From contig CM082579.2 of NCBI GenBank assembly GCA_040954595.2, positions 8,607,625 to 8,671,624 of the forward strand: a DNA stretch of 64,000 nucleotides. The letters run 5' to 3'. The notes beneath the pieces are model-generated. The model had not been told where the DNA came from. It ran no database searches and saw nothing but the letters and a program-made list of their open reading frames with translations. This DNA is from Balanoglossus misakiensis (lineage: Eukaryota; Animalia; Hemichordata). Made by a program: the position numbers and the translations under genes. Of the stretch, positions 1 through 64,000 are shown in pieces (positions within the stretch are counted from its first letter, which is position 1; the number at the start of each line of letters is the position of its first letter).

Positions 1-73
1 TAGCACTTCCAGGAAAGCTAATATCTCAGGATATGTCACCGGTTGATGAGATCATTTTGATTGCCTCACTTAC

Positions 74-2421
74 TGCTGATCCTCATAGGCATGCCTACAA
101 TCAAACTGAGGGACGTAGGTTGCAGTCTGGTAGGTGCAGATACTCTGCAGACTGACATATGAGCCCCAAACTCCGGCTACGATGATAAGCAGCAAGGAAC
201 ACAAGAATGACCGGTGGTTTTCAGCTCCGATGCAGCTGTCAATCCTACGGAAACAGAGAAAAACACCACCTCTGGTTAAAGGCACGTAAGCTGCAACTGG
301 ATAAAAAATTAAAGTTTTAAATAATCTCATATATGCTTTTAATTATGTCTATTAAATGCTATTTCATGATAATATATCAAGCTCAACACTTATTTATGAC
401 AAAATGGCCAAAAATTAAAGAAAAACGAAAATTCCTACAATTTTAAAAAAAGTGCAATATTGCAATGAAAAATGAAAATCTGATGTATCAGTGGTGTACA
501 TTTACTTCCATGAGCTCAAGTGGATGAGATCATGTTTTGTTTATGAAGTTTCATAACCGGAAATGCAACATTTTCATTGTTTCTTGCATTTTCCCACGGT
601 GGCGGCCATAATCGCTTGCGGCAAAGCTTTATTATTTATCTGGTTAAAACTTGCATATGCACTCATATTTAGGGTTTATTATGCTTGTGTATAGTTCACT
701 GCCTTCATCTGCATGGACTAATGGTAGTGCAGTTTGAAACAAAAATTATGAAAATTATCCCAGAAGTTACAGCTTACGTGCCTTTAACTACAGTGGCACC
801 TAAGTCATTCTCTGATCTTGGAATACAGCTACACAGCTACTATTAATAAACAAAGTTTGGTTTTCTTAAAGTCTTTGACATAACTTGCTGGGGGGAATAG
901 TCCAATTCTGAAAACAACTTGAATTCTTACCACACACAATGATGATCCAGTGTTCGGACACAGTGCCTGCACACCTTGCAGTGTCCAGCTCTGGGTGGCC
1001 TGGTTATCCGACACACCTCGCACCAATTGTCTCCGTTCACATTATCAATGTTAACTGTAAATGAGTGACTCTGTTCACACAGCACTGTTTTATCGCCGGG
1101 TTTGCCGACCGAGGAGCCACAAGCTCTGGACACTGACGAGGTTCCTTCTCTGCGACTTGGTAGAAGCTCGTCGTACTGACCGCCGGAACCACTTCCGGGT
1201 GTCTGGCCGGACTTCCTGATGATCCCTGGATCCCGCTTGGAAAGGAAAAATGCCACGAACATGAGAAGTACTGTTGCCGCGATCCCGGCTAGCTCATACT
1301 CCGTCACATGGCCAAGCGGGACAACGCATCCAAAGAATATGACACCCAGGTAGACCACTGACACGAGCCCCCAGCTGTAGAAAAACCTGGTTCTGATTCT
1401 GAGTCTGGAGACCTGGCGAAAGTACAGCAGAGCGGCAAGAGGCAGGGTCACCAGCACCAGCACCGTCAGATAATAGTGCAAGGACGCTACGTACAGAGCC
1501 AGCGGGATGACAAAGACCGGAGGGAGGGCCGTAACGTCCGTCACTTCGTCAATTCTCCGGGCACCGCCGAGACACCACGGAATGCGCAGTCTGTCGCATG
1601 CCACTTCCCACACTCGGGTGAAATTCTCCACAGGGACTGGCTGGCACTTGATGAACCTGGTACAGGGATGGGGAGAAACACCTCTGTGAAATACATGTGC
1701 ATTGTACTCTGATCTGATCTGACCTTTAGTAGTTTGATGAATAACAATCAAGCTAATCGGTGTTGAAAGAAGGTGCATGAATATACATGTATTTGACAGC
1801 TGTACATACATGCTCATTATGATTATCATTACCGGTACATTTGCAATTACATGTTTTAATGCCGTCAAATTAAACTGCGTTTTCTAAAGCTGTGCCACAA
1901 AAGGGATTGTCTGTGGTGCCTTTGTACCTACAGAAAATTCAAAAGGACAGGTAGATTAATTTGACAAATTACGTAGTGAACTGGTATATTCCCTGGAATA
2001 CATTCAGAAATCATGATCAAGCGACCAGCGCTACAGCTGTACCGCCCTAAGTCGTACGCCACGGTTTTGGGACACTGTAGCTATGATGTGAAGTTGGAGA
2101 GGGGGGTCTGTCGAAAAAGCGTTGAACGTTTGGACAGTCAAGAAAATAAGCAACTGTAGTTCGGATATGGTTTCCTCGATCGCCAACAGTCGAGTGCACG
2201 CGCAAGTTGTCAACAGAATATTACTTCCGCAATGACAGCGGTAACACTCGATAGTTTCCACAAGATTAAATTCATAAATACCTGTCACATGTATCATCAA
2301 CAGCTTCACAGTCACAAAGGACGGCAAGAACGTGACTTTTTTCACCCTTGACATTCTTGTATTCGCAACAACACAGGGGTTCGCCAATATCGTCTGCACG
2401 AAGTTGACGTTCGACGACCAT
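74..2421 (-). CDS. ZDHHC23: DHHC palmitoyltransferase ZDHHC23-like (3' end beyond left edge)
   Basis: Exons complement(2282..2421, 931..1656, 74..244), GT-AG, phase-consistent. N-terminus MVVERQLRADDIGEPLCCCEYKNVKGEKSHVLAVLCDCEAVDDTCDR plus DRLRIPW matches the ZDHHC23-type N-terminus. DHHC-CRD: CEVCRITRPPRAGHCKVCRHCVRTLDHHCVW|IDSCIGAENHRSF. Confidence 0.93.
280..783. mobile_element. Non-autonomous DNA transposon, Kolobok-like (TTAA target site, AGG...CCT ends)
   Basis: TTAA at 276-279 and 784-787; terminal inverted repeats AGGCACGTAAGCTGCAACT / AGTTACAGCTTACGTGCCT; inside ZDHHC23 intron 2; related copies at 2498-2654 and 61736-62014. Confidence 0.8.
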
Positions 2422-2497
2422 CTTGAAAATGACGCCCTAAGTTGGTCAAAATTGTATGGCTTCAGACCCCCTATCTATATATCTATCTATCTATCAG

Positions 2498-2654
2498 CAT
2501 GGTCTCATCCACTAGAACTCATGGAAGTAAATGTACTCCGCGGCTGAGACACTACATTTTCATTTTCACTGCAATGTTGCACTTTCTGTTTTCCTTAATT
2601 TTTGGCCAATTTGTCATAAAACTATTTTTTTATCCAGTTGCCACTTATGTGCCT
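2498..2654. mobile_element. Partial inverted copy (left half) of the Kolobok-like element at 280-783
   Basis: Reverse complement aligns by eye to about 280-533 (CTCATGGAAGTAAATGTAC; TTTTTTATCCAGTTGCCACTTATGTGCCT). Confidence 0.75.
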
Positions 2655-2745
2655 TTATTGCACATGCTTGGGCTGACATCGCCCTAAATGTACACGAAAC
2701 AGACAGAAATGTGTGGAAAATTATCGAATCAAAGGTGATAAAAGT

Positions 2746-3376
2746 GGGATTTTCCATCACGTATGGTATTATGATCATCATTGGGATATTCATGATGTCG
2801 ACGACCTTATGACATCAGAATGGGGAAACCCCGAGATAGTTCGTAATGGCCGACATTACACTAGAAAACGCAGTGCGTATGAAAGACTATCTCCAGTCTT
2901 TTGCAGATTTAACGCACAAAACGGGTAAGTAGATTCTATAGTTTACATCCAGAATGTTCACAATGTTGCTGTGAGCAGATGGCGAGGAACAGAGTTCGAA
3001 ATTATGGTACGATAATGGTAGAATAGAGAAACAAATAGCGATGACGTATGTATAGACGTATATAGAGTTTGACGACGGAATTGACAATCTGAGTAGTTAA
3101 AAGGCGTTGTAAACATGGAAACCTTTATTTTACTTAAATGATATGCATCACGGTCTGTATTAGTAGTAATGTGAAGCCTTAATTTGAAAGCACATATACA
3201 AACGCTAAAATCTCTGTGTTTCACTTCGTGGTTTAAATACCCTAATGTTTGTAAACATAATGGCGTGATGACTCGCCGACGCAAACCGACCTTTCAGTGA
3301 ACCACCTACATCGTCTCAGAGACAGCCGTGATTTGCGCATGTGCGCGTCCTTGTCGATGATGTTATGGGAAACTCC
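2746..3376 (+). promoter_or_regulatory. Putative NF-kB sites upstream of the SPRY-NHR-ARM-RHIM gene
   Basis: GGGRNNYYCC matches: GGGATTTTCC 2746-2755, GGGAAACCCC 2823-2832, GGGAAACTCC 3367-3376. Strong donor GGG|GTAAGT near 2925 suggests a non-coding first exon. Confidence 0.5.
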
Positions 3377-3739
3377 CGAACTTTTGTACAGAAATGGGTT
3401 TCACTGCATGTTGTTTGACAAAAAAGCTATGGAAGTATTTGCTAATGATATAGGTCTAATCACAATTGCTTTAGGTGCTGAATGAAAGAACGAACAAACG
3501 AATGAATGAATGAATGCAAACATTTTATTTATTTATTTTTTATTTATCATTCACGGAAGTATTTGCTAATTATGATATAAGCTTAATCACGATCGCTTGG
3601 GGAGTGCTGAATAGATGAATGAATTAATGAATAAATGAAACATGAATATCTATCTATCTATTCAGTAAACATACGTACAGAGAACTTGAGCAGTAGTGAA
3701 GATACGAGGTGATGGGATCATTGCACCAGTGCCACCAAA

Positions 3740-6700
3740 ATGGAGCTCAGTCAAACTTATGCCGTGTTAGCTATAGGTAGCAGTGTAGATGATCAACGTC
3801 AGAATATGGCAATGTCCACGGACGACCCGATTTTCGCCCCGCCCGATTCACAGTGTCACGCTTGGGACTTCTCATCACCCACTGACTTTATCAATCCTTC
3901 CGACGATGGCGTGACAGCGGCGTTTCGGGCACGGCCCCTCCGGACCGGACTCATACGAGGCAAGGAATCGTACAGCAGCGGGACGCACGTGTTTGAGATC
4001 CACTGGCCGGAGGAGGGACGGGGTGAACACGCCTCTGTCGGAGTGACGACGGCGCTGCAGCAGCGCTCCTCCGAAGGGCAAACTGATCTCCTGGGGAGTT
4101 CGTCAGAGTCGTGGGGGCTGAACTTACATTGCGGCACTCTTCACCACGACGGCAGAATGGTGGGACAGTACGACGGGGGCAACCTGTTCCCGCACACCTT
4201 CTTTATTCACCTTGACGCTGACGCTGGTACAGTCAGGTGAGATTCACCATGCTTCTCCGTCGGTCGCCCCCCCCCCCTCCACTGTGATTAAAATAAAATG
4301 ATTTCAGCCCGGACTTCAATTCTAATAACAACATTCACAGTGTTTTCTATAAATCTGCTAACATATGCAAGCTGAAAAGTTTGTGACAGGTCCTGAAGAT
4401 TATTCGGCTGGAAATGCAATCCATTGATTGAAGGACCCTAGTTTTCTGGACTCTTTACAGCCGATTTAAATTAGAATGGGTTCATTCCGTGTCGTGTAAA
4501 TTCGGTCTAAATAATTGTATCTTCTCTATCTCATCCAGTTTCATGGCGAACGGGAGGAACCTCGGAGTGGCCTTCAGCGACCTGCCACACACTACTGTTC
4601 GACCGCTCTTCGTTGCCGCGAGCACCACGAACCAATACGAGTGTGCTATACGGATGAGGTATCTTGGCGACGGAGGTCAGTGGTCTCTGATCAGATGTTG
4701 GTTTAAAAAAATCAGGAGTCGCAATTTCCACTATCGTGTTATTGAGAATGTCCTGTTTTGTCGCTTAATTTAAGTAGGTACTTTCTGGGTTTTCAAACAA
4801 TATCCACAGATGCCGTCGTACCGGTGGAAATTATCAACCAGTCACCACTGTTGTACAGATCGCCGTGCACACCCGACTATACTTTCCATCCTCGGTGCGG
4901 GCGGAACATCGAAATTGTTGATGCCGGAACGACGGCCGAGAAGGTCAACGAAGAGTATGTTGCTCGCCACAGTACTAAAATCTAGTCAGATTATTCATTT
5001 CCGAAAATATTGCCATCACACGTTGGCAGTCATAATAACTGCAAAATAAAAACGGGATTTAAAATAGATTGTGTTGCTATTGACGACAAAACTCGGCGGC
5101 GGTTTTATAAGATATTTGATTTATTCGGTCAGGTTATAACCGTTTATCTATAACGTCTTCTTGTCCCAATTAGTAATCGAGTTCCATTTTTCGCTCAGAA
5201 TGTTCAACAATGCGGTAGCTTTAACGAGCCAACCGCTTGAGGTGGACCACCCGTTCGAGGTCAGGTCGGTTTCGAAGACGAGACGAGGCTGGAAAGGCAG
5301 CATCAGGATTGGATTCACGACGCTCTCTCCGCAGACAATGTGCTTCCCGTCGGACATCAAAGAGTGTTCCGAGGGACTGACCTATGTCTGGTGTGGCAGG
5401 CAGCTCTTCAAGAACGGTAACTTGGTGAGCGGAGCGCTGGACTTCGATTTGACGTCGTGCCAGGTACAACTTTTCAAGTCTTTTTTCCGTAGATAGAAAA
5501 TTCTTCTTCGTTTGCAGTTTGGGCGCGGATTACCAGGGAAAACCCAAATCAGAAAAAAAATGAACGGCGGCTTTCTTGGAATATTTACATATTTTATTAT
5601 GATATTACCCACTGACTGTTTCAGGTTGGTGACACGGTCGGCATATTGCTGACAGAGGACGGCTCTGTGCTTTTCTCCCACAACGGGCGATATCTTGACA
5701 CGTGCCTTGTGGCTTTCAAGCGTCCGTCACAGGTGTATGGGGTGGTGGATTTTTCTGGGCCAGTAAAAAGCGTTTCAATCACAGGTATGTCATTTCAATT
5801 TCTGGGCGATACAATAAACGAATAGAAACGATTGTATTTGTAAAAAAACTAGATGTTCGGAGAAATCAACAGGTCCTCCGCCATGTCAAGCTTATGCGCA
5901 AGCGCAGCGTCTTCGCCAGCCAATCTCTGTTGCCGGTTGGGGAATTCTCTTTATACTACATTTTGTACTAATTAACTTGTATGGGAGACAGTCCACACTA
6001 GATGTAGATGTGCAAATACCGTTAAAGGGGTGCCGTGATATCGCAGTGGCAAATATGAATATTCATTGACATACTGTCTACGGTATATTTGTATGCACAG
6101 CCTACCTATAAATATTACTACGAAAAAACATTTGTGGCTTTTTTGACCAATAGAAATACATTTCTGTTCCAGACGATGCCTTGGTTACGCCTGTCGTTTG
6201 CCGTTACACTGGCTCGTCAACCACTACCGCCAGCGGTAACGCGATTGAGGACTGCATGGAAGCTGCGGTGGACAGACTGATGAGAAGAAAAGCCAGCACT
6301 GGCTCCCTGGAGGAGCAATTCCGCGACATCGAATACTTAATGCGCCCCTTGGCAGGCCAGACCCCGCCAGAAGTTCAGCGGCGCTTTGGGGCCCTGCTGG
6401 TGGGTCGCGGAGTGGCAGGGGCGCTGGCAGACCTGCTTCGCGTCCTGCACAAGGGAGACGCCAAGTCCAAAGTGACGCTGCGGGGGCTTGATCTGGTGAG
6501 CCGATTCTGTTGCGAGTACACCAGCGTCAGTCCGGAAATGTGCAGAAGCATCGTGGAAAGCCCGCTGCTGGGCTTGCTGAAGCAGGAATTTCACGGATAC
6601 TGGTCACGGGGGGAGCTTCTGACGAAAGTACTCAGAAACATAAAGATGTATGACTGTACACCTGGTAAGAAATTACTGGTTGTAGATTGTGGCACGGATG

Positions 6701-7173
6701 TGCTAAAATTGATTGCATTATTTGAAGGGATATAGGAATGAAGGCAATCGTAAAAAGAATGTTTCCGGGGGGAGGGGGTTGTCTCGAGAAACCGGTCGTC
6801 CAGTGTAGCATTTGATTGACTGACCGACTGAATGAATGAATCAATGAATGAACGAACGAACGAACGAACGAATGAATGAATGAATGGCCGATTTCAGATT
6901 ATGTCAAAACTACGGGAATGACAAAAACAATTGTCTAAGTATCTCATTTTTGAGTCTCGCGTTCGTGTTATGTTTTATACAGGTTCTCATACAAGATCCG
7001 AGAATAGACCAGAAGCTGATTCGACGAACGGAAACCGCCGAACATTCCCCGAGGCAGAGACGAGCTCGCCACAGGTGGTATTTAACCACCACCATCACAG
7101 CACCCACTACAATATCAACGGCTGTTCAATCGTACAGATTGGTAACAACAACGTTACTGTCCAGGCTTCGTGA
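3740..7173 (+). CDS. Multidomain protein: SPSB-type SPRY + neuralized homology repeat (NHR) + truncated ARM-like helical region + C-terminal RHIM (about 628 aa)
   Basis: join(3740..4236,4539..4675,4810..4954,5199..5463,5625..5784,6173..6664,6983..7173)=1887 nt, all GT-AG, open frame. SPRY: IRGKESYSSGTHVFEIHWP..RGEHASVGV..LLGSSSESWG..LGVAF..MRYLG. NHR: FHPRCGRNIEI..FNNAVALTSQPL..WKGSIRIGFTT..VGDTVG..VYGVVDFSGPVKSVSI. Tail: YNINGCSIVQIGNNNVTV. Confidence 0.85.
6826..6885. repeat. (GAAT)n/(GAAC)n microsatellite
   Basis: gaatgaatgaatcaatgaatgaacgaacgaacgaacgaacgaatgaatgaatgaat in the last intron; a similar tract at about 3480-3515. Confidence 0.85.
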
Positions 7174-8484
7174 TATACGTGTATGGACGTTTTCCAGCGA
7201 TACATACGATCAGTAGGCTCGACTTTGCGGACACCTTTCGTGAGACCTTCAGTGTTGAAATATTGAACGGTAGATTATTTGACGTCAAGATTTATCACAA
7301 CTTTATTATCTTTCCGTGAGAGAGTATTTTGATCCTTTCGTGAAGGACTTATCTCTCTGCCCAGTCCCAAACGAATTAATCTTCTTGTATAGTATGTGTC
7401 AAATGTTATGAAAACGTATTCCTTTAACGTCTTTTGATCATGGCTGTGTCTTATGCCCCGCCAGCCATGCATTCTTTGCTATACGATTGTACTGTTTACT
7501 GAAATTAATCACTTGTGTTGTCATGCTGACCTGGGCATGTTTGGTTTACCACCCACCAGTTATATAGGGATGTAGTAGTACAGGGTACCAACCAGAAGTT
7601 GTGTTAGAAAGTGGGTCATATGACGTAGCCCAGAGACGCGATTTATGGTATAAATTTAGAAATATCTCATTCAGTTTCAAACGCAACAATCCTAGCAGCT
7701 GATATTAGCTTAATGGTAATATTGCTTTTAATAGTCAGGACGCACATAAAGGCGACGTTCTTTGTCAGTTTTATCTAAAAGCATATTCATTAACTGGATA
7801 ACGTGTTCAATCATGGAAAACAATGGTTTTTCACCAAATTAACATTTAATGTCAACGAGAATGAAAGTTGGAACCAGGGATTGAAAATTGCGAGGCCATC
7901 TCGTTTGGTCAGTAAGTGGATAGCTGAAATAATTATATCACACTTAATTAATGAGCAGAGTAATTATAATATAATATATGACTTTTTATCACATTATTTA
8001 TGTATTACATGTATGTATTTTTTAAGACAAGACATTTTGTGTATGTTTAATTGATGACGTCTACGTCAAACGAGACGCACCAAGACATGTGTGAGTGATG
8101 TTTATTGAGTAGGAATTCTCAAAGAGACAGATACAGACAGACTACAGTGAAGGACGAAATCGTGAATAAACACGGATTTGATATTTCTCAAGATTTTTAC
8201 AACCTTTCAGGGTTTTTTGCAAGTGACTTTAAGTGTGAAAGTTTATATGTGCATATTCCTTTTATTTTGTATGTTGCTTCTTTATAAGTCGCAAATAAAA
8301 CCTGTGGAAGACAAGATAACGTTGTTCCATTGCATTGTCTTGTTATTGTGATACCATGTATACTAACTTTTATTTGTGCAACGTCATCACATCTCGTCGT
8401 TGCAACACACGGTGTTTTTGGTGTGTTTAAGTCGTTCTTCCTCTGTTTATAACAATGTGTGGTAGGGACATACCCCTATTCTCA

Positions 8485-8504
8485 TGACGTCAGAGGGGAT
8501 TCCC
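8485..8504 (+). promoter_or_regulatory. Adjacent CRE/ATF and NF-kB sites
   Basis: TGACGTCA (8485-8492), then 2 bp, then GGGGATTCCC (8495-8504); just downstream of the previous gene's AATAAA (about 8295). Confidence 0.45.
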
Positions 8505-9110
8505 TGTTTATGTTAATCGTCGGGTCTGCGGGTCCTCTGTAATAAAACCGGGTCTTGTATGTTATACGTATGACACATATAGTTTTTGAATGGAATGGTT
8601 CTGTTTGACGAGGAGTAGTGTTATTTAGACGAACATGCACAAAAAGACTGGAAAGGCCTTATTTGACTCTATGGCTGCATCGTGTTCCACCCCTGGTTTC
8701 CAAATGGTACATCTCATTGAATCCATTTCCTATGACGTTAAGGGTTTTCCCCCCGAGAATGGCAAGGACCACATGGCAGTAGCGAAAGTAAAAATACAAC
8801 ATTTCCATTCTGATAAACACTGGAGGTAAACCTGCCACACACAGGCGTTCGGCTTTAAAAGGTAAGATGTTATAATACTGGGCAAGTAGGCCCGCATATT
8901 ATATTTTGGCCATCTGGGCAAACGTGAGACTCTCTTCGCTATACATTGACGATAGCCGTCCAGTTTGTCAGCTACAAAGACTTTAAGGCGGGAAGGTTGA
9001 GGGACTTGTGCGCATTGTGTGTGCTGCTACAGGCAACGAAATTCTGCATTGCCACCTGAAGTCGCTAACATTTGGCAGTATTTCCGTTGTCTCTGTTTCA
9101 CAGTTGTACC

Positions 9111-9195
9111 CAATCTGATTAAAATCAGATATAGAGTTGGGTCGCTCTTTAATATTTGGATAGAGCCAACTCTACATCTGATCGTAATCAGACTG
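9111..9195. mobile_element. Foldback MITE, family with CAATCTGATTAAAATCAGAT termini (shortest copy)
   Basis: Hairpin CAATCTGATTAAAATCAGATATAGAGTTGG...CCAACTCTACATCTGATCGTAATCAGACTG; degenerate flanking duplication AGTTGTACC/AGTTGTTAC. Confidence 0.7.
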
Positions 9196-9451
9196 AGTTG
9201 TTACTCTATACCGACAGGTTCCCCGGATGTCAACACAGCTCAACTCACATCCTGCATATTTTGTTTTCAGCTTCTCTGGATTCCATTATCTGTAGTTGTA
9301 TTGACCAATATAAACCGTTCTCTGCCATCCAGGTTTCGTATGATCGCACGCCTCTAACACTCAACCACTGTACAGTTTAATAGTACATGTATTTCATTTT
9401 CGACATTTTCCTGCAAAAAAAAAACACAGCAGGGTCAAAAGTCAGCGAAAT

Positions 9452-9489
9452 GGAAAATACCCACTCTTTGCATAAAGGGGAAAGTCCCC
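9452..9489 (-). promoter_or_regulatory. Canonical NF-kB site upstream of the DED gene
   Basis: GGAAAGTCCC at 9479-9488 is GGGACTTTCC on the minus strand; a near-site GGAAAATACCC at 9452-9462; about 270 bp before the ATG at 9757. Confidence 0.55.
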
Positions 9490-9756
9490 TTGTGTGAATA
9501 GAGTGTTGCCTCATGGCATGAATGCAAGGGAATTTTTGAAGGGAATAACTGACTTCATCATTGGTTCAACGAAAATTGCCAAACAGTTCACAGTCAAAGA
9601 GATCTACAACAAAGACGGGAACAGTGTATATATAGGCCTATGTACGTCAAGAATATTAATGTTTGTTATTTAAAGATATTTCTCCTGGCCACCTCACTTT
9701 GAATAATCTTTATCGTTTTCAGATCATTTAGCTGCAGTTTGTGACACTGACGAAAA

Positions 9757-10892
9757 ATGAGCTTCAACCCGCTGGGCAAACTGTACAAACACCTGGACGA
9801 GAACTTGAAGCGGGCGGACGTCAACGCCATGAAGACGCTGCTGCGGAACAATCACCTGCCGAAGCGCGACGCCGAAAATCTGCAGACGGCTGCGCAGATA
9901 TTCGAATACTTGGAAGACAGGGGCGTCATCGGGGAAGACGACCTGAGTTTCTTGAAGACGCTGCTCAGGGAGATCGACCGGGAACCGTTGATAAGAGCCG
10001 TTGAACGCTATGAGAGGGAGGCGGGTTTAGATCCGGGTAAGTGTCGTTCTCATCTCGGTGTGCAGACGTCACCAGAACATTGGCAAAGTATGCAAACGAT
10101 TGGTTCGGGAGACAGCGACGGGAAATGGTGGAGAATCCCGTTGTAACAAAGATTTGCCATAAATAACAGTTAGAGCCTCTGGCAGATGAAACATTGAACG
10201 ACTGATAAGTAACCGGGGTATAGCTGATAATTGTGTCAGGCGTATGTGCAGTATTTAGAGGGAATCCTACATGATGTATTTGCAGCCAGCGACATAAAAT
10301 GCCTTGATGACTCGAACACGCTGTTATGGCATTAGAGGGCGCACAGCTTAAACTCATAGCATATGCATGACCCTTTCCCATCATCACACAGTCCTCCGTT
10401 TGTGTTTTCCCCATAGTCAGTGGTGCTGCAAATGTCTATCAAGAAACTCACGATTCGATGAAACCGAAATTCATATCATCCCCACCTGCTGTCACAAACA
10501 TCGACGATTTACTTGCAGAAATCTTGAACTCTGTCAGAGGTTCTAAGGGCCAGGTAGGTTATCTTGACCAGAACACATTAAAATGAATTTATAATGTACA
10601 GGGGAACTACTATACAGTATACATACATACATACATACATACATATTCTGATTTGCTTCCTAATACAATTTGTAATATGTATATACAGATTTGTATTAAA
10701 GGGCGTGATATCTCATACAAAGCTAGAGGAAGGATACATGGATGGGACGATCCCTGGGTGTACGACGCATGGGCGATGGATCTGGCGACTAAACACGAAG
10801 AGAAAGCCAGTCACTACCGGGATGAAAGCGACGCCGTCAGGGCAGCCATACGGAGACTGGTGGACCATCTGAAATCGAAGGGTTTTCTGTGA
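9757..10892 (+). CDS. Death effector domain (DED) protein with a C-terminal domain of unknown function (about 206 aa)
   Basis: join(9757..10036,10417..10553,10689..10892)=621 nt, phase-consistent. DED pattern LYKHLDENLKRADVNAMKTLL..LPKRDAENLQTAAQIFEYLEDRGVIGEDDLSFLKTLLREIDREPLIRAVERYE. No death domain or caspase domain follows. AATAAA near 11554. Confidence 0.85.
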
Positions 10893-11770
10893 CATCTTCG
10901 ACTTCGTTCGGGTGCCCACAGCTCACTGTGCCGTTGATGTGGTGTCGGTGGCCGGGGTGACCAGGACGATGTTCGTTCCGATCGATGAAATCATTAGCTT
11001 CAAATATGAAAGCAATGGTGTATTTGCATGCTCTATTTATGGGTCACGTAAAACGGGTCTTTATTTATCAGTTATAGTTCTCTATTTCATAGTAAACTTT
11101 AGGTGAGGTTATTTGGCAAGCTTAGTAAACATGTAATTATGATTTTCACAACGGTGATGATGTGGCTATCCTCGGAAGATTCAAGGACCCCTTATTATCA
11201 TTTTTAAATTTAAGCAAATATACTCGATTTTCCTTAACAAAAGACGGGCAAATTTTAAGACATGTCATTTAGAAGAGTTCTTTTTTAAACATTGACAGTT
11301 TACAAATTACATGCATCGCCAGGACCCATGAAATCACAACGCATTTTGATCGGAACAAACTCGTTCAGCGCCCTCCGTCGACGCAATATCAAGCGGCCCA
11401 GCTCAGCTCGAGTAGTCTTGGTGCGCGTGCGTGTGAATACATGTACAATGTATACCAAAATAACATCAACTTTGGTGCTTCCTTCACCATTTTATGTCAT
11501 AGGTCATTGCCTGAATCATAATCTGTCATCTATAAACTTTTTGTTAGAACTTTAATAAACTTGATGTGAGATGTTAAAGCCTCAAACATTTTAACTGTTG
11601 TGTTGCTTTCGATATTTTTGATATTTGTGTCAACTGCAGTTTCTTATTCGACTGCCTAAAGCGTGACGACATGCCAACGACACGTGTTGGCGGACAATGA
11701 CATGTGGTCATTTCATTCACAGTAGAAGTGACCCCAAATAAGCCCATTGCGTATTCTCGGGTAAGCGTAA

Positions 11771-12235
11771 GGGGATTTCCCTTCACCATGGCAACACACA
11801 TGTCATCGCATATCGTGCTACCAAACACAGTAAGAAGGTTGATTTTGCCAGAGGAATACTTTCCCCCAGAGGTGTTATTATCCCAGCTGTTCAGGAATCG
11901 ACACGGTGTGAAAAAGCAGGGAAATCCGCGTAACGGTCACGGCTCAAAGCTGAGTGCGGTTCTGCGGTTTAAAATCGTAAGTATACGCCTTTCAGTTCAG
12001 ATGGGCGTTGCCGAGAGCAAGTGCCTAGCTTCTTTACATGAATTTGCAGGATATTGAAATATTAGACTGGGCTTTTGAAGTCGTCTCGATGCTCTTGTTG
12101 AATGCAACCGGTGATCGAGTCGTTATGCAATAAGTTCATTTTCTGAATAAATCCTTCATCGGTACTAGTCTCGGTTACCCAGAGCCCTCTGCTTCTTCCG
12201 TTGGGCACTCCAGAAAGAGGGTCTGGGGAAACCCC
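11771..12235 (+). promoter_or_regulatory. Putative NF-kB sites at the promoter/first intron of ARM gene A
   Basis: GGGGATTTCCC 11771-11781, GGGAAATCC 11919-11927, GGGGAAACCCC 12225-12235; donor C|GTAAGT near 11977 and acceptor TTACAG at 12644 suggest a non-coding first exon. Confidence 0.5.
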
Positions 12236-12653
12236 ATAGAAAACTCTCCGGGCAAAGATGGCCGACTTGAGACAAATGCGATGCATGATGGTTGCAGCCT
12301 CAAACATAAAAAAAACATGCTGAGAAGTGCTAGACCTGCTAAAACTGTCTACAAATTGAAAAGAGAGAGAGAAGTTTGGTAAATAGTTTTCTAATATCGT
12401 CATATCATAATATCAAATGTTAAAAATGCGCAGAATTCTGGTGAGAGAAAATTGCTCAGTCACATGACTGTTTAAATAAACATGTCATAGCAGCTAATAT
12501 CAGAGGTGAACTTTGATAAATACGTCAACGAGTCCCGTAAAATCTGTAGACTCTCTGATTTACGGCATGCCATATGCAGTGTGACATCCCACCTCGAAGT
12601 GAACAAGTTCACTCTGGTAAAAAAAATTGCCGCGCAATTTACAGTATTCCGCC

Positions 12654-14824
12654 ATGTCTGATGTTCCTGACGCCCGCATATTAAGTAAGAATGATAGTAG
12701 CCAAGTCAAAATCTCTGATGGAAAACTCAAATGTCTGCCTTGCAGAATAACCACACGCCTCGCAGATACCAGCATGGCTGCTGCTCGCTCGAAAAAGCTG
12801 ACCTCGCCTGGATATCGAAAGAACGTTACCAGCATAGACTTAAGATGTGAGGAACTGTACGATGAGTTCTTTGCAGAAAACGCGTCTTCGCCTATGGTAA
12901 AGGCACTCCAGGCTTTAAGGCCGGGCCCTCATTTCGATATCAATATGGCAACCAGGCTTGTTTCCGAAAACTTGTACAAGTACGTGAACAACGCACCCAT
13001 CTACGAGAGACGAGTGGCGCTGGCCGACAAGTTGACAGCGCTGGACGGTGGTACTGTGCTTGCCAGTGTTCTTGTTGAGCTGATGACGAAACGCAAACCT
13101 ACAGAATACGAGCTGTTAGCTATAGGTATAATATGCTGCACCTGTAGCCTGTTCGCATCGCTCAGTTCGGAGTTGTGCGCGCAGCTTGGGCGGACAAAAC
13201 TGCTTGGCATTCTGTTGGAAGACACAGATGCGTATAGGCTGGGAGAAAATCGAAGTAAGGTGAGATTTGCATTGGTTTAATAGTGGAATATGCGGTTGCA
13301 TTATATCATGATGTTAAAGGCGTTATAAGGTGATATTTCGGTAACATGGTGTTAAAATTGGATGACAGGTTTGGGGAGAAACCGAGACATATTTTAAACA
13401 GCTAACGCAACATGACGATTTGTCCTTCTTGCAGGATCGCTGCGTTTCGGCTCTCTACATACTACTGAGCTGTTCTCGGGTCCCTGGGAATCAAGGTATG
13501 CTTGGCGAACTTCACGCGGCCGAAAGACTGCAGTGGTTTGTTGAAAACAGGGATCTGGAGATGGCCATGGTGTCGCTGTTCACCGTGGCTCACGTTTACG
13601 GAGACACGGGACCGGCGGCCCGAGATAAAGTCATTGACTACATTATCGACTCCTTGGAGTGTGCCGCGCTGGCTGGCCGGTACGCACGCTCCAAAGAGTG
13701 CAAACTGACCGTGCCAGAGATCCTCGCAGGACTGCGCATGGTGGCGCGCAACGAGAAGTCCAGTTCGCTGTTGGTTGACAAGAACATTGTTCGTGTTCTG
13801 TTGGACATTTTGAACGACGGCGATCAGGAAGAACAGGTTTGTGTTATACAGCTCCTTGGAGATTTCGCAGCACTGGAACGGAACAGGAAGAAGATTTTAG
13901 ATACTGCGGGTCCAATTCTCAGTAGGGTTTCCCAAAATGGCACTGAAGACTTACGTTCCATGATTTACGATCTTGTGCTTTATAGACTGCTGGCCAGTCC
14001 TGAGAATATCCATGGTAAGGGTATATTAATAATCCGAACGCTAATGTGGCATTTTCAAAACATGATAAACCCGAATAGAAATAACATTAAATTATAACTA
14101 AAAAATCATATCATCTACGATGATAGGACTATTTTAAGACAAAAATAATTCGGTGTTTTAGGATCTTCTCATTTAAACTCATCACAAGTGTAAATAACCT
14201 CGTTGGTTCTTCTTTGAACGGTTTGATTTTTTTAACAACGCAATACATGTAAACGCCACAATACAGTTAGCTATTAACAGTCGTCGGCAGACTGAAAGAT
14301 TCAGTCGTGTGCGGGCGCTCTGGCGCACTTCGAGCTTAGTATCGTAACCACCGTGGCATTTCTGTTTCTGCATCAGGCCGACCTGACAGCAAACGTCAGG
14401 GGAGAATTACACTGGACGAGACGAGAAGACACAAGTCGGCAAGCACACCAGAACAGAATACAGAGGCAGACTTGACAAGAAGCATGATAGGTCATCAGCG
14501 TGTGCAGGGAGGGCAGGTTGCCAACGGTCATTACAATACTATAACCATAAACAACTACTTTCCGTGTAACGACTGTCATTCACCAGGTTGGTTTTTCCAT
14601 ATAATATATTGAAGCGATCTTGAAGTCTGCATATTTATAAATAAAGAAATTGATCCACACGATGTCTACAAAGATGTCTTTATCTGTCTGTCTGTCTGTC
14701 TGCCTGTCTGTCTCTCTATCTCTCTCTCCCTCCCTCTCCATCTGATTCTCTTCTTTGTAACTTGTTTCCAGATATTCCGTGGAAATCAGCGACGATGCCA
14801 CCGCCATACAACGATATCCAATGA
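12654..14824 (+). CDS. Armadillo/HEAT-like repeat protein A (about 482 aa), no TIR domain seen
   Basis: join(12654..13259,13435..14014,14377..14586,14772..14824). Helical repeats: RVALADKLTALDGGTVL..FASLSSELCAQLGRTKLL..SALYILLSCS..EILAGLRMVARNEKSSSLLVDKNIVRVLLDIL. First two exons are solid; the last two exons and the start codon (alternative ATG 12774) are less certain. Confidence 0.75.
14683..14740. repeat. (GTCT)n/(CT)n microsatellite
   Basis: tctgtctgtctgtctgtctgcctgtctgtctctctatctctctctccctccctctcc, intronic. Confidence 0.85.
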
Positions 14825-17596
14825 AACCAGTCACTGAGAACTACAGTATTTCGCCCATGGAAGTCGCCGTCGCGTCTTCAACCAATCAAGGGGACTCCGT
14901 CATAACTCAAAATTCTATGGTGGTCGACATAATACCGTCGACTAGAGAACGTTGGTAGAGTTACAATGAGTCGTTGATTAATATGAAGTTGAACGCAATT
15001 CAACATAAATTAGTTTGATATTTGGGACATTTTGTGTGTATTCAGAATTCAGTATTTTACAAACTCTCCAAATAGCCAGAGTGAAAAAAACATGGTTTAA
15101 CAATAGATATGCTGTAGTTGCGATAGTTTTTCTTGTCTAAAATATATTTGGTGGGACTCAATAACTCTGTGAAACTTATCGATAGTACCTAAGAATTAAT
15201 GGATATTTCACATGAATAACTTCAATGCACATTGCTGGTCAATTGTTGTATTGATGTATATATTATACGCATAAGTCCCGAATATATCATTTCTAACCAA
15301 TATGGTTTAATAGTGTTGTTGGCTATTTAAGCCTCAGATATGAAATAAAATTAATGACACACTAGCTCAGCTGTCTTGAAGCAAGTTATCGTCATGTCCT
15401 ATCCGTTCTCCTAACTTGTGTCTCTCTAATTACTTGCCTTTCATTTTTCACAGCACTGTCCGAAACAGTATGTATACCAGAAAAGTCGCGCAGATAAAAC
15501 CTTGGGGAAAATGTCAGACAACAGCAAACTTAGGGCGCTTGGAAGTTTGGGGCGCTATCAATAATCGAGAAAACTGATGAAAACGGTCATTTTGGACACA
15601 CAGGAAATAATTATAATCCCTTCTTCTCCTTTCCTTCGTGGCGGGCCTTTCGCGGTGTGTGACTGTGCACAAATCAAGCTGGGGTCTATCCTGAAAACAC
15701 TGGCATTCGCCAGGCCGACAAATGCGGGGCGATTGTGTTTTATTGCGAGTTTGTCACAGAACTTCCCAGTTTGAAAGTAATGGAACTTGCTCATGCCGGG
15801 TGAACCGTACGGCAGAAGGAATTTAAGTAAGCTCTGCATACATGTATTCCAATAAATAATGTGGCCAAATCAATCTCCACCACTTTCACGACCGTTCATG
15901 TAGTCGTGATTCTTGCCCGCCATGTTAACCGCGCAAAACCGTGATTAAAATGGTATTTTAAATTATAATACATGACTACATACATACATGTATGTGTGGG
16001 GTTGTTTTCCAAATGGATCTTGGTTCCGGGACACTTACTTTCTACAGGTACTTAGAACACGTGACACCGCGTTGAAAACCACTCCAGTGCGAGTGTCTCT
16101 TCTGTTGCCCGCAGTTGTTTGAGGGAAGTGTGATGCCGGTCCACGACCTCGCGGAGCGCTGGGTGTTTCTGACCAAGTTCTTCCTGACCACCTCGGTTCA
16201 CTCGGACTGGAGTCCCTCTGATTAGGTCAGTATCTTTGTTTTTATTCCGCTATCTGCATCGGTGATGGTGCTTGCACGAAGGCGAAATGGGCGCCTTGGT
16301 CATTCGGCGACTACATGTACCTCGAGCCGTCCTGATATCAAACCTTGATTTCTATTTCCTGTTTTCTTGTCTCGCACGAGGAAATGAACTTTTTTGGAGA
16401 CGCGGAAATACACCCAATGGTAGACATATTACATTCCACCCAGCAAGAAAGGGAGCCTTACGCACTTAAAACGCACAGACAATACTAGTATACGATTTAG
16501 CCTGTGACTGCAATCGATGGAAACAGAGAACGCCTTTGCTCTTTTCCGAGTCAACGAACAGACATCTTGTCCTTCTGTTTTATGGGAAGGTCCATCGCCG
16601 CAACGGGAAGTCTAGAAAGACAGACTCCAACAGGTGGTCAAAATCCTCGCGTTCCACTTTACGTACGTACTGCGAAATAGGCGTCGGTCGGTAAACGTGG
16701 GAGATAACCGGGGTCAAAACACTTCATTGTCGTGGTGAAAGTGGCTGCTCGCTTCTCCAGGGACTGGAATGTGTCTACCACAGACTTCGTTTGTGTGCCC
16801 GTTTCGCACAATACGACACACGTCCAGGGTATCATAGGGTTAGGGCCAGCCCGGTGCGTCAATCAGGGTCCACAGACAAGCGTGGCATTCGAGTCCGTGC
16901 CCGTTTGGTCGAATGGGAATCGTCGACCTGAACTTGATAGACTAGTACATCGTTGCCATTTGTTTATACCTGTCTACATGTAAACGCCTCGTAACAAATC
17001 TCAGCCCACGCACTTGAAATGTGCCGGACAAAGGTATCACGTAATTGGGCTCCTTTTGTTCGCCATTCTTTTTTTAGACCCAAGGTCTCAACGCGTGGCA
17101 CTATCACCAGATGATGTCACTTAGGATACACAATCGCGAGAGGAAGTCACGTGAACAAAAATCCCTGATATAACAGTGATAGTTTTATGTTATGCTCTAT
17201 AAGCGTGCATCCCTCATCTCTTCCGCTTTTGTTTAATAGGGTATGGACAGTTTAATACACAGCAAACTCGGCAAGATCAGTGATCAGCTGAAATTTTAAT
17301 CTATTAATGTCTGACGTTGTTTTGATTGTTGGACTGACATAGAAGACAAAATCCCCACACGCGCACGCTATGAAATTAAATTTTCTGCCCACCGAAAACC
17401 TTCTCAACTTTAATGTGTGCGTAAGTGTATGTGCGCACGCGTGACAAAGATGTATAATACAGAGCTATTTCGGGGAAGTTTTTCCAGTCACTTGACTGGT
17501 TGGTGGGTAACCCGGATACACTTTGCACGTGTCGCTTCACCGAAGCCTCATCTGAGATTGTTATCGCACTGTAGGCAGGGCCAGGAGGGGAACACC

Positions 17597-20500
17597 ATGA
17601 GCGCGGACACCGAGGACGGTCCGTCTCTGCAACGGCGCTCCAAGGTCATGATGCCGAGAAGCCGGAGTGTCATCACCAGCGCCGACATGGAAGACCTTCA
17701 ACTCGACGCTGACGGCGACGCTGCTACCGCGGCGATAAATGGCGGTGAAGACGGAGACGGTGATCAGAGACAGACCGAGGCTTCGCCAGCTGCCACCAGC
17801 AGTACCAGCCCGCAACTTTCACCCGCAGCGAGAGACCACCGGGATAGGTTCCCGAGTTTTGACTACACGGGCGATGACGGTAAGCAGTGAGCCAAAATTG
17901 CTGGAATGGAATGCCTTTGAGAGATGGTGCTTTCGCGTTGTTTGTAATGTATGGGGGTGGTCATGTTTACTTGTGTAGGTTGTAAACGCATGGCTGTGAG
18001 TGACTGTATACCTTGCGCCACTAAAGGTACGCTCCGCTTCGTCCATTGTCGTCTGTAAAACCACGGGTCTTATCTGTCAAAAAACAACGTGCACTTCTCA
18101 ATACTGCATGAAGCAGCCACTCTTCTCGACCCTGTCACTGCAGCACCAGGCTATTTTGCACCATACTGTGCGAAATGGCGAGGTGCTTGCTCATCGCCAT
18201 TTTGTCCAGCCCCCCGTTTAATTGTGTGCATCGGTGGAATGTCAATGAACAAACGGACCGCCATTACTGATGTAACGCACGTAGAAACGGCGCGTAAAGA
18301 TAGCCAGCAATGGCCTAAGCATGTAAACATGAAGTGTACAAAGGCGTTACAGATCGCCCGACTTCCCACTTCTCAACTTCTGAACGCCAAAGCTCACACT
18401 TCAAAGGTCGGCTACAGTTTATTATAAGTCGCCAAATCTACCTGCCAACATAATTAGAGTATATGTCGAGCATTTCTCATCTCTAGTAAACGTTGTAACC
18501 AGATGTGAACTGATTAGGCCTACGTATATTTTAAAAATTAATTCCACGGAATCTGCATAAAGGTTCATCTTTTGTGCTGTGACATTTCCCAGTACATGTA
18601 TGTTGAAGTGGGTAAATTATAGTACATTGAAGTAGGCAAATAAACAGTTACTAGAAAATTCACGGTAGTCCCCAATGTTCAACCGCACATTTGTGTGAAT
18701 ATCTCTGCCCGTGCTGGTTTTGGATGCATTAGACGAGTGTCAAAACTTAACATGCAAATCATAGCGTTGTGACGTCAACATTTGCAGAAGAAATACGACT
18801 TGTTAATGCAGTGCTTTCTTGCCGGTTGTAAATGTATGTCAGCATGTAAATTCAAGGATAAAGTATAAAGACTAGTCCGAACTTTCAATTTTGAATAATA
18901 ACAGTTCTAATTGTAATCATAGGGGGCTTTGCCCATATCTAAACATACTCGGCATTTTAGAGTCGAACACGGAAATACTCTTGATTCACAGAATTACGCA
19001 CTGAAAATATTCAAATACTGAAGCCAGTGGGTTTTTACATGTAGCTGTGTACCGTAAGCGTTTCGTGGTAACTTTGATAAACTGTGATATTTATGATACA
19101 CTGAGCGCCTCTTTTTGAACTTTGTACGGACAGGTCCGAGCAGAAAACCAACAGATAATCGTGACATTTCGCAGCGAAGAGAGCAGGCGGGTACAAAACA
19201 TTCACGCGGCGTTAAGATGACCCCAACGGTTGATTTCGGGCAGCGAGACGCCATCGGGAAGATGGCGCAGGCCGTGGAGAGCATGAAGCGGAGCGAGGCG
19301 AACGACATCTGGGACATGACGCGGGAGGTCGCCACTCACATCTACATGCCCTTCCACGCCACGCACAGCGAGCAGACCCGCCACCAGCTGGGCGACTACC
19401 TGGCGACCTCGGGCGGGGGCCGCGAGCTCACCTGGTTCCTGGCCAGCCTGCTGGAGATCGAGGACAAGACGGAGAGGATCTGGCAGTCCATACACTTCGT
19501 GCAGAACACCTGCTGGGACTACTCCGACGTCAGCCTGACGCTGTGCAAGGAGTTCGGCAAAGGCGGACTGTTGAATCTCATGTTCACGAACCTTGAACGC
19601 TTTGGATTGCAAAAGTACACTACCATGGTAAGTACGTGTATTAACCGTGCGTCTCAATGTAGGAAGTTACAAAATCCGACACAGGTGAAAGTAAGGGACT
19701 ACTTAGAGGTAGTTCCTGGTTATCACACTCCATAGCTTATATGTGTAATTTTGAGAAAATTGTGTTATAATATTATACTTTTCTGGAAGTTTTCTCTAAC
19801 GCTGTGTTATAACGCAAACACCACACATGCCATGTCGACAAAATGTTTGCTTGGTTTTTATCGTTGTTGTTTACTTCCCGATTGGGATTTGGTTTTATTC
19901 TGGTGTCGGTTGTCTGTGTCGTGACCGAGTGGTTGGTTTGTTTTGGCAGGTTTATTGATTACCCGAGCGTCGTGAGCTGCAACTTACATCAACTCCATAT
20001 CTTGTCATTTTTGGTTTGGTTTGATTTTCATTTGGCAGCTGTCAGCCATTATTTCGATTGCTGAGTGGAAGTTTATGACGACTTGCTTATCCAGTGCTTC
20101 AATATGCTTGTCTTTCAGGGATTATTAGACAAGTATTGTTAAACTTATTTCAGGAAATGATATTTATGTACAGTCATGTTTTTTTTTCATCACGCGTGTA
20201 TATTTTCCCCTGACAGAATGAACGTCTCTTGGTCATATCGTCGCTTAATATTTTACACAACTGCTCGAAAACGTTTAAGAACTTGAAAGAGTTCAAAGGC
20301 CAGAATGCCGTGAGGAAACTGCAACCGTACACGAGTGCGCGGGACAAAGAATTAGCCATGCTCGGACTCTTCATTCTGTCGTACGTGGCGGACGACACCG
20401 AACTCGATGTTCTGAGTTCGAGTAACGAGATGACGGACTACATCCTGGCGATCTTGAACAATGCTTTGGACAGCCCTACCTTGAAAGGGAGGTCGTCGGA

Positions 20501-21645
20501 GGGGAACTTTTCCGCTGTGGAAATCCTCAAAAGTTTGTCCAATCTCGCCAGAAATGACCGAAACAAGTCGAGTATGGTGAGCCGGGAGGTCGCGCACATA
20601 CTGTTGCAGTTTTTCCAAAGGGGGCGCTCGCCCGAGAAGAAGTTCGCCGCCAATCTCCTGACGGTGCTGCTGAAGTTGCCGAGCAACCGGACGAAAATCA
20701 TCGAGACCAAGGGACTGGTCAACATGGTGAATGGTCTCTGTAAGAGCCACGACGCGTCCGTCAAAGAGGCTGCCGAGAATGTAATGATGGCTATTATGAG
20801 ACCCGCCTCTGTGACTGATATACCAGGTGCGTTAGGCGGTATGGTCGCCGTTTGGTACTCAAGGTCGACGATCGTCTCATGCGCACGTGTTTAATTTCGT
20901 GTGAACAAACACTAGACCCAATCCAAATGTTCTGCAAATTTTGCGTTCGACGCAATCAAATAGCGGACTGTCTTCGTTTCCTTTCATATTTCCTGCGCAC
21001 TGTATAAGTAAACTTTACTTTTGTCCCTTTTCTTCGCCCAATTTGCTGTCTTTTATCGGTCACCGACACAGACTATGGTCGCCGCCATCTTGTCTGTTGT
21101 CAGGACAGCACATTGCCTTATGGCATTGACTATACATTTTTTGTAACCAGGGACTCTGGTTTACACGTGCGCATAAGACGATCATCGCCCTTTAATGTAA
21201 TGAATCACAATCCTTCCATGATGGTGGCGTATTTCTTCACGTTGGTATTTCTGTAGATACAATCACATGACTATATGCCTGTACACGAAACTGTTTACAT
21301 GTATTAAGAAGCAAACGTGAAGAAACAGATGGTCAGTTGTGCATAACATATCGGTAAAAAAAATACCATTCTTTCGTGTGATGTACAGGTAAACGGGAGA
21401 AGGCTGACCTTGCCAGGCAGAGGTCAAAGCAAGCGCATCGCAGTTTGGTGTACACCAGCGGCCGCCCCGACGACGACGACGACGACACATTTGAGCTGCC
21501 ACTGCCGAAGCCGCGCTCACAGACACTCGGAAGAGCCGTCACACTGAACGGCACTAACAGCGCCAACCAAAATCCCCGGCACTCTGTCGACATTTCCGAG
21601 GCCACCGATGTGGTGTTCGAGAACGAAGAAGACTCGGTCTGTTAG
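17597..21645 (+). CDS. Armadillo/HEAT-like repeat protein B (about 547 aa), paralog of A, no TIR domain seen
   Basis: join(17597..17879,19134..19627,20217..20826,21389..21645)=1644 nt, GT-AG, open frame, GC3-rich exons. Motifs RHQLGDYLATSGGG..CWDYSDVSLTLCKEFGKGGLL..SSLNILHNCSK..FSAVEILKSLSNLARNDRNK; low-complexity N- and C-termini. Confidence 0.85.
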
Positions 21646-24360
21646 AATGCCTTGTGGGGGTCTAAAGTCTGACAGTACGTAGTGCTCACGAATATCCAAG
21701 CATTTTGTTATTAACTTGCAACCGGACCATGTGCCTGATATTGCCATCGTGCACCCAAACAAGTTAAAGCCTGATATACCAGTACTACGCGGCCTCACAC
21801 TTATATTTCAAATCAGGATCGTGAATTCTTTTCCGGAAATAACACATTTCAAAAATGAACTTTATATTTGTTAGTATCAAGGGCTTACTGTCAGTTTCAT
21901 TTCGATATTAAATGGCAATGTTTTTGCGATGACTGCATTGGCCACCCCTCCCACTTTGAGGGCTATGTCGCAATGTAACCCTGGGTAAAGTGGTGTCGTC
22001 GTGGCCAACTGGTTGGGAGTCTGCGATTTCTTCACCATGTGGAGGTATATATTGATCCTGCAAAATTGAAAGCAGAATTCGCAAGATTTTTACTACATGT
22101 ATTATAGTGCAAACGCCATCTTCAATCTACACAGCAGACGACAGGGATGGCCAAACTATACGCGTAGGATTTCTTTCACGAGAAAATTATCAAGCACTGC
22201 CGCGGCCAATTGATAATATCTGTCGGTTCGCTGATTACCGACAAAAAGGACAAACAGTGGTTGTGAGAAGTACGGGGGTATCTTGTCACTCCGTTTAAAT
22301 GTAACGAAACTCTGACAAGGCAACGATAAGACAAGCCATGTCCGGGTCATTCATGTTATTGGGCAACCCCGCACACAATCAGGTCATAAGTTAAACTTTG
22401 CTGGGAGCAAGTTAGGGTAGATGGCACCTCGGAAATCAAATCCTTAACGGTGAACTTCGTGTTTTCTTCCTTGTTTTAAAAGAGATTCCTCACCCACTGT
22501 AACGTAGCAAAGAATTAGAATAGTTGCAGGACTGTCATTGTTTCTGAAACTCTGTCCCCGAGGCGCACACTACCTTAACGTTAACAGAAGGTACCGCTTG
22601 GTTGAAATTACATATCTTTTATAAGCTGATGAAAAATCCGGCAGTACCGCTTTGAAAAACAAAATGGTCACGTGTGCTGGTAAAAAAAATGTAACGCCGC
22701 CCTCACACGATGTTTGTGTATAATTTTGACGAGAGGTTCCGCGTGGACATTTATTCTTCCAAGGCAACGTCGCGGTTTTACTCCAGCTGATAAATTCACA
22801 AACCCCACATATGGCACCGAGGGAATTGTCCTCTTTGACCCAAAAAATATCCCACCAGCAAATATGTATATCCCTGTGACTAAAATAAGGGAAATACCAT
22901 TCAAAGAATTTCACCGAATTTACGTCGAATTTAATTCACTACCGCCATTAAACGGGAAATGTTGAACTTACTAAAGATTCAAAATGAAAGTCGTTTAATA
23001 GTTTCACTTCTACTACACAGATTTTATCATGGAAGGTTTATTAATGTTCCATCACGTATATAGGCCTATTCACAATCCAGTATCATCGTCAAATGCAAGG
23101 AAACTCTTATATTCGACTCGAATTATTTTTAAATGGGTCCCGTTTCTGGCAGCGAGATCCAAGAGTCTTGCTCTTCAGATGAGAACAAATCCTTCTTGGA
23201 AAAAAATAATCTGGCGTCATGTCACAGTGGATTTGATAGTTATAAATAACGAAAACGTATTCACTAGATCACAAAACTGAATTTATTTTGTGATGATTGG
23301 CCGAATGAAGTATTTAAAAAAGTAAAGTACCTACTTTATATGTATATTTAAATAGTTAATTCCGAACTTCGGAGAATGATGATCCGTATACTGCAAGACC
23401 ATGCGCCCTCTATCAATCAATGTCTTGTTTATTAACATATTGGATGGGCCACCGGCAAATTTTAATTAAAACCTGATATGTCATATTGAAAGAATTGTTT
23501 ACGCAAGTTTTTGTACAAAAGTTATATTTTGTCGTTTGGCGATGAATAAATGTACCTACACTTAACTATAAATAAATCTTTATTTCTTTTATGAATCCTC
23601 CTGTAGGTCACCGAATCATTGTTATGTAAGATAGTGGACATGATTGTCGTCGGACAAATTCGGTAATGGAATCAAATTTAGTGAGTGTACCACTGCAGTA
23701 TGTAATAAACTTACCGTTAAAACTAGTCCGTAAAACGAAACTCATGCCACAAGAATTTTCTCTTCGTTGTCTTTTACTTCTGTACATTGTCTTCAATATA
23801 AACAGATGGAAAACATATAATCCGCAATTATTTATAAACCAACACTGAAAATCTCGAAGGCTACATTAATGATAGTCTTGTAGAGATACAAACGACCTGA
23901 AGACATGGTCGACGCCCAGGTATTAGTTGTCATTGACGTCAAACCACCTGTGCAGTAAAATTTGTAGTCAGAAACACAACACATCTGCCAGAGACAGTCA
24001 CGGAGCAGCACGCAAATCCTCGACGCAAGCAGTTTTAGCAGCTCTTGAGGTAAGTGGTTGTTGTTTTTATTGCACTCTGGCGTAAAATAATTGTTCACGC
24101 CACCGAGAGCAAAAATGTTCACACACGGAAGCTTGACATGAGAAATCAAAGCTTATTTCTTTTGTTGGATAGTCAGTCTTTCGCTGCCAACAGAATTTTC
24201 GCCAGAATATCAACAGGTTTGTTTTCTGCCAGCTGTCGTTTTCTTTCCAACAAATTTTTCGTGAAGAGCGACGCTCACTACAACGTTTTGGACTCGCACT
24301 TTGTTGTCTGGCAAAATTTAACAATTGTCGTCTTTTTTTCCTGAAGTGCCGACCTGTAGA

Positions 24361-27300
24361 ATGTATAAGTTGTCAGATCCCAGCAGCACATTTTGCGCGC
24401 TCATAGCCATCGCGCTGTTGTTCGGCCATCAAGTTTGTCACGGTGGTGGCATGAGTTTGCGGAACTTTTTGGGAAGTCGTAAGTATGGCATGTTGTATTT
24501 AAAACCCTTTGTTTTCTAATTTTGGTGGTTACCAGCCTTAGTACGCCAATCTTGATAGTTGCGTGACTTTGTTCCGTTTTTGACCATATAAATGCCCTTT
24601 TTTGTTGAAATTAATAAGGAAATATACTACTGTTTTTTTTTTAATTTGGATTTATTACTGATCTTTCTTTGTATGCCAAACGATATTGGCATGATGTATT
24701 TGATATTGTTATTCATATGAACAAAATATTGTTACTTCCTTTTAAAAATTACTACATGTATTTATGCGAAATTAAGGAATTTTTAGTACAAACCTATCAT
24801 GAAGATTTTGCCATCAACTTGATTTTAACACTTGTTTTGTAAAATGGGCTTGACTTTAAGGCGTTTGTCGACTCCCATCCCATTTTTACATGGCAAGCGC
24901 TTTACTGTTTGGGGTTGTTTTATGTTGTTTTAGGTGAAAATGCCCCAGATTCGTCACTAAGAATAAAGAGAGAAGCTGGTGTTTTCGATGTGTTGTTGGT
25001 TTTCGCGGACAACCAGCTTTACTTCGGTAGAGACGGAAACACGTTTGGGCCTGTTAATGGCTCTTACGGCGTTGTGGATGTGACGATTGTGGACGAACAC
25101 TCGCTGATTCTGGGCGTGGGTTTAGATCACCACTTGTATGTCGCAGACATGAACTCACCGACATTCGCGTGGATCGGTCCTTTCGACGACTCGTGCTGCG
25201 TGATAAGCGTTGCGCATGTTTCGCCGGTAGGGGTGCTGCTGGGGGTCGGCACGGACGGCCAACTGATGACGTTCCACGCCGCCGAGGGAGACGGCCGCGA
25301 TACGTGGCACTCGCTAGAGTTCTCTGCAACGTCGCTTCTCAAAGTGGAAGTGTTCGCCGACGGCCAGGTATTTCTCGGAATCGATACAGACTACCAGATT
25401 GTTCGCTACGACGACAACGACGGCTGGGTTCGCACGGAAGGACCAGCGAGTGGAGAGGCTTACGTCGATGTAGTGCGAATGCCTGATGGTTCCCCCATGG
25501 CTTTGATAAAAGGGAGTGAGACTGACTTTTCTGTTATCGGCGGGTGCGGTATTCCCTCTGCCGCGGAAGCTGTTTCTGCTCCGATGCCTGTCCACGGAGG
25601 CAAGTATTTCAAATCAGACATGCGTTTACATATGCTATGATATATAGCGACTACATAACAACCATACCGCGACCATGGGCAACCCAACCTGGCGATAGGG
25701 TGCCTGTGTTGTGATGAAGAGTATTAAAGACTACCCAGCATCCAGTACCCAGCTAATTACCGTGGCCGATAACTACAAAGCGTGTCTAGGTTTCTCTACA
25801 CCCACCTTTTTGCAAAAGGCGTGTGTAGGGAAACATGGACACGCTTTGTAGTTATCGGCCGGCCACGGTAGCTATCAATCTGATTAAAATCAGATGTAGG
25901 GAACGGCGACTTGGTTTTTTTATGCTGTCGCCTCACACTACGACAGCATAAAAAAAACCAAGTCGCCGTTCCCTACATCTGATTTTAATCAGATTTGGTA
26001 GCTATAAGAGTACCATTGTTTCCAGCAGGTACAACACCTCCATTATTTTCCTACCCAACGGCCACATTTCCCAATCGGGTAGATGACTACCCAGATGCAC
26101 TGTGTGGTTATCACATTCCATAGCCTTACTGTACATGTAGAATTTTAAGAAAACAGTGTTAGAATATATAGTCATTTTCGTGAAATTTGCACATAAGGTG
26201 CCAAAAAGAGGAGTGTTATAAAATGATACAAAGAGAACACTATGTCACCTCGCTTGGTTTTTTGATAGAGTTGTTCAGACATTTTCACCATAGGAAAACT
26301 ATAGGATTAGCGGTGCGAGAAAAGTGCTGACTCAGCATTTTCCGCAATCTTTGAGACCCCCCTGACCGCTGGAAAATACCGTGGCTGTGATTGGTTGCCC
26401 ACCTAAAATATGTGTTCTTTTGAAACATAGGCGAGCGCAGGTGTAAATAAACAATCCTCACGCGACTGTGTTGCGGCCATATTGGATCGCATCGTGATGC
26501 AAATTTACATGCGCACGTGTGTCATAGGCCTAATACATTGCCCCCCAATGAACCATGTTGGTTTTCACGCTCTGGCAACGGTGACTAAAACTATCGTGTC
26601 ATTTTCTTTTGTCAGGGGAGTGTTACTATGATCCTGTAGGTTCTGACTATCGTGGCGATGTCAGCGTTACAGAGCACGGGTTTCATTGCCTCGTGTGGAC
26701 AGACGTACCAATGGTCCGAGACAATCTTCAAGCGTTGAGACAAGCCGGCGTTGGCGATCACAACTTCTGTCGCAACCCAACCGGGATGCCGAAAACGTGG
26801 TGTTTCACAAAGCTGGGGGGTCTCGAGGGTCCGGAAGTTGACTACTGCGACATAGGATTGCCTGGGGATCTGTGTGAACGAGGTCTGTAACGAATTTCTG
26901 GAGACCATAGATCTGTCAAGTTTTTGTTCCAGATTTCTGAACTGATCTTTCCTTACTCACAATATACGTCAAACGGTTCCCAGGGTGTGGTCTGCACAAT
27001 TTTCCATCCGTAGCGTGTAATACATGTACACAGAATTTTTGTGCATACGGTCGAGGTAATACCAGAAAATAAAGTATAATACATGTATATTATACTGATC
27101 GTTTTAGAAGTGTTTAAGTTCTGATGAATTGTGATATTCTCTGTCGTATTCTGCAGATCCAAATGATGGGTCCCCCACGCAAGCAACATCGCCACATCAG
27201 GAGGAGGCCGTTCGATTGGGTGACATCCTTCAAGGCGAAAGGAACACGATTCCCGTGATCGCAGTGGGCAGTGATCACCAACTGTACGTTGGCAAACCGA

Positions 27301-29320
27301 CAAACGGCCGGTACGACTACACCGGTCCGGTACCGGGCACCTGCTGCATCCTGGACGTGTCCGTGATGACGTCAGGCCGTTCACTGCTCGCCGTCGGCGT
27401 CGACAACCACCTGAGGGTTTCCACAGACGATCCCGCCGCCGTTGGCTGGCAGGATCCGATAGCCGGCAGCTGCTGCGTTTCCAGTGTTGCCGTGGCGGAA
27501 GACGGCGCGGTCTGGGGGAACATGCTCGGGGTGGCACCGGGGCTGTACAAGCGGTTGACGCACGGCAGCCCGTGGCAAGGCCCCGTCGTTGAGGGCCAGC
27601 ATCTCTTGAAGGTGGAACCCGGACCGGGTGGGCAATTCATCGTCGTGGATCACTCGTACCGCCTGTTCACCCTGGATCGCGAGACCAAGCACATGAAACC
27701 CTTGGCAGTTGACACAGAGGGCGTGCCAATCGTAGACGTTGCCGTGGGTCCGCATGGCAACTATGGGTTGTTACTGTTTGAGGTGGCCGATATCGGTCAC
27801 TTCATGACGGCTATAGCGTATGGAACATTACCTCAAAAATATCTGCAAGGTAGAGTATATTAAAACAATTAAAAAAATTCCTTATCGCATAATCTGTGAT
27901 AATGAATATCCCGCCAGTTATCCCAACGACGTTGACATACGAATAACATACATGATTAACTTACATTTTGCCAAAGCTCATTTTCGTTTGTCTCGGTCGT
28001 TAGCGTAAAATTTAAAAAAAGTTCAAACATGTGTGTACGTGGGGGGGGGGGGGGGTCCACCATTGCCCAGATCATTGTTTTCCTTCATTTCGAGATAGTA
28101 TATTTGTATATCCTATATCATAGGATATTTTATATACAGTCTTTAGCATATATTAACGATAAGATTTAGTCTTCATTTCTGCATAATTTCATTTTCTTTT
28201 TCGATAATTCACAGCAGTCCCAAGACTAACTACAAAATCATGGACGGCTAGGCAAGGATCGACGGCTGGACAGGGTGAATCATTTCATTTCGAGATAGGA
28301 TACTTTTTATATCATATATTTTGGGATATTTTTATTTATAGTCTTTTGCGATATTAACAATAACATTAAGTCTCCATTTCGGCATAATTTCGTTTTACCA
28401 GGCCCAAGACTAAGCACAAAATCATCGACGGTTGGGCAGGGTGAATCGGAGATGGATGCCAAACCTCTCACTGGAAGAAATGACGCGAAGACAACCGCGG
28501 AGATTGTTTCCGTATATGGACGTGGTGTATTGAAAGGTAAACACCGTTTTCACCCACAGTTCAAATTTTCCAAAGTTTAGTTACATGGCCTAGGCCTAAT
28601 AGTTTTCAAACAACATAATTCTCCACAGCAAATGTGTTAACGAGCAGTTTGCAAATTTTGACAAGAGACCAGGGGATCGAGCGAGGTGCCTTTAAAGGGA
28701 CAAAGTCTCTCTCTCTCGCTGCCCTTTTGCCATTAATTATGTTTGATACAAGACACCGATTAATATGTTATTCTACATGTGAATATATACTATGAACGTT
28801 TGACCACACACAACTTCCACCCCACTTGTGGACACGAGAGTGAAAAACTCGCCAAAATAAATAATCGACCTCTACCGTTTATTCATTTTGGCGAGATTTT
28901 TACTCTCACACCCTACAAACGGGATGGAAGTTGTGTGTGGTTGAACGTTGATTCACTATATATCCACAATCATGTAAAATAACATAAACGGTGTCTTGTA
29001 TCAAACATAATTAATAGAAAAGGGGCAGCGAGAGAGAGACTTAGTCCCTTTTAACAACTGTGATGAAAGTAAAGTTCAGCACCGACTCGTTTTGTTCTTA
29101 CAAGTATCCGTTTCTCTTCTTGTTCGCTTGTACAGTAGGCAGCGAGAAATCACCTGGCACCACGTACATCGGGGTTGGAGTGTTCGGAGCTGTTTTCTGT
29201 CTGTTTTTTGCCGCCCTCGCGTATTACCGTTCGAAATCATCCACAAGTGACCACAGCGACGACGACACCGCCTCGTGGGTCGACGTGCATGGCTCAGTCA
29301 AAGACGAGCAAAGGGTGTAA
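24361..29320 (+). CDS. Type-I membrane protein: signal peptide, propeller-like repeat domain, kringle, second propeller-like domain, stalk, TM, short tail (about 690-710 aa)
   Basis: join(24361..24478,24934..25599,26616..26882,27157..27849,[28215..28274],28402..28536,29136..29320), all phase-1 introns, intron 2 GC-AG. Signal FCALIAIALLFG; RIKR furin-type site; kringle ECY..DYRG..CLVW..HNFCRNP..WCFT..YCDI..C; about 40-aa repeats GP..SCCV..V..LLGVG.D.QL; TM YIGVGVFGAVFCLFFAALAYY. Confidence 0.82.
25760..25868. mobile_element. Hairpin MITE with TA target site (Tc1/mariner-like)
   Basis: TA|CCGTGGCCGATAACTACAAAGCGTGTC...GACACGCTTTGTAGTTATCGGCCGGCCACGG|TA; nearly the whole element is one inverted repeat. 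Confidence 0.65.
25876..25996. mobile_element. Foldback MITE with 9-bp target duplication (MULE/Foldback-like)
   Basis: About 55-bp perfect arms AATCTGATTAAAATCAGATGTAGGGAACGGCGACTTGGTTTTTTTATGCTGTCG; GGTAGCTAT duplicated at 25867-25875 and 25997-26005. Confidence 0.8.
28083..28447 (+). repeat. Diverged tandem duplication (about 200 and 165 bp) covering an intron 3' end and the start of an exon
   Basis: Both units begin TTCATTTCGAGATAG and end CCCAAGACTAA..ACAAAATCAT..CAGGGTGAATC. Confidence 0.85.
28696..29050. mobile_element. MITE with about 60-bp TIRs and TTAA flanks (Kolobok-like)
   Basis: TTAA|AGGGACAAAGTCTCTCTCTCTCGCTGCCCTTTT..ATTAATTATGTTTGATACAAGACACCG and its inverted copy at about 28989-29050 followed by TTAA. 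Confidence 0.8.
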
Positions 29321-30486
29321 TTTTAGTATACTCACCCCCGACGTCGCTTCAGAGAGCTTCAAACCACCAATGTTGAAGACCTTCTCACAGATATAAATGT
29401 ACATGTACATGCTCAACTACAAGTTTGATTTTTTGGCAAATGTAATTCGCACCTAGTGTTGGCTTTCAGTAAATATTTTCACACCAGACGTATTTATACA
29501 GCATAGTAATGTTGGCAACGCTTACAGTGTCGTACGGAATCGGAGTAAATGGCAGAAGTACGAAAGCGAGACCAAATTATGACACGTCATTTACAATAAA
29601 ATATAGCTCGCATTATATATTGATATCGCATTATATATTGATCTCAAGGTCTCTCGACCGACGACAAATCAGCTTTGTATTTCAGATTGTTTTCACATAA
29701 TTTCCCAGACAGTTGCATTTTCACAAAATGACGTAACGGACACTCTTCATTGGGCGGGAATGGGCCAAATTTATCATTATAACAAGTGAATTAGATTTAA
29801 CAGTGCTGTATGCATGTTATGTAAGCTTTGCAACATAGGGGCTACAGAGGTTTAGTTTTAAAAGTAAGTCCCTGGGAGAATCCAGGGTCTGGGATTTGAA
29901 GACTGTCTTATCGATAAAATGGACAACAGGACTGGGAGAAGAGAAAACTTGTATTTCGATCGTAGTATGATTCTGTTGCTATTAAGATGTTGTCTTTGAT
30001 ATTGTGCTATTCGCGCACACTCACAGAGACCAGTAATTGACTTTAAAACACCATATCACGTGACAATACGATCGTCTTCTATAATTATCTAAAGTACAGT
30101 GGAATAATATAACATCCATATTCGTAGGTAATGATGGAAAATGAAATGACATTCTCTGCGTGTCTGTAATATCACATAGCAGAACGGCTTGACTGTACTA
30201 GGCATATTGAAATTGTGAATAAAATGCGATGTAATTGTAAGAAGTATCTGGGTGTGACTGTCTACATACAAATATATTACCTAAGACACGAGTAACGTTT
30301 TTTTCTATGATATGTTGATGTCTCCGCCGTAGTTTGGCTTTGTATCGGCGCACTAGGCGCATAGGTTCGAGTCATGACACATTTCGTGGAACAAAGGTAG
30401 GTTTGACGATTTCGATTGGTGGATGGAGTCCAAGGTAATAATTATGGTGTTATGGGTATGGGGTGTCCCCCCCCCCCCTCTGCATT

Positions 30487-33400
30487 TCAGAACGAGGTGG
30501 AATCGGCTGGGAGTTTGCCGTCGTGATACAATTGGGGGACTTTCCTTGGATCCACCGGTTTGGTCCTAAAATGTGAAAAGGTGCGGTCGACTTTGGCCTT
30601 GGGACCTTTCCTCGGCGAGCCGTCTGTGTCCAAACCCACGAACCAGACTCTGCGTCGTTTCTTCCGCTTTTTCCCGGTCTTCGGGTGGTGGTTCGACGAG
30701 TACGTCATGTACCAGTTGTCTATCATTTGTTCGCGAAAGTGACATTCTTCTGTGAGATCTTTCTGCAAATGCCGGACAAATAAGAACAGGTGAGGGAAAG
30801 CGGTAAATTTCTCGTTTGGCAAAAGGGACCAGATCGCAGTCATTGTCGCACACCTGATGTCTATATATACGTTCCGTTCACGTACGCAATCTTAATCTCT
30901 CTATTACACCGACCAATCTCCAGTGGCCAGTTTAGTCTCCTGATGAGTGAGTCCAGTGACTCACGAAACAACGTTGTAGAGATTATACCGCCTTTCGTTT
31001 CTCCAACAACCCTTTCTTTACATACATACATAGTTTCATACATTTTACGTATATCTTCAATGGCAAAATCACAAAGTTAGCCATAAAAACTAATTAGGCC
31101 TATGTACTCACCCTTCCATAAAGTTTACCGGTTTCATTCATAGCCAGATAGTAATCACTTTTGACACCTTTGATTGTTATCACGCCCATTCCAGTGGATT
31201 CGATCAGCATGATGGCTGAAATTTAAACAAATAGAACTGAGGATGAGCCACCCGATACACACCACAAATGGTGTCGTGATAGTTATTTTGGTTGCACTTA
31301 ATAAACTTGATTTATTTCCCCCGTTTACAATTGCAGTAACGTTACAGGAGAAGTCATTCGTAGGTTGGCTACACCTGTCGGCGCTGATTGATTCTGACGT
31401 AATCTGCGCTGTTGCCTAGCGACGACTGGTCAAGGCGAGAGAATGGCGTGTCAAGTGGCGCGACTCAGATACAGACAGAGATCCATTTTTCTTTATTTTT
31501 TTTTGTTTGTGCACTGGATGAAAACGGAATGTGTTAATATTCTAAGGCCAGCCAGTGACCCTGAAGTTTGGGCGGTGTCCATTCCAGGAGGTAACAAGCG
31601 CCGGACTCTTTAAGCGCTTCGTGCACCGGGCCGTTATTATCGTGATCGAAATCATCACGTTGTCGTGGTTGGGGTGTACATACATTTTATTAAAGCAAAG
31701 ACGATATGGCAATCTCTACAAACCATGAATTTGCAGAAAACAGGGTGTGTTCACTCTGGTGTGTAGGGTGTGCCGTGCTGTGGTCGAGTCACTCGAAACC
31801 GAAAATTGGATAAATGTTTGAATAGCCTCTTTTAGTGTTTTATTATGAAAGGGTATTTACTAGTATATTCTGTTACGTAGGAGAAGTTTGCTGTTGTTTT
31901 GTGACCAGGTGTGTTTTCGCTTACTTTCGTAATTTGAATTTTGCGTGACCAGGTGTGGTGCATTCATTATTTTCCCCATATAAAAAGCCCGCACGTTGTG
32001 TTGCGGCGTAGCTACTAATTTGGACTTGCCCGTGTGAGCTTGTTCTGTTCCTCGCCGGCTTGGAAGCCGTGCCTTATTTCCTGATACACTGGTCTGGAAA
32101 CCGCGCCCAGAAGCTGTGCTGTATTTCATGCTGTCCTGGTCTGGAAACCGCGCCCAGAAGTCGTGCTACCTCATGGGGAATTCGTCCGAAAGCCGTGCCG
32201 TCTACCGGGGAATTGTGCCAGAACGCTACTCGGACTGAACGTCACTGTTGGGACTGCCGTGGTGCTGGTCGCGTTCGTCGTGCGCTACGGAAGCTTGGAC
32301 TTTAGTTTTTCATTTCCCACACCTGGTCACATTTTAAGGTAGTCATTTATTTTACTGTTTTTTTTCTCAGTGTACAGTTATTTTATATTTACCAATGTTT
32401 AGTTGTAGTAATTAAAAGTTTCCATAAGCAAGGAAATAACGTGTGGTGTGCCTATTGTTGACCGTCTTTGTTGCGTGCAGCGCTGGTTGGTTCACCAAAG
32501 CGAGCCATTCTGTAAGTCTATTTGCTCACTGCCCTGTTTCGGAACTGAACGGCCAGCGTGTCGTAACAATTCATTGAGCTCTTCTCGTCCGGGCTTGCAA
32601 GATCGACCCTGGAAAACTGTTGAAATCACATTGAATATTATTCTTTTGTCGTGGAATACATGTGTAAAAATTTAAACGTGGCATATAGCTACAACTTTTC
32701 CTGGAAATGCATGCAAATGCTGGGCATGCTGATAACTAGTGTTCAAACAAGAAAAAAAGTAACGATCTGAGTTCAGGGGGTAGTTTACAAAACTTTTATG
32801 GGCACTTCAGTTAAACCCACGCGGTCCCTCCGTATAACTGCACCACAATGGAAACTAGTAGTTAAACACGGCTATAAGAAGGCCGGGTTCCCTGAGTTCA
32901 TCCCCTTTCATGGGCATGTGTTATCGTTCGCACTTTTGGCCAGTGTGTATATATGATGCTGGGTTGTTTTGTGTGTTTTTAGAGTCAACAGGAGTTACAG
33001 CTGAAATTGGGCCCCGAAGCACGTTTTCACCATCAGTGAATAAACATATTCGGTGTGTGTGTGTGTGTGAAATATGTTAGTAGTTCGCGCGCATGGACTG
33101 TCCCGGTCCCACTGGTATGCAGGCCCAGGCGCGGCCGGAACTTGACAAAGAAGCGATTGCCAGTCAGGAATTCGGCTTTGCGATAGTGTATCGTCGATCA
33201 GACGTTCGCTTTCCGAGCGTATTTTGAATATTGAAATAGTCGGACACCGGGAACTCGCGGTACACCTGCCAAACAGCCAATCGGATATGTTGGCTACTGT
33301 GTCAAGGTCGAGCCGTGTGCGCAGGCGCGAACGCCACGTGCATGCTTAGAAATACGACGACGTTAGTGAAAATGATTTAAGACTGTTTGAAATAGACGAT

Positions 33401-36400
33401 AAGTAGGCTTGAAAAGTTCATCTCAGTGGATGTAACTGTAAATTTCAGAAGAAAAACAGCTCCTTGCGTCTCGCCTTGTGAGCGTACCAGCGACCCAGAA
33501 GTTCCACTCGAGGGCAACGGTCAAGAATGGACCGTTTATCATCTTACCTCTTCAAAGGGGCAAATACAATTTGATATCATTGTTCATCGAGTCCCACATC
33601 CTTGGATAATGTTAGCGATGTGCATGTCACATCCGTGGCAACTCGGTACTTTAGAGCTGGAGATAGTGTCATTAAAAGTGCGCGAAAATGGTTTCTTTTC
33701 TGCGTTTTGAAACCAGCGCGTCGGACCCGAGGAGCTAGGAGGAGCTTTAATGAAAGAAAAACACCAGTCATTCTTCCTAATTCCTATCCAAGATTCGAAA
33801 GTCATTGTCATGAACCAGAATCTTTAACAAGTTCTGCAGGCAACGCGCAGTAGATAACAAATAGACAAAGTACACGTAACATAGCGAAACAGCCAAAACC
33901 ACTGACAAAAAACGAAGAAGTGTTGTCCGAGGAGAAACCATAGACTCTAGAGAGAAACATAGGCGATGTCGAAGCCGAAAAAGGGCCTAATGTTACTGTT
34001 GCATTAAAGGGATATTAGCCGTAACTTTTCGTTTTATTTTCAGTATTTTTGTCCTGTGTACCAAACTCAATGTCTTGTTGTACTCCAAACAACATGCTGA
34101 TATACCCAGTACTCCACTGGTCAACATAGCCTGTATGTGTGTAACGACCACTGTTTTTGCTGACAAATGAATTATAGTCCGGGCTTGAACTCAAATTTTG
34201 CACAATAACAGTGCTGACTATGCACATTTGCTTTAGGAATTTGGACAAGAAACTGCAGTAGATACAGAACATAGCGAAAAGTTACAGCTATGGAGCTTCT
34301 AAAAGGAGGAGCTTCGACCCAATCAATTGAGTTTTATACAACCAAAAGTTTGGTGTTTTATGATTATTTATTTGTATTATAGGGTTACATAGTCGATGTG
34401 GTCCAAACCACGCGATGGGCTCCTTGTAATTAATGTGTCATATCTATCGCCTGGCGGGAAACTGGGAACACTGTGACGTGTGCCCTGTGGAGATGTCTAG
34501 CTTTTCTTGTCAAGGACATGGTATTAGATTCGCTATAGCCCTAGTCTGAGTCCGTGAAGGTCACCCTCACCTTGCAGAGCAAAGGGATTTTTCAGCGGCT
34601 AAATCCGGGGGGGGGTGGGGACAGCTCACGACACGTCACTGCACAGGATCCTACTTCTGCACCTCATTGGCTCGCATCTCAAAATCAAACTGAAAGCACA
34701 TTAAACGTGGCGTTTCGCCATGTGGCGACCCGAACTAGTTCGCGCACATGCATGATGCATGGGCGCAAGGGCCTCACCTCCTACGACTGGCGCCTCATTA
34801 CCTTGCCGTGTCTTGATAAATCTGTGTTTATTGTATCTGGGAAGCATTTAGCTGATTGTAATAGCAGAAAGACGTGTCATCTGACACAGAAAAACGAGCG
34901 ACACCAATCTGTCTGCACCTATAGTTCACTGGTTACTTTTTAATCTATTGTGTTATCTTCAGTACGACATGTACAGTTTTTGGTTGCATTTCTTCTCGCT
35001 GTTCCCTACTACAGAGCCCTACGCCATACAGATGTACCATGTTTGCTACTGATTATGAACGCAATGCTTATTTTGCACAAGAAACCTACATCGACGATTT
35101 TTTTTACTGTATCAACATTTTTGTCTCTGCGATTAATGGCCAGTGTCACGCCACCCCTACACTGCCTTGCCCCGACGCTTTCCTGTGGTAATAAGAGAAG
35201 AATACTACAGTATAGAACGATACAGACTGAATTCAATCACAATTTTTGACCTTGAGAATAGTGACTTGTAGCGCGGTGCTGGGAAAATGATTAGGCCCAC
35301 AGTGACTATATATTAAACCTTGCCTTCAATAAACAGGGGGGTCACATTCCGGGAGGGGCGGGAGTAACTCGAGGAGCGTTCCCTCCTAATTTGAAAACTA
35401 ACGCGACAAGTTTAACCCGGTACTCCGAGGAAGTTTGGAGATAAGACAACGATGTGGTCATTTATTTTCTTTCTAAAATGCGTCATTGAGCAAACTCGAG
35501 ACGTCGTCCCAAGGTACAAGGAAGGGGTCGCACTATCTGTAGTCTAGAATCTAGACACGCGTTTTTTCGAGCAAAGCGAGAGAAAAAAAAACACGCGTGT
35601 CTAGATTATAGTAGTTCTTTTACAGTTATTTACATCATCGATAAACAGCAGCAACGAATGACACGTCGTGTTTAAAATAATTTTAATATCGTCATCAACA
35701 ACAAGATTCTTTTGTGTCCTGCGCTTGATGGCGAAGAGAACGAGAAAAAAACGCACGAAAATCGTACGGCAAGTCGGCGATCTGGTTGTCAAAGTCGCCG
35801 TACAGTTTTTCCTTAGCACATGTATAGTGTTTCCCTAGGTATATCTGATATTTGAAAACTAGAAGTTCAAACAAGTGGCTTGTTTTTTGCCACCAAATGA
35901 TCTCGAAGAAATCTCACGCATGGATTTAGGGTTTAATTTAACGTGCCCCGCTGCGAAAGTCACGACCGCCAACTTATTTCGGAGCCAAGGGTGACGTTTT
36001 CGGCGCCAATAACAAGCTGACCACCGCAAGGCCGCTTTGTCACAGAAACCTGGCGGGGATAACAACCGGTCATCTGGCCACTGACCTTTGACTGTCAGTA
36101 CCTAAAACGTTGCATGATGTAAGTCTGAAGCACGAGCCTCGGTTGCCTGGCACAAAAATACGGAAAGCAAAGTTCACAAAAGAACGGTATTAATTAAAAA
36201 CCAGGCAATAACTTCAACATGTTGCCGCGGTGTTTGTCATGTTCGGGTTCTGAAATCACTGGCAGCAGGATTCACCCACCATTTTAATAGGCGTGAGCAA
36301 TGCCGCAGACCGTGACAAAATTATTACGCCAGTCCTCTCTGAATTGAAATCCCATCTGCCATAAACCATGCATGGTCCGCGCTTCTACCCCATGTTCTAC

Positions 36401-39400
36401 AGACCTGAGGTTCCATCCAGATTCCCAATCTTGACCAATGATTAAAATCAAATGTAGGGTAGGGCGACGTGTTTTACTTTCGCGGTACGATAGTGTGAGG
36501 CGACAGCATAAAGAATACCGTACTGCATTAAAGTAAAAGACGTCGCCCTACCCTACATCTGATTTTAATCAGATTGAATCTCGACACAACCAGCAGTTCA
36601 CACCCATCACAATTAACCCATGACTGGCCATTACCCTTTCCTTGAATTGTTGTCTGAGTGTCTTATACAGTTGTGCTGATGACCTATTTCGACAGAGGTT
36701 GCATGAATGACCAAACGATTGGAGAAGTATGACTTCTGTGATAGCACAGGGGGTCACTTTCCGGACATGAATTCACCACGCATTGTTAGTTGTAAGAGCT
36801 TTCTTTATAATCTTGTAAGCTTTAAACTCGCTTGCGTGGTTTGGTCAAACGTATACTGCGTGTATTGGGTTTGCAGCGTGTGTGTCCAGTGTTCAGACGG
36901 GTCAATATGCAGTGAAATTCGAGGAATCCACACCAAGAGCATGTATACAGTCGAATAAATTACCGGTCACAAATTCTATATACAGTTTGTTTTGTGTATA
37001 AGCGGAAAACTGATAATATATTTAGATTTTTAAAAAGATAAATTACATGAAACATTCATTTGGTGGGTGACCACACGAAGGTTTCAAATACCCTGGTTCA
37101 TATTTTCTGTTCTGTCGCATCCTCTGATGTCGGTACTGATGACCTTAGTGAAAAGGTTATCTTTTCGGTGATATCACCTCGATAAAAACCTATTCTGGAA
37201 AGCGATAAAACAAGAAGCCCAGCCCACAGCATTCCAGTAATGCAATCGAAACTATACAAGTACACACGCATCGCTATTGAAATGCACTGTCGAGTGTGTA
37301 TCAAGACGCAATCGAAACGTTAAAGTTCAAAGACAAACAAAGACAAACAAACAAACAAACAAAATACTATTCGCGTGATCATGCCAAAGAGACCCGCGTA
37401 CCGTATTTTACTATTCTGTTGAAAAAAAGTAGGTTAATCTGAATGCATGAATGTTTAAGCCAAGCACATTTTCGGGGAGGGGCTGTTGCATGAAAAAGGA
37501 CAAAGTTGCTCTCTTTTGGCCTGTTTCGGCCAATTTTGGTCTCTATTCTAAGATGTATTCCATTATTGCTGTTATAACAGTATTTCTGTCATTTTTCTTT
37601 CGAATGAACAAAAGAACCCGAAAAGAGCAATTCGTTACTCCAGGGATATTAGCACAAAAAATAATAGCGTTTGAGCAGAAGCCTGCCAGTCTGTGGGTAA
37701 ACACGAATAATCCACGTGCCCGTTATATGGTTGGGTATTTTCTAATATTAGAAACGTTGAAGTCTTTTATTTGACACTTAAGCTGTCGAAGGACAGGTAT
37801 CAGAGGGCCGCTGGTGATCTCATACCACGTGTACCAATCATAAAAAAATGCGGACACCTCATATTAAGTCAACGGTACATATACGCAAGATGCTGATTCC
37901 ATAATATATATCGAAGCAAACAATGTCACCCATTCTACTCGTGGTTGCAGCCGGTGCTTCTCATAGGCGACAAGACTTCGCCGGGCTGCAGAACTATTTC
38001 AGTGATTCAAGGTCGAACACAATACAGATCCTGGAGTTTGAGGCCAATATTGGACTGGATTAGGTCGACCCTGCCCTGGGAGCATAATTCACCCATATTG
38101 TGACGTGCGATTACAAGCGAGTGCTAATATATAGTTTTTTTTGAATGAGCAAACAGCGAAAAAAGTAATGCGTCTTCATGAAGTACACGGTCTGTTGTGA
38201 TCCTCGCTCTCCGGTCTCGGTCCAGCGTCAGTTACCATTATATCTATTCTGCTTTCTCTTGGATAGGATGGTCCCTAATGAACGCACACGACTGAATGTT
38301 GTCGAAATATGCGGAACAGGACGAGTGGGTGTGTGTTACAGTATATAGCGTTTTCGTGTACTTGGTCACCTATGAAGATGGCTTAATCTGTATCGCCCGC
38401 AGATATGAGTTCGACAAAAGAAACTCAGAAATTAGGTCGCCGAACAGGCGACTCGTTTAAAGGGTTTATCTGGACGCAGTGACTCGTAGAATCTGCCACC
38501 AGAAAGTTCTGTTATTAAAAAAAGGATCTCGGTTGCTGTCGTTGCCAGCATGAACAGGTGTGCCAAAGAAATGAACTTCCGGTGTCGGTGTTGTCACCTA
38601 TTGGACGTCTTCTACTCAAACTATGATCAAACTCGGACTTGCATATTTAAAACGATTATTGCTTCTGACGTGTAAGTGGAATCTCCTCGCTGAAGAGAAA
38701 TATTGGATTTTCTGCTTGGTGACGGTGTGTGTGTGCATGGGAGGGGGGGGGGAGTTTGGACAAAAAAATGTGAGCAATCAATGCATGGAACTTATAGAAC
38801 AAAGGAGGGCGGATGTTACTGTGTGCCCTTATCCGACCATGAAGCCTGGCAATATACCGCATGGTCTGGCTCAGGGCTCCGAGTTCTCGCCCACGCAACC
38901 TGTTTATATGGCAAACTTTATCATACCAAGTGATATGTATGTACTTTACAGACAACTGCAGAGTCCAAAGATTATTTAGTAACAAAGATCAAATTTAGGT
39001 TTCGTTTCGACCGATTGTAGTCGCCAGTTTTTCTTATTTCGATGACTTGAATCGAGCATAGGGGTTGGGGTGGGGGTGAGTACGCCATGATTACGGGTCT
39101 TGAAGCTCTATCAACATATGGTTCACAGAACCCAGTTCAATAAAGTTCCGCGTTTTGAAGTCTGCCTCCCACACATAAAGAACAATAGAAATACCATTGT
39201 TCCCCAGTTTGTGACAGATAGACTTATAAACCATGTCAATACTACGTGGTGATTATAAATATTTTTGTTTAAAAAGGCCAACACTCTAACTTTAGATCCA
39301 TCGTGACAGCGAGGTATACACCGGTATTATGTTACATCGTCCTCGAGTTCACCCGATCCAGAGATCGGCGAACTCAGCTCGATTAAATAATTATATCAAC

Positions 39401-39773
39401 TGCATGCGAACACTAAAAAAGACAATCTATACGGGCACGGAAGACTCTTACCGTGGATGTCGTGATCGAATTTCGTGCCGCTCACTTTTCCGTCGTCCAA
39501 AATCTGCAAGTGGTACCCGGTGAGACAGTACAGTTGCCGGTAGTAGAGCGGTTTGCTGTACATGCTGGCTGGCGAGTTGGCTCCGCGACACGTGCATTCT
39601 CCTCCCTGTCCAGCCTGGGCATCTCCTCCGCCGGTCGCTGCAGACTCGCGCCGGGGGTTGGGCGCCGGGACAGCTCGGCCGTCGACGACCACACCGGCTC
39701 CGGTGAAGAAGCCGCCGAGACCGAGCACGAAAAGTGCGAGGACTCCCGTCTTGTAACTAGCGGTGCGCGTCAT
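30487..39773 (-). CDS. FGF9/16/20: Fibroblast growth factor, FGF9/16/20 subfamily (about 233 aa)
   Basis: complement(join 39452..39773, 31112..31215, 30487..30762). Three-exon FGF layout with a 104-nt middle exon. [18 protein letters not shown]; [20 protein letters not shown]; EECHFRE..NWY.TYSS; C-terminal [14 protein letters not shown] typical of FGF9/16/20. Confidence 0.93.
31945..32330. mobile_element. Probable small TIR element in FGF intron 1
   Basis: 14-bp inverted ends GTGACCAGGTGTGG / CCACACCTGGTCAC (extra left copy at about 31901); internal direct repeat CTGGTCTGGAAACCGCGCCCAGAAG twice. No clear TSD. Confidence 0.45.
36436..36576. mobile_element. Foldback MITE, same family as 25876-25996
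   Basis: Ends CAATGATTAAAATCAAATGTAGGG / CCCTACATCTGATTTTAATCAGATTG; flanks AATCTTGAC (36427-36435) and AATCTCGAC (36577-36585); shares the internal segment TAGTGTGAGGCGACAGCATAAA with the 25876 copy, in reverse. Confidence 0.78.
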
Positions 39774-41347
39774 GACTTTAGTGAGGCATGGTCGGCCGTT
39801 GGAGCTTTCCCGGGGGCTCTGGCTACTGGTGCTACTTAAAGGTCCAACGTACTATGGTAACTATACCCCAAACATGTGGGCAGCTATCGAACCCCCGTCT
39901 CTTCAACACAGAAACTGCAGAGTTACTAAGGACAACTAGAATGCCTGCACGCACGCTTCTTAAATGAACCAGCAGCAAAGTTTCGGCTTATTTTATTTTC
40001 ATTTGCAAGGGGGCAAAGATCGAGCCTTGCATGGTCTCGCCCATAGGATGACCGAGGTTAATATAACTGTGCCGATTTCCCCCTCCCTTCCCTTCCGACT
40101 CTATGGTTTCGTCCCAGCGGCCGACACTTTAAGTTTCCCTCGACAGGTTTACCACCGACTTTTGAAATTCTCTGCAGATTACCCTCGATTTCCTGGTTCA
40201 TTTATAAATCAAGAAATTTTGAAGTTTCATTTCTCCCGGCGCTGCCAACGCTTCTAACATTTGTGTGATGAAACGAAAAAAAGTGTTCACGGTGCTACTA
40301 TAACTTAAACAAGATTTGTTTCTGTGCTTAATTTTAACAGGGTCACCACTTTTGGTCAGTCTTATACAGTTACTTTAGTCAGAGGACATCACCCCTGCTG
40401 CCGACTAAAAAATATTGTATTGTAATTAATATTTCAAACATCGCGGAGGTCTGTTACAATAGTGCAGGCTGGACTGAGATGGCTTCATTACGACCGTGCT
40501 TTACGCAGAGGGCGTTGTCCTGGATACACGAGGGCAGCATATCGGGCAGCGTAACTTTGCAGCACGTGCGCGCGATGCCAGTCGACCAGTTGACGACCAT
40601 GTTGCATGTACCGTGCATGGCCAGCGGAAATGTTGGGTGGTTAGCTATAGCATACGCGGTAGTCCAAAATATTTGATCGACCCCTCCCTCCCTCCCCCAC
40701 TCGCTCCACTTGCGTAGATTCGATTAAACTTTAAAAAATCATCGCCTCAATTTTTTCGTTCCCCACATTTTCCTACCGAAGGGGTGAAGTTTAGACTTCG
40801 CCGACCATTTTCTACCTGGAAAACCCAAACGAATTAGCTTAACGCTATTTGATATTTAACTCAATACAACATCTTGAGGGCCATGAGCTGCGCCGAATTT
40901 GTCCCCATTTCTTGTTGGTGCGGGATTCAGGGCGGCATTCCTTCGTGTTTTCTTGCGCCCAATTATTGGCCGTAAAACTCGATCTGGCGGACGTGGAGCA
41001 TATCCAATTGAAATGCCGCTTTAATAGGGGGTAAGGATCATTAAGGGACTGAGCGCGAAAACAATGTCGAAAATGGTAGGGTGTTTTTTTTTTACACTTG
41101 GATATCATTATGAGGTACGCGGAGCCTACATGAAATCTTTCTGGTAGGCTTCTGTCACAGTGTAGTGTTGATAATTGCTAGAAAACAAACTTCTACTATT
41201 GTCATTTTCACAAAATTTTACGCATAGCTCAGTCAAGTAGATATACAGCAAATTCATTGGTCAAATAAAATCGTCCAGGGAAAAAAGGTGCGAAATTTGG
41301 ATCAGTGCTATTAGGGCGCTATCAAGACAATGCAGACCCGCATCTTA

Positions 41348-41420
41348 CGATTTTCAACTCACGACACGCGACCTACCATTTTCAACTCACGACCTAGTAC
41401 CATTTCTAACTCACGACTTC
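41348..41420. repeat. Short tandem repeat (CCATTTTCAACTCACGAC-like, three copies)
   Basis: gattttcaactcacgac / ccattttcaactcacgac / ccatttctaactcacgac. Confidence 0.6.
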
Positions 41421-42872
41421 CCAATTATGATTCGAAGTCGAGAATACTGGTACCCACTCTTTACAACTCTTGAAGCCACATGTTCTTTATGTTATTCGTA
41501 TTCGTGCCATTTCAGCCCATATTTCTGTCAATAGACAGAAATATTTGACATGTGTGGCCAATTGCCGTATTCACAATATACCTGAACATACAAGTTGTAT
41601 TGAAATGTTGAAAACTTTGACAAAACAGGTCTTATTTGGCGCTGAATTTTGGCCTTGCTAACGCTCCGTATCAGTACCATGTACACTTAATTTCACTGGT
41701 TGCAGTAATCACCATCCATTATCTATAGCCAATAACCAGGTCAACAAAACGTGTTTGATTTAAATAGGGACATGTGTTCACGATACTTTTCATAATAGGA
41801 AAAGGTGACTCTAACTCATTTATATATATATGCGACATACTGCAACAAAATCGGATTTGGTGTGATTGGCGCCCCCAAAGTTTTGTGGAAAAGCCTATCG
41901 CGTTGCATGTAAACCTGTTGATGACCAAGTTATGACATCGCCCTCTGGCGATAAATTAAATATTTCCTTCGGGTGCGTTGCCTTGCATATCGCAAACCAT
42001 TACTGACACGACCTGGGCCTCGTGTCTTTTGAATTTGGGAACGGGGGGTTCTGCAGTGAAAAAGCCACTTTGTTGAATCCCAACATCCAAAGGGTGGCAC
42101 ACGTACATGTCACTCCCTCTCTATTTCTATCACTCACACACTCACACACAGTAACAAACAAGTTGTACACACATACAAATACATACAGAACAGATCAAGA
42201 TGATGAAACAGTTTTATCTAGGGATTTCATCTCTGCTCTCAGCGGGACAATTGACACAGAAATAACAAAAAATGGCAACAAAACAGTAGATCTGTCAGGT
42301 CACAAAGTTAAAAACATTACACAGTGTGCAAGGTCCCAGTCCTTGTTCACAGTGTGTGAAATATCTGGGTTTCAGCATAGACAGTCTACTGTCTATGGTT
42401 TCAGTTTGTGTTCAGTAGTCAGTCCAATGTGCAGAGAACCAACCTTGAATTCTTTAGATAAGAAGATTGGTTAGCTGTGATGTTCTTCATTGTTGGCTTA
42501 AAACAGATCAGCTGACAGGGGTATGGGGCCAGCAAGAAATAACTTTTTTTTCCAGTTAGAGTACGTTTGTGTGCTCGGGACCACTGTTCTCTGCTGTTTG
42601 TAGCAACCAATCATGGCGTCCATTGCCTGCCTGTCTGTTGATTTCGTCTGCATAGAACTCTGCAGGGATTGACAAGATGAATTGATGCCAGTTGTCCACA
42701 GACCCAGCAATAGCCTTGCTGTGCTGTCAAAGTACCAATCATCACTCTTCTTATTTGCTGGCAATCACAAGACTTCAATATCAAAAGTTCAAACCAATGA
42801 TATCTGAGAATTCTGGGGTTACATGAAGTGCAGACGGACGACAGCGTCTTTATATACGATACAAATGTGTCT

Positions 42873-45176
42873 CTAAACAGTCTCTAGAATGGATGCCATT
42901 TCCTTCATCTGTTTGTGGAAATTCTGTGCGAAGAAGAAATAAAATGTAGAGGAAACAGAGAGAAGATTATCCTGATGAACTTTGCATTTCAAAACACATA
43001 AGAGACAAAATGATAACATCATTGCCACTGAGCAGGGCCCACACCACAATATAAGATGGCGTCTTCTGCCATTTTCTCTCTTTCTTGCTACCTGCTATAG
43101 TATGTCATTCCCTGACACTTTTAGCACAGTAGCACTACACACTTTCCTATGACAACTCACTTGAAACTCTGGTATTGTCATCTCGAATGTCCGCGTGATG
43201 TGGTGTCCTGAAGGGTCGGCTACTGTCATCGTCATGGCAACATAGGGGGAGTTGAGACTTCTGCAACTGTCAGAGCTGAGGGCCAATCCCAGCTTCCATT
43301 CCATGTTGACCAACTGTCCGATATTTAGCATCTTCTGGGCTGCATCCGATGATATGAGGGCTTGACCCTGTTTGAGAAAAAAACACAGACGTTTTCCAGT
43401 TTGAGTTTTCTCGCGGGCAGCATGAAGCGGTTTCTTACTCACAGTTCACAATTCATCACAACTCTGTAGTTTTAAATGTTCCAGTAAATGCATGTTTCAT
43501 TCAAGATTCACAATAGAATATGGGAATTCCTTTATACCTGTTCTGCCCACAGATGTTTGACCACAGTCAGACTGGCGTCACTCCAAGCCAGAGTTCCTTT
43601 CAGTTCTCTGCCAAGGACATCAGCTGAAACTTTAGCACGTGCTGCTGATCTGAAGGCAGAAATACATCACAGCATATGTGGTTGTGCAATACACAATTTA
43701 TATTAACCCTTTCACCACCATGGTTCAGCCCAAACCCATTGTTTTCTATGGTAACTTAAGGTTGGCAATCTAAAGAGGGAACTGGGGTGACAGGGTTAAT
43801 GATGTTTATTTTACTTTAAAAGAGATTCTAGCGAAGAATAACTTTTTTTTAGCATGCTTTAGTGATTAGCATACTAAAAAGAGTGATTTCCTTTCATTTA
43901 CAAGGGATGTTCCCCATGGACTGTGTGCACATGAATCCAACACACTGAACTTACCTGAATAAAAAGACAAGGGCATTGATTGCCCCTTGGACAGACTCTT
44001 TGCTAAGATTGGATTCTACATCTTCCAATTTCTGTAAGTCCACAAAAAAGAAGCAGTTGTAACATTGCACGTCAACTGTTCAACAGACTTAGTAGTTCTC
44101 TTACAATTGACACCCTACAACTCTCTTGGTGAAGTTATGCTTGTGAAGAATTCTAGGTTGAAACATGAAAACATGAACTGAAAGTACTTGACAATATACA
44201 GTTATAATTTGAAGACATCAAGATTTCAGCATGCAGGAAATAATATTTTAAAAATGTACTGATTCAGAAACTTTTTTTGTTATAATTTGTCTAATTTAAA
44301 TAATAAGCACTACATTATTTAAATGCAATTTTTTTAATGATAGCATCTAAGTCTCAACTTACAGAATGGAAATCTGAAACATTGACCGTGCCCAGTCGGT
44401 ACTGAAGAAACAAAAGAACATCTCGACATAGCTCTGCTAGAATGTCTTGTGGTATGCCATTGATTCTCTCCACTGCCACTGTGAAACCTAATGGAAAGAT
44501 GACAGTTTAAAATTTGTCATACAGGTTAAACCGAAAAGGAAGCTATAGTCAATATCTGACTGGGTTCATTCTTACAGGCATCTATATGCTAGTACCATCC
44601 ATATATCATGGGTTAGAACGGCCATTGGTCTATGATGGAACATACAGTACACGTATTATTTATTAATTTCCACTGAAAAATAACATACATGTTATACTGG
44701 TACATATCTTTCTACTACTTGTTTGCCTACAATATAATGTACAGTAGTATAGTAGTACATATCTGGCCGCAGTAACCCTGTACAGGAAATATCCTATTAC
44801 CGCATAACCATTTCATTGACGAATAATTGGTGACTATAATAAGGGACACGCGATACGGGCAAACGTTTCTGTACAGTGCATACCATCAAGATTTATAAAC
44901 ACTTCCAGAAAAACGACAGTTACCGAAGTCTAACTAAACTTCTACGTTGTGGGCGTGGTGCGATCAGTGAAGAAACCGGGCTGAGAATTGCATTGCTTCC
45001 TTTGCATCGTAGTACATGTGATTAAAATATTCATTTTGCATTTTTATCACGTACACTTCTACAGCTATTAAAAAGAATCCCATAACTATTGAAAATCGAA
45101 CTACTTCTCAGATAACTCGCGACTACATCGAGTCAGTATGCACCTTACCTTCCGGAATCGACTGCAGCACCGCCAT
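42873..45176 (-). CDS. COMMD6: COMM domain-containing protein 6, long form (about 199 aa)
   Basis: complement(join 45149..45176,44363..44487,43955..44031,43538..43649,43161..43367,42873..42923)=600 nt. COMM domain GQLVNMEWKLGLALSSDSCRSLNSPYVAMTMTVADPSG..FEMTIPEFQNFHKQMKEMASILETV. Confidence 0.93.
43707..43795. mobile_element. piggyBac-like MITE (TTAA|CCC...GGG|TTAA)
   Basis: TTAA CCCTTTCACC...GGTGACAGGG TTAA, 89 bp, in COMMD6 intron 3. Confidence 0.6.
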
Positions 45177-48159
45177 GATTTCGAGGTAACCTTTGCCCTC
45201 AGTCACGTGATGACTCAGGTGACACTCATATGCGACTCTCATTACTTCCTGGATATGGGTGGGATGCTGCTGCTGGTAACGTGAGCTGATGACGGGAAGA
45301 TGTTCTTTTCGCGACCGGGAGAGTCGGAAATCCGATTCCCACGCGGTCGAGTGATTCAATCAAATAAAAAAAGCGTTACCCAATTGGAACAGCTTTCTCT
45401 TACTTAACGAAAAGGTCATTTGCGGTCACTCCTTTACTGGTTAAAATCTCTGAGCTGATGCTGGTGTCGTCATGGTGTAACCATGGATACGTAGCTAGCT
45501 AGGTGCTACGTCTTTTGATACCGTGCACCATGGTATCATACATCATACATTAATAATTTGTCCAATTTTTCCAGTTCAAAAATAATCGTTAATCAATATT
45601 TTATCAACTGCTGATAATTAAGTCAATTTATGATCATGATTTTGATCTAGTGAGCAGTGAGATAGAAGTCAAGAAAGAAGTTATCAGGTCCTCGGTTATG
45701 TTCGCTCGATCGATACATATTCATTTTACTTCACATAGTCACATGGGAGCTACATGTATTGTATATACGTATAAAAAATGTTTAAAAATGGTAAAGATTA
45801 TAAACACATCGGTAATTGCCTTTGACACATATGATCCATTTGGCACTTGAACTGGCTTGCAGACTGCAATATTGAATACTCCTTGATGAGTAATGTGTAT
45901 ACATGTATAATGCATCTTTAATCAGCAATTTGGAACGTAATCAACTTTTACAATTAAAACTTTTCTGCATATGCATTCAACAAAGAAAGTGATAATCAGA
46001 ACAATGGTGATAAATGATGTATTGGAGATCCTAATACCAGTAGAAATTGCAACTATCATTACTTGTAAAATGTCTTTTCACAATCAGATGTTCATTCAAT
46101 CATGTGGTAAATCATATCTGGGTTATGTAATTTAACCAAAGGAACAAAATTTGGAAATGCTTTAATAGCTTGCTTTTTAATACCATGGCGAAAATTTAAA
46201 TAAGAAACCCGGCTGTTTGGTTTGTCTGGTGGTTATTTTGATTATGCAAACATTTTCATTCATTGAGTTCTGACAAAAACATGGTGAGAGAGTAAAATTT
46301 TACAGGATGTAGTTTACCCCATCTTGGCAGTTTGACATGGAAGATTATATGCCTACAGGGTGCAAACAATCTGCAGTCAGGAAATCGCACTCTGTTGGAA
46401 GACACGGCTGGAGAGCTCACACAGCTAATGCTTCTGTCTGCAAACGCATTGATGGGGCTAATTTTGAAGGATACAGAGATGTTTTTCCAGAAATAAACAG
46501 ACAGCTCCAGCGGTGAGCTGTATGTAACACAAAGCTGGGACTTTTCCTGCCACTGAAATTTGTTTCAATGGATCGCATTGTGTTTGGACAGATATTTGTC
46601 AATTAGATACTTCTTTTATACAGACTTTCCAGATGAAAGCTTCCAAGGCCAGTGAGTTGCAACTCTGAAATTTGTTGACTTCAAAAATCTGTGTATTTGA
46701 GTTCTATGAATATTTTGTGACACAACAGTGAAGAAATAAGACACTATCAAAGTAGGACTTTCGGTGATGCCTAGTTGCGCCTCAGTTCAATGCTTGCTCC
46801 TAAATGCGTACAAACGCCATTTTTTTCATATTTGTTTGGAGGTGGCCATATTTGAGTGGATCACCCATTTATTATTTGTAACTTGTACATACATTCCAAT
46901 TCAGAGGTTAATAATACTTGTATAAATACCACTCACTAAGTATATCTACTAGAATTAATTTTTGTTTAAAAATCAAATGAAAAAGTTGGAGCTAGTGGTC
47001 CTTTAATGGTACAGATAATGCCACTCACATGTTCATACACACTTATAACCACTTCACACACATCAAGGAAGAGACACGAGTAAGCCATTCTACATAAAAG
47101 ATCACCTTTTAATACAGACAAGACGGGTGTTTACATTTTTTTTTATAAATCAGTTTCGGGACAAGGGCAGACGATGTTACTCGAATACAGCTACGCAGGC
47201 ACACACGCACAAAATATCAATACAGAGCATGAAAGACAGGAGTGTATATGAGAAACTTAAAGTCAATTAGTGTGGAATGTCTGCATTGAGCGAAAATATT
47301 ACTGTCCATTAGTAAGATACAGCAGACTTTAGAAGTAGGGAATTTGCACTGCAAAGAAAGGATGCACGCTACTATAATACAATGGATCTTGGTCGCTCTA
47401 AAATCTAGCCTTTCAGTAGAATTACTGCGGGAGAATACGAGCAGATGATACTTCGGGCAATTCACAGCTGCTATGCCAACAACACCTCTATCAGAATTAA
47501 AAACCTTGGCTAAATACAACAGGCAGTCACTTCCGTCAAATGAAAAAGGACACTTTGGAAAATTGAAATTGATCCGTTGTCTGTAAGTCTTTTTTTTTTT
47601 TTGAATACTGCAGAAAATTTAAGTAGAGTCTTAGTGAAATGACTGGTAAAGGTTGTAAATAGTGTTTTCTTTTTGTCTCTGGATTTTGATATCATCTCCG
47701 ACTCTAGCTCATTCAACAAGTACAGTGCAATGCACTGTGCAGTAGTGTACAGAACACTACAGAGCTTTAACAATACAGCACAGTACATACAATTCAGGAT
47801 AGATGTTGATTCTGATCGCTATCTCAAAGTCTACGGTTGCAGTCATCAATTTTGACAATCAAGCTCTCCCCTTTCCTTATATTTTAAGTTCGAAATGCAT
47901 AAATAATCAACAAAACGTTGAACATACAAAAGGACGATCAATGTGCTTGACCGGAAAAAAAAAATACACACAAAAAATACAAACTGGGAAAAAAATTCAC
48001 AAGGTCAAGACGGACACGAAACATACACTCTGGACGAATTGGGCAAATTGGTTATCTACAGAATACAGCTGTACATGGGTATTATCACTAGGTTAAATGA
48101 ACGGATCAGATTTTGTGGATCAGTACGGGATATGTACACAGTGTTGCATTTTAACACGG

Positions 48160-51100
48160 CTAATAGAGGCTTGTTTTCTTCATAATCCTCAGAAACTCTG
48201 CCTCGTTTATTTCACCGTCTCCGTCGCGGTCTGCTTCGTCGATCATTTCCTGGGGGGTGGAATGGAGAAGACATGATTATAGATCAGTCAGTGTTGACAG
48301 TTGGAATTAGTTGGATCCTGCACTGCATCTATGTGACTTTTCGTTCGGGTATTTGGATGAGCAGAACAGCCCATCAAAAATCATTGTCAATATTTTTTGT
48401 CACTTTCAATGAACTGTCCACAGGGAAAATGGCTTAGAAAAATAATGTTATTCATGTTCTAATTTGTGCAGGATATGAAGAAACACCCAGGTGCCTTAAA
48501 AATCACATCTAATGACCAGTAGTCATGTATCTAGCAAGAAAATAAGACATACTGTGTTCTTCAGCAAAAAAAAAAAAAAAATACTGACAGACAGGTCTTT
48601 TGAAATCCTAATGGAATCCCACATGATTTGCCTAGCTTGTGAAGGTTGCCTGAATTAAATATCATCATCCTCTGAAAGCATATGTCTGACAAGTGTAGAC
48701 CTACTATTGACTGCAATCAAGCGACTGGTTCTGCAGTGAGAATGTTTTCTACAAAAGCAGTTTTGTGAGAAGTCTGATGACAAGTACTTTATACAGCTAA
48801 GAGTACCAATATAGAAAATTGAGATTGCAGCGCTAAAAAACATCTATAAAACTACCATACTCATATATTCTCTTCAAATCATCTTGATTCATATTTTTCT
48901 GCTAGCCGCACTTAAAAACAGGCTGTATTCACAATTTTTGTATGCCCCCTTACCTGGAGTTCTTCATCTGTAAGATTTTCTCCAAGCTCCTTGGCAACTC
49001 TTTTGAGATTCTTGAATGATATTTTACCGGTTTCATCGTCGTCGAATAGTCTGAAGGCCTTCAGGATTTCTTCTTTTGAGTCCTTCTCACTCTGCAACAG
49101 AGAAGGAATGTACACGTCTGAGTGTCAGTACGCAACATGGGTGTTGTATTGTATTTGTTACTTGTGTTGCATAGAAACCCGTAATTTAATATTCACTTTA
49201 ATATGCACATTTTTTGTTCGAACTGTGATCTATTCAAATTCTCAGTTTCACCTACTGCATGTCACTGTTCTAATGTATTTAGCGAGTTATGAAATGGGGG
49301 TTCTGTTTTTTTTTCTTTCAATAAAGTAAGACAGTTGCCTAGGGTTCTGGGCAACCCAGCAGACACAATGCGATGATATCATCACTGTTGTGAAGTGGAG
49401 AAGTTTTCTGTAGTAATACAGAATGTTCATCAAATTTCTTTTGTGCTTTACAAATGTGAAATACAAAGGAGAGCAACACTAGAATTTCTTGAGAAGAAAT
49501 TCTCAACTCTCACTTAGAGCTCAGCAAATATGATTCACTCTGACTGTCCTCACAATAATTCGCGCTTTTACAGGATACTAGTAGATTAAGGAATTCAGGC
49601 AATTTCAATCGGTTAGCTTCAAATTTAATTAACCTTCACAATGAACCATTCACCCTACTTGCTACTCTCTCTCAATGACCGTGATTGATCCTAATTACAT
49701 GTAAAGCTAAATACATGGATTAGAGCTGATGTTCGTAGCCAGTGACGCAGATACTGAGCTGGAACATAATTATCAGCTTGTGCTGAGCTGGGATGCACAG
49801 CGTGTCCAGGCATGCCAATTTCCGAGAAACTTCATTACCGAGCAGTCGAGATCTAACAAGGCAGTGGCAGTGCATACTCACAGGGCCGAGGGGTATATAT
49901 AACTGATTGTGAGAAGTGATGAGAATGGAATGTTTACACACAATGGATGCTGGAAATCTCATCTTGAGTTAACAATATCACACAAGTCCACAGCCTGAGC
50001 TGACAGGTCTATTTAAGTCAAATACCGTAAGTGACCTGAATAAAGTGCCCCTGCTTGACTTTGTGCTAGCACGAGGTGATCAACTTGACACAGAAATTGT
50101 GCAGCCTTCTTCAATGATGTAACAGATATTTTACAATTATCTTTCAAGTTTGCCACAGGAGGCAACAGTTGATCAAAATGATGTAGCTCTTTCTACTTCT
50201 CCAGAATGAAAAGGGGAAAGCAGAGTGCTGTTAATACTCATAGCTGCTGAATTTTAACAATCGAAGCTTCTTCCATACATGTACATGTATGCAGCTAAAT
50301 GCAACAGGGGAGTGTAGAATGATCGTTAAATCTATATAACGCAGCTACCTATCACCGACTTCTCTCTAATGCCCCTGAGCAGATTTCCAGAATGGGTAAT
50401 ATAGCATGGAGCTAACCCGTACCTGAGACAGAAATTGGCTGGGTAGCTTCCTTGTTAAAGTTAAGGAAAATACAATTAAAGACGGACGTTCTTGTAGCTG
50501 ACTTCATGTCTAACAAAGCCACAGGGGATGAACGCTATGTACAGCAAGCAAAACAGAATCTGGCTCAACTTCTAAAATCAAATTGGGAGTGGGAAGACCC
50601 CATTAGAGAGATTGCCCGGAATGTTTACAGTTTTAATACAATGCATACTCTCATTTGATTAAATGATGTCGTGTTTGATAAGTCCTCGCGGTCCGTAATA
50701 AGAGCTTTTTCCAACGTCAAACAATGAGGAAGCGAAACGCATTCACTATTAATCAACATCACTTGTTACCAGGACACAGCGCCGAATAATTCAGTTGGCC
50801 TGGGAATAAGACCTCTGAAGAAAACACAAATGTCCGCATGGTTCGCAAGCCGTCTAAAGAAAGATATATTCCTTTTTAACTGGTGACACTGCATGCAAGA
50901 CACCTACAATTAACACTGAGCCTTTTGTGTTGAATTCTGCAAATTACACCAAAGGTCAATTAATTTATACAGCTGAGAGACAAGGCTGAGACGTGAGATT
51001 CTAGCCAATGTGGGCGGGGTAATATTGTAAGCATAATTCACTTTATTTCAACGGAACCGCCGGTCCAATCAAACGAATCCCTTTTCTGATAGCTGTTAAT

Positions 51101-54100
51101 GAGAGGAACAGCGACCACCTTCTTACCCGGCCTTGGGCTGCATGCAACTTCATCACTGATGATCCATCAACCCCAGCTGTTGCCTATTAATGCAATCTTG
51201 GCTGCTTCAATGATGAGCTGTGTATAAGTGACACATAAACAATTCGCACCTGGCCGTTTCCTGACTTCAGACATTGCCAAATCCCAAACACACACCTTTC
51301 GGTACAGTGCCGGGATAAATCCAGAAACCTTATCAATACTTTCTGACTGGACCAATTACAGCACCAAACATTATTACAAAGTGAGTGAACAGCTTAAGTA
51401 CAGGTTGATGAAAAATAAAAATTCTGGCATGTTTACGTCAATTGTTATATCACCTCCATAATTGTGAAATATTGCTGACTGTACAATGAAAAAAGAATAT
51501 TTGCATGAATGCACACAACGTGTTGAATAATAACTTCATCATTACAATACACGTGTCTTCTCATCTATCCCCGGCTAATGTTTTCAAAATCTAACATCAT
51601 GAAATTTGTCTCTTAAATGCACAGAAGATTTACTATGTTCGACAAGTCTCACTCGGGGAAAACATCATGAGTGATTGCTTTCATAAAATGGCGGTGAAAA
51701 AAAAGAGAAAATGCCTGTAGCAAATTGATGATCTTGCATGGGGCTCTGCTCCGATATTTCATTTGTTCAGAGATTTACACAGAGTACTTTGCAAAGCCCT
51801 GAAGCTGTGGCGATACTGGCTATGCATAAAATATGATATGAACTTGGGGAAATATTACAAGCTCTCTTTATTCGCAAAAAGGCTTGCTGCACCAATCAGT
51901 TTAATATGGAAGCTACTGATAAACCCAATACACCTTACGGTATTCATTTTTTTAAAAACATTTTGTGCAATGTACAAATCTTTGACAGAATAAACTATTC
52001 ACCTTCTTAAAGCTTTGCTACTAACTGGTAACTTAACAGAATAAGGTTTTTACCCAAGTTTACTTTCAAATGATAAAGCACATCTGTGTTCAACCTGACG
52101 GTCCTTTCTCAGAATTTCTTCACTGGCAAATTCAGATTCTGACCATCTTCTGTCATGGTCTGAAGAAGGTTTGTAAAGCAGCCAGGTACTGAACTTAATG
52201 CATAATAATATTGATCTGTTTCTTTTTTATGATGTGGTTTAAGAGAGTGTAATTTAATTTGATTGTACTCTCTCAACAGTGAATTAAAAACTTCAGCAGG
52301 CTATTTCTGAGGCTTTGAAGTTTTAAAACATGCCATCATCAAACCTTCTGATTATCACCATTTTTTTTTACTTAATGAACATTTGATATGTCTAAATACA
52401 CCTAAAATAAATGAGTGGTAAAATTTAGGCTTCAACAGAATATAGTCACTCGTACAATATAAAGTATTCCTGAATCCTACTCAAAGATTATTTATTGTCA
52501 CTCTAAGTGAGCGGGTAGTCAGGCAAAGGTGGACGGCCGCCAAGGTCGGTACAAATCTATCCATAAAAAAACCTTCCTAAAACCATGCCTTGCAGGGTTA
52601 ACTCTCGCTGTGCTAAAGTCGGCCAATTGTGAGTTTGCAGAAAATCAATCGTCCGTACAGGCTTAAAGAACACAGCGTGTGTCTCAACATGCGAATTGAA
52701 GAAGATATGTACTTGTTTTCAACACTGTGTAGTTGACGCTTGTTCCGCATACAAATTTCTTTCGGCTTGTGAAATGCACGGACGCCACGCTACAAATTTC
52801 AATTTTCTGGCACATTGAGTTTTCAAAGAAACCAGAATCACGACTGTGAAAGCTCAAATTTTTCTTTGATAATTTTCAACACATTTTTTTTCTCTGACGC
52901 AGAGTCAGACTGCTTCTCTGGTGGTGTGAATAGATGTTGATTCCTACGCAGGAAATTACCGGGTAATTACAGAACATTTCACGGCGAAGAAATAAAAAAA
53001 GCTGGCGCAGTTTTTATGGCAGAGTGATTGCAGACCCTGGAGACCGAAAATGGAAATAGTAGCGTTCTACCCAATTTTTTGTTATTATCTAACACCATGA
53101 AGTGTGAATAGTGGAATGTGAAATGCATGAACGCTTGAATCTGGGGCCATAAAAACTGTCCAAACTTTCATCCTCAAACACTGAAATCTGTCAACAAAAT
53201 GATTGCAAATCCTTGCTGGCTTACCATTTTCGCTGTCATGAGTGTGACAAAGTCATTGAAGTCTATCGTGCCCGAGCCTTCTTTGTCTATATTCTGAATC
53301 ATGTGCTTGATTTCTTCTTTCTTCGGTTCGAAACCCAGTGCTCTCATTGCGACCTGGCAAATCACAGAAAAAGAAACGTTCACATCAGAATAAGAATTCC
53401 GTTTAAGAATTATCAAGAACAATAACATTTTGAAATGAAAAAAGTAAACATACATCAAGAGAGAAGTACATTATTTATTCCTTTTTATGTGTTTTTTATA
53501 TATAAAATTGGAAAGTGAAAAAATTTCTGCAGGCGATGGATGTGTGGCCATATAATATACAGTGACAGAGTAACTTCTCAATCATATTCAACAGACATAT
53601 AATGATACCCGCACGTTTGATACCCAGTATTATTGAAGCAAAATTCACCATGGCGACAGGTTTTCTTCGAGTAATCCTGTAACATTCTGCTTCTAAATTT
53701 CCACTGTGTTATTGTGTGTCCAAACAAACGCACAAATCTCTGCCCCTGTCGTCGTTCATCAAACATGCTGCTGTAGCCATGAGCTACGGCATAATCTATC
53801 AAAGCTTGCTGTCGTTTTTTTTTTGACACAGACCTGGGAGACAGTGCTTGAATGTCATCTTCGGAGGAGTAACAAACACTAGGAACATTAATAATGAATG
53901 CTGATCTGTAGTGGTGCATGCATCAAATGTGAAAAGTGAAGCACCCAGGGTTCACATAATGTAAAATATATTAATTTTATATATTGATGGTGAAAACTCA
54001 AGCAAGGCCACAAAGCCTTCTTGAATCTAGGATTCAAGGAAGCATTGATTTGCCCCGGGGGACAGATTTTCACGAAAATGATAGTCCTCCGAACCTTTGC

Positions 54101-56824
54101 AATATTGATGTGAGGAGTCTTTTCGAAAAACAAAACAAAACAGGGTGTTCAACATCATGTTTTCTTGTATGACAATATTTTAATTTTTCTCCACAGGAGT
54201 AACACAGATTGGCACGTTTTTTCTTCTTTCAAATTTGTGGCATTTTGGCTCGCTCATTAAAAATTGTGCATGATGATCCCCAATTTTTATTCTCAATTTT
54301 GTAAGAATAAACTAAGGCTAAAGGTGCTTTAAGAAATAAGATGTTTGAGGCTTTTGTTTTTTCGAGGGGCATACTACCTTCAGTGTCAAACCAAGAGGAT
54401 CTTCGTAAATTCACTTTCATCTTAAGTACACATTTTCGAAGTTCACCACTACTGGTAAACACACTGCAGATGACGCAGTTTCATTATACATGTGCACAAT
54501 AGTCACGAACCACGTGAATTGTTCTGCTTGACAATATGGTCACCATATGTCTAGAGGCAAATAACAGTTCTCTCCTACCTTCAGTTCTTTGACGTCTATG
54601 GTTCCCGCTCCCTCTGCATCGAAGAGATCAAACGCTTCTCGGATCTCTTGCTTCTGTTCTTCGGTGAGCTCTGGCTTTGGGCCGGTTCTCTTCTTCTGGG
54701 CGCCACCCAACGCGGATCTCTTGTACGACGATGCCTGGCGATGAAAGTGGGAGATTTTTGTTTTTTTAAAAGTTACATTTTTTAGAACGGTTGGTTAATA
54801 TTATCAACGTTCTGGAGCCAAAGTCACTAGACATGACTTCGTTTTTGTTATAATCATTTCTGAAAGTGCTGTTGTGAGAAAGTATAAGAAAATTTACCAT
54901 ACTATGTACATCAAACCGATGTTTTTTTCATAAGCAGTGAGGGAGTGATTGTTGTGCAATCCTGGGTAGACCACCAACAAGTATGATCATCTGAGATTCG
55001 TAACTATGGATAACACTAATGAGACTCAACCAAGTCCTGGCAGAGGGGGGTACAGGAGGATGGCAACTGAGGGACGCTGAGAGCCTCTCTGTTGAATTCT
55101 GCTCACCCTTCTGACAATAACATCCTCATCGCTGAAAAGGACTGCGAGTGTGGATATTTATTATCTATTGCTTGCACATGCAAGGTCTTACAAATCATTA
55201 AAGTTCAATTCTTTAACCGATTTTCTTCTTCAATATCAACCAGAACGGTGACGATTATGAAGATCATTATCTACGCTCATTAGAGCCCCTTCAATTTCAT
55301 ATTTCATGGGCAATTATATTTGACACTTAAAAATGGTCGCTTTTGTCATACGTCATGTTTCAACCACATGGATTCAAAATAACGTCTTTTCATGAGAAAG
55401 AATAACCCAATGGCAGTGCTTTCCATAATCAATTCCAAACACATGCGATCAGTTATCACTAAAGAGACAAAAAAACTGGGAATGTTTTACGCTGAAAAAT
55501 ATTAGTGGACTCTAAACGAAGCAGTAAACTGCCCATCAAAGCTTATTTTATGATTCATAAATTAATAAGGAAGGTATCGTGTGAGCAGCAGAAAATAAGA
55601 ATTTAATCTGTTTACTCCAGGTGCATTAGTACAGGGGTATAAATATTACATTCCTCCCTGTGGCAATCTGTCCAGAAACCACAATACTACACCTTGCGAC
55701 ATTTTGTGAGCAAACAGGGCCTTGGGTTCATTATCACAAGCATGAACCAGAACAAACGCAGGCCACGTATTGCGAATTTAACTTTATTTTTCAGTTTCAC
55801 TTAAGGATTGCAGCAAAATTCAAAGTGCGTTTGAAGTTTGATACAAAGAAGCGTTCTAGATAGCTGAGCCAATATCAGGGGTGAAGGCGGAGATGTTCCG
55901 TGTCATTTATGAACTCAGAGACAAACTGCTGATTCTTATGTGACAGCCACAGGGCACTCCATTAATTATCCACAAATGTTTTTTTCTAGACAAGTGATGT
56001 ACAATGAGTGATCCACATTCCATCCTATCTTGTATGTTTTCAGATAAGTCACCGAAATGATAATTTTGATTAAGGCAAAACAAACGCATGAAAGCAGAAC
56101 ATTTCCTCACGCACACAATATTTGTTTTCTTATCGATCTTTTAGTAATTGTCTGAGTGATATGAACGGATCGAAACTGAAATGGTCATGTTGTAACATGT
56201 TAAGCTGCGAATGTACTGTCAACAGTCGAATGAATGGAATGGTTGTGATAAGTTATATTACGTTATTGTGGTTATTTTTCTGGACATGTGTCATTTTTCA
56301 CTCAACAATTTTGCAATACGAAAATGGAAAGACCTTCATACTTTTCAAGGGCACATATTTATTTCGCTGTACTACGCCTCGTAATGCAAGAGACGGTTTG
56401 AATTCTTTTCCCTACGGCAGCAAGTACAAGCATGATTTTTCAGGTCGCAGAATTAGAAATCGCCCAGATCTTCATGGGAGATTCCCCGATCAAAGCCGCA
56501 ATCGATTTCTCATAATATAGAAATTTTGGCCAGAGAGATTCATTCGATTGATGACACGGAAAGTGACATGTACTAATAGTAATAACATCTAATTTTGACG
56601 GTAACTGTACATGTACATTGCATTGTAGCCAGCCTGACACTGACAATCGGAATGGATTACACCAGCACACACGTTGCCATAACCAAAACTGTTGTTCGTT
56701 CCCCCAAATATAGCAACCTAAAGACCAATGCCCTATATAGTACATTAGTATATAGTGTCAGATTTTGTTTTGAAGCAGCCGCATTAGCTCAAAAGTGTAA
56801 GATTTTTCAGCGGTTACTTACCAT
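48160..56824 (-). CDS. CETN2: Centrin (CETN1/2-type, caltractin; about 171 aa)
   Basis: complement(join 56822..56824 [ATG-only exon; alternative 54898..54900], 54579..54734, 53225..53353, 48954..49091, 48160..48249). [97 protein letters not shown]. Confidence 0.95.
55000..55014. promoter_or_regulatory. Putative RFX X-box upstream of an alternative centrin first exon
   Basis: GTAACT-ATG-GATAAC fits GTHNYY-N(0-3)-RRNAAC, about 100 bp upstream (minus strand) of ATG|GTAAAT at 54900-54898. Confidence 0.35.
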
Positions 56825-57222
56825 AGTGATACTTCCTGAATCGTGACCTGACTGCTATGTTTTGCTAGAAACGAACCAACCGCCAACGCAAGGGATTATG
56901 GGTATGATAACAGTTGCAAAGAGCTCGCTGATTGGTTTATCGCTTCGCGATCATGACCGCATCCTAACCTTTCGTGACCTTTGTTTTATTAGACTGTTAT
57001 CTCCATCACAATACCAGACGATGTAACTTCTCTTACTTCAAATGATAAATAAGCAGTTAAAATTCAGTGCGTTAAAGTGGTTAATGTTTCTTTTTATGAT
57101 CAGAGACCACATAAAAGTTGGAATTTTTGTCGAAGTTCTGACCCAATTAGAACCGCCGTTGCATGGTTTCTGCCGGTGACCCATAAGTCATGTCAAGTCC
57201 CGGATGTCGCGCGATATTCAAC
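56825..57222. promoter_or_regulatory. Bidirectional promoter between centrin and NSDHL
   Basis: Only 398 bp between divergent start codons (56824 minus, 57223 plus); contains a CCAAT-type ATTGG motif near 56931. Confidence 0.6.
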
Positions 57223-59365
57223 ATGGCAACTCGTAGCAGAAAGGTAATGTGATTTGCTGACAAGATTTTATTATTTCAGTTCACTGATTCCCAACTTTAT
57301 CGAGCAAAATTTATACTACACTAGCGTTGGATTTAACGTGATGTAACTTATGTTCGTGAAAACGCCCATTTTCTATCAGTGCCTTGCGTTGAAGAATGGA
57401 GGTTCATAGGTCAACTCGTTGGGCTGAGTCTGGTTACCATGGCATTGCGTGGGTTTTTGCAAGTTAGAAATCCATTGAGGTAGCCCACTACACACAAACA
57501 TATATGATTAGATTTTCTGTGATACTCTAACCTTTTAACTCAAATTGTTCATGTACTTTGAGTGTAACTTGCTTGCAAGGCGTCATCGTTCATTCGAAGC
57601 TGGTGGGGTGGGCGTGTCACATAATCTGGACACGCCCTTTTAGTGAACACCTTTCAACAAGTTATAATGTGTTGCACATTTTTTTAACAGAGCAAGACAT
57701 GCACAGTGATCGGTGGTTGTGGATTTCTTGGAAGGCACATAGTTGAAAAATTACTCGACAGAGGATACTCTGTCAATGTATTTGACATCAGACAAAGCTT
57801 TGAAGATGAACGGGTGAACTTCTTCACTGGAGACCTGTGCTCTCTAGAGGTATGTATGGTTGAAATATGAAATGGATAATTACTATTTTGCCCTGATAAC
57901 TTGTTACTAGAGAAACAAAGCGTCATAAAGGAATCAGGCATGTGCTTGAAAATCTGGAGAGAATATGACCGAAACAGGAATGAAACGTTTGTCTTGAGAG
58001 TGTTTTCTTTCCCTTGAAATCCCAACAGGACTTGTTACCCGCTGTCCAAGATGTCTATGCTGTGTTCCACTGTGCCTCACCAGCTGCGGCAAGTGATAAT
58101 AGGTTGGTACTGATATCTTATGGTATCATACAGACGGTGTTGCAGTGGGGAGTGTACAATGTGCAGTGTCTTCTTCATGGGGTTCACATTCCAACCCCAA
58201 AAGGCATTTCGAAAGGTGTTCTAAGATTCCTACTTTTCTTTTGTTTTAACAGAGAACTTTTCTATCGAGTTAATTTTACTGGTACCAAGAATGTCATTGC
58301 GACATGTAAGAAAGGAGGTGTTAAGGTAATACATTGTACAATAACATACTAGTATGTTCTGATTCTAATCAGTGGGTTGATTTTGCATCTATACAGAAAG
58401 ACATTGTTTTCAATGTCATGTGCATGTTTCAATTATCCGTTTGGAAACATGGTTTGCTTCTAAATATCACTTAGAATTTGTACTTGAAAATCTTCACTTT
58501 TGTGATTTTTTTAATCTCTTTACAGAGGTTGGTATTGACTAGCAGTGCCAGTGTAGTTTATGAAGGTCAGGACATTGAGAATGGTTCTGAAGATTTGCCA
58601 TATGCAGCAAAACCCATTGATTACTACACAGAAACTAAAATACTCCAAGAGAAGGTAAGAATAAACGGTTGCCAAATTTGTGTTCCAGTCATGGGATGAA
58701 TTCTGTCAGTGGTCATATTCATATATTTATTTACATAATTCATCCATAGCAAACACTGAAAGTATGTCTACTCAGGATAGGATTACTGGATTTGTGAATT
58801 TCTTACTGCACTGAATGTAGGTGGTTCTTGGAGCTAATAACCCAGCTGAAGAGTTCTTCACAGTGGCTATTAGACCGCATGGAATCTTCGGTCCAAGAGA
58901 TCAGCAGATGCTCCCCACAACTATAGAGATGGCCAAAGTTGGGAAGACAAAGTATATCATAGGGTAAGGGCACATTTGCAATCTCACTGGCCAATGGCCT
59001 GAAAAAAAATGCATATTTTCAATTTGTATGGCCACTATTTCCCATTCAAAGAAAATTAATGAAACTGCATTTTCAACCCAAAGACAATAGTGAATAATTA
59101 AATCAAAATTGCTGATAAAACTAGAAAATTGCATTCATACAAGCGTGATAAAAATGCGAGAATCACATTTCTCAAACTGAATGTACCATTTCTTCTTCAC
59201 CCATCAGGAATGGTAAAAATCTTGTAGACTTCACATTTGTTGACAACGTTGTTCATGGACATATCCTGGCAGCTGAACACCTTGGTGCAGATTCTGTTGC
59301 CTGTGGAAAGGTAAGTTTTTGGGAGAGAAAATTGAGGGAAGGTGGTACTGGTACTAGTGACAGTA

Positions 59366-59397
<32 letters not shown>

Positions 59398-59941
59398 ACA
59401 TTGTACAAGTATTTAGAACTCACTGTGGGAGAACTGAATGCAATGTTTGTCTTTATTGCAAGATACATTGTAACAGCGAGACAGGTTTTAAAGTTTTGGC
59501 TTCTGTACAGACTTGTTGCCAAATTTGATAATTCAGTCTCAGTACCCTTGTTTTCCTGAGAGAAAAACACAATGATCACCATAATGCATTATTTCTGTCT
59601 TGCAGGCCTACCACATCACCAACGACGAGCCGATTTATTTCTGGACGTTTCTGACCAGGCTGATAACTGGTCTGGGATACCCTGCACCCTGGCTCAATCT
59701 GCCCTACTGGCTCATGTACTACATGGCCTTACTGGTGCAACTCCTCTGCTTCGTACTCAAACCCATCGTGACAATCAAGCCCAGTTTCACTCCGATGAGG
59801 ATGGCGCTGGCTGGAACCCACCACTATTACAGCTGTCAGCGGGCCAAGGAGGACCTCGGCTACAGACCTCTAGTCAACATGGATAAGGCCATAGAAATCA
59901 CGCTGGACAGTTTTCAACACCTGAGAAAAAAGACTATGTGA
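57223..59941 (+). CDS. NSDHL: Sterol-4-alpha-carboxylate 3-dehydrogenase (NSDHL; about 345 aa)
   Basis: join(57223..57243,57691..57849,58029..58102,58253..58325,58526..58654,58821..58963,59208..59310,59606..59941)=1038 nt. Rossmann [11 protein letters not shown]; LTSSASVV; catalytic YTETK; [11 protein letters not shown]; [20 protein letters not shown]; C-terminal KKTM dilysine-type ER signal. Confidence 0.95.
59365..59397. repeat. (GAT)n microsatellite
   Basis: About 10 GAT units in NSDHL intron 7. Confidence 0.9.
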
Positions 59942-61117
59942 AATTTTGAATGGACTATCGCAAATGATTCTACGAGGAGTTTCTGCGACCAGTATATTAC
60001 TATTATTAGATCAGTGTGTGTGCAATCCATATTTGAACATTGATGTTTATTCAAATGGTGGCAACTATTCACCCTCTCTGTTTGGTACGTGCCCATGCTT
60101 GAAATGCTTTGGTCGCATCCATATACAGGGAAATGGGGGTGAAATGGTTCCTTGTGGTGCGATACAATTATACCCTTGAAATGAATCAGTGTTGGGTTGT
60201 TATGCACGGTCTCATTTACTTATCTCGTTTTGAGCAAAATTACACTTCTCGATAAATCCAAGTGCAATGTTTTAGTAAATGTGAAAAAAACACCACAATA
60301 TATATGTGAGATGGACTGTGCAAAGCTACCAGTGATTTTCATTCATCTGCTGTCATGTTGTGTACATGTACTTCGGGACAGACTTCCTCCTGTATTTGCC
60401 CATATTATTATGGAAAAGGTGCTTCATTTCTTAGAGGGGGGAGTTTGTCCAAGTAAGCTGGTGGAAAAGTAAAATTATGGTTTTTAAGATGGCGATTCAT
60501 AGATGTATGTTCTGTTGACCTTTAATATACAACAAACTTTTTAAATGGACCATTCATAAAATGTCTGTATTTTAATGGAGAGTCTGGTGTAAACTAGATA
60601 ATATTCGTAGCTGCCATTGTGATCATGCGACTAATTGTATTCAAGTTTTCTAAGAACTGTCATTGTAAAGTGTGCCGAATGTTCCCATATTTCTGATTGG
60701 GGTGAATTATCAGATGCTTCCAGGTGCAGTGTGCGTACGTATACGCGACATGGAGTCCAAGTTTTAGCACAATTCTGTCAAAGAGGGTAGCTCTTTTGAA
60801 CATTCCTAGCCAGTGAATTCTCAGTGTGTTTTCACCAAAGCTTTATGATTGTGTTGAAAGGGACTTTCTCAAATGTTACTGACGATGCAATCCTGGTTGA
60901 CAATTAGGTTTGTGAATTGGGATTTTCTAACTGATAGTACTGCTACTGACGTGATTGCATGTACATAACAACATCATCCCATGTGGTGTCACAGTAGCAA
61001 GCCACGTGATCTTAAGGCACTGTTCTACAAAAGATGAATAAAAATCATGACATCATTTGCAACAGATTGTGTATTCCCATTGATTTCATTAGGTGAACGA
61101 AAACTACTTCAAATGAC

Positions 61118-61560
61118 TGCAGCCCATAGTGCAAAAGTTGGGTGACATCACAAAAATTTCCAACACTTGGTGGCGACATTTACAATTCCAGAACAGATCT
61201 CAATCTCTTTGCCTACCAGGTGTGAATATGTCTGGCAATGTAGCGCTTTTTCAACACCTGTTCCAAGAGTGTAGAGCCTAATTGACCAATCACAAGTGCT
61301 GTGGTCTACCTGTTTCTCGCACACTCTTGGAACAGATGTGCAACGTAGACACTCTAATTTACATTGACCCAGGCGTTGACCTAATTCAATACACCTGGTT
61401 CACAAAATTTGAATATATATTGAAAATGTGCCTACATTGCCAGACAGATTCGCACCTGTTAGTCAAAGAGTTGAGGTCTGTTCTTGAATTGTAAATGTCA
61501 CCACCAAGTGTTGGAAATTTTCGTAACATCACCTTACTTTTTTAACTAAAATGGCTGCTG
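61118..61560. mobile_element. MITE/foldback element with about 140-bp imperfect TIRs and a nested inner hairpin
   Basis: AAAATTTCCAACACTTGGTGGCGACATTTACAATTCCAGAACAGA.. (about 61153) is inverted at about 61475-61521; inner arms ACACCTGTTCCAAGAGTGT / ACACTCTTGGAACAGATGT. Confidence 0.7.
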
Positions 61561-61735
61561 CACGCGAGTGCGTAAAAGACTGGGGTAAAAGTTACTCAAA
61601 GCAGTTTTATCACAAAATATTTCCTATTATGTGTGCACAATAAAATTTATTCTGCATGACAACACAAAATTAATTAAAGCACATAAAATTAATTCAAAGA
61701 AACATACAATTAATTTGAGATGCTTGTAAAATTAA

Positions 61736-62014
61736 AGGCACATAAGCTGCAACTTTTGGGATAATTATCATAATTTTTGTTTCAAACTGTACTACCATTA
61801 GTCCATGCAGATGAAGGCAGTGAACTATACACAAGCATTTTAAACCCTAAATATGATTGCATATGCAAGTTTTTACCAGATAAATAATAAAGCTTTGCCG
61901 CAAGCGATTATGGCCGCCACCGTGGGAAAATGCAAGAAACAATGAAAATGTTGCATTTCCATTGCAACAAAAACGTGATCTCATCCGCTTGAGCTCGTGG
62001 AAGTAAATGTACCT
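61736..62014. mobile_element. Inverted right-half copy of the Kolobok-like element at 280-783
   Basis: Reverse complement of about 496-783 (e.g. CCAGATAAATAATAAAGCTTTGCCGCAAGCGATTATGGCCGCCACCGTGGGAAAATGCAAGAAACAATGAAAATGTTGCATTTCC); bounded by TTAA|AGG and CCT|TTAA. Confidence 0.8.
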
Positions 62015-62454
62015 TTAATTCGGGTCTGCATTCAATTTATTCTGACAAAAATAATTAAGCATGATTTTGACCAAAACAGGCCCAACTAAGAATGGTGTGC
62101 TCACTTTCACTGACGCATGGTGGCGATATATCACTATGTGATTGTATTTGTAAATCCACAGTTCGGTGTTTTGAAAACCTCAGTTTAAAATTGTAAAAAT
62201 GTGTATCTTCGTGGCCGGGCCATCGTTATGATCACGAAGAAGCACGGTATTATTGGCTTTTTCGGCAAATTACTGCTTGATTTGAATTGTGAGTCGAAAT
62301 GACGCCTTGTGCAATTAGACAGGGGGGCAAAGCTTATGCACGTACTTATCATTTGCTGTGCCACCCCTCGAAATCTTCTGTTTACAAGAAATGGTTGAGC
62401 CCAAAGGACAAAAGCGCGATTCCGTCGTGAGGGCGCTCATCGCCGGCGTCCAAA

Positions 62455-63784
62455 ATGGCGGCCAAGTTCAACTTGGGTGATCTTGTCTGGTAAGTTACAC
62501 GCGATTTTGCACAATTCTGTGCCTCACGTCTCTTGTTTTGTGTGAGAAAACGTTCTTCAGTCCATATTTGTTCCAGTCTGACGGTGTGATTTCCATTTCA
62601 GGGCAAAATTGAGCAGTTTTCCGGCTTGGCCTGGCAAGGTAAGATTTACAAACAACAGCACTGCGATGAACACGATCCATGTGTCAAACCACGGTCACGC
62701 TGCGCGTGTGTAAAAGTGCACGCTTACAGTGAATTTAATCTGGAATATACTTTAAATCACGTTGGCCGTCAAACGATGCACCAACATGCAATATGTAACC
62801 TAACGTGTTAGGAGATTTCAGCTCCCCTCGGCTTGTTACAAACAGAAGGGGTTGGCACTGTTTTTGTGAATGAGTTGGCCTGTATTATGCAGGCTGACGC
62901 CTTATTTACACAACAATGGGGTTTACTGGGGTACCTATAAGTGTCCAAAACGACAGTCACAATGACCTCTTTTAAAATCGCCAAACTCTGTTCCCAAGTC
63001 CACACAGCCCCTCCCAGTTGCACCAGGTATGTGCCGTAATTGGGAGGCAGCAACATGGTCGTACACTTAGAAAATGCTGTCAAGCAGTTTCCTGTGAATG
63101 TGCACCAGATCAGTGATGTATGCATGCATGGTGTATGCATCACTAACTGTACATAGCAGTGGGTGTACATAGCTTCTTGTTTCCATCCATCACACGCCTT
63201 CTTATCAGTACTAAGCTCTGCATGGCAGGACTGTGTATTGGTACTGGCTACGCATCCAACCTCAGTCCTGCTGACTCTCATAGACTGAGATATGGTGTTG
63301 CTATTGTCACAGTTTCATGTCGGAAAGACTCCAACTGAAAACATCCGATTGTGAAATTTAATTGTGTGTCGGTCTGCGTTTTCGAGCACGGACTCAACTG
63401 TGCTTGAAAACTTAACAGCAATTGGTATGCAATCATTCTGTTTTCAAATGGAGAACTTTCCAACACAAAACTGTGGTGGACTGGACATATTGGTGTCAGC
63501 AGGGTTGCGATTGGAGGCATAGCAGGTAACAGTACACAACATTGCCATGTGAAGTTAAATGGTACTTCACTACAGAGCTCCATGTACCATTGAAGCCAGC
63601 TGTCACTGTGCGAAAGCTTCCTGATATATCTCTACAGAGTTCAATAGCTGTTAGTCATGTTGTTTTCAAGATAAATCATGAACATATTTTTTATTTCTAA
63701 GGTTGTGCGTCCCATGAAAAATGTGAAGAAACCAGCTGGCAAAAAACCTGTGCACTTTATCTTTTTCTATGGCACTGAAGACCA
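62455..63784 (+). CDS. GLYR1: PWWP-domain protein, GLYR1/N-PAC-like (5' part; continues past right edge)
   Basis: join(62455..62489,62602..62638,63702..63784): MAAKFNLGDLVWAKLSSFPAWPGKVVRPMKNVKKPAGKKPVHFIFFYGTED(H). The PWPGK..KKP.GKK..FFGTEDH pattern fits GLYR1 better than HDGF. Exons are too small for the ORF track. Confidence 0.8.
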
Positions 63785-64000
63785 GTAAGTATCTATGTAG
63801 TGTTGATTTCAATCGGTGCACACATGAAAACAACATGTGTTTATTTCAAAGGCACATGTCGGTTTCTAACTTTGTCGACTCTTGCCAGGGCATTCACCAA
63901 TTTACATGTATTATTTTGCAATGTTCGCTTTACCTCATGGGGGGGAAATTAAAAGTTCACATCTTTTGTTTAAATTTCATACAAATATACAATGTTTTGT

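Follow-up and report, generated by a model that had tools for sequence, protein, structure and literature searches.

What might a cluster of genes that carry a RHIM, a DED and ARM domains side by side do in the acorn worm Balanoglossus misakiensis: pass on RHIM/DED signals, damp them, or act separately? To our knowledge, RHIM signalling and its control have barely been studied beyond mammals and insects. A first-pass annotation had taken the cluster for a co-regulated sensor/adaptor/regulator set, with a scaffold or an inducible 'feedback brake' as options.

Gene content of the locus

The window (the whole 64-kb stretch of DNA analysed, with zero N letters) holds four intact, spliced genes, g1–g4, co-oriented on the + strand (Table 1). 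These models, in which every intron is GT-AG and no stop breaks the frame, bear out the four adjacent co-oriented genes first described; first non-coding exons and start sites were placed by splice-donor matches alone. A Pfam profile search of their 18 single exons returned no kinase, caspase or TIR domain in the four models, as the annotation had stated, and the ORFs annotated across the window include neither a kinase nor a caspase gene. Searched by tblastn with 157 homologues, the window gave matches confined to the four gene bodies, and TIR-bearing homologues gave none outside the ARM exons. An ADP-ribosyltransferase-like tail is absent from the g1, g3 and g4 models and, by tblastn, from the window.

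Table 1. Coordinates of genes, motifs and kB sites in the window
Feature	Coordinates	Strand	Description
kB site	2746..2755	+	upstream of g1
kB site	2823..2832	both strands match	upstream of predicted first donor of g1 at 2925
kB site	3367..3377		in predicted first intron of g1
g1	3740..7173	+	628 aa; SPRY (SPSB type, taken from PDB matches of P0003), NHR, first ARM half, C-terminal RHIM; from open frame, Pfam and P0003 homology
g1 coding exons (7)	3740-4236, 4539-4675, 4810-4954, 5199-5463, 5625-5784, 6173-6664, 6983-7173	+	
g1 half-ARM exon	6173..6664	+	weak phase-0 donor 6628, strong phase-1 donor 6665
g1 RHIM	7108..7167	+	core tetrad VQIG at 7132-7143; ends protein
kB site	8495..8504		upstream of g2
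kB site	9479..9488	-	in predicted 5' intron region of g2
g2	9757..10892	+	206 aa; single DED and 67-aa C-terminal exon of no assigned domain
g2 coding exons (3)	9757-10036, 10417-10553, 10689-10892	+	
g2 FL-motif position	9835..9840	+	T27-L28; from alignment to caspase-8 DED1 and DED2
kB site	10130..10139	-	in first coding intron of g2
kB site	11771..11781		upstream of predicted first donor of g3 at 11977
kB site	12226..12235		in predicted first intron of g3
g3	12774..14824	+	442 aa; full ARM, RHIM-like motif, CxxC, PPPY; full-length 46% orthologue P0057
g3 coding exons (4)	12774-13259, 13435-14014, 14377-14586, 14772-14824	+	
g3 RHIM-like motif	14499..14561	+	core VANG at 14517-14528; VVNG in orthologue P0057
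g3 PPPY	14798..14809	+	kept in P0057; 7/9 surrounding residues identical
g4	17597..21645	+	547 aa; ARM domain, low-complexity ends; orthologues P0001 (58%) and P0002 (41%)
g4 coding exons (4)	17597-17879, 19134-19627, 20217-20826, 21389-21645	+	

A C-terminal RHIM in g1

g1 aligns with the hemichordate protein P0003 at 36% identity over 560 aa. The Pfam Neuralized profile scores 44.7 and 27.3 bits (cut-off 23.3), while SPRY, a domain split by an intron, gets 22.3 bits from one exon and 17.8 from another, both short of the 26.3 cut-off. SPSB proteins pair SPRY with a SOCS box, which has no Pfam match in the 18 exons; in g1 an NHR follows instead. The ARM breaks off roughly a codon away from the intron position of the family, and its first half shares 32 of 129 residues with P0003, against 46% in SPRY and NHR. 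This remnant is diverging faster, which is also compatible with decay.

As a sequence motif, the tail is a canonical RHIM, putatively of amyloid type. Its core satisfies the tetrad consensus (V/I)Q(V/I/L/C)G (PMC9444067), and a by-eye count finds 9 of 14 residues identical to the human RIP3 RHIM as given in the supplement of PMC4262963. It is the sole match to the tetrad plus xxN in 127,996 six-frame positions of the window, and the motif arose in 97 of 200,000 shuffles of its exon. The Pfam RHIM profile (PF12721) reaches 18 bits (E 0.0021) against a cut-off of 20, and no RHIM chain was matched in the PDB at E<=10. The RHIM frame hinges on donor 6665, 6628 being the donor near the ARM family's intron position. 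Of the SPRY-NHR-ARM-RHIM order first proposed, SPRY, NHR and a canonical VQIG are retained, while the ARM shrinks to its first half and the Pfam RHIM score falls short.

A single-DED protein and an ARM protein with a RHIM-like tail

The DED of g2 (PF01335) scores 73.1 bits against a Pfam cut-off of 35.9 and matches caspase-8 DEDs (E 7e-10) and PEA-15 chains (3e-4) in the PDB, in keeping with the DED plus unassigned domain described earlier. Judged against human caspase-8 DEDs, it lacks the FL phenylalanine (T-L instead of F-L), a feature that speaks against a positive adaptor of the FADD kind. The FL motif is required for DED chain growth and not for first recruitment (PMC3477315, PMC7864959). 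FADD-type adaptors carry FL, RxDL and a second death-fold domain; g2 is without all three, having REPL where RxDL is expected and neither a death domain nor a RHIM. PEA-15 and cFLIP-S are non-catalytic DED inhibitors, and g2 likewise has a DED without a caspase; it differs from them in combining one DED with a C-terminal exon of no assigned domain. cFLIP-S terminates DED filaments (PMC7864959) and acts via steric clash, whereas capping by g2 is proposed via loss of the phenylalanine.

The C-terminal exon of g2 is modelled from the single sequence as mostly one helix (AF2 pLDDT 67, pTM 0.35). Its best matches are 0.75 in the Atlas, E 2.4 in the PDB and E 0.09 in NCBIfam, with no Pfam domain; a dsRBD/HicB-like fold, suggested by eye, found no support. 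Word-based searches for homologues of this exon and the DED exon among longer proteins were blank, which carries little weight because the search with g3 exon 2, also blank, missed the orthologue P0057. No g2 orthologue was found.

g3 was first described as ARM plus an N/Q/G-rich motif; the ARM stands, and the motif is refined to a divergent RHIM-like one followed by PPPY, a motif that recruits WW-domain HECT ubiquitin ligases. The core fails the RHIM consensus at two of four positions, and Pfam RHIM has no match on g3 at E<=1; the motif is RHIM-like only. A cRHIM with N at position 3 forms amyloid (PMC9531809). Of its 21 residues, 14 are identical in P0057, against 46% in the ARM and 41% in the linker; this extra conservation is marginal (p 0.04 and 0.016, respectively), for a stretch picked after looking. 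Compared with each other, the tails of g1 and g3 show no likeness beyond that of shuffles (413/2000 and 663/2000), and a metagenome scan with P0057 as query gave 220 pattern matches, 0 confirmed. An alternative g3 end in another frame would need a non-GT donor and was rejected in favour of 14824.

ARM identity in g1, g3 and g4 is predicted from homologues and from one relative's AF2 model. Pfam adds weak ARM-type matches on g3 exon 2 (E 0.06) and g4 exon 3 (best E 6e-5), the latter in line with g4 as ARM alone.

kB sites upstream of three genes

Sites of the strict pattern GGGRNNYYCC number 3, 2, 2 and 0 upstream of g1, g2, g3 and g4, counts reached by 0/200, 1/200, 0/200 and 200/200 shuffles of the respective upstream region. 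The kB sites first reported for the leading three genes thus hold up, at seven against 0.19 expected. Positions 2400-15000 contain 8 (0.94 expected) and positions 21701-64000 contain 5 (3.0 expected). Among the 20 largest of 36 families of direct repeats and the 25 largest of 34 families of inverted ones, none places a shared repeat over these sites. The sites make g1–g3 likely candidates for induction by NF-kB.

Paralogy and relatives

g3 and g4 share 27% identity over 301 aa (E 6e-28) and matching intron positions and phases. A quick tree of 86 rows, retained out of 163 profile hits by filters on length, score and isoform, places g1 (coverage 40%), g3 and g4 in one hemichordate clade (SH-aLRT 97); an NHR+ARM tree failed to place g1 (long branch, support 55/77). 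By sequence, the three are paralogues that arose as NEURL4-like (SPRY)-NHR-ARM-ADP-ribosyltransferase genes expanded in acorn worms, and therefore their adjacency needs just tandem duplication. From the NHR-ARM-transferase set g1 has NHR and half an ARM, g3 and g4 the ARM alone; without a transferase-like domain, all three are derivatives and not enzyme members of the family.

Among multi-domain proteins, their nearest relatives are 'neuralized-like protein 4' proteins of hemichordates; the (SPRY)-NHR-ARM-ART-like architecture is found in hemichordates and brachiopods (P0003 XP_070553384, P0004, P0006, P0005, P0158). g1 has the same succession of SPRY, NHR and first ARM half; unlike these relatives it ends in a RHIM, without the second ARM half, and g3 and g4, of the same clade, have neither SPRY nor NHR. 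The tail missing from all three bears HGT/FLS/EIE motifs in the relatives, resembling the HGS/LLS/ELE of NEURL4 in a table of PMC7955679, and in the Atlas the relatives neighbour clusters with a PARP domain (0.95). An AF2 model of P0004 resolves NHR and ARM, with the transferase-like tail at pLDDT < 50; Foldseek with this model returned NHR and generic ARM matches, SARM1 being absent among the matches listed.

Among 150 ARM homologues, TIR_2 occurs in 69 and NHR in 16, so fusion to an immune effector is the usual state of the family. Invertebrate ARM-TIR(-SAM) proteins belong to the same ARM family at greater distance, ARM-TIR being a named class of the oyster immune catalogue (PMC4346834). 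g1–g4 contain no TIR or SAM, and so are not SARM1-like or ARM-TIR proteins; the ARM paralogues lie in a separate clade.

The orthologues of g3 (P0057, XP_070553157/8) and g4 (P0001, XP_070553159/61) in Ptychodera flava and of g4 in Glandiceps (P0002, XP_077984192) are annotated as uncharacterised. The P0057 accession directly precedes that of P0001, and seven P. flava members of the clade (P0001, P0003, P0004, P0007, P0010, P0022 and P0057) lie on one 50.6 Mb contig. ARM-only, truncated or degenerate forms occur in P. flava and Saccoglossus.

Discussion

Tentatively, and a little short of even confidence, we favour g1–g3 as NF-kB-inducible, enzyme-less decoys that would dampen signalling through RHIMs and DEDs in the manner of Pirk and cFLIP-S, with no homology implied; the 'feedback brake' is to that extent supported as a candidate. 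Infection signals would activate NF-kB and induce g1–g3, with g4 under other regulation; Pirk is itself induced by NF-kB. The g1 RHIM, and perhaps the g3 variant, would enter the RHIM fibrils that RIPK- or TICAM-type adaptors form, bringing in no kinase or other enzyme, as Pirk does for Imd. The g3 PPPY could recruit a WW-domain HECT ligase, and the complex would be cleared. The g2 DED would be recruited onto a FADD/caspase-8-type filament, fail to make the FL contact and hence cap it. One joint complex of g1–g4 is not required. Drosophila Pirk, which carries a RHIM-like motif, inhibits Imd signalling and acts on cRHIM amyloids (PMC9531809); its likeness to g1 and g3 is drawn at the level of function. 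Against the decoy reading, g4 lacks a kB site, the g1 RHIM scores below the Pfam cut-off in a frame set by donor 6665, the g3 motif departs from the RHIM consensus with marginal extra conservation, the tails of g1 and g3 do not resemble each other, the ARM remnant of g1 might be decaying, and the FL change concerns one residue judged against human caspase-8. Canonical RHIMs are, besides, able both to seed amyloid and to block it.

A possible though somewhat doubtful alternative is that a fast-evolving immune family forms an ordinary tandem array here, next to a DED gene unrelated to it. Some of the genes would be NF-kB targets, acting separately and not mainly as brakes on death signalling. 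The single clade of g1, g3 and g4, the P. flava members on one contig and the reduced forms there and in Saccoglossus all suit it, as does the failure to find a g1-type or g2 orthologue tying the four genes together (the one deep homologue search used the second ARM exon of g4, absent from g1, as query). It leaves unexplained that g2, unrelated to the others, is equally kB-enriched, that RHIM, RHIM-like, DED and PPPY motifs converge on one pathway, and that the g3 tail is kept in another species. The reading of a positive sensor-adaptor module, in which g1 SPRY/NHR would bind ligand, the RHIM nucleate amyloid and g2 signal to a DED caspase, with NF-kB induction as priming, we judge unlikely. 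Sensors such as ZBP1 are inducible, and the g1 RHIM sits where relatives have an effector; Branchiostoma RHIMs likewise occupy positions usually taken by death-fold domains in immune architectures (Kajava et al. 2014, PMC4262963). The running text of that paper, figure 1 aside, contains none of the terms SPRY, neuralized or Armadillo. Yet g2 offers neither a RHIM nor a death domain for a connection with g1, its FL phenylalanine and RxDL are missing, and the annotated ORFs of the window supply no kinase or caspase. A purpose-built sensor/adaptor/regulator set is not supported, since three genes are paralogous, g4 has no kB site and the g2 DED is without its FL phenylalanine.

Very improbable, in our estimate, is that g1 is a decaying or mis-modelled NHR-ARM-transferase copy whose RHIM is a chance reading, or whose missing exons reflect an assembly gap. 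The ARM does end next to the family's intron position, the branch is long, the last exon has a second open frame, and no orthologue of the g1 architecture emerged from the g4-exon search. Against this, seven exons run in frame with canonical splice sites, the stronger of the two donors is 6665, no N interrupts the window, and the RHIM is unique in six frames and lies at the protein end, with only 35 of 20,000 whole-protein shuffles giving the motif.

Beyond the decoy reading, it is conceivable, if unlikely in its entirety, that acorn worms possess a gene cluster, induced by NF-kB, that shuts off amyloid and death-filament signalling and derives from a disarmed ADP-ribosyltransferase family: a RHIM would have replaced the enzyme in one copy, another would have gained a variant RHIM together with a tag for ubiquitin ligases, and a DED gene whose product caps filaments would have joined under the same control.

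Should the decoy reading be true, a non-chordate deuterostome would have its own inducible RHIM and DED inhibitors, arisen via domain loss and swap from an NHR-ARM-transferase family that looks undescribed. Three predictions follow: a DED that naturally caps filaments would exist, a conserved PPPY tag would accompany a variant RHIM, and invertebrate 'NEURL4-like' genes would act in immunity. Should it fail, the locus would still be a clean case of effector swapping (TIR, transferase-like, kinase, CARD, RHIM) on one ARM scaffold.

Gene models and domain content

Reading from sequence alone, the first-pass annotation had proposed a module of RHIM amyloid motifs and death folds spread over four co-oriented genes. 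The genes themselves are borne out: all four (g1–g4) give plus-strand models with intact reading frames and GT-AG introns throughout. Pfam, run exon by exon over their 18 single exons, matches SPRY (interrupted by an intron), Neuralized (NHR) and RHIM in g1, a death-effector domain (DED) in g2 and ARM-type repeats in g3 and g4. DED and Neuralized exceed the Pfam cut-offs; the RHIM reaches 18 bits against a cut-off of 20 and the ARM-type matches are weak. As had been stated, the cluster holds no kinase, caspase or TIR domain detectable by Pfam in these 18 exons.

Features of the window, with positions and strand
Feature	Position	Strand	Remark
g1	3740-7173	+	628 aa, exons joined by coordinates
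g2	9757-10892	+	206 aa, exons joined by coordinates
g3	12774-14824	+	442 aa, exons joined by coordinates
g4	17597-21645	+	547 aa, exons joined by coordinates
Region upstream of g1	2400-3739		inferred first intron included
Region upstream of g2	8300-9756		inferred first intron included
Region upstream of g3	11500-12773		inferred first intron included
Region upstream of g4	16100-17596
Inverted repeat, g2 intron	9108-9198		36 nt; possibly small mobile element
Inverted repeat, g4 intron	20861-21192		30 nt; possibly small mobile element
DHHC palmitoyltransferase exon	927-1700	-	Pfam E 3e-10; gene continues past window start
Kringle gene	24400-28500	+	kringle exon 26585-26890 (E 5e-14) flanked by similar exons 24843-25640 and 27135-27863, the pair without Pfam match
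FGF gene exons	30487-39851	-
COMM-domain gene exon	43095-43445	-	E 2e-16
EF-hand-like exon	48916-49329	-	by eye
3-beta-HSD/NSDHL-like gene	59152-59941	+	E 0.0014

Three genes share an ARM family

g3 and g4 align across 301 aa at 27% identity (E 6e-28) and have their intron positions and phases in common, and the helical part of g1 weakly matches the first half of their ARM region. With g4 exon 3 as query, full HMMER returned 270 matches, and the closest of those listed come from hemichordates: P0001 of Ptychodera flava (58% identical to g4), P0002 of Glandiceps (41% to g4), P0057 of P. flava (46% to g3 at full length) and P0003, also of P. flava, which is annotated 'neuralized-like protein 4' and aligns with 560 aa of g1 at 36%. 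An acorn worm is accordingly the probable source of the window. Tallied by hand at E<=0.01 and 1e-4, the best 150 of the 270 include TIR_2 in 69, NHR in 16 and kinase in 8. A quick midpoint-rooted tree of 86 ARM regions places g1, g3 and g4 in one 16-row clade with hemichordate NHR-ARM proteins (SH-aLRT 97), pairing g3 with P0057 (100) and g4 with P0001 (98); the position of g1 within it is uncertain. In a further clade (P0012, P0021, P0026, P0072, P0084, P0104 and P0129) the same ARM is joined to Mind bomb SH3 repeats and a kinase or transferase-like tail, and the members whose taxon was looked up are Branchiostoma.

P0057 (XP_070553157/8) and P0001 (XP_070553159/61) lie on the same 50.6 Mb P. 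flava contig. Because the accessions are consecutive, their order suggests that the g3 and g4 orthologs adjoin each other there.

A transferase-like tail probably lost

P0003 and its kin carry a C-terminal domain of ~200 residues whose HGT, FLS and EIE motifs correspond to the HGS, LLS and ELE tabulated for the NEURL4 ADP-ribosyltransferase domain (excerpt of PMC7955679); human NEURL4 is reported to be an active transferase (PMC8932523, in part). In the Atlas this tail adjoins PARP-domain clusters (0.95). The AF2 model left it unresolved, so the transferase-like call rests on motifs and Atlas. The tail pattern occurs in 9/150 listed matches, and tblastn with 157 homologs found no trace of the tail or of TIR anywhere in the window. 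The g1 ARM ends halfway, ~1 codon away from where the family has its intron, and is then spliced to the RHIM exon; this remnant is 25% identical to P0003, versus 46% for SPRY plus NHR. As Lingula relatives at the clade base carry the domain (under the midpoint root only), we infer that it was lost, rather than primitively absent, in the g1/g3/g4 lineage. P0003 may be the g1 ortholog with its enzyme retained, or a paralog.

Further hemichordate members seem disarmed: the first catalytic His is replaced in P0022 and P0043, P0010 has a truncated tail plus an SH2 match, and P0019 is ARM alone. P0003 and P0004 start with Met-Gly (myristoylation possible); g1 does not.

Amyloid-type and death-fold motifs

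The g1 C terminus reads VQIG followed by NNN, satisfying the RHIM consensus in the consulted part of PMC9444067. This motif (tetrad+xxN) is unique among 127,996 six-frame positions and arose in 97/200,000 shuffles of its exon; 9/14 residues, counted by eye, match the human RIP3 RHIM (sequence from the PMC4262963 supplement, in part). Against the PDB, it matched no RHIM chain. Its frame requires a donor at 6665, the better consensus match, and the exon is also open in a second frame.

The g3 core, VANG (VVNG in P0057), departs from the RHIM tetrad and has no Pfam RHIM match. Amyloid formation is reported for a mosquito cRHIM whose third position is N (PMC9531809, excerpt). P0057 retains 14/21 residues, with CxxC and PPPY; the 14/21 figure exceeds background conservation only marginally (p 0.04 and p 0.016, the stretch having been picked after inspection). 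Tetrad+xxN occurs in 0/173 homologs and a relaxed motif solely in P0057; tails of the g1 and g3 type are therefore not family-wide.

The g2 DED aligns with caspase-8 DED1 and DED2 (E 7e-10), with T-L at the F-L position and REPL at RxDL. FL is kept in nearly all DEDs, and since its loss stops chain growth yet spares first recruitment (PMC3477315; PMC7864959, both in part), this one residue, compared with human caspase-8, suggests that g2 might act as a filament cap. Its 67-residue C-terminal exon was assigned no family by Pfam, AF2, Atlas, PDB or NCBIfam, and a weak word-based search with the DED exon found no ortholog.

Predicted regulation and function

The annotation's NF-kB-type (kB) sites upstream of the first three genes are confirmed, and their enrichment is real: GGGRNNYYCC occurs 3, 2 and 2 times before g1, g2 and g3, against 0.04, 0.10 and 0.05 expected from dinucleotide shuffles, of which 0/200, 1/200 and 0/200 attained these counts. 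The g4 upstream region has zero matches, and the remaining 42 kb has 5 against 3.0 expected. Two of the g1 sites also lie ~1 kb upstream of the divergent DHHC gene, which faces g1 head to head. Another pair of matches, starting from 30460 and 30536, falls at the last exon of the FGF gene, not upstream. COMMD proteins, to which the COMM-domain exon at 43095-43445 points, are NF-kB regulators.

The immune-module reading stands in its features and only in part in its interpretation. We tentatively favour damping, at rather less than an even chance: NF-kB, acting through the predicted sites, would induce g1–g3, whose enzyme-free products would enter RHIM fibrils or DED filaments and so dampen them. 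The PPPY motif serves in ubiquitin-ligase recruitment, and that of g3 might possibly recruit such a ligase. An ordinary tandem array, its members having independent roles, is a somewhat doubtful but serious alternative. A positive sensor-adaptor chain, in a cluster with RHIM and DED and no matched kinase or caspase, is unlikely. That g1 is decaying or mis-modelled, with its half ARM and doubly open RHIM exon on one side and its intact frame and rare motif on the other, is very improbable.

Relation to known systems

Branchiostoma has RHIM proteins with shuffled immune architectures and Pirk bears a RHIM-like motif (PMC4262963, in part); ARM-TIR is a named class in oyster (PMC4346834, excerpt). 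Term searches were blank in PMC8662601 and in PMC10210618, where they covered the main text plus one supplement, and the consulted parts of PMC8195603 and PMC2575513 hold no description of the g1–g4 architectures. The mostly open-access literature searched gave no SPRY-NHR-ARM-RHIM, no ARM + RHIM-like + PPPY and no report of this four-gene cluster, though supplements could list such genes. The architectures look novel; their building blocks and the proposed logic are of familiar kinds.

Follow-up and report, generated by a model that had tools for sequence, protein, structure and literature searches.

A gene at positions 3740-7173 on the forward strand of a 64,000-nucleotide stretch of Balanoglossus misakiensis DNA (the window) is predicted to encode a protein of 628 aa, in which an SPRY domain, a Neuralized (NHR) domain, and a truncated ARM-like helical domain are followed by a disordered linker and a C-terminal RHIM-like motif; to judge from the sequences, this RHIM-like tail is real and conserved between two acorn-worm species, the second being Ptychodera flava. 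The tail is best called RHIM-like; there are good odds that it is a true, divergent RHIM, and on the profile scores it is no formal member of the Pfam family. The architecture appears to be new, the occurrence of invertebrate RHIMs on diverse adaptors is already known, and an amyloid role of the tail is putative.

Gene model and the homolog in Ptychodera flava

The seven exons, all with GT-AG borders, combine into a single open frame, which ends STHYNINGCSIVQIGNNNVTVQAS-stop. An in-frame stop at 3710 lies upstream of the start codon at 3740 (alternatives at 3806 and 3812). An SPSB/GUSTAVUS-type SPRY domain begins in exon 1 (3740..4236) and ends in exon 2 (4539..4675; Pfam SPRY positions 82-110), and exon 3 (4810..4954) encodes a linker and the likely start of the NHR; of six donors tried for exon 3, the frame stays open with 4954 only. 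The core of the NHR is found in exon 4 (5199..5463) and its end in exon 5 (5625..5784), both matching Pfam PF07177; exon 6 (6173..6664) contains the ARM-like domain at about 6247-6664, with the segment 6628-6664 coding. Intron 6 (6665..6982; GC content 0.40) is in phase 1 and harbors a TGAA microsatellite at 6829-6886, identified by TRF. The first part of exon 7 (6983..7104; GC content of the exon, 0.50) encodes a charged linker of 40 aa, predicted to be disordered, and the second part (7105..7173) the RHIM-like motif with its core, VQIG, at 7132-7143, exactly as read in the initial annotation; the stop codon TGA is at 7171-7173. Three AATAAA hexamers on the forward strand (8165, 8294, and 8541), 1.0-1.4 kb past the stop codon, are candidate polyadenylation signals.

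The phase-1 splice from 6664 to 6983, already postulated in the initial annotation, holds up as a predicted junction, inferred by homology and from a donor matrix. The donor (CTG/GTAAGA at 6664/6665) and a pyrimidine-rich acceptor (ttttatacag/G, opening at 6983) are both present and the frame is open across them; with a score of 9.67 in a home-made matrix built from 13 donors within the window, the donor is the best of the 46 GT sites in 6173-6982. The homology comes from P. flava: among 1.84 billion representatives, a HMMER search with exon 6 retrieved a single protein (P0001; 590 aa, E 6.5e-15), which is the uncharacterized XP_070553195.1 of this organism. Over the whole gene model, 273 of 588 aligned residues are identical (46%), with 58% identity in exon 1, 67% in exon 2, 39% in exon 3, 55% in exon 5, and 38% in exon 6, and the P. 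flava protein has its domains, tail included, in the same order, with a helical domain that ends early at the same point. Compared to the tail of that protein, the model using the 6664 donor scores 67, a value reached in 0/5000 shuffles; the peptide of the 12 codons kept by this donor alone (6628-6663) is identical in 7/12 columns (0/5000 shuffles), and the best local match of the RHIM frame of exon 7 is the RHIM itself, with 8/15 residues identical (12/5000 shuffles). The linker differs in length, being 23 aa in P. flava.

Since a single homolog was found, the conservation rests on two sequences. A word-based search with exon 6 gave nothing among 7483 candidates; it missed the P. flava protein too, which indicates that such a search is insensitive at this distance. 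With the P. flava protein as the query, 7994 candidates yielded nothing beyond the query and two weak fragments of SPRY, and an Atlas feature search with it yielded SPRY clusters alone, all below 0.9; its single-sequence AlphaFold model has a pLDDT of 33.6. None of 189 stretches from a metagenome scan was confirmed, and one stretch (L001) of the 22 in a second scan was rejected as a chance match of 8 residues beside a transposase-like ORF. In the database searches, no amphioxus or echinoderm protein was among the homologs of the RHIM gene or of the ARM gene at 17597-21645 (see below).

The RHIM-like tail

The only family matched by exon 7 (62 aa) is Pfam PF12721, RHIM, with 18.0 bits (E 0.0021); for the last 31 aa the score is 19.7 bits (E 0.00059). 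Both scores are under the gathering cut-off of 20 bits, and in P. flava neither the whole protein nor its 49-aa tail gave a Pfam RHIM match; the profile score, named in the initial annotation as a check, thus speaks for the RHIM as the sole family found and falls short of formal membership. The RHIM core has been defined as (V/I)-Q-(V/I/L/C)-G (PMC9444067), and this definition fits both species, with VQIG here and VQVG in P. flava; the conservation in orthologs for which the initial annotation had called is therefore seen as VQ[IV]G in the one homolog. Common to both tails are the core V-Q-x-G, Ile at -6, and the Asn after the Gly. The P. flava tail has Asn at -7, Ile at -6, two Asn after the Gly, and the canonical apolar residues at +5/+7; it departs from the canon with Tyr at -1 and Cys at +3.

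How far such a motif could arise by chance depends on how much of it is considered. The core tetrad alone occurs 4 times in the six frames of the window vs. 4.6 expected from 30 Markov-3 controls, which is not significant; the core with Asn at +3 occurs once vs. 0.2 expected from such controls. A stricter flank pattern, composed after the motif was seen, is found once in the window and in 0 of 30 controls, and the real tail does not match a pattern requiring the canonical Asn-x-apolar flank. Among 200,000 shuffles of the exon 7 peptide, 0.25% contain the core and 0.04% the core with Asn.

The initial annotation had further held that the flanks match those of RIPK1 and RIPK3. In comparison with RIPK3 in PDB 7dac this is so for Asn at -7, Ile at -6, Cys at -3, Ser at -2, the core, and Asn at +2/+3; it is not so at -1, where Ile takes the place of the Gly of RIPK1 and RIPK3, nor for the apolar residues, which are at +4/+6 instead of +5/+7 and are thus out of register by one. 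The reference motif quoted for RIPK3 was confirmed from PDB 7dac and the one for RIPK1 for GIQIGA only, from a paper. A search of PDB with the 31-aa tail gave 5 matches (E 0.58-2.9), with the RIPK3 fibril chain 7dac in fourth place (E 2.3); the matches of unrelated beta-strand proteins equal or surpass that of RIPK3, which is not among the matches of a 22-aa tail. This 22-aa tail contains 0 charged residues and 0 Pro. The linker, claimed to be disordered, is predicted to be so from its composition (GRAVY -1.62, FoldIndex -0.29), as is the linker of P. flava (FoldIndex -0.30). RHIMs have been described as uncharged and located in disordered surroundings (PMC4262963).

The mammalian proteins RIPK3, RIPK1, ZBP1, and TRIF share with the tail the core tetrad, Asn-Ile at -7/-6, Cys-Ser at -3/-2, and Asn-Asn after the Gly, and in RIPK3, too, a C-terminal RHIM follows a disordered linker. 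The acorn-worm protein differs from the mammalian ones in that no kinase, death, Z-alpha, or TIR domain was matched by Pfam in the exons scanned or in the whole P. flava protein, and in its Ile at -1, the apolar C-terminal residues one position off, and the score just below the Pfam cut-off.

Domains preceding the tail and neighboring genes

Exon 1 scores 22.3 bits with Pfam SPRY; scores for single exons are under the cut-off, and the whole P. flava protein reaches 52.3 bits. All matches of exon 1 in PDB (11/11) are SPSB or GUSTAVUS-type chains (SPSB2, E 3e-19), and the P. flava protein matches SPSB-type SPRY chains with E 1e-25. The NHR is above the Pfam PF07177 cut-off of 23.3 bits in both exon 4 (44.7 bits) and exon 5 (27.3 bits), with PDB 2e63 (KIAA1787) as the closest solved structure (E 1.6e-6). 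The protein thus has the SPRY subtype of SPSB1/2/4 and Drosophila GUSTAVUS (SPRY plus SOCS box), and one NHR as in Neuralized/NEURL; it differs from the former in that no SOCS box was matched (Pfam, 6/7 exons and the whole P. flava protein) and from the latter in that the single NHR stands behind an SPRY domain and neither RING (exons scanned and the whole P. flava protein) nor SOCS box was matched. In SPSB1, the residues Arg77, Tyr129, Trp217, and Gly218 are critical for binding of (D/E)(I/L)NNN, according to PMC2923778. Of these four pocket residues, 0/4 are kept in the P. flava protein when aligned by eye to SPSB4, and none, also by eye, in the window gene; the targets of the SPRY domain are therefore probably not the (D/E)(I/L)NNN motif.

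Homology links exon 6 to the first ARM exon in each of the two downstream paralogs (scores 67 and 64, 0/500 shuffles each). Exon 6 continues past their phase-0 intron position and enters helix 1 of their second exon; the ARM-like domain amounts to ~139 aa here vs. 332 aa in the neighboring paralog. Pfam ARM gave no match in exon 6 and weak matches in the second exon of the ARM paralog (ARM_ARMC5, E 8e-5). The model of exon 6 has six predicted helices (pLDDT 60); Foldseek found no match for it at E <= 0.001, and the matches given by VIA-align are to helical repeats of a generic kind (the best with Z 8.5, rmsd 3.6, and 124 aligned); no armadillo entry is prominent among them, which does not count against the fold. 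To call this truncated domain "ARM", on the basis of the pairwise tests and the paralog, is fair but indirect; hence the order SPRY-NHR-ARM of the initial annotation stands as to the SPRY, the NHR, and the sequence of the domains including the RHIM, the ARM being truncated and devoid of a Pfam ARM match of its own.

The first of the paralogs (12654-14831, forward strand) is a 482-aa model with a phase-1 tail exon at 14377-14586. This tail exon contains a degenerate RHIM-like stretch, a GQVA tetrad followed by residues rich in Asn, Thr, and Ile, and gave no Pfam RHIM match. The second (17597-21645, forward strand) encodes an ARM-only protein with disordered ends and is the likely ortholog of a P. 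flava protein (P0004, XP_070553159.1), its one database homolog, which shares 69% over the second ARM exon and aligns along four exons of the gene. The accession numbers of the two P. flava proteins are 36 apart, suggesting a conserved neighborhood in that organism; the locus of the RHIM gene and the ARM paralog is probably syntenic with P. flava. Among predicted structures, an invertebrate ARM+TIR_2 cluster comes nearest to P0004 (TM 0.58), with other ARM clusters next, and TIR gave no match in the scanned parts of the three ARM genes of the window. In all three, a phase-1 intron (6664, 14014, and 20826) directly follows the helical domain and is itself followed by a low-complexity tail exon, an arrangement which would permit swapping of tails. 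As this local family resembles invertebrate ARM-TIR adaptors, the usual place of a TIR may be taken here by the RHIM. The adaptors in question, from oyster and Aplysia (PMC4346834 and PMC9334734), are akin to the present gene insofar as P0004 is nearest to ARM+TIR_2 and exon 6 belongs to that paralog family, a link which runs via predicted structures and one intermediate paralog; they differ insofar as the ARM, cut here to ~139 aa, precedes a RHIM-like tail, with the end of the frame 62 aa past exon 6.

The next gene after the RHIM gene, 2.6 kb downstream, is a DED-only gene (9757-10892, forward strand; exons 9757-10036, 10417-10553, and 10689-10892). Its predicted product of 206 aa has an N-terminal DED (Pfam, 72 bits) and a short C-terminal segment without family match. 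On the other side, a DHHC palmitoyltransferase gene (927-2436, reverse strand; Pfam DHHC, 40.2 bits) is oriented head-to-head with the RHIM gene, so that a common promoter region is possible. Two long ORFs on the forward strand (24843-25640 and 27135-27863) consist of repeated beta-strand-like units without a significant Pfam match; they are possibly propeller or tachylectin-like. Further along are exons of an FGF gene (30487-39851, reverse strand) and of a COMM-domain gene (43095-43445, reverse strand), and a weak match to the 3-beta-HSD family (59585-59941, forward strand). Rfam gave 0 matches within 2400-12700.

Proposed role of the protein

With a probability of about one half, the protein may be a cytosolic innate-immune adaptor, in which SPRY and NHR bind targets and the RHIM-like tails stack into an amyloid-type signaling assembly. 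Judged by their families, SPRY and NHR, both of them beta-sandwich modules, would have peptides as targets; since neither a SOCS box nor a RING was matched, the protein is pictured as a receptor or scaffold and not as a ligase. Binding of targets would cluster the tails, the short ARM-like stack serving as a spacer or an oligomer surface, and the clustered tails, by analogy to RIPK1/RIPK3, Imd/PGRP, and HET-s, would nucleate cross-beta stacking among themselves or together with a further RHIM protein. Least certain is the last step, in which the output might be NF-kB-type or death-fold signaling and not RIPK3-MLKL necroptosis. For this reading speak the architecture of the P. flava protein, which is the same down to the tail, the uncharged, proline-free motif behind a disordered linker, the ARM+TIR_2 cluster as nearest neighbor of P0004, and the DED-only gene close by; against it speak the sub-cut-off Pfam RHIM score, the lack of a RHIM match in P. 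flava, Ile or Tyr at -1, the PDB matches of the tail, which are no better for RIPK3 than for others, and the model of exon 6, which shows a generic helical stack only.

It is also conceivable, if unlikely, that a genuine, amyloid-competent RHIM acts here as an inhibitor, joining or capping another RHIM assembly while SPRY and NHR bring clearance factors. Drosophila Pirk and herpesviral RHIM decoys damp RHIM assemblies in this manner (PMC4262963 and PMC13506858, the latter treating cRHIMs, Pirk, and viral decoys). In ubiquitin ligases (SPSB, Neuralized), SPRY and NHR serve to bind the substrate, the flanks of the tail are out of the RIPK1/3 register, and Pfam found no catalytic or death-fold effector domain in the exons scanned or in the P. 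flava protein, all of which would suit an inhibitor. However, neither SOCS box nor RING was matched, and the absence of an effector domain holds equally for sensors such as the PGRPs and ZBP1.

Somewhat less credible still is the idea that the tail, short and conserved, serves as a beta-strand motif which docks on a folded domain, be it the protein's own SPRY or NHR or that of a partner, and only looks like a RHIM. Such a look-alike would account for the Pfam score under threshold, for the absence of a Pfam RHIM match in P. flava, and for the unrelated beta-strand proteins that match the tail equally well, but the residues kept between the species include those that define a RHIM (V-Q-x-G, Ile at -6, Asn after the Gly). 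Binding of the tail's own NNN by the SPSB-type SPRY domain was considered and ruled unlikely, given that none of the four critical pocket residues is kept.

A bolder scenario, which we regard as doubtful, extends the adaptor to the whole gene cluster: SPSB-type SPRY/NHR substrate receptors would have been rewired from degradation to amyloid nucleation, and an adaptor derived from ARM-TIR proteins, with the RHIM replacing the TIR, would seed a RIPK3-independent signalosome, the paralog tail at 14377-14586 and the DED gene being its local partners. In fungal amyloid signaling, receptor-effector pairs are likewise clustered.

That the RHIM frame is not produced at all is very unlikely. Two alternative frames are also open, one from a phase-0 donor at 6627 (630 aa), named in the initial annotation as what would speak against the tail, and one from read-through of intron 6 to a stop at 6735 (588 aa); a phase-0 intron does lie close by in the ARM paralogs, and the read-through form keeps the conserved segment 6628-6664, from which its entire score vs. 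the P. flava tail derives (38, 1/5000 shuffles). Still, P. flava retains the very segment 6628-6664 that the 6627 donor would remove, this donor is poor (score 0.47, rank 14, vs. 9.67 for 6664), and the match of its frame to the P. flava tail is at chance (score 22, 1229/5000 shuffles; exon 7 alone in this frame, 4754/5000). Only the RHIM frame explains the match up to the end of the P. flava protein, and its GC3 is the highest (0.56 vs. 0.47 and 0.45 in the other two frames).

Scarcely probable, finally, is a role as upstream trigger of vertebrate-style RIPK3-MLKL necroptosis like that of ZBP1 or TRIF: MLKL genes are reported as multiplied in acorn worm (PMC11932488) and duplicated in hemichordates (PMC11507063, PMC11932488), but RIPK3 is reported in craniates only (PMC11932488), which makes a native necroptosis role unlikely; in sea cucumber, it is caspase cleavage and not phosphorylation that activates MLKL (PMC11932488), and RHIM-bearing RIPK1 homologs were not found in echinoderms, in passages which do not name hemichordates (PMC12119088).

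For the cytosolic adaptor, the closest known parallel to its setting may be amphioxus (Branchiostoma floridae), an invertebrate deuterostome in which RHIMs are located in unstructured regions on heterogeneous immune-type architectures and occupy positions usually held by other interaction domains (Kajava et al. 2014, PMC4262963). The text of that paper names NACHT, death, repeat, and membrane domains, not SPRY or NHR; as the comparison is by text alone and Figure 1 of the paper shows "all other domains" in grey, an overlap with SPRY/NHR is possible. The one database homolog of the present gene, in turn, is from a hemichordate and not from amphioxus. In the C-terminus of zebra mussel RIPK1, the RHIM is required for NF-kB activation (PMC12119088). 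No description of a RHIM fused to SPRY, NHR, or ARM was found in the literature, where subscription journals and preprint supplements were thinly covered, nor one of hemichordate RHIM proteins, including in passages of PMC11507063 and PMC7075850; the passages considered from PMC7075850, PMC8662601, and PMC11325021 contain nothing on this gene. The novelty claimed for the architecture in the initial annotation is therefore to be restricted: this combination was not found described, whereas RHIMs on many unrelated architectures have already been reported for amphioxus (PMC4262963).

The gene adds a new architecture to a RHIM class already known as heterogeneous and overturns no concept. Its RHIM-like tail is kept between two deuterostome proteins of 46% identity, on what may be an adaptor without kinase or death domain, and this conservation would imply a further RHIM partner in the hemichordate lineage. 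To our knowledge, most of what is understood about how RHIMs work comes from four mammalian proteins, from the Imd pathway of arthropods, and from a handful of viral decoys; the acorn-worm tail may thus provide a concrete peptide and gene with which to ask what RHIM amyloids did before necroptosis.

What the first reader, a model, noticed from the sequence alone, without database searches (positions are those of the whole stretch)
9757..10892. DED fused to a compact domain with a dsRBD-like pattern instead of a death domain or caspase
Seen: the C-terminal 85 aa IDDLLAEILNSV..ISYKARGRIHGWDDPWVYDAWAMD..HEEKASHYRDESDAVRAAIRRLVDHLKSKGFL read as helix, three or four strands, helix; the DED RxDL motif is altered to REPL. 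Established: dsRBDs are alpha-beta-beta-beta-alpha with Y..GP.H.P.F..KK.A..AA..L. The spacing here is similar, but the RNA-binding KKxAK is replaced by ESDAV. Inference: an atypical single-DED adaptor or decoy with a protein-binding dsRBD-like or novel domain.
Basis: partly seen in the sequence, partly recalled or inferred. Interest (0 to 1): 0.7.

Follow-up and report, generated by a model that had tools for sequence, protein, structure and literature searches.

The report
Death adaptor with anti-LPS-like domain
A gene, likely from an acorn worm, joins a cell-death signalling domain (DED) to a domain predicted to fold like the secreted anti-endotoxin peptides of shrimp and horseshoe crabs, so it would likely act inside the cell as a microbe sensor wired to caspases, which is untested.

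Summary
In detail: three GT-AG exons (9757-10892) encode a 206-aa protein with one DED (Pfam E 2e-20; RxDL is REPL) and an ~87-aa C-terminal domain. Annotated proteins of three hemichordates have the same layout, and all keep RxPL. The C-terminal domain is better read as anti-lipopolysaccharide-factor (ALF)-like than as a dsRBD. Of its 39 phmmer hits, 9 match Pfam ALF/scygonadin and none matches dsrm. A model of the Ptychodera ortholog has helix, four strands, helix, and ranks shrimp ALF (2JOB) first in two PDB searches. It is not a true ALF: no signal peptide, no disulfide, no third helix, and about 1 of 7 LPS-site residues. Relatives fuse the domain to caspases (sea urchins) or to a nucleoside phosphorylase (coral), in several cases across a membrane-like segment, which fits a sensor role. 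Best reading: a cytosolic ligand-sensing DED adaptor; the ligand and the sign (activator or decoy) are untested. The scan earlier noted an ALF-like caspase prodomain in a sea urchin. My searches found no paper on an ALF-DED fusion.

The parts
9748..9750 (+). In-frame TGA just upstream of the start codon; candidate splice acceptors of a non-coding leader end at 9722, 9731 and 9737
9757..10036 (+). Coding exon 1 (residues 1-93): ATG, no signal peptide, single DED
9787..10020 (+). Death effector domain, residues 11-88; charge-triad acid D21 kept, RxDL changed to REPL (R75-P77), T27 where caspase-8 DED1 has F
10037..10416 (+). Intron 1 (380 nt, phase 1, GT-AG); no open in-frame cassette exon that encodes a hydrophobic segment
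   Evidence: 2 of 43 AG..GT candidates open, both hydrophilic
10417..10553 (+). Coding exon 2 (residues 94-139): hydrophilic linker, then predicted helix 1 of the ALF-like domain (about residues 120-132, nt 10494-10532)
10554..10688 (+). Intron 2 (135 nt, phase 0), between helix 1 and the strands; holds an (ATAC)n microsatellite at 10619-10645
10689..10892 (+). Coding exon 3 (residues 140-206 and stop): four predicted strands and helix 2 of the cysteine-pair-free ALF-like domain; conserved R145, R154, H156, V163, D165, D170, H181
11554..11559 (+). First AATAAA downstream of the stop codon; candidate polyadenylation signal, unverified

Best explanation
The gene encodes a DED joined by a hydrophilic linker to a domain predicted to have the anti-lipopolysaccharide-factor fold, and it likely works as a cytosolic pattern sensor and adaptor: the ALF-like domain would bind a microbial surface molecule, and the clustered DEDs would recruit a DED-bearing caspase or FADD. 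Shown: gene structure, DED, conservation in three hemichordates, sequence kinship of the C-terminal domain with PF11630-matching proteins, no signal peptide or membrane segment. Predicted: the fold, from a model of the 61%-identical Ptychodera domain rather than of the window's spliced protein. Inferred: cytosolic location; loss of the disulfide as a fit to a reducing compartment; a ligand site on the open sheet face built from conserved R154, H156, V163, D165 and H181 (facing judged from strand alternation, not from coordinates); ligand-driven DED clustering. The ligand may be lipid A/LPS (my estimate about 1 in 4) or another microbial glycan or lipid, since the classical shrimp LPS site is mostly not kept.
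For: Nine of 39 hits of exon 3 match PF11630 at E<=0.01. A profile built only from 15 repeats of five PF11630-positive proteins scores exon 3 at 45.8 bits; the best shuffle scored 8.5 (1840 of 2000 shuffles reported) and the reversed sequence 0.3. The AF2 model has pLDDT 87 and helix-4 strands-helix. Foldseek ranks 2JOB first (TM 0.67, rmsd 2.6, E 0.042). VIA-align ranks 2JOB first of 48,161 chains (Z 8.2, 85 residues aligned, rmsd 2.8). The ESM Atlas top structural neighbour is an arthropod cluster, 41% PF11630, TM 0.79, against 0.63 for a dsrm cluster. Fusion partners are immune effectors: caspase in Diadema and Lytechinus, PNP_UDP_1 in Stylophora; PMC8195603 (passages) lists caspase and PNPase as effector domains of such systems. 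In the Diadema caspases, the coral-type PNP fusions and the Glandiceps DED protein, a hydrophobic segment separates the ALF-like domain from the effector, the layout of a receptor ectodomain. An intron between helix 1 and the strands matches the exon plan described for shrimp ALF genes (PMC6213531 section 2.2; exact position not compared). Caspase-8 DED2 also lacks RxDL in the alignment, so RxPL need not disable the DED.
Against: By my manual register, only 1 of the 7 charged residues of the ALFPm3 LPS site is kept (R152). D165 sits where ALF has K46, in 31 of 34 rows. The hairpin has net charge -1 and the domain pI is 8.1. Shrimp group D ALFs with 2 of 7 residues bind LPS 20-fold less (PMC3701609 passages). 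The window's exon 3 has no direct PF11630 hit at E<=10. All five hits above the Pfam cut-off are multi-repeat proteins, and the best single-domain hit (24.1 bits) is just under the cut-off of 25. Family profiles and P0013 did not find 2JOB by sequence. The Foldseek E-value is not significant, and the VIA lead over dsRBDs is 0.9 Z. The DED departs from the consensus at RxDL and at the caspase-8 F position in all four species, which also fits a decoy. No binding, expression or partner data exist.
Confidence: 0.45

Rival explanations
1. Decoy or brake. The protein binds FADD/caspase-8 DEDs but caps or diverts the DED filament, like PEA-15 or vFLIP. The ALF-like domain gates, localises or sequesters ligand.
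For: Single DED with no catalytic domain. RxPL instead of RxDL, and no F at the caspase-8 DED1 F position, in 4 of 4 species. PEA-15 is among the PDB matches of the DED. The charge triad matters for DED interactions, and MC159 caps filaments (PMC5580472 passages). The role of the F-L motif in filament growth is recalled, not read.
Against: The closest PDB match of the DED is caspase-8 (E 7e-10), not PEA-15 (E 3e-4). Relatives fuse the same domain directly to caspases and PNP, which points to triggering.
Confidence: 0.2
2. Two-headed adaptor. The ALF-like domain has become a protein-interaction module that binds other ALF-like domains or a host receptor, taking the place of FADD's death domain; no microbial ligand is involved.
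For: The same domain occurs alone (Desmophyllum, Lytechinus pictus), as a caspase prodomain and fused to a DED, as death-fold modules do. The earlier scan note e1-7908818 describes an ALF-only gene beside an ALF-caspase. LPS-site residues are lost. dsRBD-like folds without KKxAK often bind protein (PMC4748816 passages).
Against: In several relatives a hydrophobic segment lies between the domain and the effector, which would put it on the far side of a membrane. Tandem-repeat versions with an N-terminal hydrophobic anchor (P0013, P0039) look like multivalent surface binders.
Confidence: 0.18
3. Nucleic-acid sensor. The domain binds dsRNA or another polyanion and couples it to DED signalling.
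For: dsRBDs fill most of the structural list just below ALF (Z 7.3-5.3). There is a basic row K150, R152, R154, H156 on strand 2.
Against: No dsrm hit; KKxAK and GPxH in 0 of 69 stored proteins; the start of helix 2 is acidic; four strands are predicted; sequence kinship is with ALF.
Confidence: 0.07
4. The ALF likeness is convergent or too remote to inform function; the domain is a separate dsRBD-like family with an unrelated role.
For: No direct sequence hit of the window or of the family profiles to 2JOB or PF11630; 12% identity in the structural match; Z near 8 is described by the tool as middling.
Against: The transitive sequence link holds against shuffles; 4 short single-domain members match PF11630 at E 4e-5 to 6e-3; three structure searches, on two independent models, rank ALF first.
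Confidence: 0.1

Closest known systems
Anti-lipopolysaccharide factors / scygonadins (Pfam PF11630; ALFPm3, PDB 2JOB)
   Same: Predicted helix, four-strand sheet, helix arrangement (Z 8.2 over 85 residues); sequence kinship through relatives; an intron between helix 1 and the strands.
   Different: No signal peptide, no hairpin disulfide (0 of 34 rows have Cys at either site, by manual register), no third helix, about 1 of 7 LPS-site residues, fused to a DED, found in a deuterostome. The papers read describe ALFs as single-domain secreted peptides confined to chelicerates and crustaceans.
FADD and PEA-15 (single-DED proteins)
   Same: One N-terminal DED, no catalytic domain, a second module or tail at the C-terminus.
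   Different: The second module is ALF-like rather than a death domain or an ERK-binding tail; RxDL is RxPL.
Double-stranded RNA-binding domains (PF00035), including protein-binding types such as Loqs dsRBD3
   Same: Similar sheet-plus-two-helix architecture (Z up to 7.3, up to 75 residues in the top rows).
   Different: An extra strand, no KKxAK or GPxH, no Pfam dsrm match.
Mammalian caspase-4/5/11 cytosolic LPS sensing (recalled, not read here)
   Same: Proposed logic only: a cytosolic microbial lipid drives oligomerisation and caspase activation.
   Different: Those caspases use their own CARD as the sensor; here a separate ALF-like domain would be the sensor and a DED the link.
Amphioxus 'direct connection' innate-immunity proteins (PMC2575513, passages)
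   Same: A sensor domain shuffled onto a death-fold connector in an invertebrate deuterostome.
   Different: The passages read list NACHT, TIR, LRR and caspase combinations, none with an ALF-like domain.

Membership tests
Death effector domain (PF01335) | Pfam match above the curated cut-off | tested here: met
   73.1 bits against 35.9, E 2.2e-20, residues 11-88; PDB matches are caspase-8 and PEA-15
Death effector domain (PF01335) | D/E-RxDL charge triad | tested here: not met
   D21 and R75 kept, D replaced by P77; RxPL in the window and all three hemichordate relatives; motif defined in PMC6651876
Death effector domain (PF01335) | Binds FADD or caspase-8 DEDs | not testable with these tools
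   No partner sequence from this animal was available; needs a binding assay
Anti-lipopolysaccharide factor (PF11630) | Four-stranded sheet packed with helices, as in 2JOB | tested here: met
   Model of the Ptychodera ortholog domain: 2JOB first in Foldseek and VIA-align; lead over dsRBDs under 1 Z
Anti-lipopolysaccharide factor (PF11630) | Direct Pfam PF11630 match | tested here: not met
   No hit for exon 3 at E<=10 or for the full Ptychodera protein at E<=1; 9 of 39 relatives do match
Anti-lipopolysaccharide factor (PF11630) | Two cysteines closing the central hairpin | tested here: not met
   I147 and D170 at the equivalent places (manual register); 0 of 34 rows with Cys at either
Anti-lipopolysaccharide factor (PF11630) | Signal peptide, single-domain secreted peptide | tested here: not met
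   Highest 19-residue hydropathy 0.84; in-frame stop before the ATG; N-terminal DED
Anti-lipopolysaccharide factor (PF11630) | Three helices (two at the C-terminus) | tested here: not met
   The protein ends after helix 2; the model aligns to 2JOB residues 4-91 of 102
Anti-lipopolysaccharide factor (PF11630) | Seven charged LPS-site residues of ALFPm3 | tested here: not met
   1 of 7 (R152) by a manual register against the numbering in PMC3701609; anionic ALFs also lack most of them
Anti-lipopolysaccharide factor (PF11630) | Binds or neutralises LPS | not testable with these tools
   Needs an LAL-inhibition or lipid A binding assay
dsRBD (PF00035) | Pfam dsrm match | tested here: not met
   None for the window exons, 39 hits or 24 aligned members
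dsRBD (PF00035) | GPxH loop and KKxAK patch | tested here: not met
   0 of 69 stored proteins; motifs as given in PMC4748816. Protein-binding dsRBDs also lack them
dsRBD (PF00035) | Alpha-beta-beta-beta-alpha fold | tested here: inconclusive
   The model superposes on dsRBDs (Z up to 7.3) but has a fourth strand and fits ALF over more residues, 85 against 75

The most novel reading that the evidence does not exclude
ALF-like domains are not an arthropod-only family of secreted peptides but an old, disulfide-free microbial-pattern sensor module that corals, sea urchins and acorn worms have fused to DEDs, caspases and nucleoside phosphorylases, on the cell surface or in the cytosol. This gene would be the cytosolic adaptor form: an invertebrate route from bacterial envelope sensing to caspase-8-type activation that uses neither TLRs, NLRs nor caspase-4/11 CARDs.
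Probability: 0.3. Interest if true: 0.85.

Novelty: new variant of a known kind. Interest (0 to 1): 0.62.

Why it matters
The papers read treat ALFs as secreted antimicrobial peptides of crustaceans and horseshoe crabs only. A disulfide-free ALF-like domain fused to death-signalling modules in hemichordates, echinoderms and corals would widen the family and recast it as a signalling sensor. It would also give a small, expressible candidate (206 aa; domain about 87 aa) for how invertebrate deuterostomes detect bacterial products inside cells. Pfam misses the domain in these animals, so the receptors it marks (ALF-like/TM/caspase, PNP/TM/ALF-like, DED/ALF-like) are annotated as 'uncharacterized' or by their effector alone.

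Tried and rejected
Word-index protein searches missed known relatives: no hit for exon 3 or the DED, and 1 hit for profile A1 among longer proteins. These blanks are uninformative, since one search found a 61%-identical protein. A single-sequence AF2 model of exon 3 came out all-helical (pLDDT 67, pTM 0.35); it was set aside for the 34-row model. ESM Atlas feature searches gave nothing usable. PDB sequence searches with exon 3, A1, A3 and P0013 did not find 2JOB; the PPR hits come from flanking repeat columns of the untrimmed profile. P0026 and P0037 were dropped as false hits. The two prokaryotic loci from GTDB score under 7 bits with the family profile and are chance; the single pattern used was narrow, so absence from prokaryotes is not shown. 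No second copy of the domain or of the DED was found in the window. A hidden transmembrane exon in intron 1 was not found. The alternative frame of exon 3 was rejected on lack of support. No RNA holder was listed. No whole genome is held, so paralogs and the native FADD/caspase-8 could not be examined. My first guess of amphioxus was dropped in favour of a hemichordate. An earlier count said 10 of 39 PF11630 matches; the correct count is 9. Literature searches for the fusion: 2 crustacean survey papers hold both terms; listing only, not read; 0; 2; one read: a PF11630 gene in a rotifer table; none of 25 listed holds 'ALF-like domain' or 'DUF3254'; nothing on this in the listings. The library lacks most subscription journals, and I recall, unverified, reports of ALF-like genes in a clam and a planctomycete. 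No supplements were opened; those of PMC8195603 list many domain architectures and may bear on novelty.

Full report
Gene model. An in-frame TGA at 9748-9750 precedes the ATG. Exon 1 encodes a DED (PF01335, E 2.2e-20) whose best PDB matches are caspase-8 and then PEA-15. No stretch is hydrophobic enough for a signal peptide or membrane anchor (maximum 0.84), and intron 1 hides no in-frame hydrophobic exon. A second open frame over exon 3 has no Pfam hit. No RNA run was listed and no genome is held.

Relatives. phmmer of exon 3 against 1.84 billion representatives gave 39 hits at E<=1e-3; 37 are matched by the family profile. The best are RefSeq proteins of Ptychodera flava and Glandiceps talaboti, and a Saccoglossus kowalevskii protein is also among them; all three are DED plus this domain. 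They are 59%, 44% and 34% identical to the window's product. In a tree of 50 domain copies (81 columns; isoforms, near-duplicates and copies under 35 bits left out) the window groups with Ptychodera (97/82) and then Glandiceps (99/95); Saccoglossus is unresolved. The window is therefore likely from an acorn worm (inference). The Ptychodera model has the same junction and frame at exon 3. Eleven of 34 rows of A3 have a Q preceded by an unrelated stretch at that junction, as read-through of an intron at the same place would give (inference).

What the domain is. Exon 3 has no Pfam or PDB sequence hit of its own. Nine of the 39 relatives match PF11630, anti-lipopolysaccharide factor/scygonadin, at E<=0.01, and none matches dsrm. 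Five of the nine pass the curated cut-off, all multi-repeat proteins; the best single-domain one scores 24.1 against 25. A profile from 15 repeats of those five proteins scores exon 3 at 45.8 bits; the best shuffle scored 8.5 (1840 of 2000 reported). AlphaFold2 on a 34-row alignment headed by the Ptychodera domain (61% identical to exon 3) gave pLDDT 87, pTM 0.74 and helix-four strands-helix. Foldseek ranks shrimp ALF 2JOB first (TM 0.67, rmsd 2.6, E 0.042), followed by dsRBDs (TM 0.52-0.61). The ESM Atlas's own model finds an arthropod PF11630 cluster at TM 0.79 and a dsrm cluster at 0.63. So structure alone places the domain among dsRBD-like folds with ALF ahead, and sequence tips it to ALF. 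Against this, family profiles did not retrieve 2JOB by sequence, and a single-sequence model of exon 3 was all-helical and poor.

How it differs from ALF. Papers read as passages describe ALFs as secreted, single-domain peptides with three helices, a four-stranded sheet and one disulfide, found only in marine chelicerates and crustaceans (PMC3701609; PMC6213531; PMC10672452; PMC11767717). One table lists a PF11630 gene in a rotifer (PMC12220480). The window's domain has no leader, stops after helix 2, and has I147 and D170 where ALF has its cysteines (manual register, consistent with the aligned ends; 0 of 34 rows have Cys there). Of the seven LPS-site residues of ALFPm3 only the K35 equivalent (R152) is kept, and the hairpin's net charge is -1. 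Shrimp ALFs with 2 of 7 such residues bind LPS 20-fold less. The family has its own conserved set: R145 (33 of 33), D170 (34 of 34), R154, H156 and D165 (31 of 34 each), V163 (32 of 34) and H181 (28 of 34). By strand alternation R154, H156, V163 and D165 would face the open side of the sheet, the side ALF uses for lipid A; I had no coordinates to confirm this. It fails membership of the ALF family but may work like one, with a changed ligand.

Architectures. The domain occurs alone (Desmophyllum, two nearby locus tags; Lytechinus pictus), before a caspase (Lytechinus variegatus; Diadema with an N-terminal hydrophobic stretch and a second one before the caspase), after a PNP_UDP_1 phosphorylase and a hydrophobic segment (unnamed proteins P0012 and P0054; a Stylophora protein is in P0054's cluster), after a DED (three hemichordates; Glandiceps with a hydrophobic segment between), and as tandem repeats in unnamed proteins. 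Caspase and PNPase are effector domains in the immune systems discussed in PMC8195603 (passages; no mention of anti-LPS or scygonadin in its main text). One small domain paired with several unrelated effectors, in some cases across a likely membrane segment, is what a sensor module looks like. This is the main functional argument, and it is inference. Two GTDB loci were chance matches.

The DED. The acidic triad residue (D21) and R75 are kept, but RxDL is RxPL in all four species, and the F of caspase-8 DED1's helix-2 K-F-L is T, T, M or N. The triad is important in MC159 and PEA-15 (PMC5580472, PMC6651876, PMC4631386; passages), yet caspase-8 DED2 lacks RxDL in the alignment. These changes are conserved, not decay, but they leave open whether the DED seeds or caps a filament.

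Mechanism. Most likely (0.45): the ALF-like domain binds a microbial envelope molecule that reaches the cytosol, several copies cluster, and the DEDs recruit a DED-caspase or FADD. Rivals are a decoy (0.2), a protein-binding two-headed adaptor (0.18), a merely convergent fold (0.1) and a dsRNA sensor (0.07). The dsRBD motifs GPxH and KKxAK (PMC4748816, passages) occur in 0 of 69 stored proteins.

Novelty. Searches showed no paper on an ALF-like domain fused to a DED or caspase, or on ALF-like genes in hemichordates; I saw listings only, except where stated, and the library omits most subscription journals. PMC2575513 (passages) shows that shuffled death-fold fusions are common in amphioxus, so the general kind is known. 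The scan itself earlier noted a sea urchin caspase with an ALF-like prodomain (e1-7908818); I had found such caspases before that look-up. It holds nothing on the DED form. Verdict: a real, conserved, apparently undescribed domain fusion; new variant of a known kind; interest 0.62.

Noticed in passing
window 3713-6732 (+): Upstream neighbour(s) with SPRY (E 1.5e-4) and Neuralized (E 1.1e-11) pieces followed by a helical, ARM-like ORF at 6154-6732 (ARM label for that ORF is by eye).
   Followed up: no
window 12621-14609 (+): Downstream gene with ARM-like ORFs (13366-14094 is 31% identical to 20214-20891, E 1e-18). An ORF at 14340-14609 has a RHIM-like stretch near 14500-14555 (motif recalled; no Pfam hit). 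With the DED gene this may be a small innate-immunity cluster.
   Followed up: partly
window 19097-20891 (+): Second ARM-repeat gene (weak ARM_ARMC5 and ARM_PUB matches, below cut-off), paralogous to the one at 13366-14094.
   Followed up: partly
window 24843-27860 (+): Two related, possibly beta-propeller-like ORFs (24843-25637, 27135-27860) with no Pfam family at E<=0.05, flanking a Kringle exon (26585-26887, E 4.8e-14); possibly a membrane receptor.
   Followed up: no
window 10582-10872 (+): A second reading frame is open across almost all of exon 3 and reachable by an alternative acceptor ending at 10701; it would give a DED with a different 56-aa tail. No support found.
   Followed up: partly
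proteins P0014, P0052, P0053 (Diadema) and P0012, P0054, P0068 (Stylophora cluster and unnamed): Apparent single-pass receptors: ALF-like domain, hydrophobic segment, caspase; and PNP phosphorylase, hydrophobic segment, ALF-like domain.
   Followed up: partly
proteins P0013, P0025, P0028, P0036, P0039: Unnamed proteins with 2-5 tandem cysteine-poor ALF-like repeats, two with an N-terminal hydrophobic anchor; they form one clade (98/90) and give the strongest PF11630 scores.
   Followed up: partly
window 930-1883 (-), 39399-39851 (-), 43098-43445 (-), 53177-53470 (-), 57984-59938 (+): Ordinary genes: DHHC palmitoyltransferase, FGF, COMM-domain protein, EF-hand protein, 3-beta-HSD-like.
   Followed up: no
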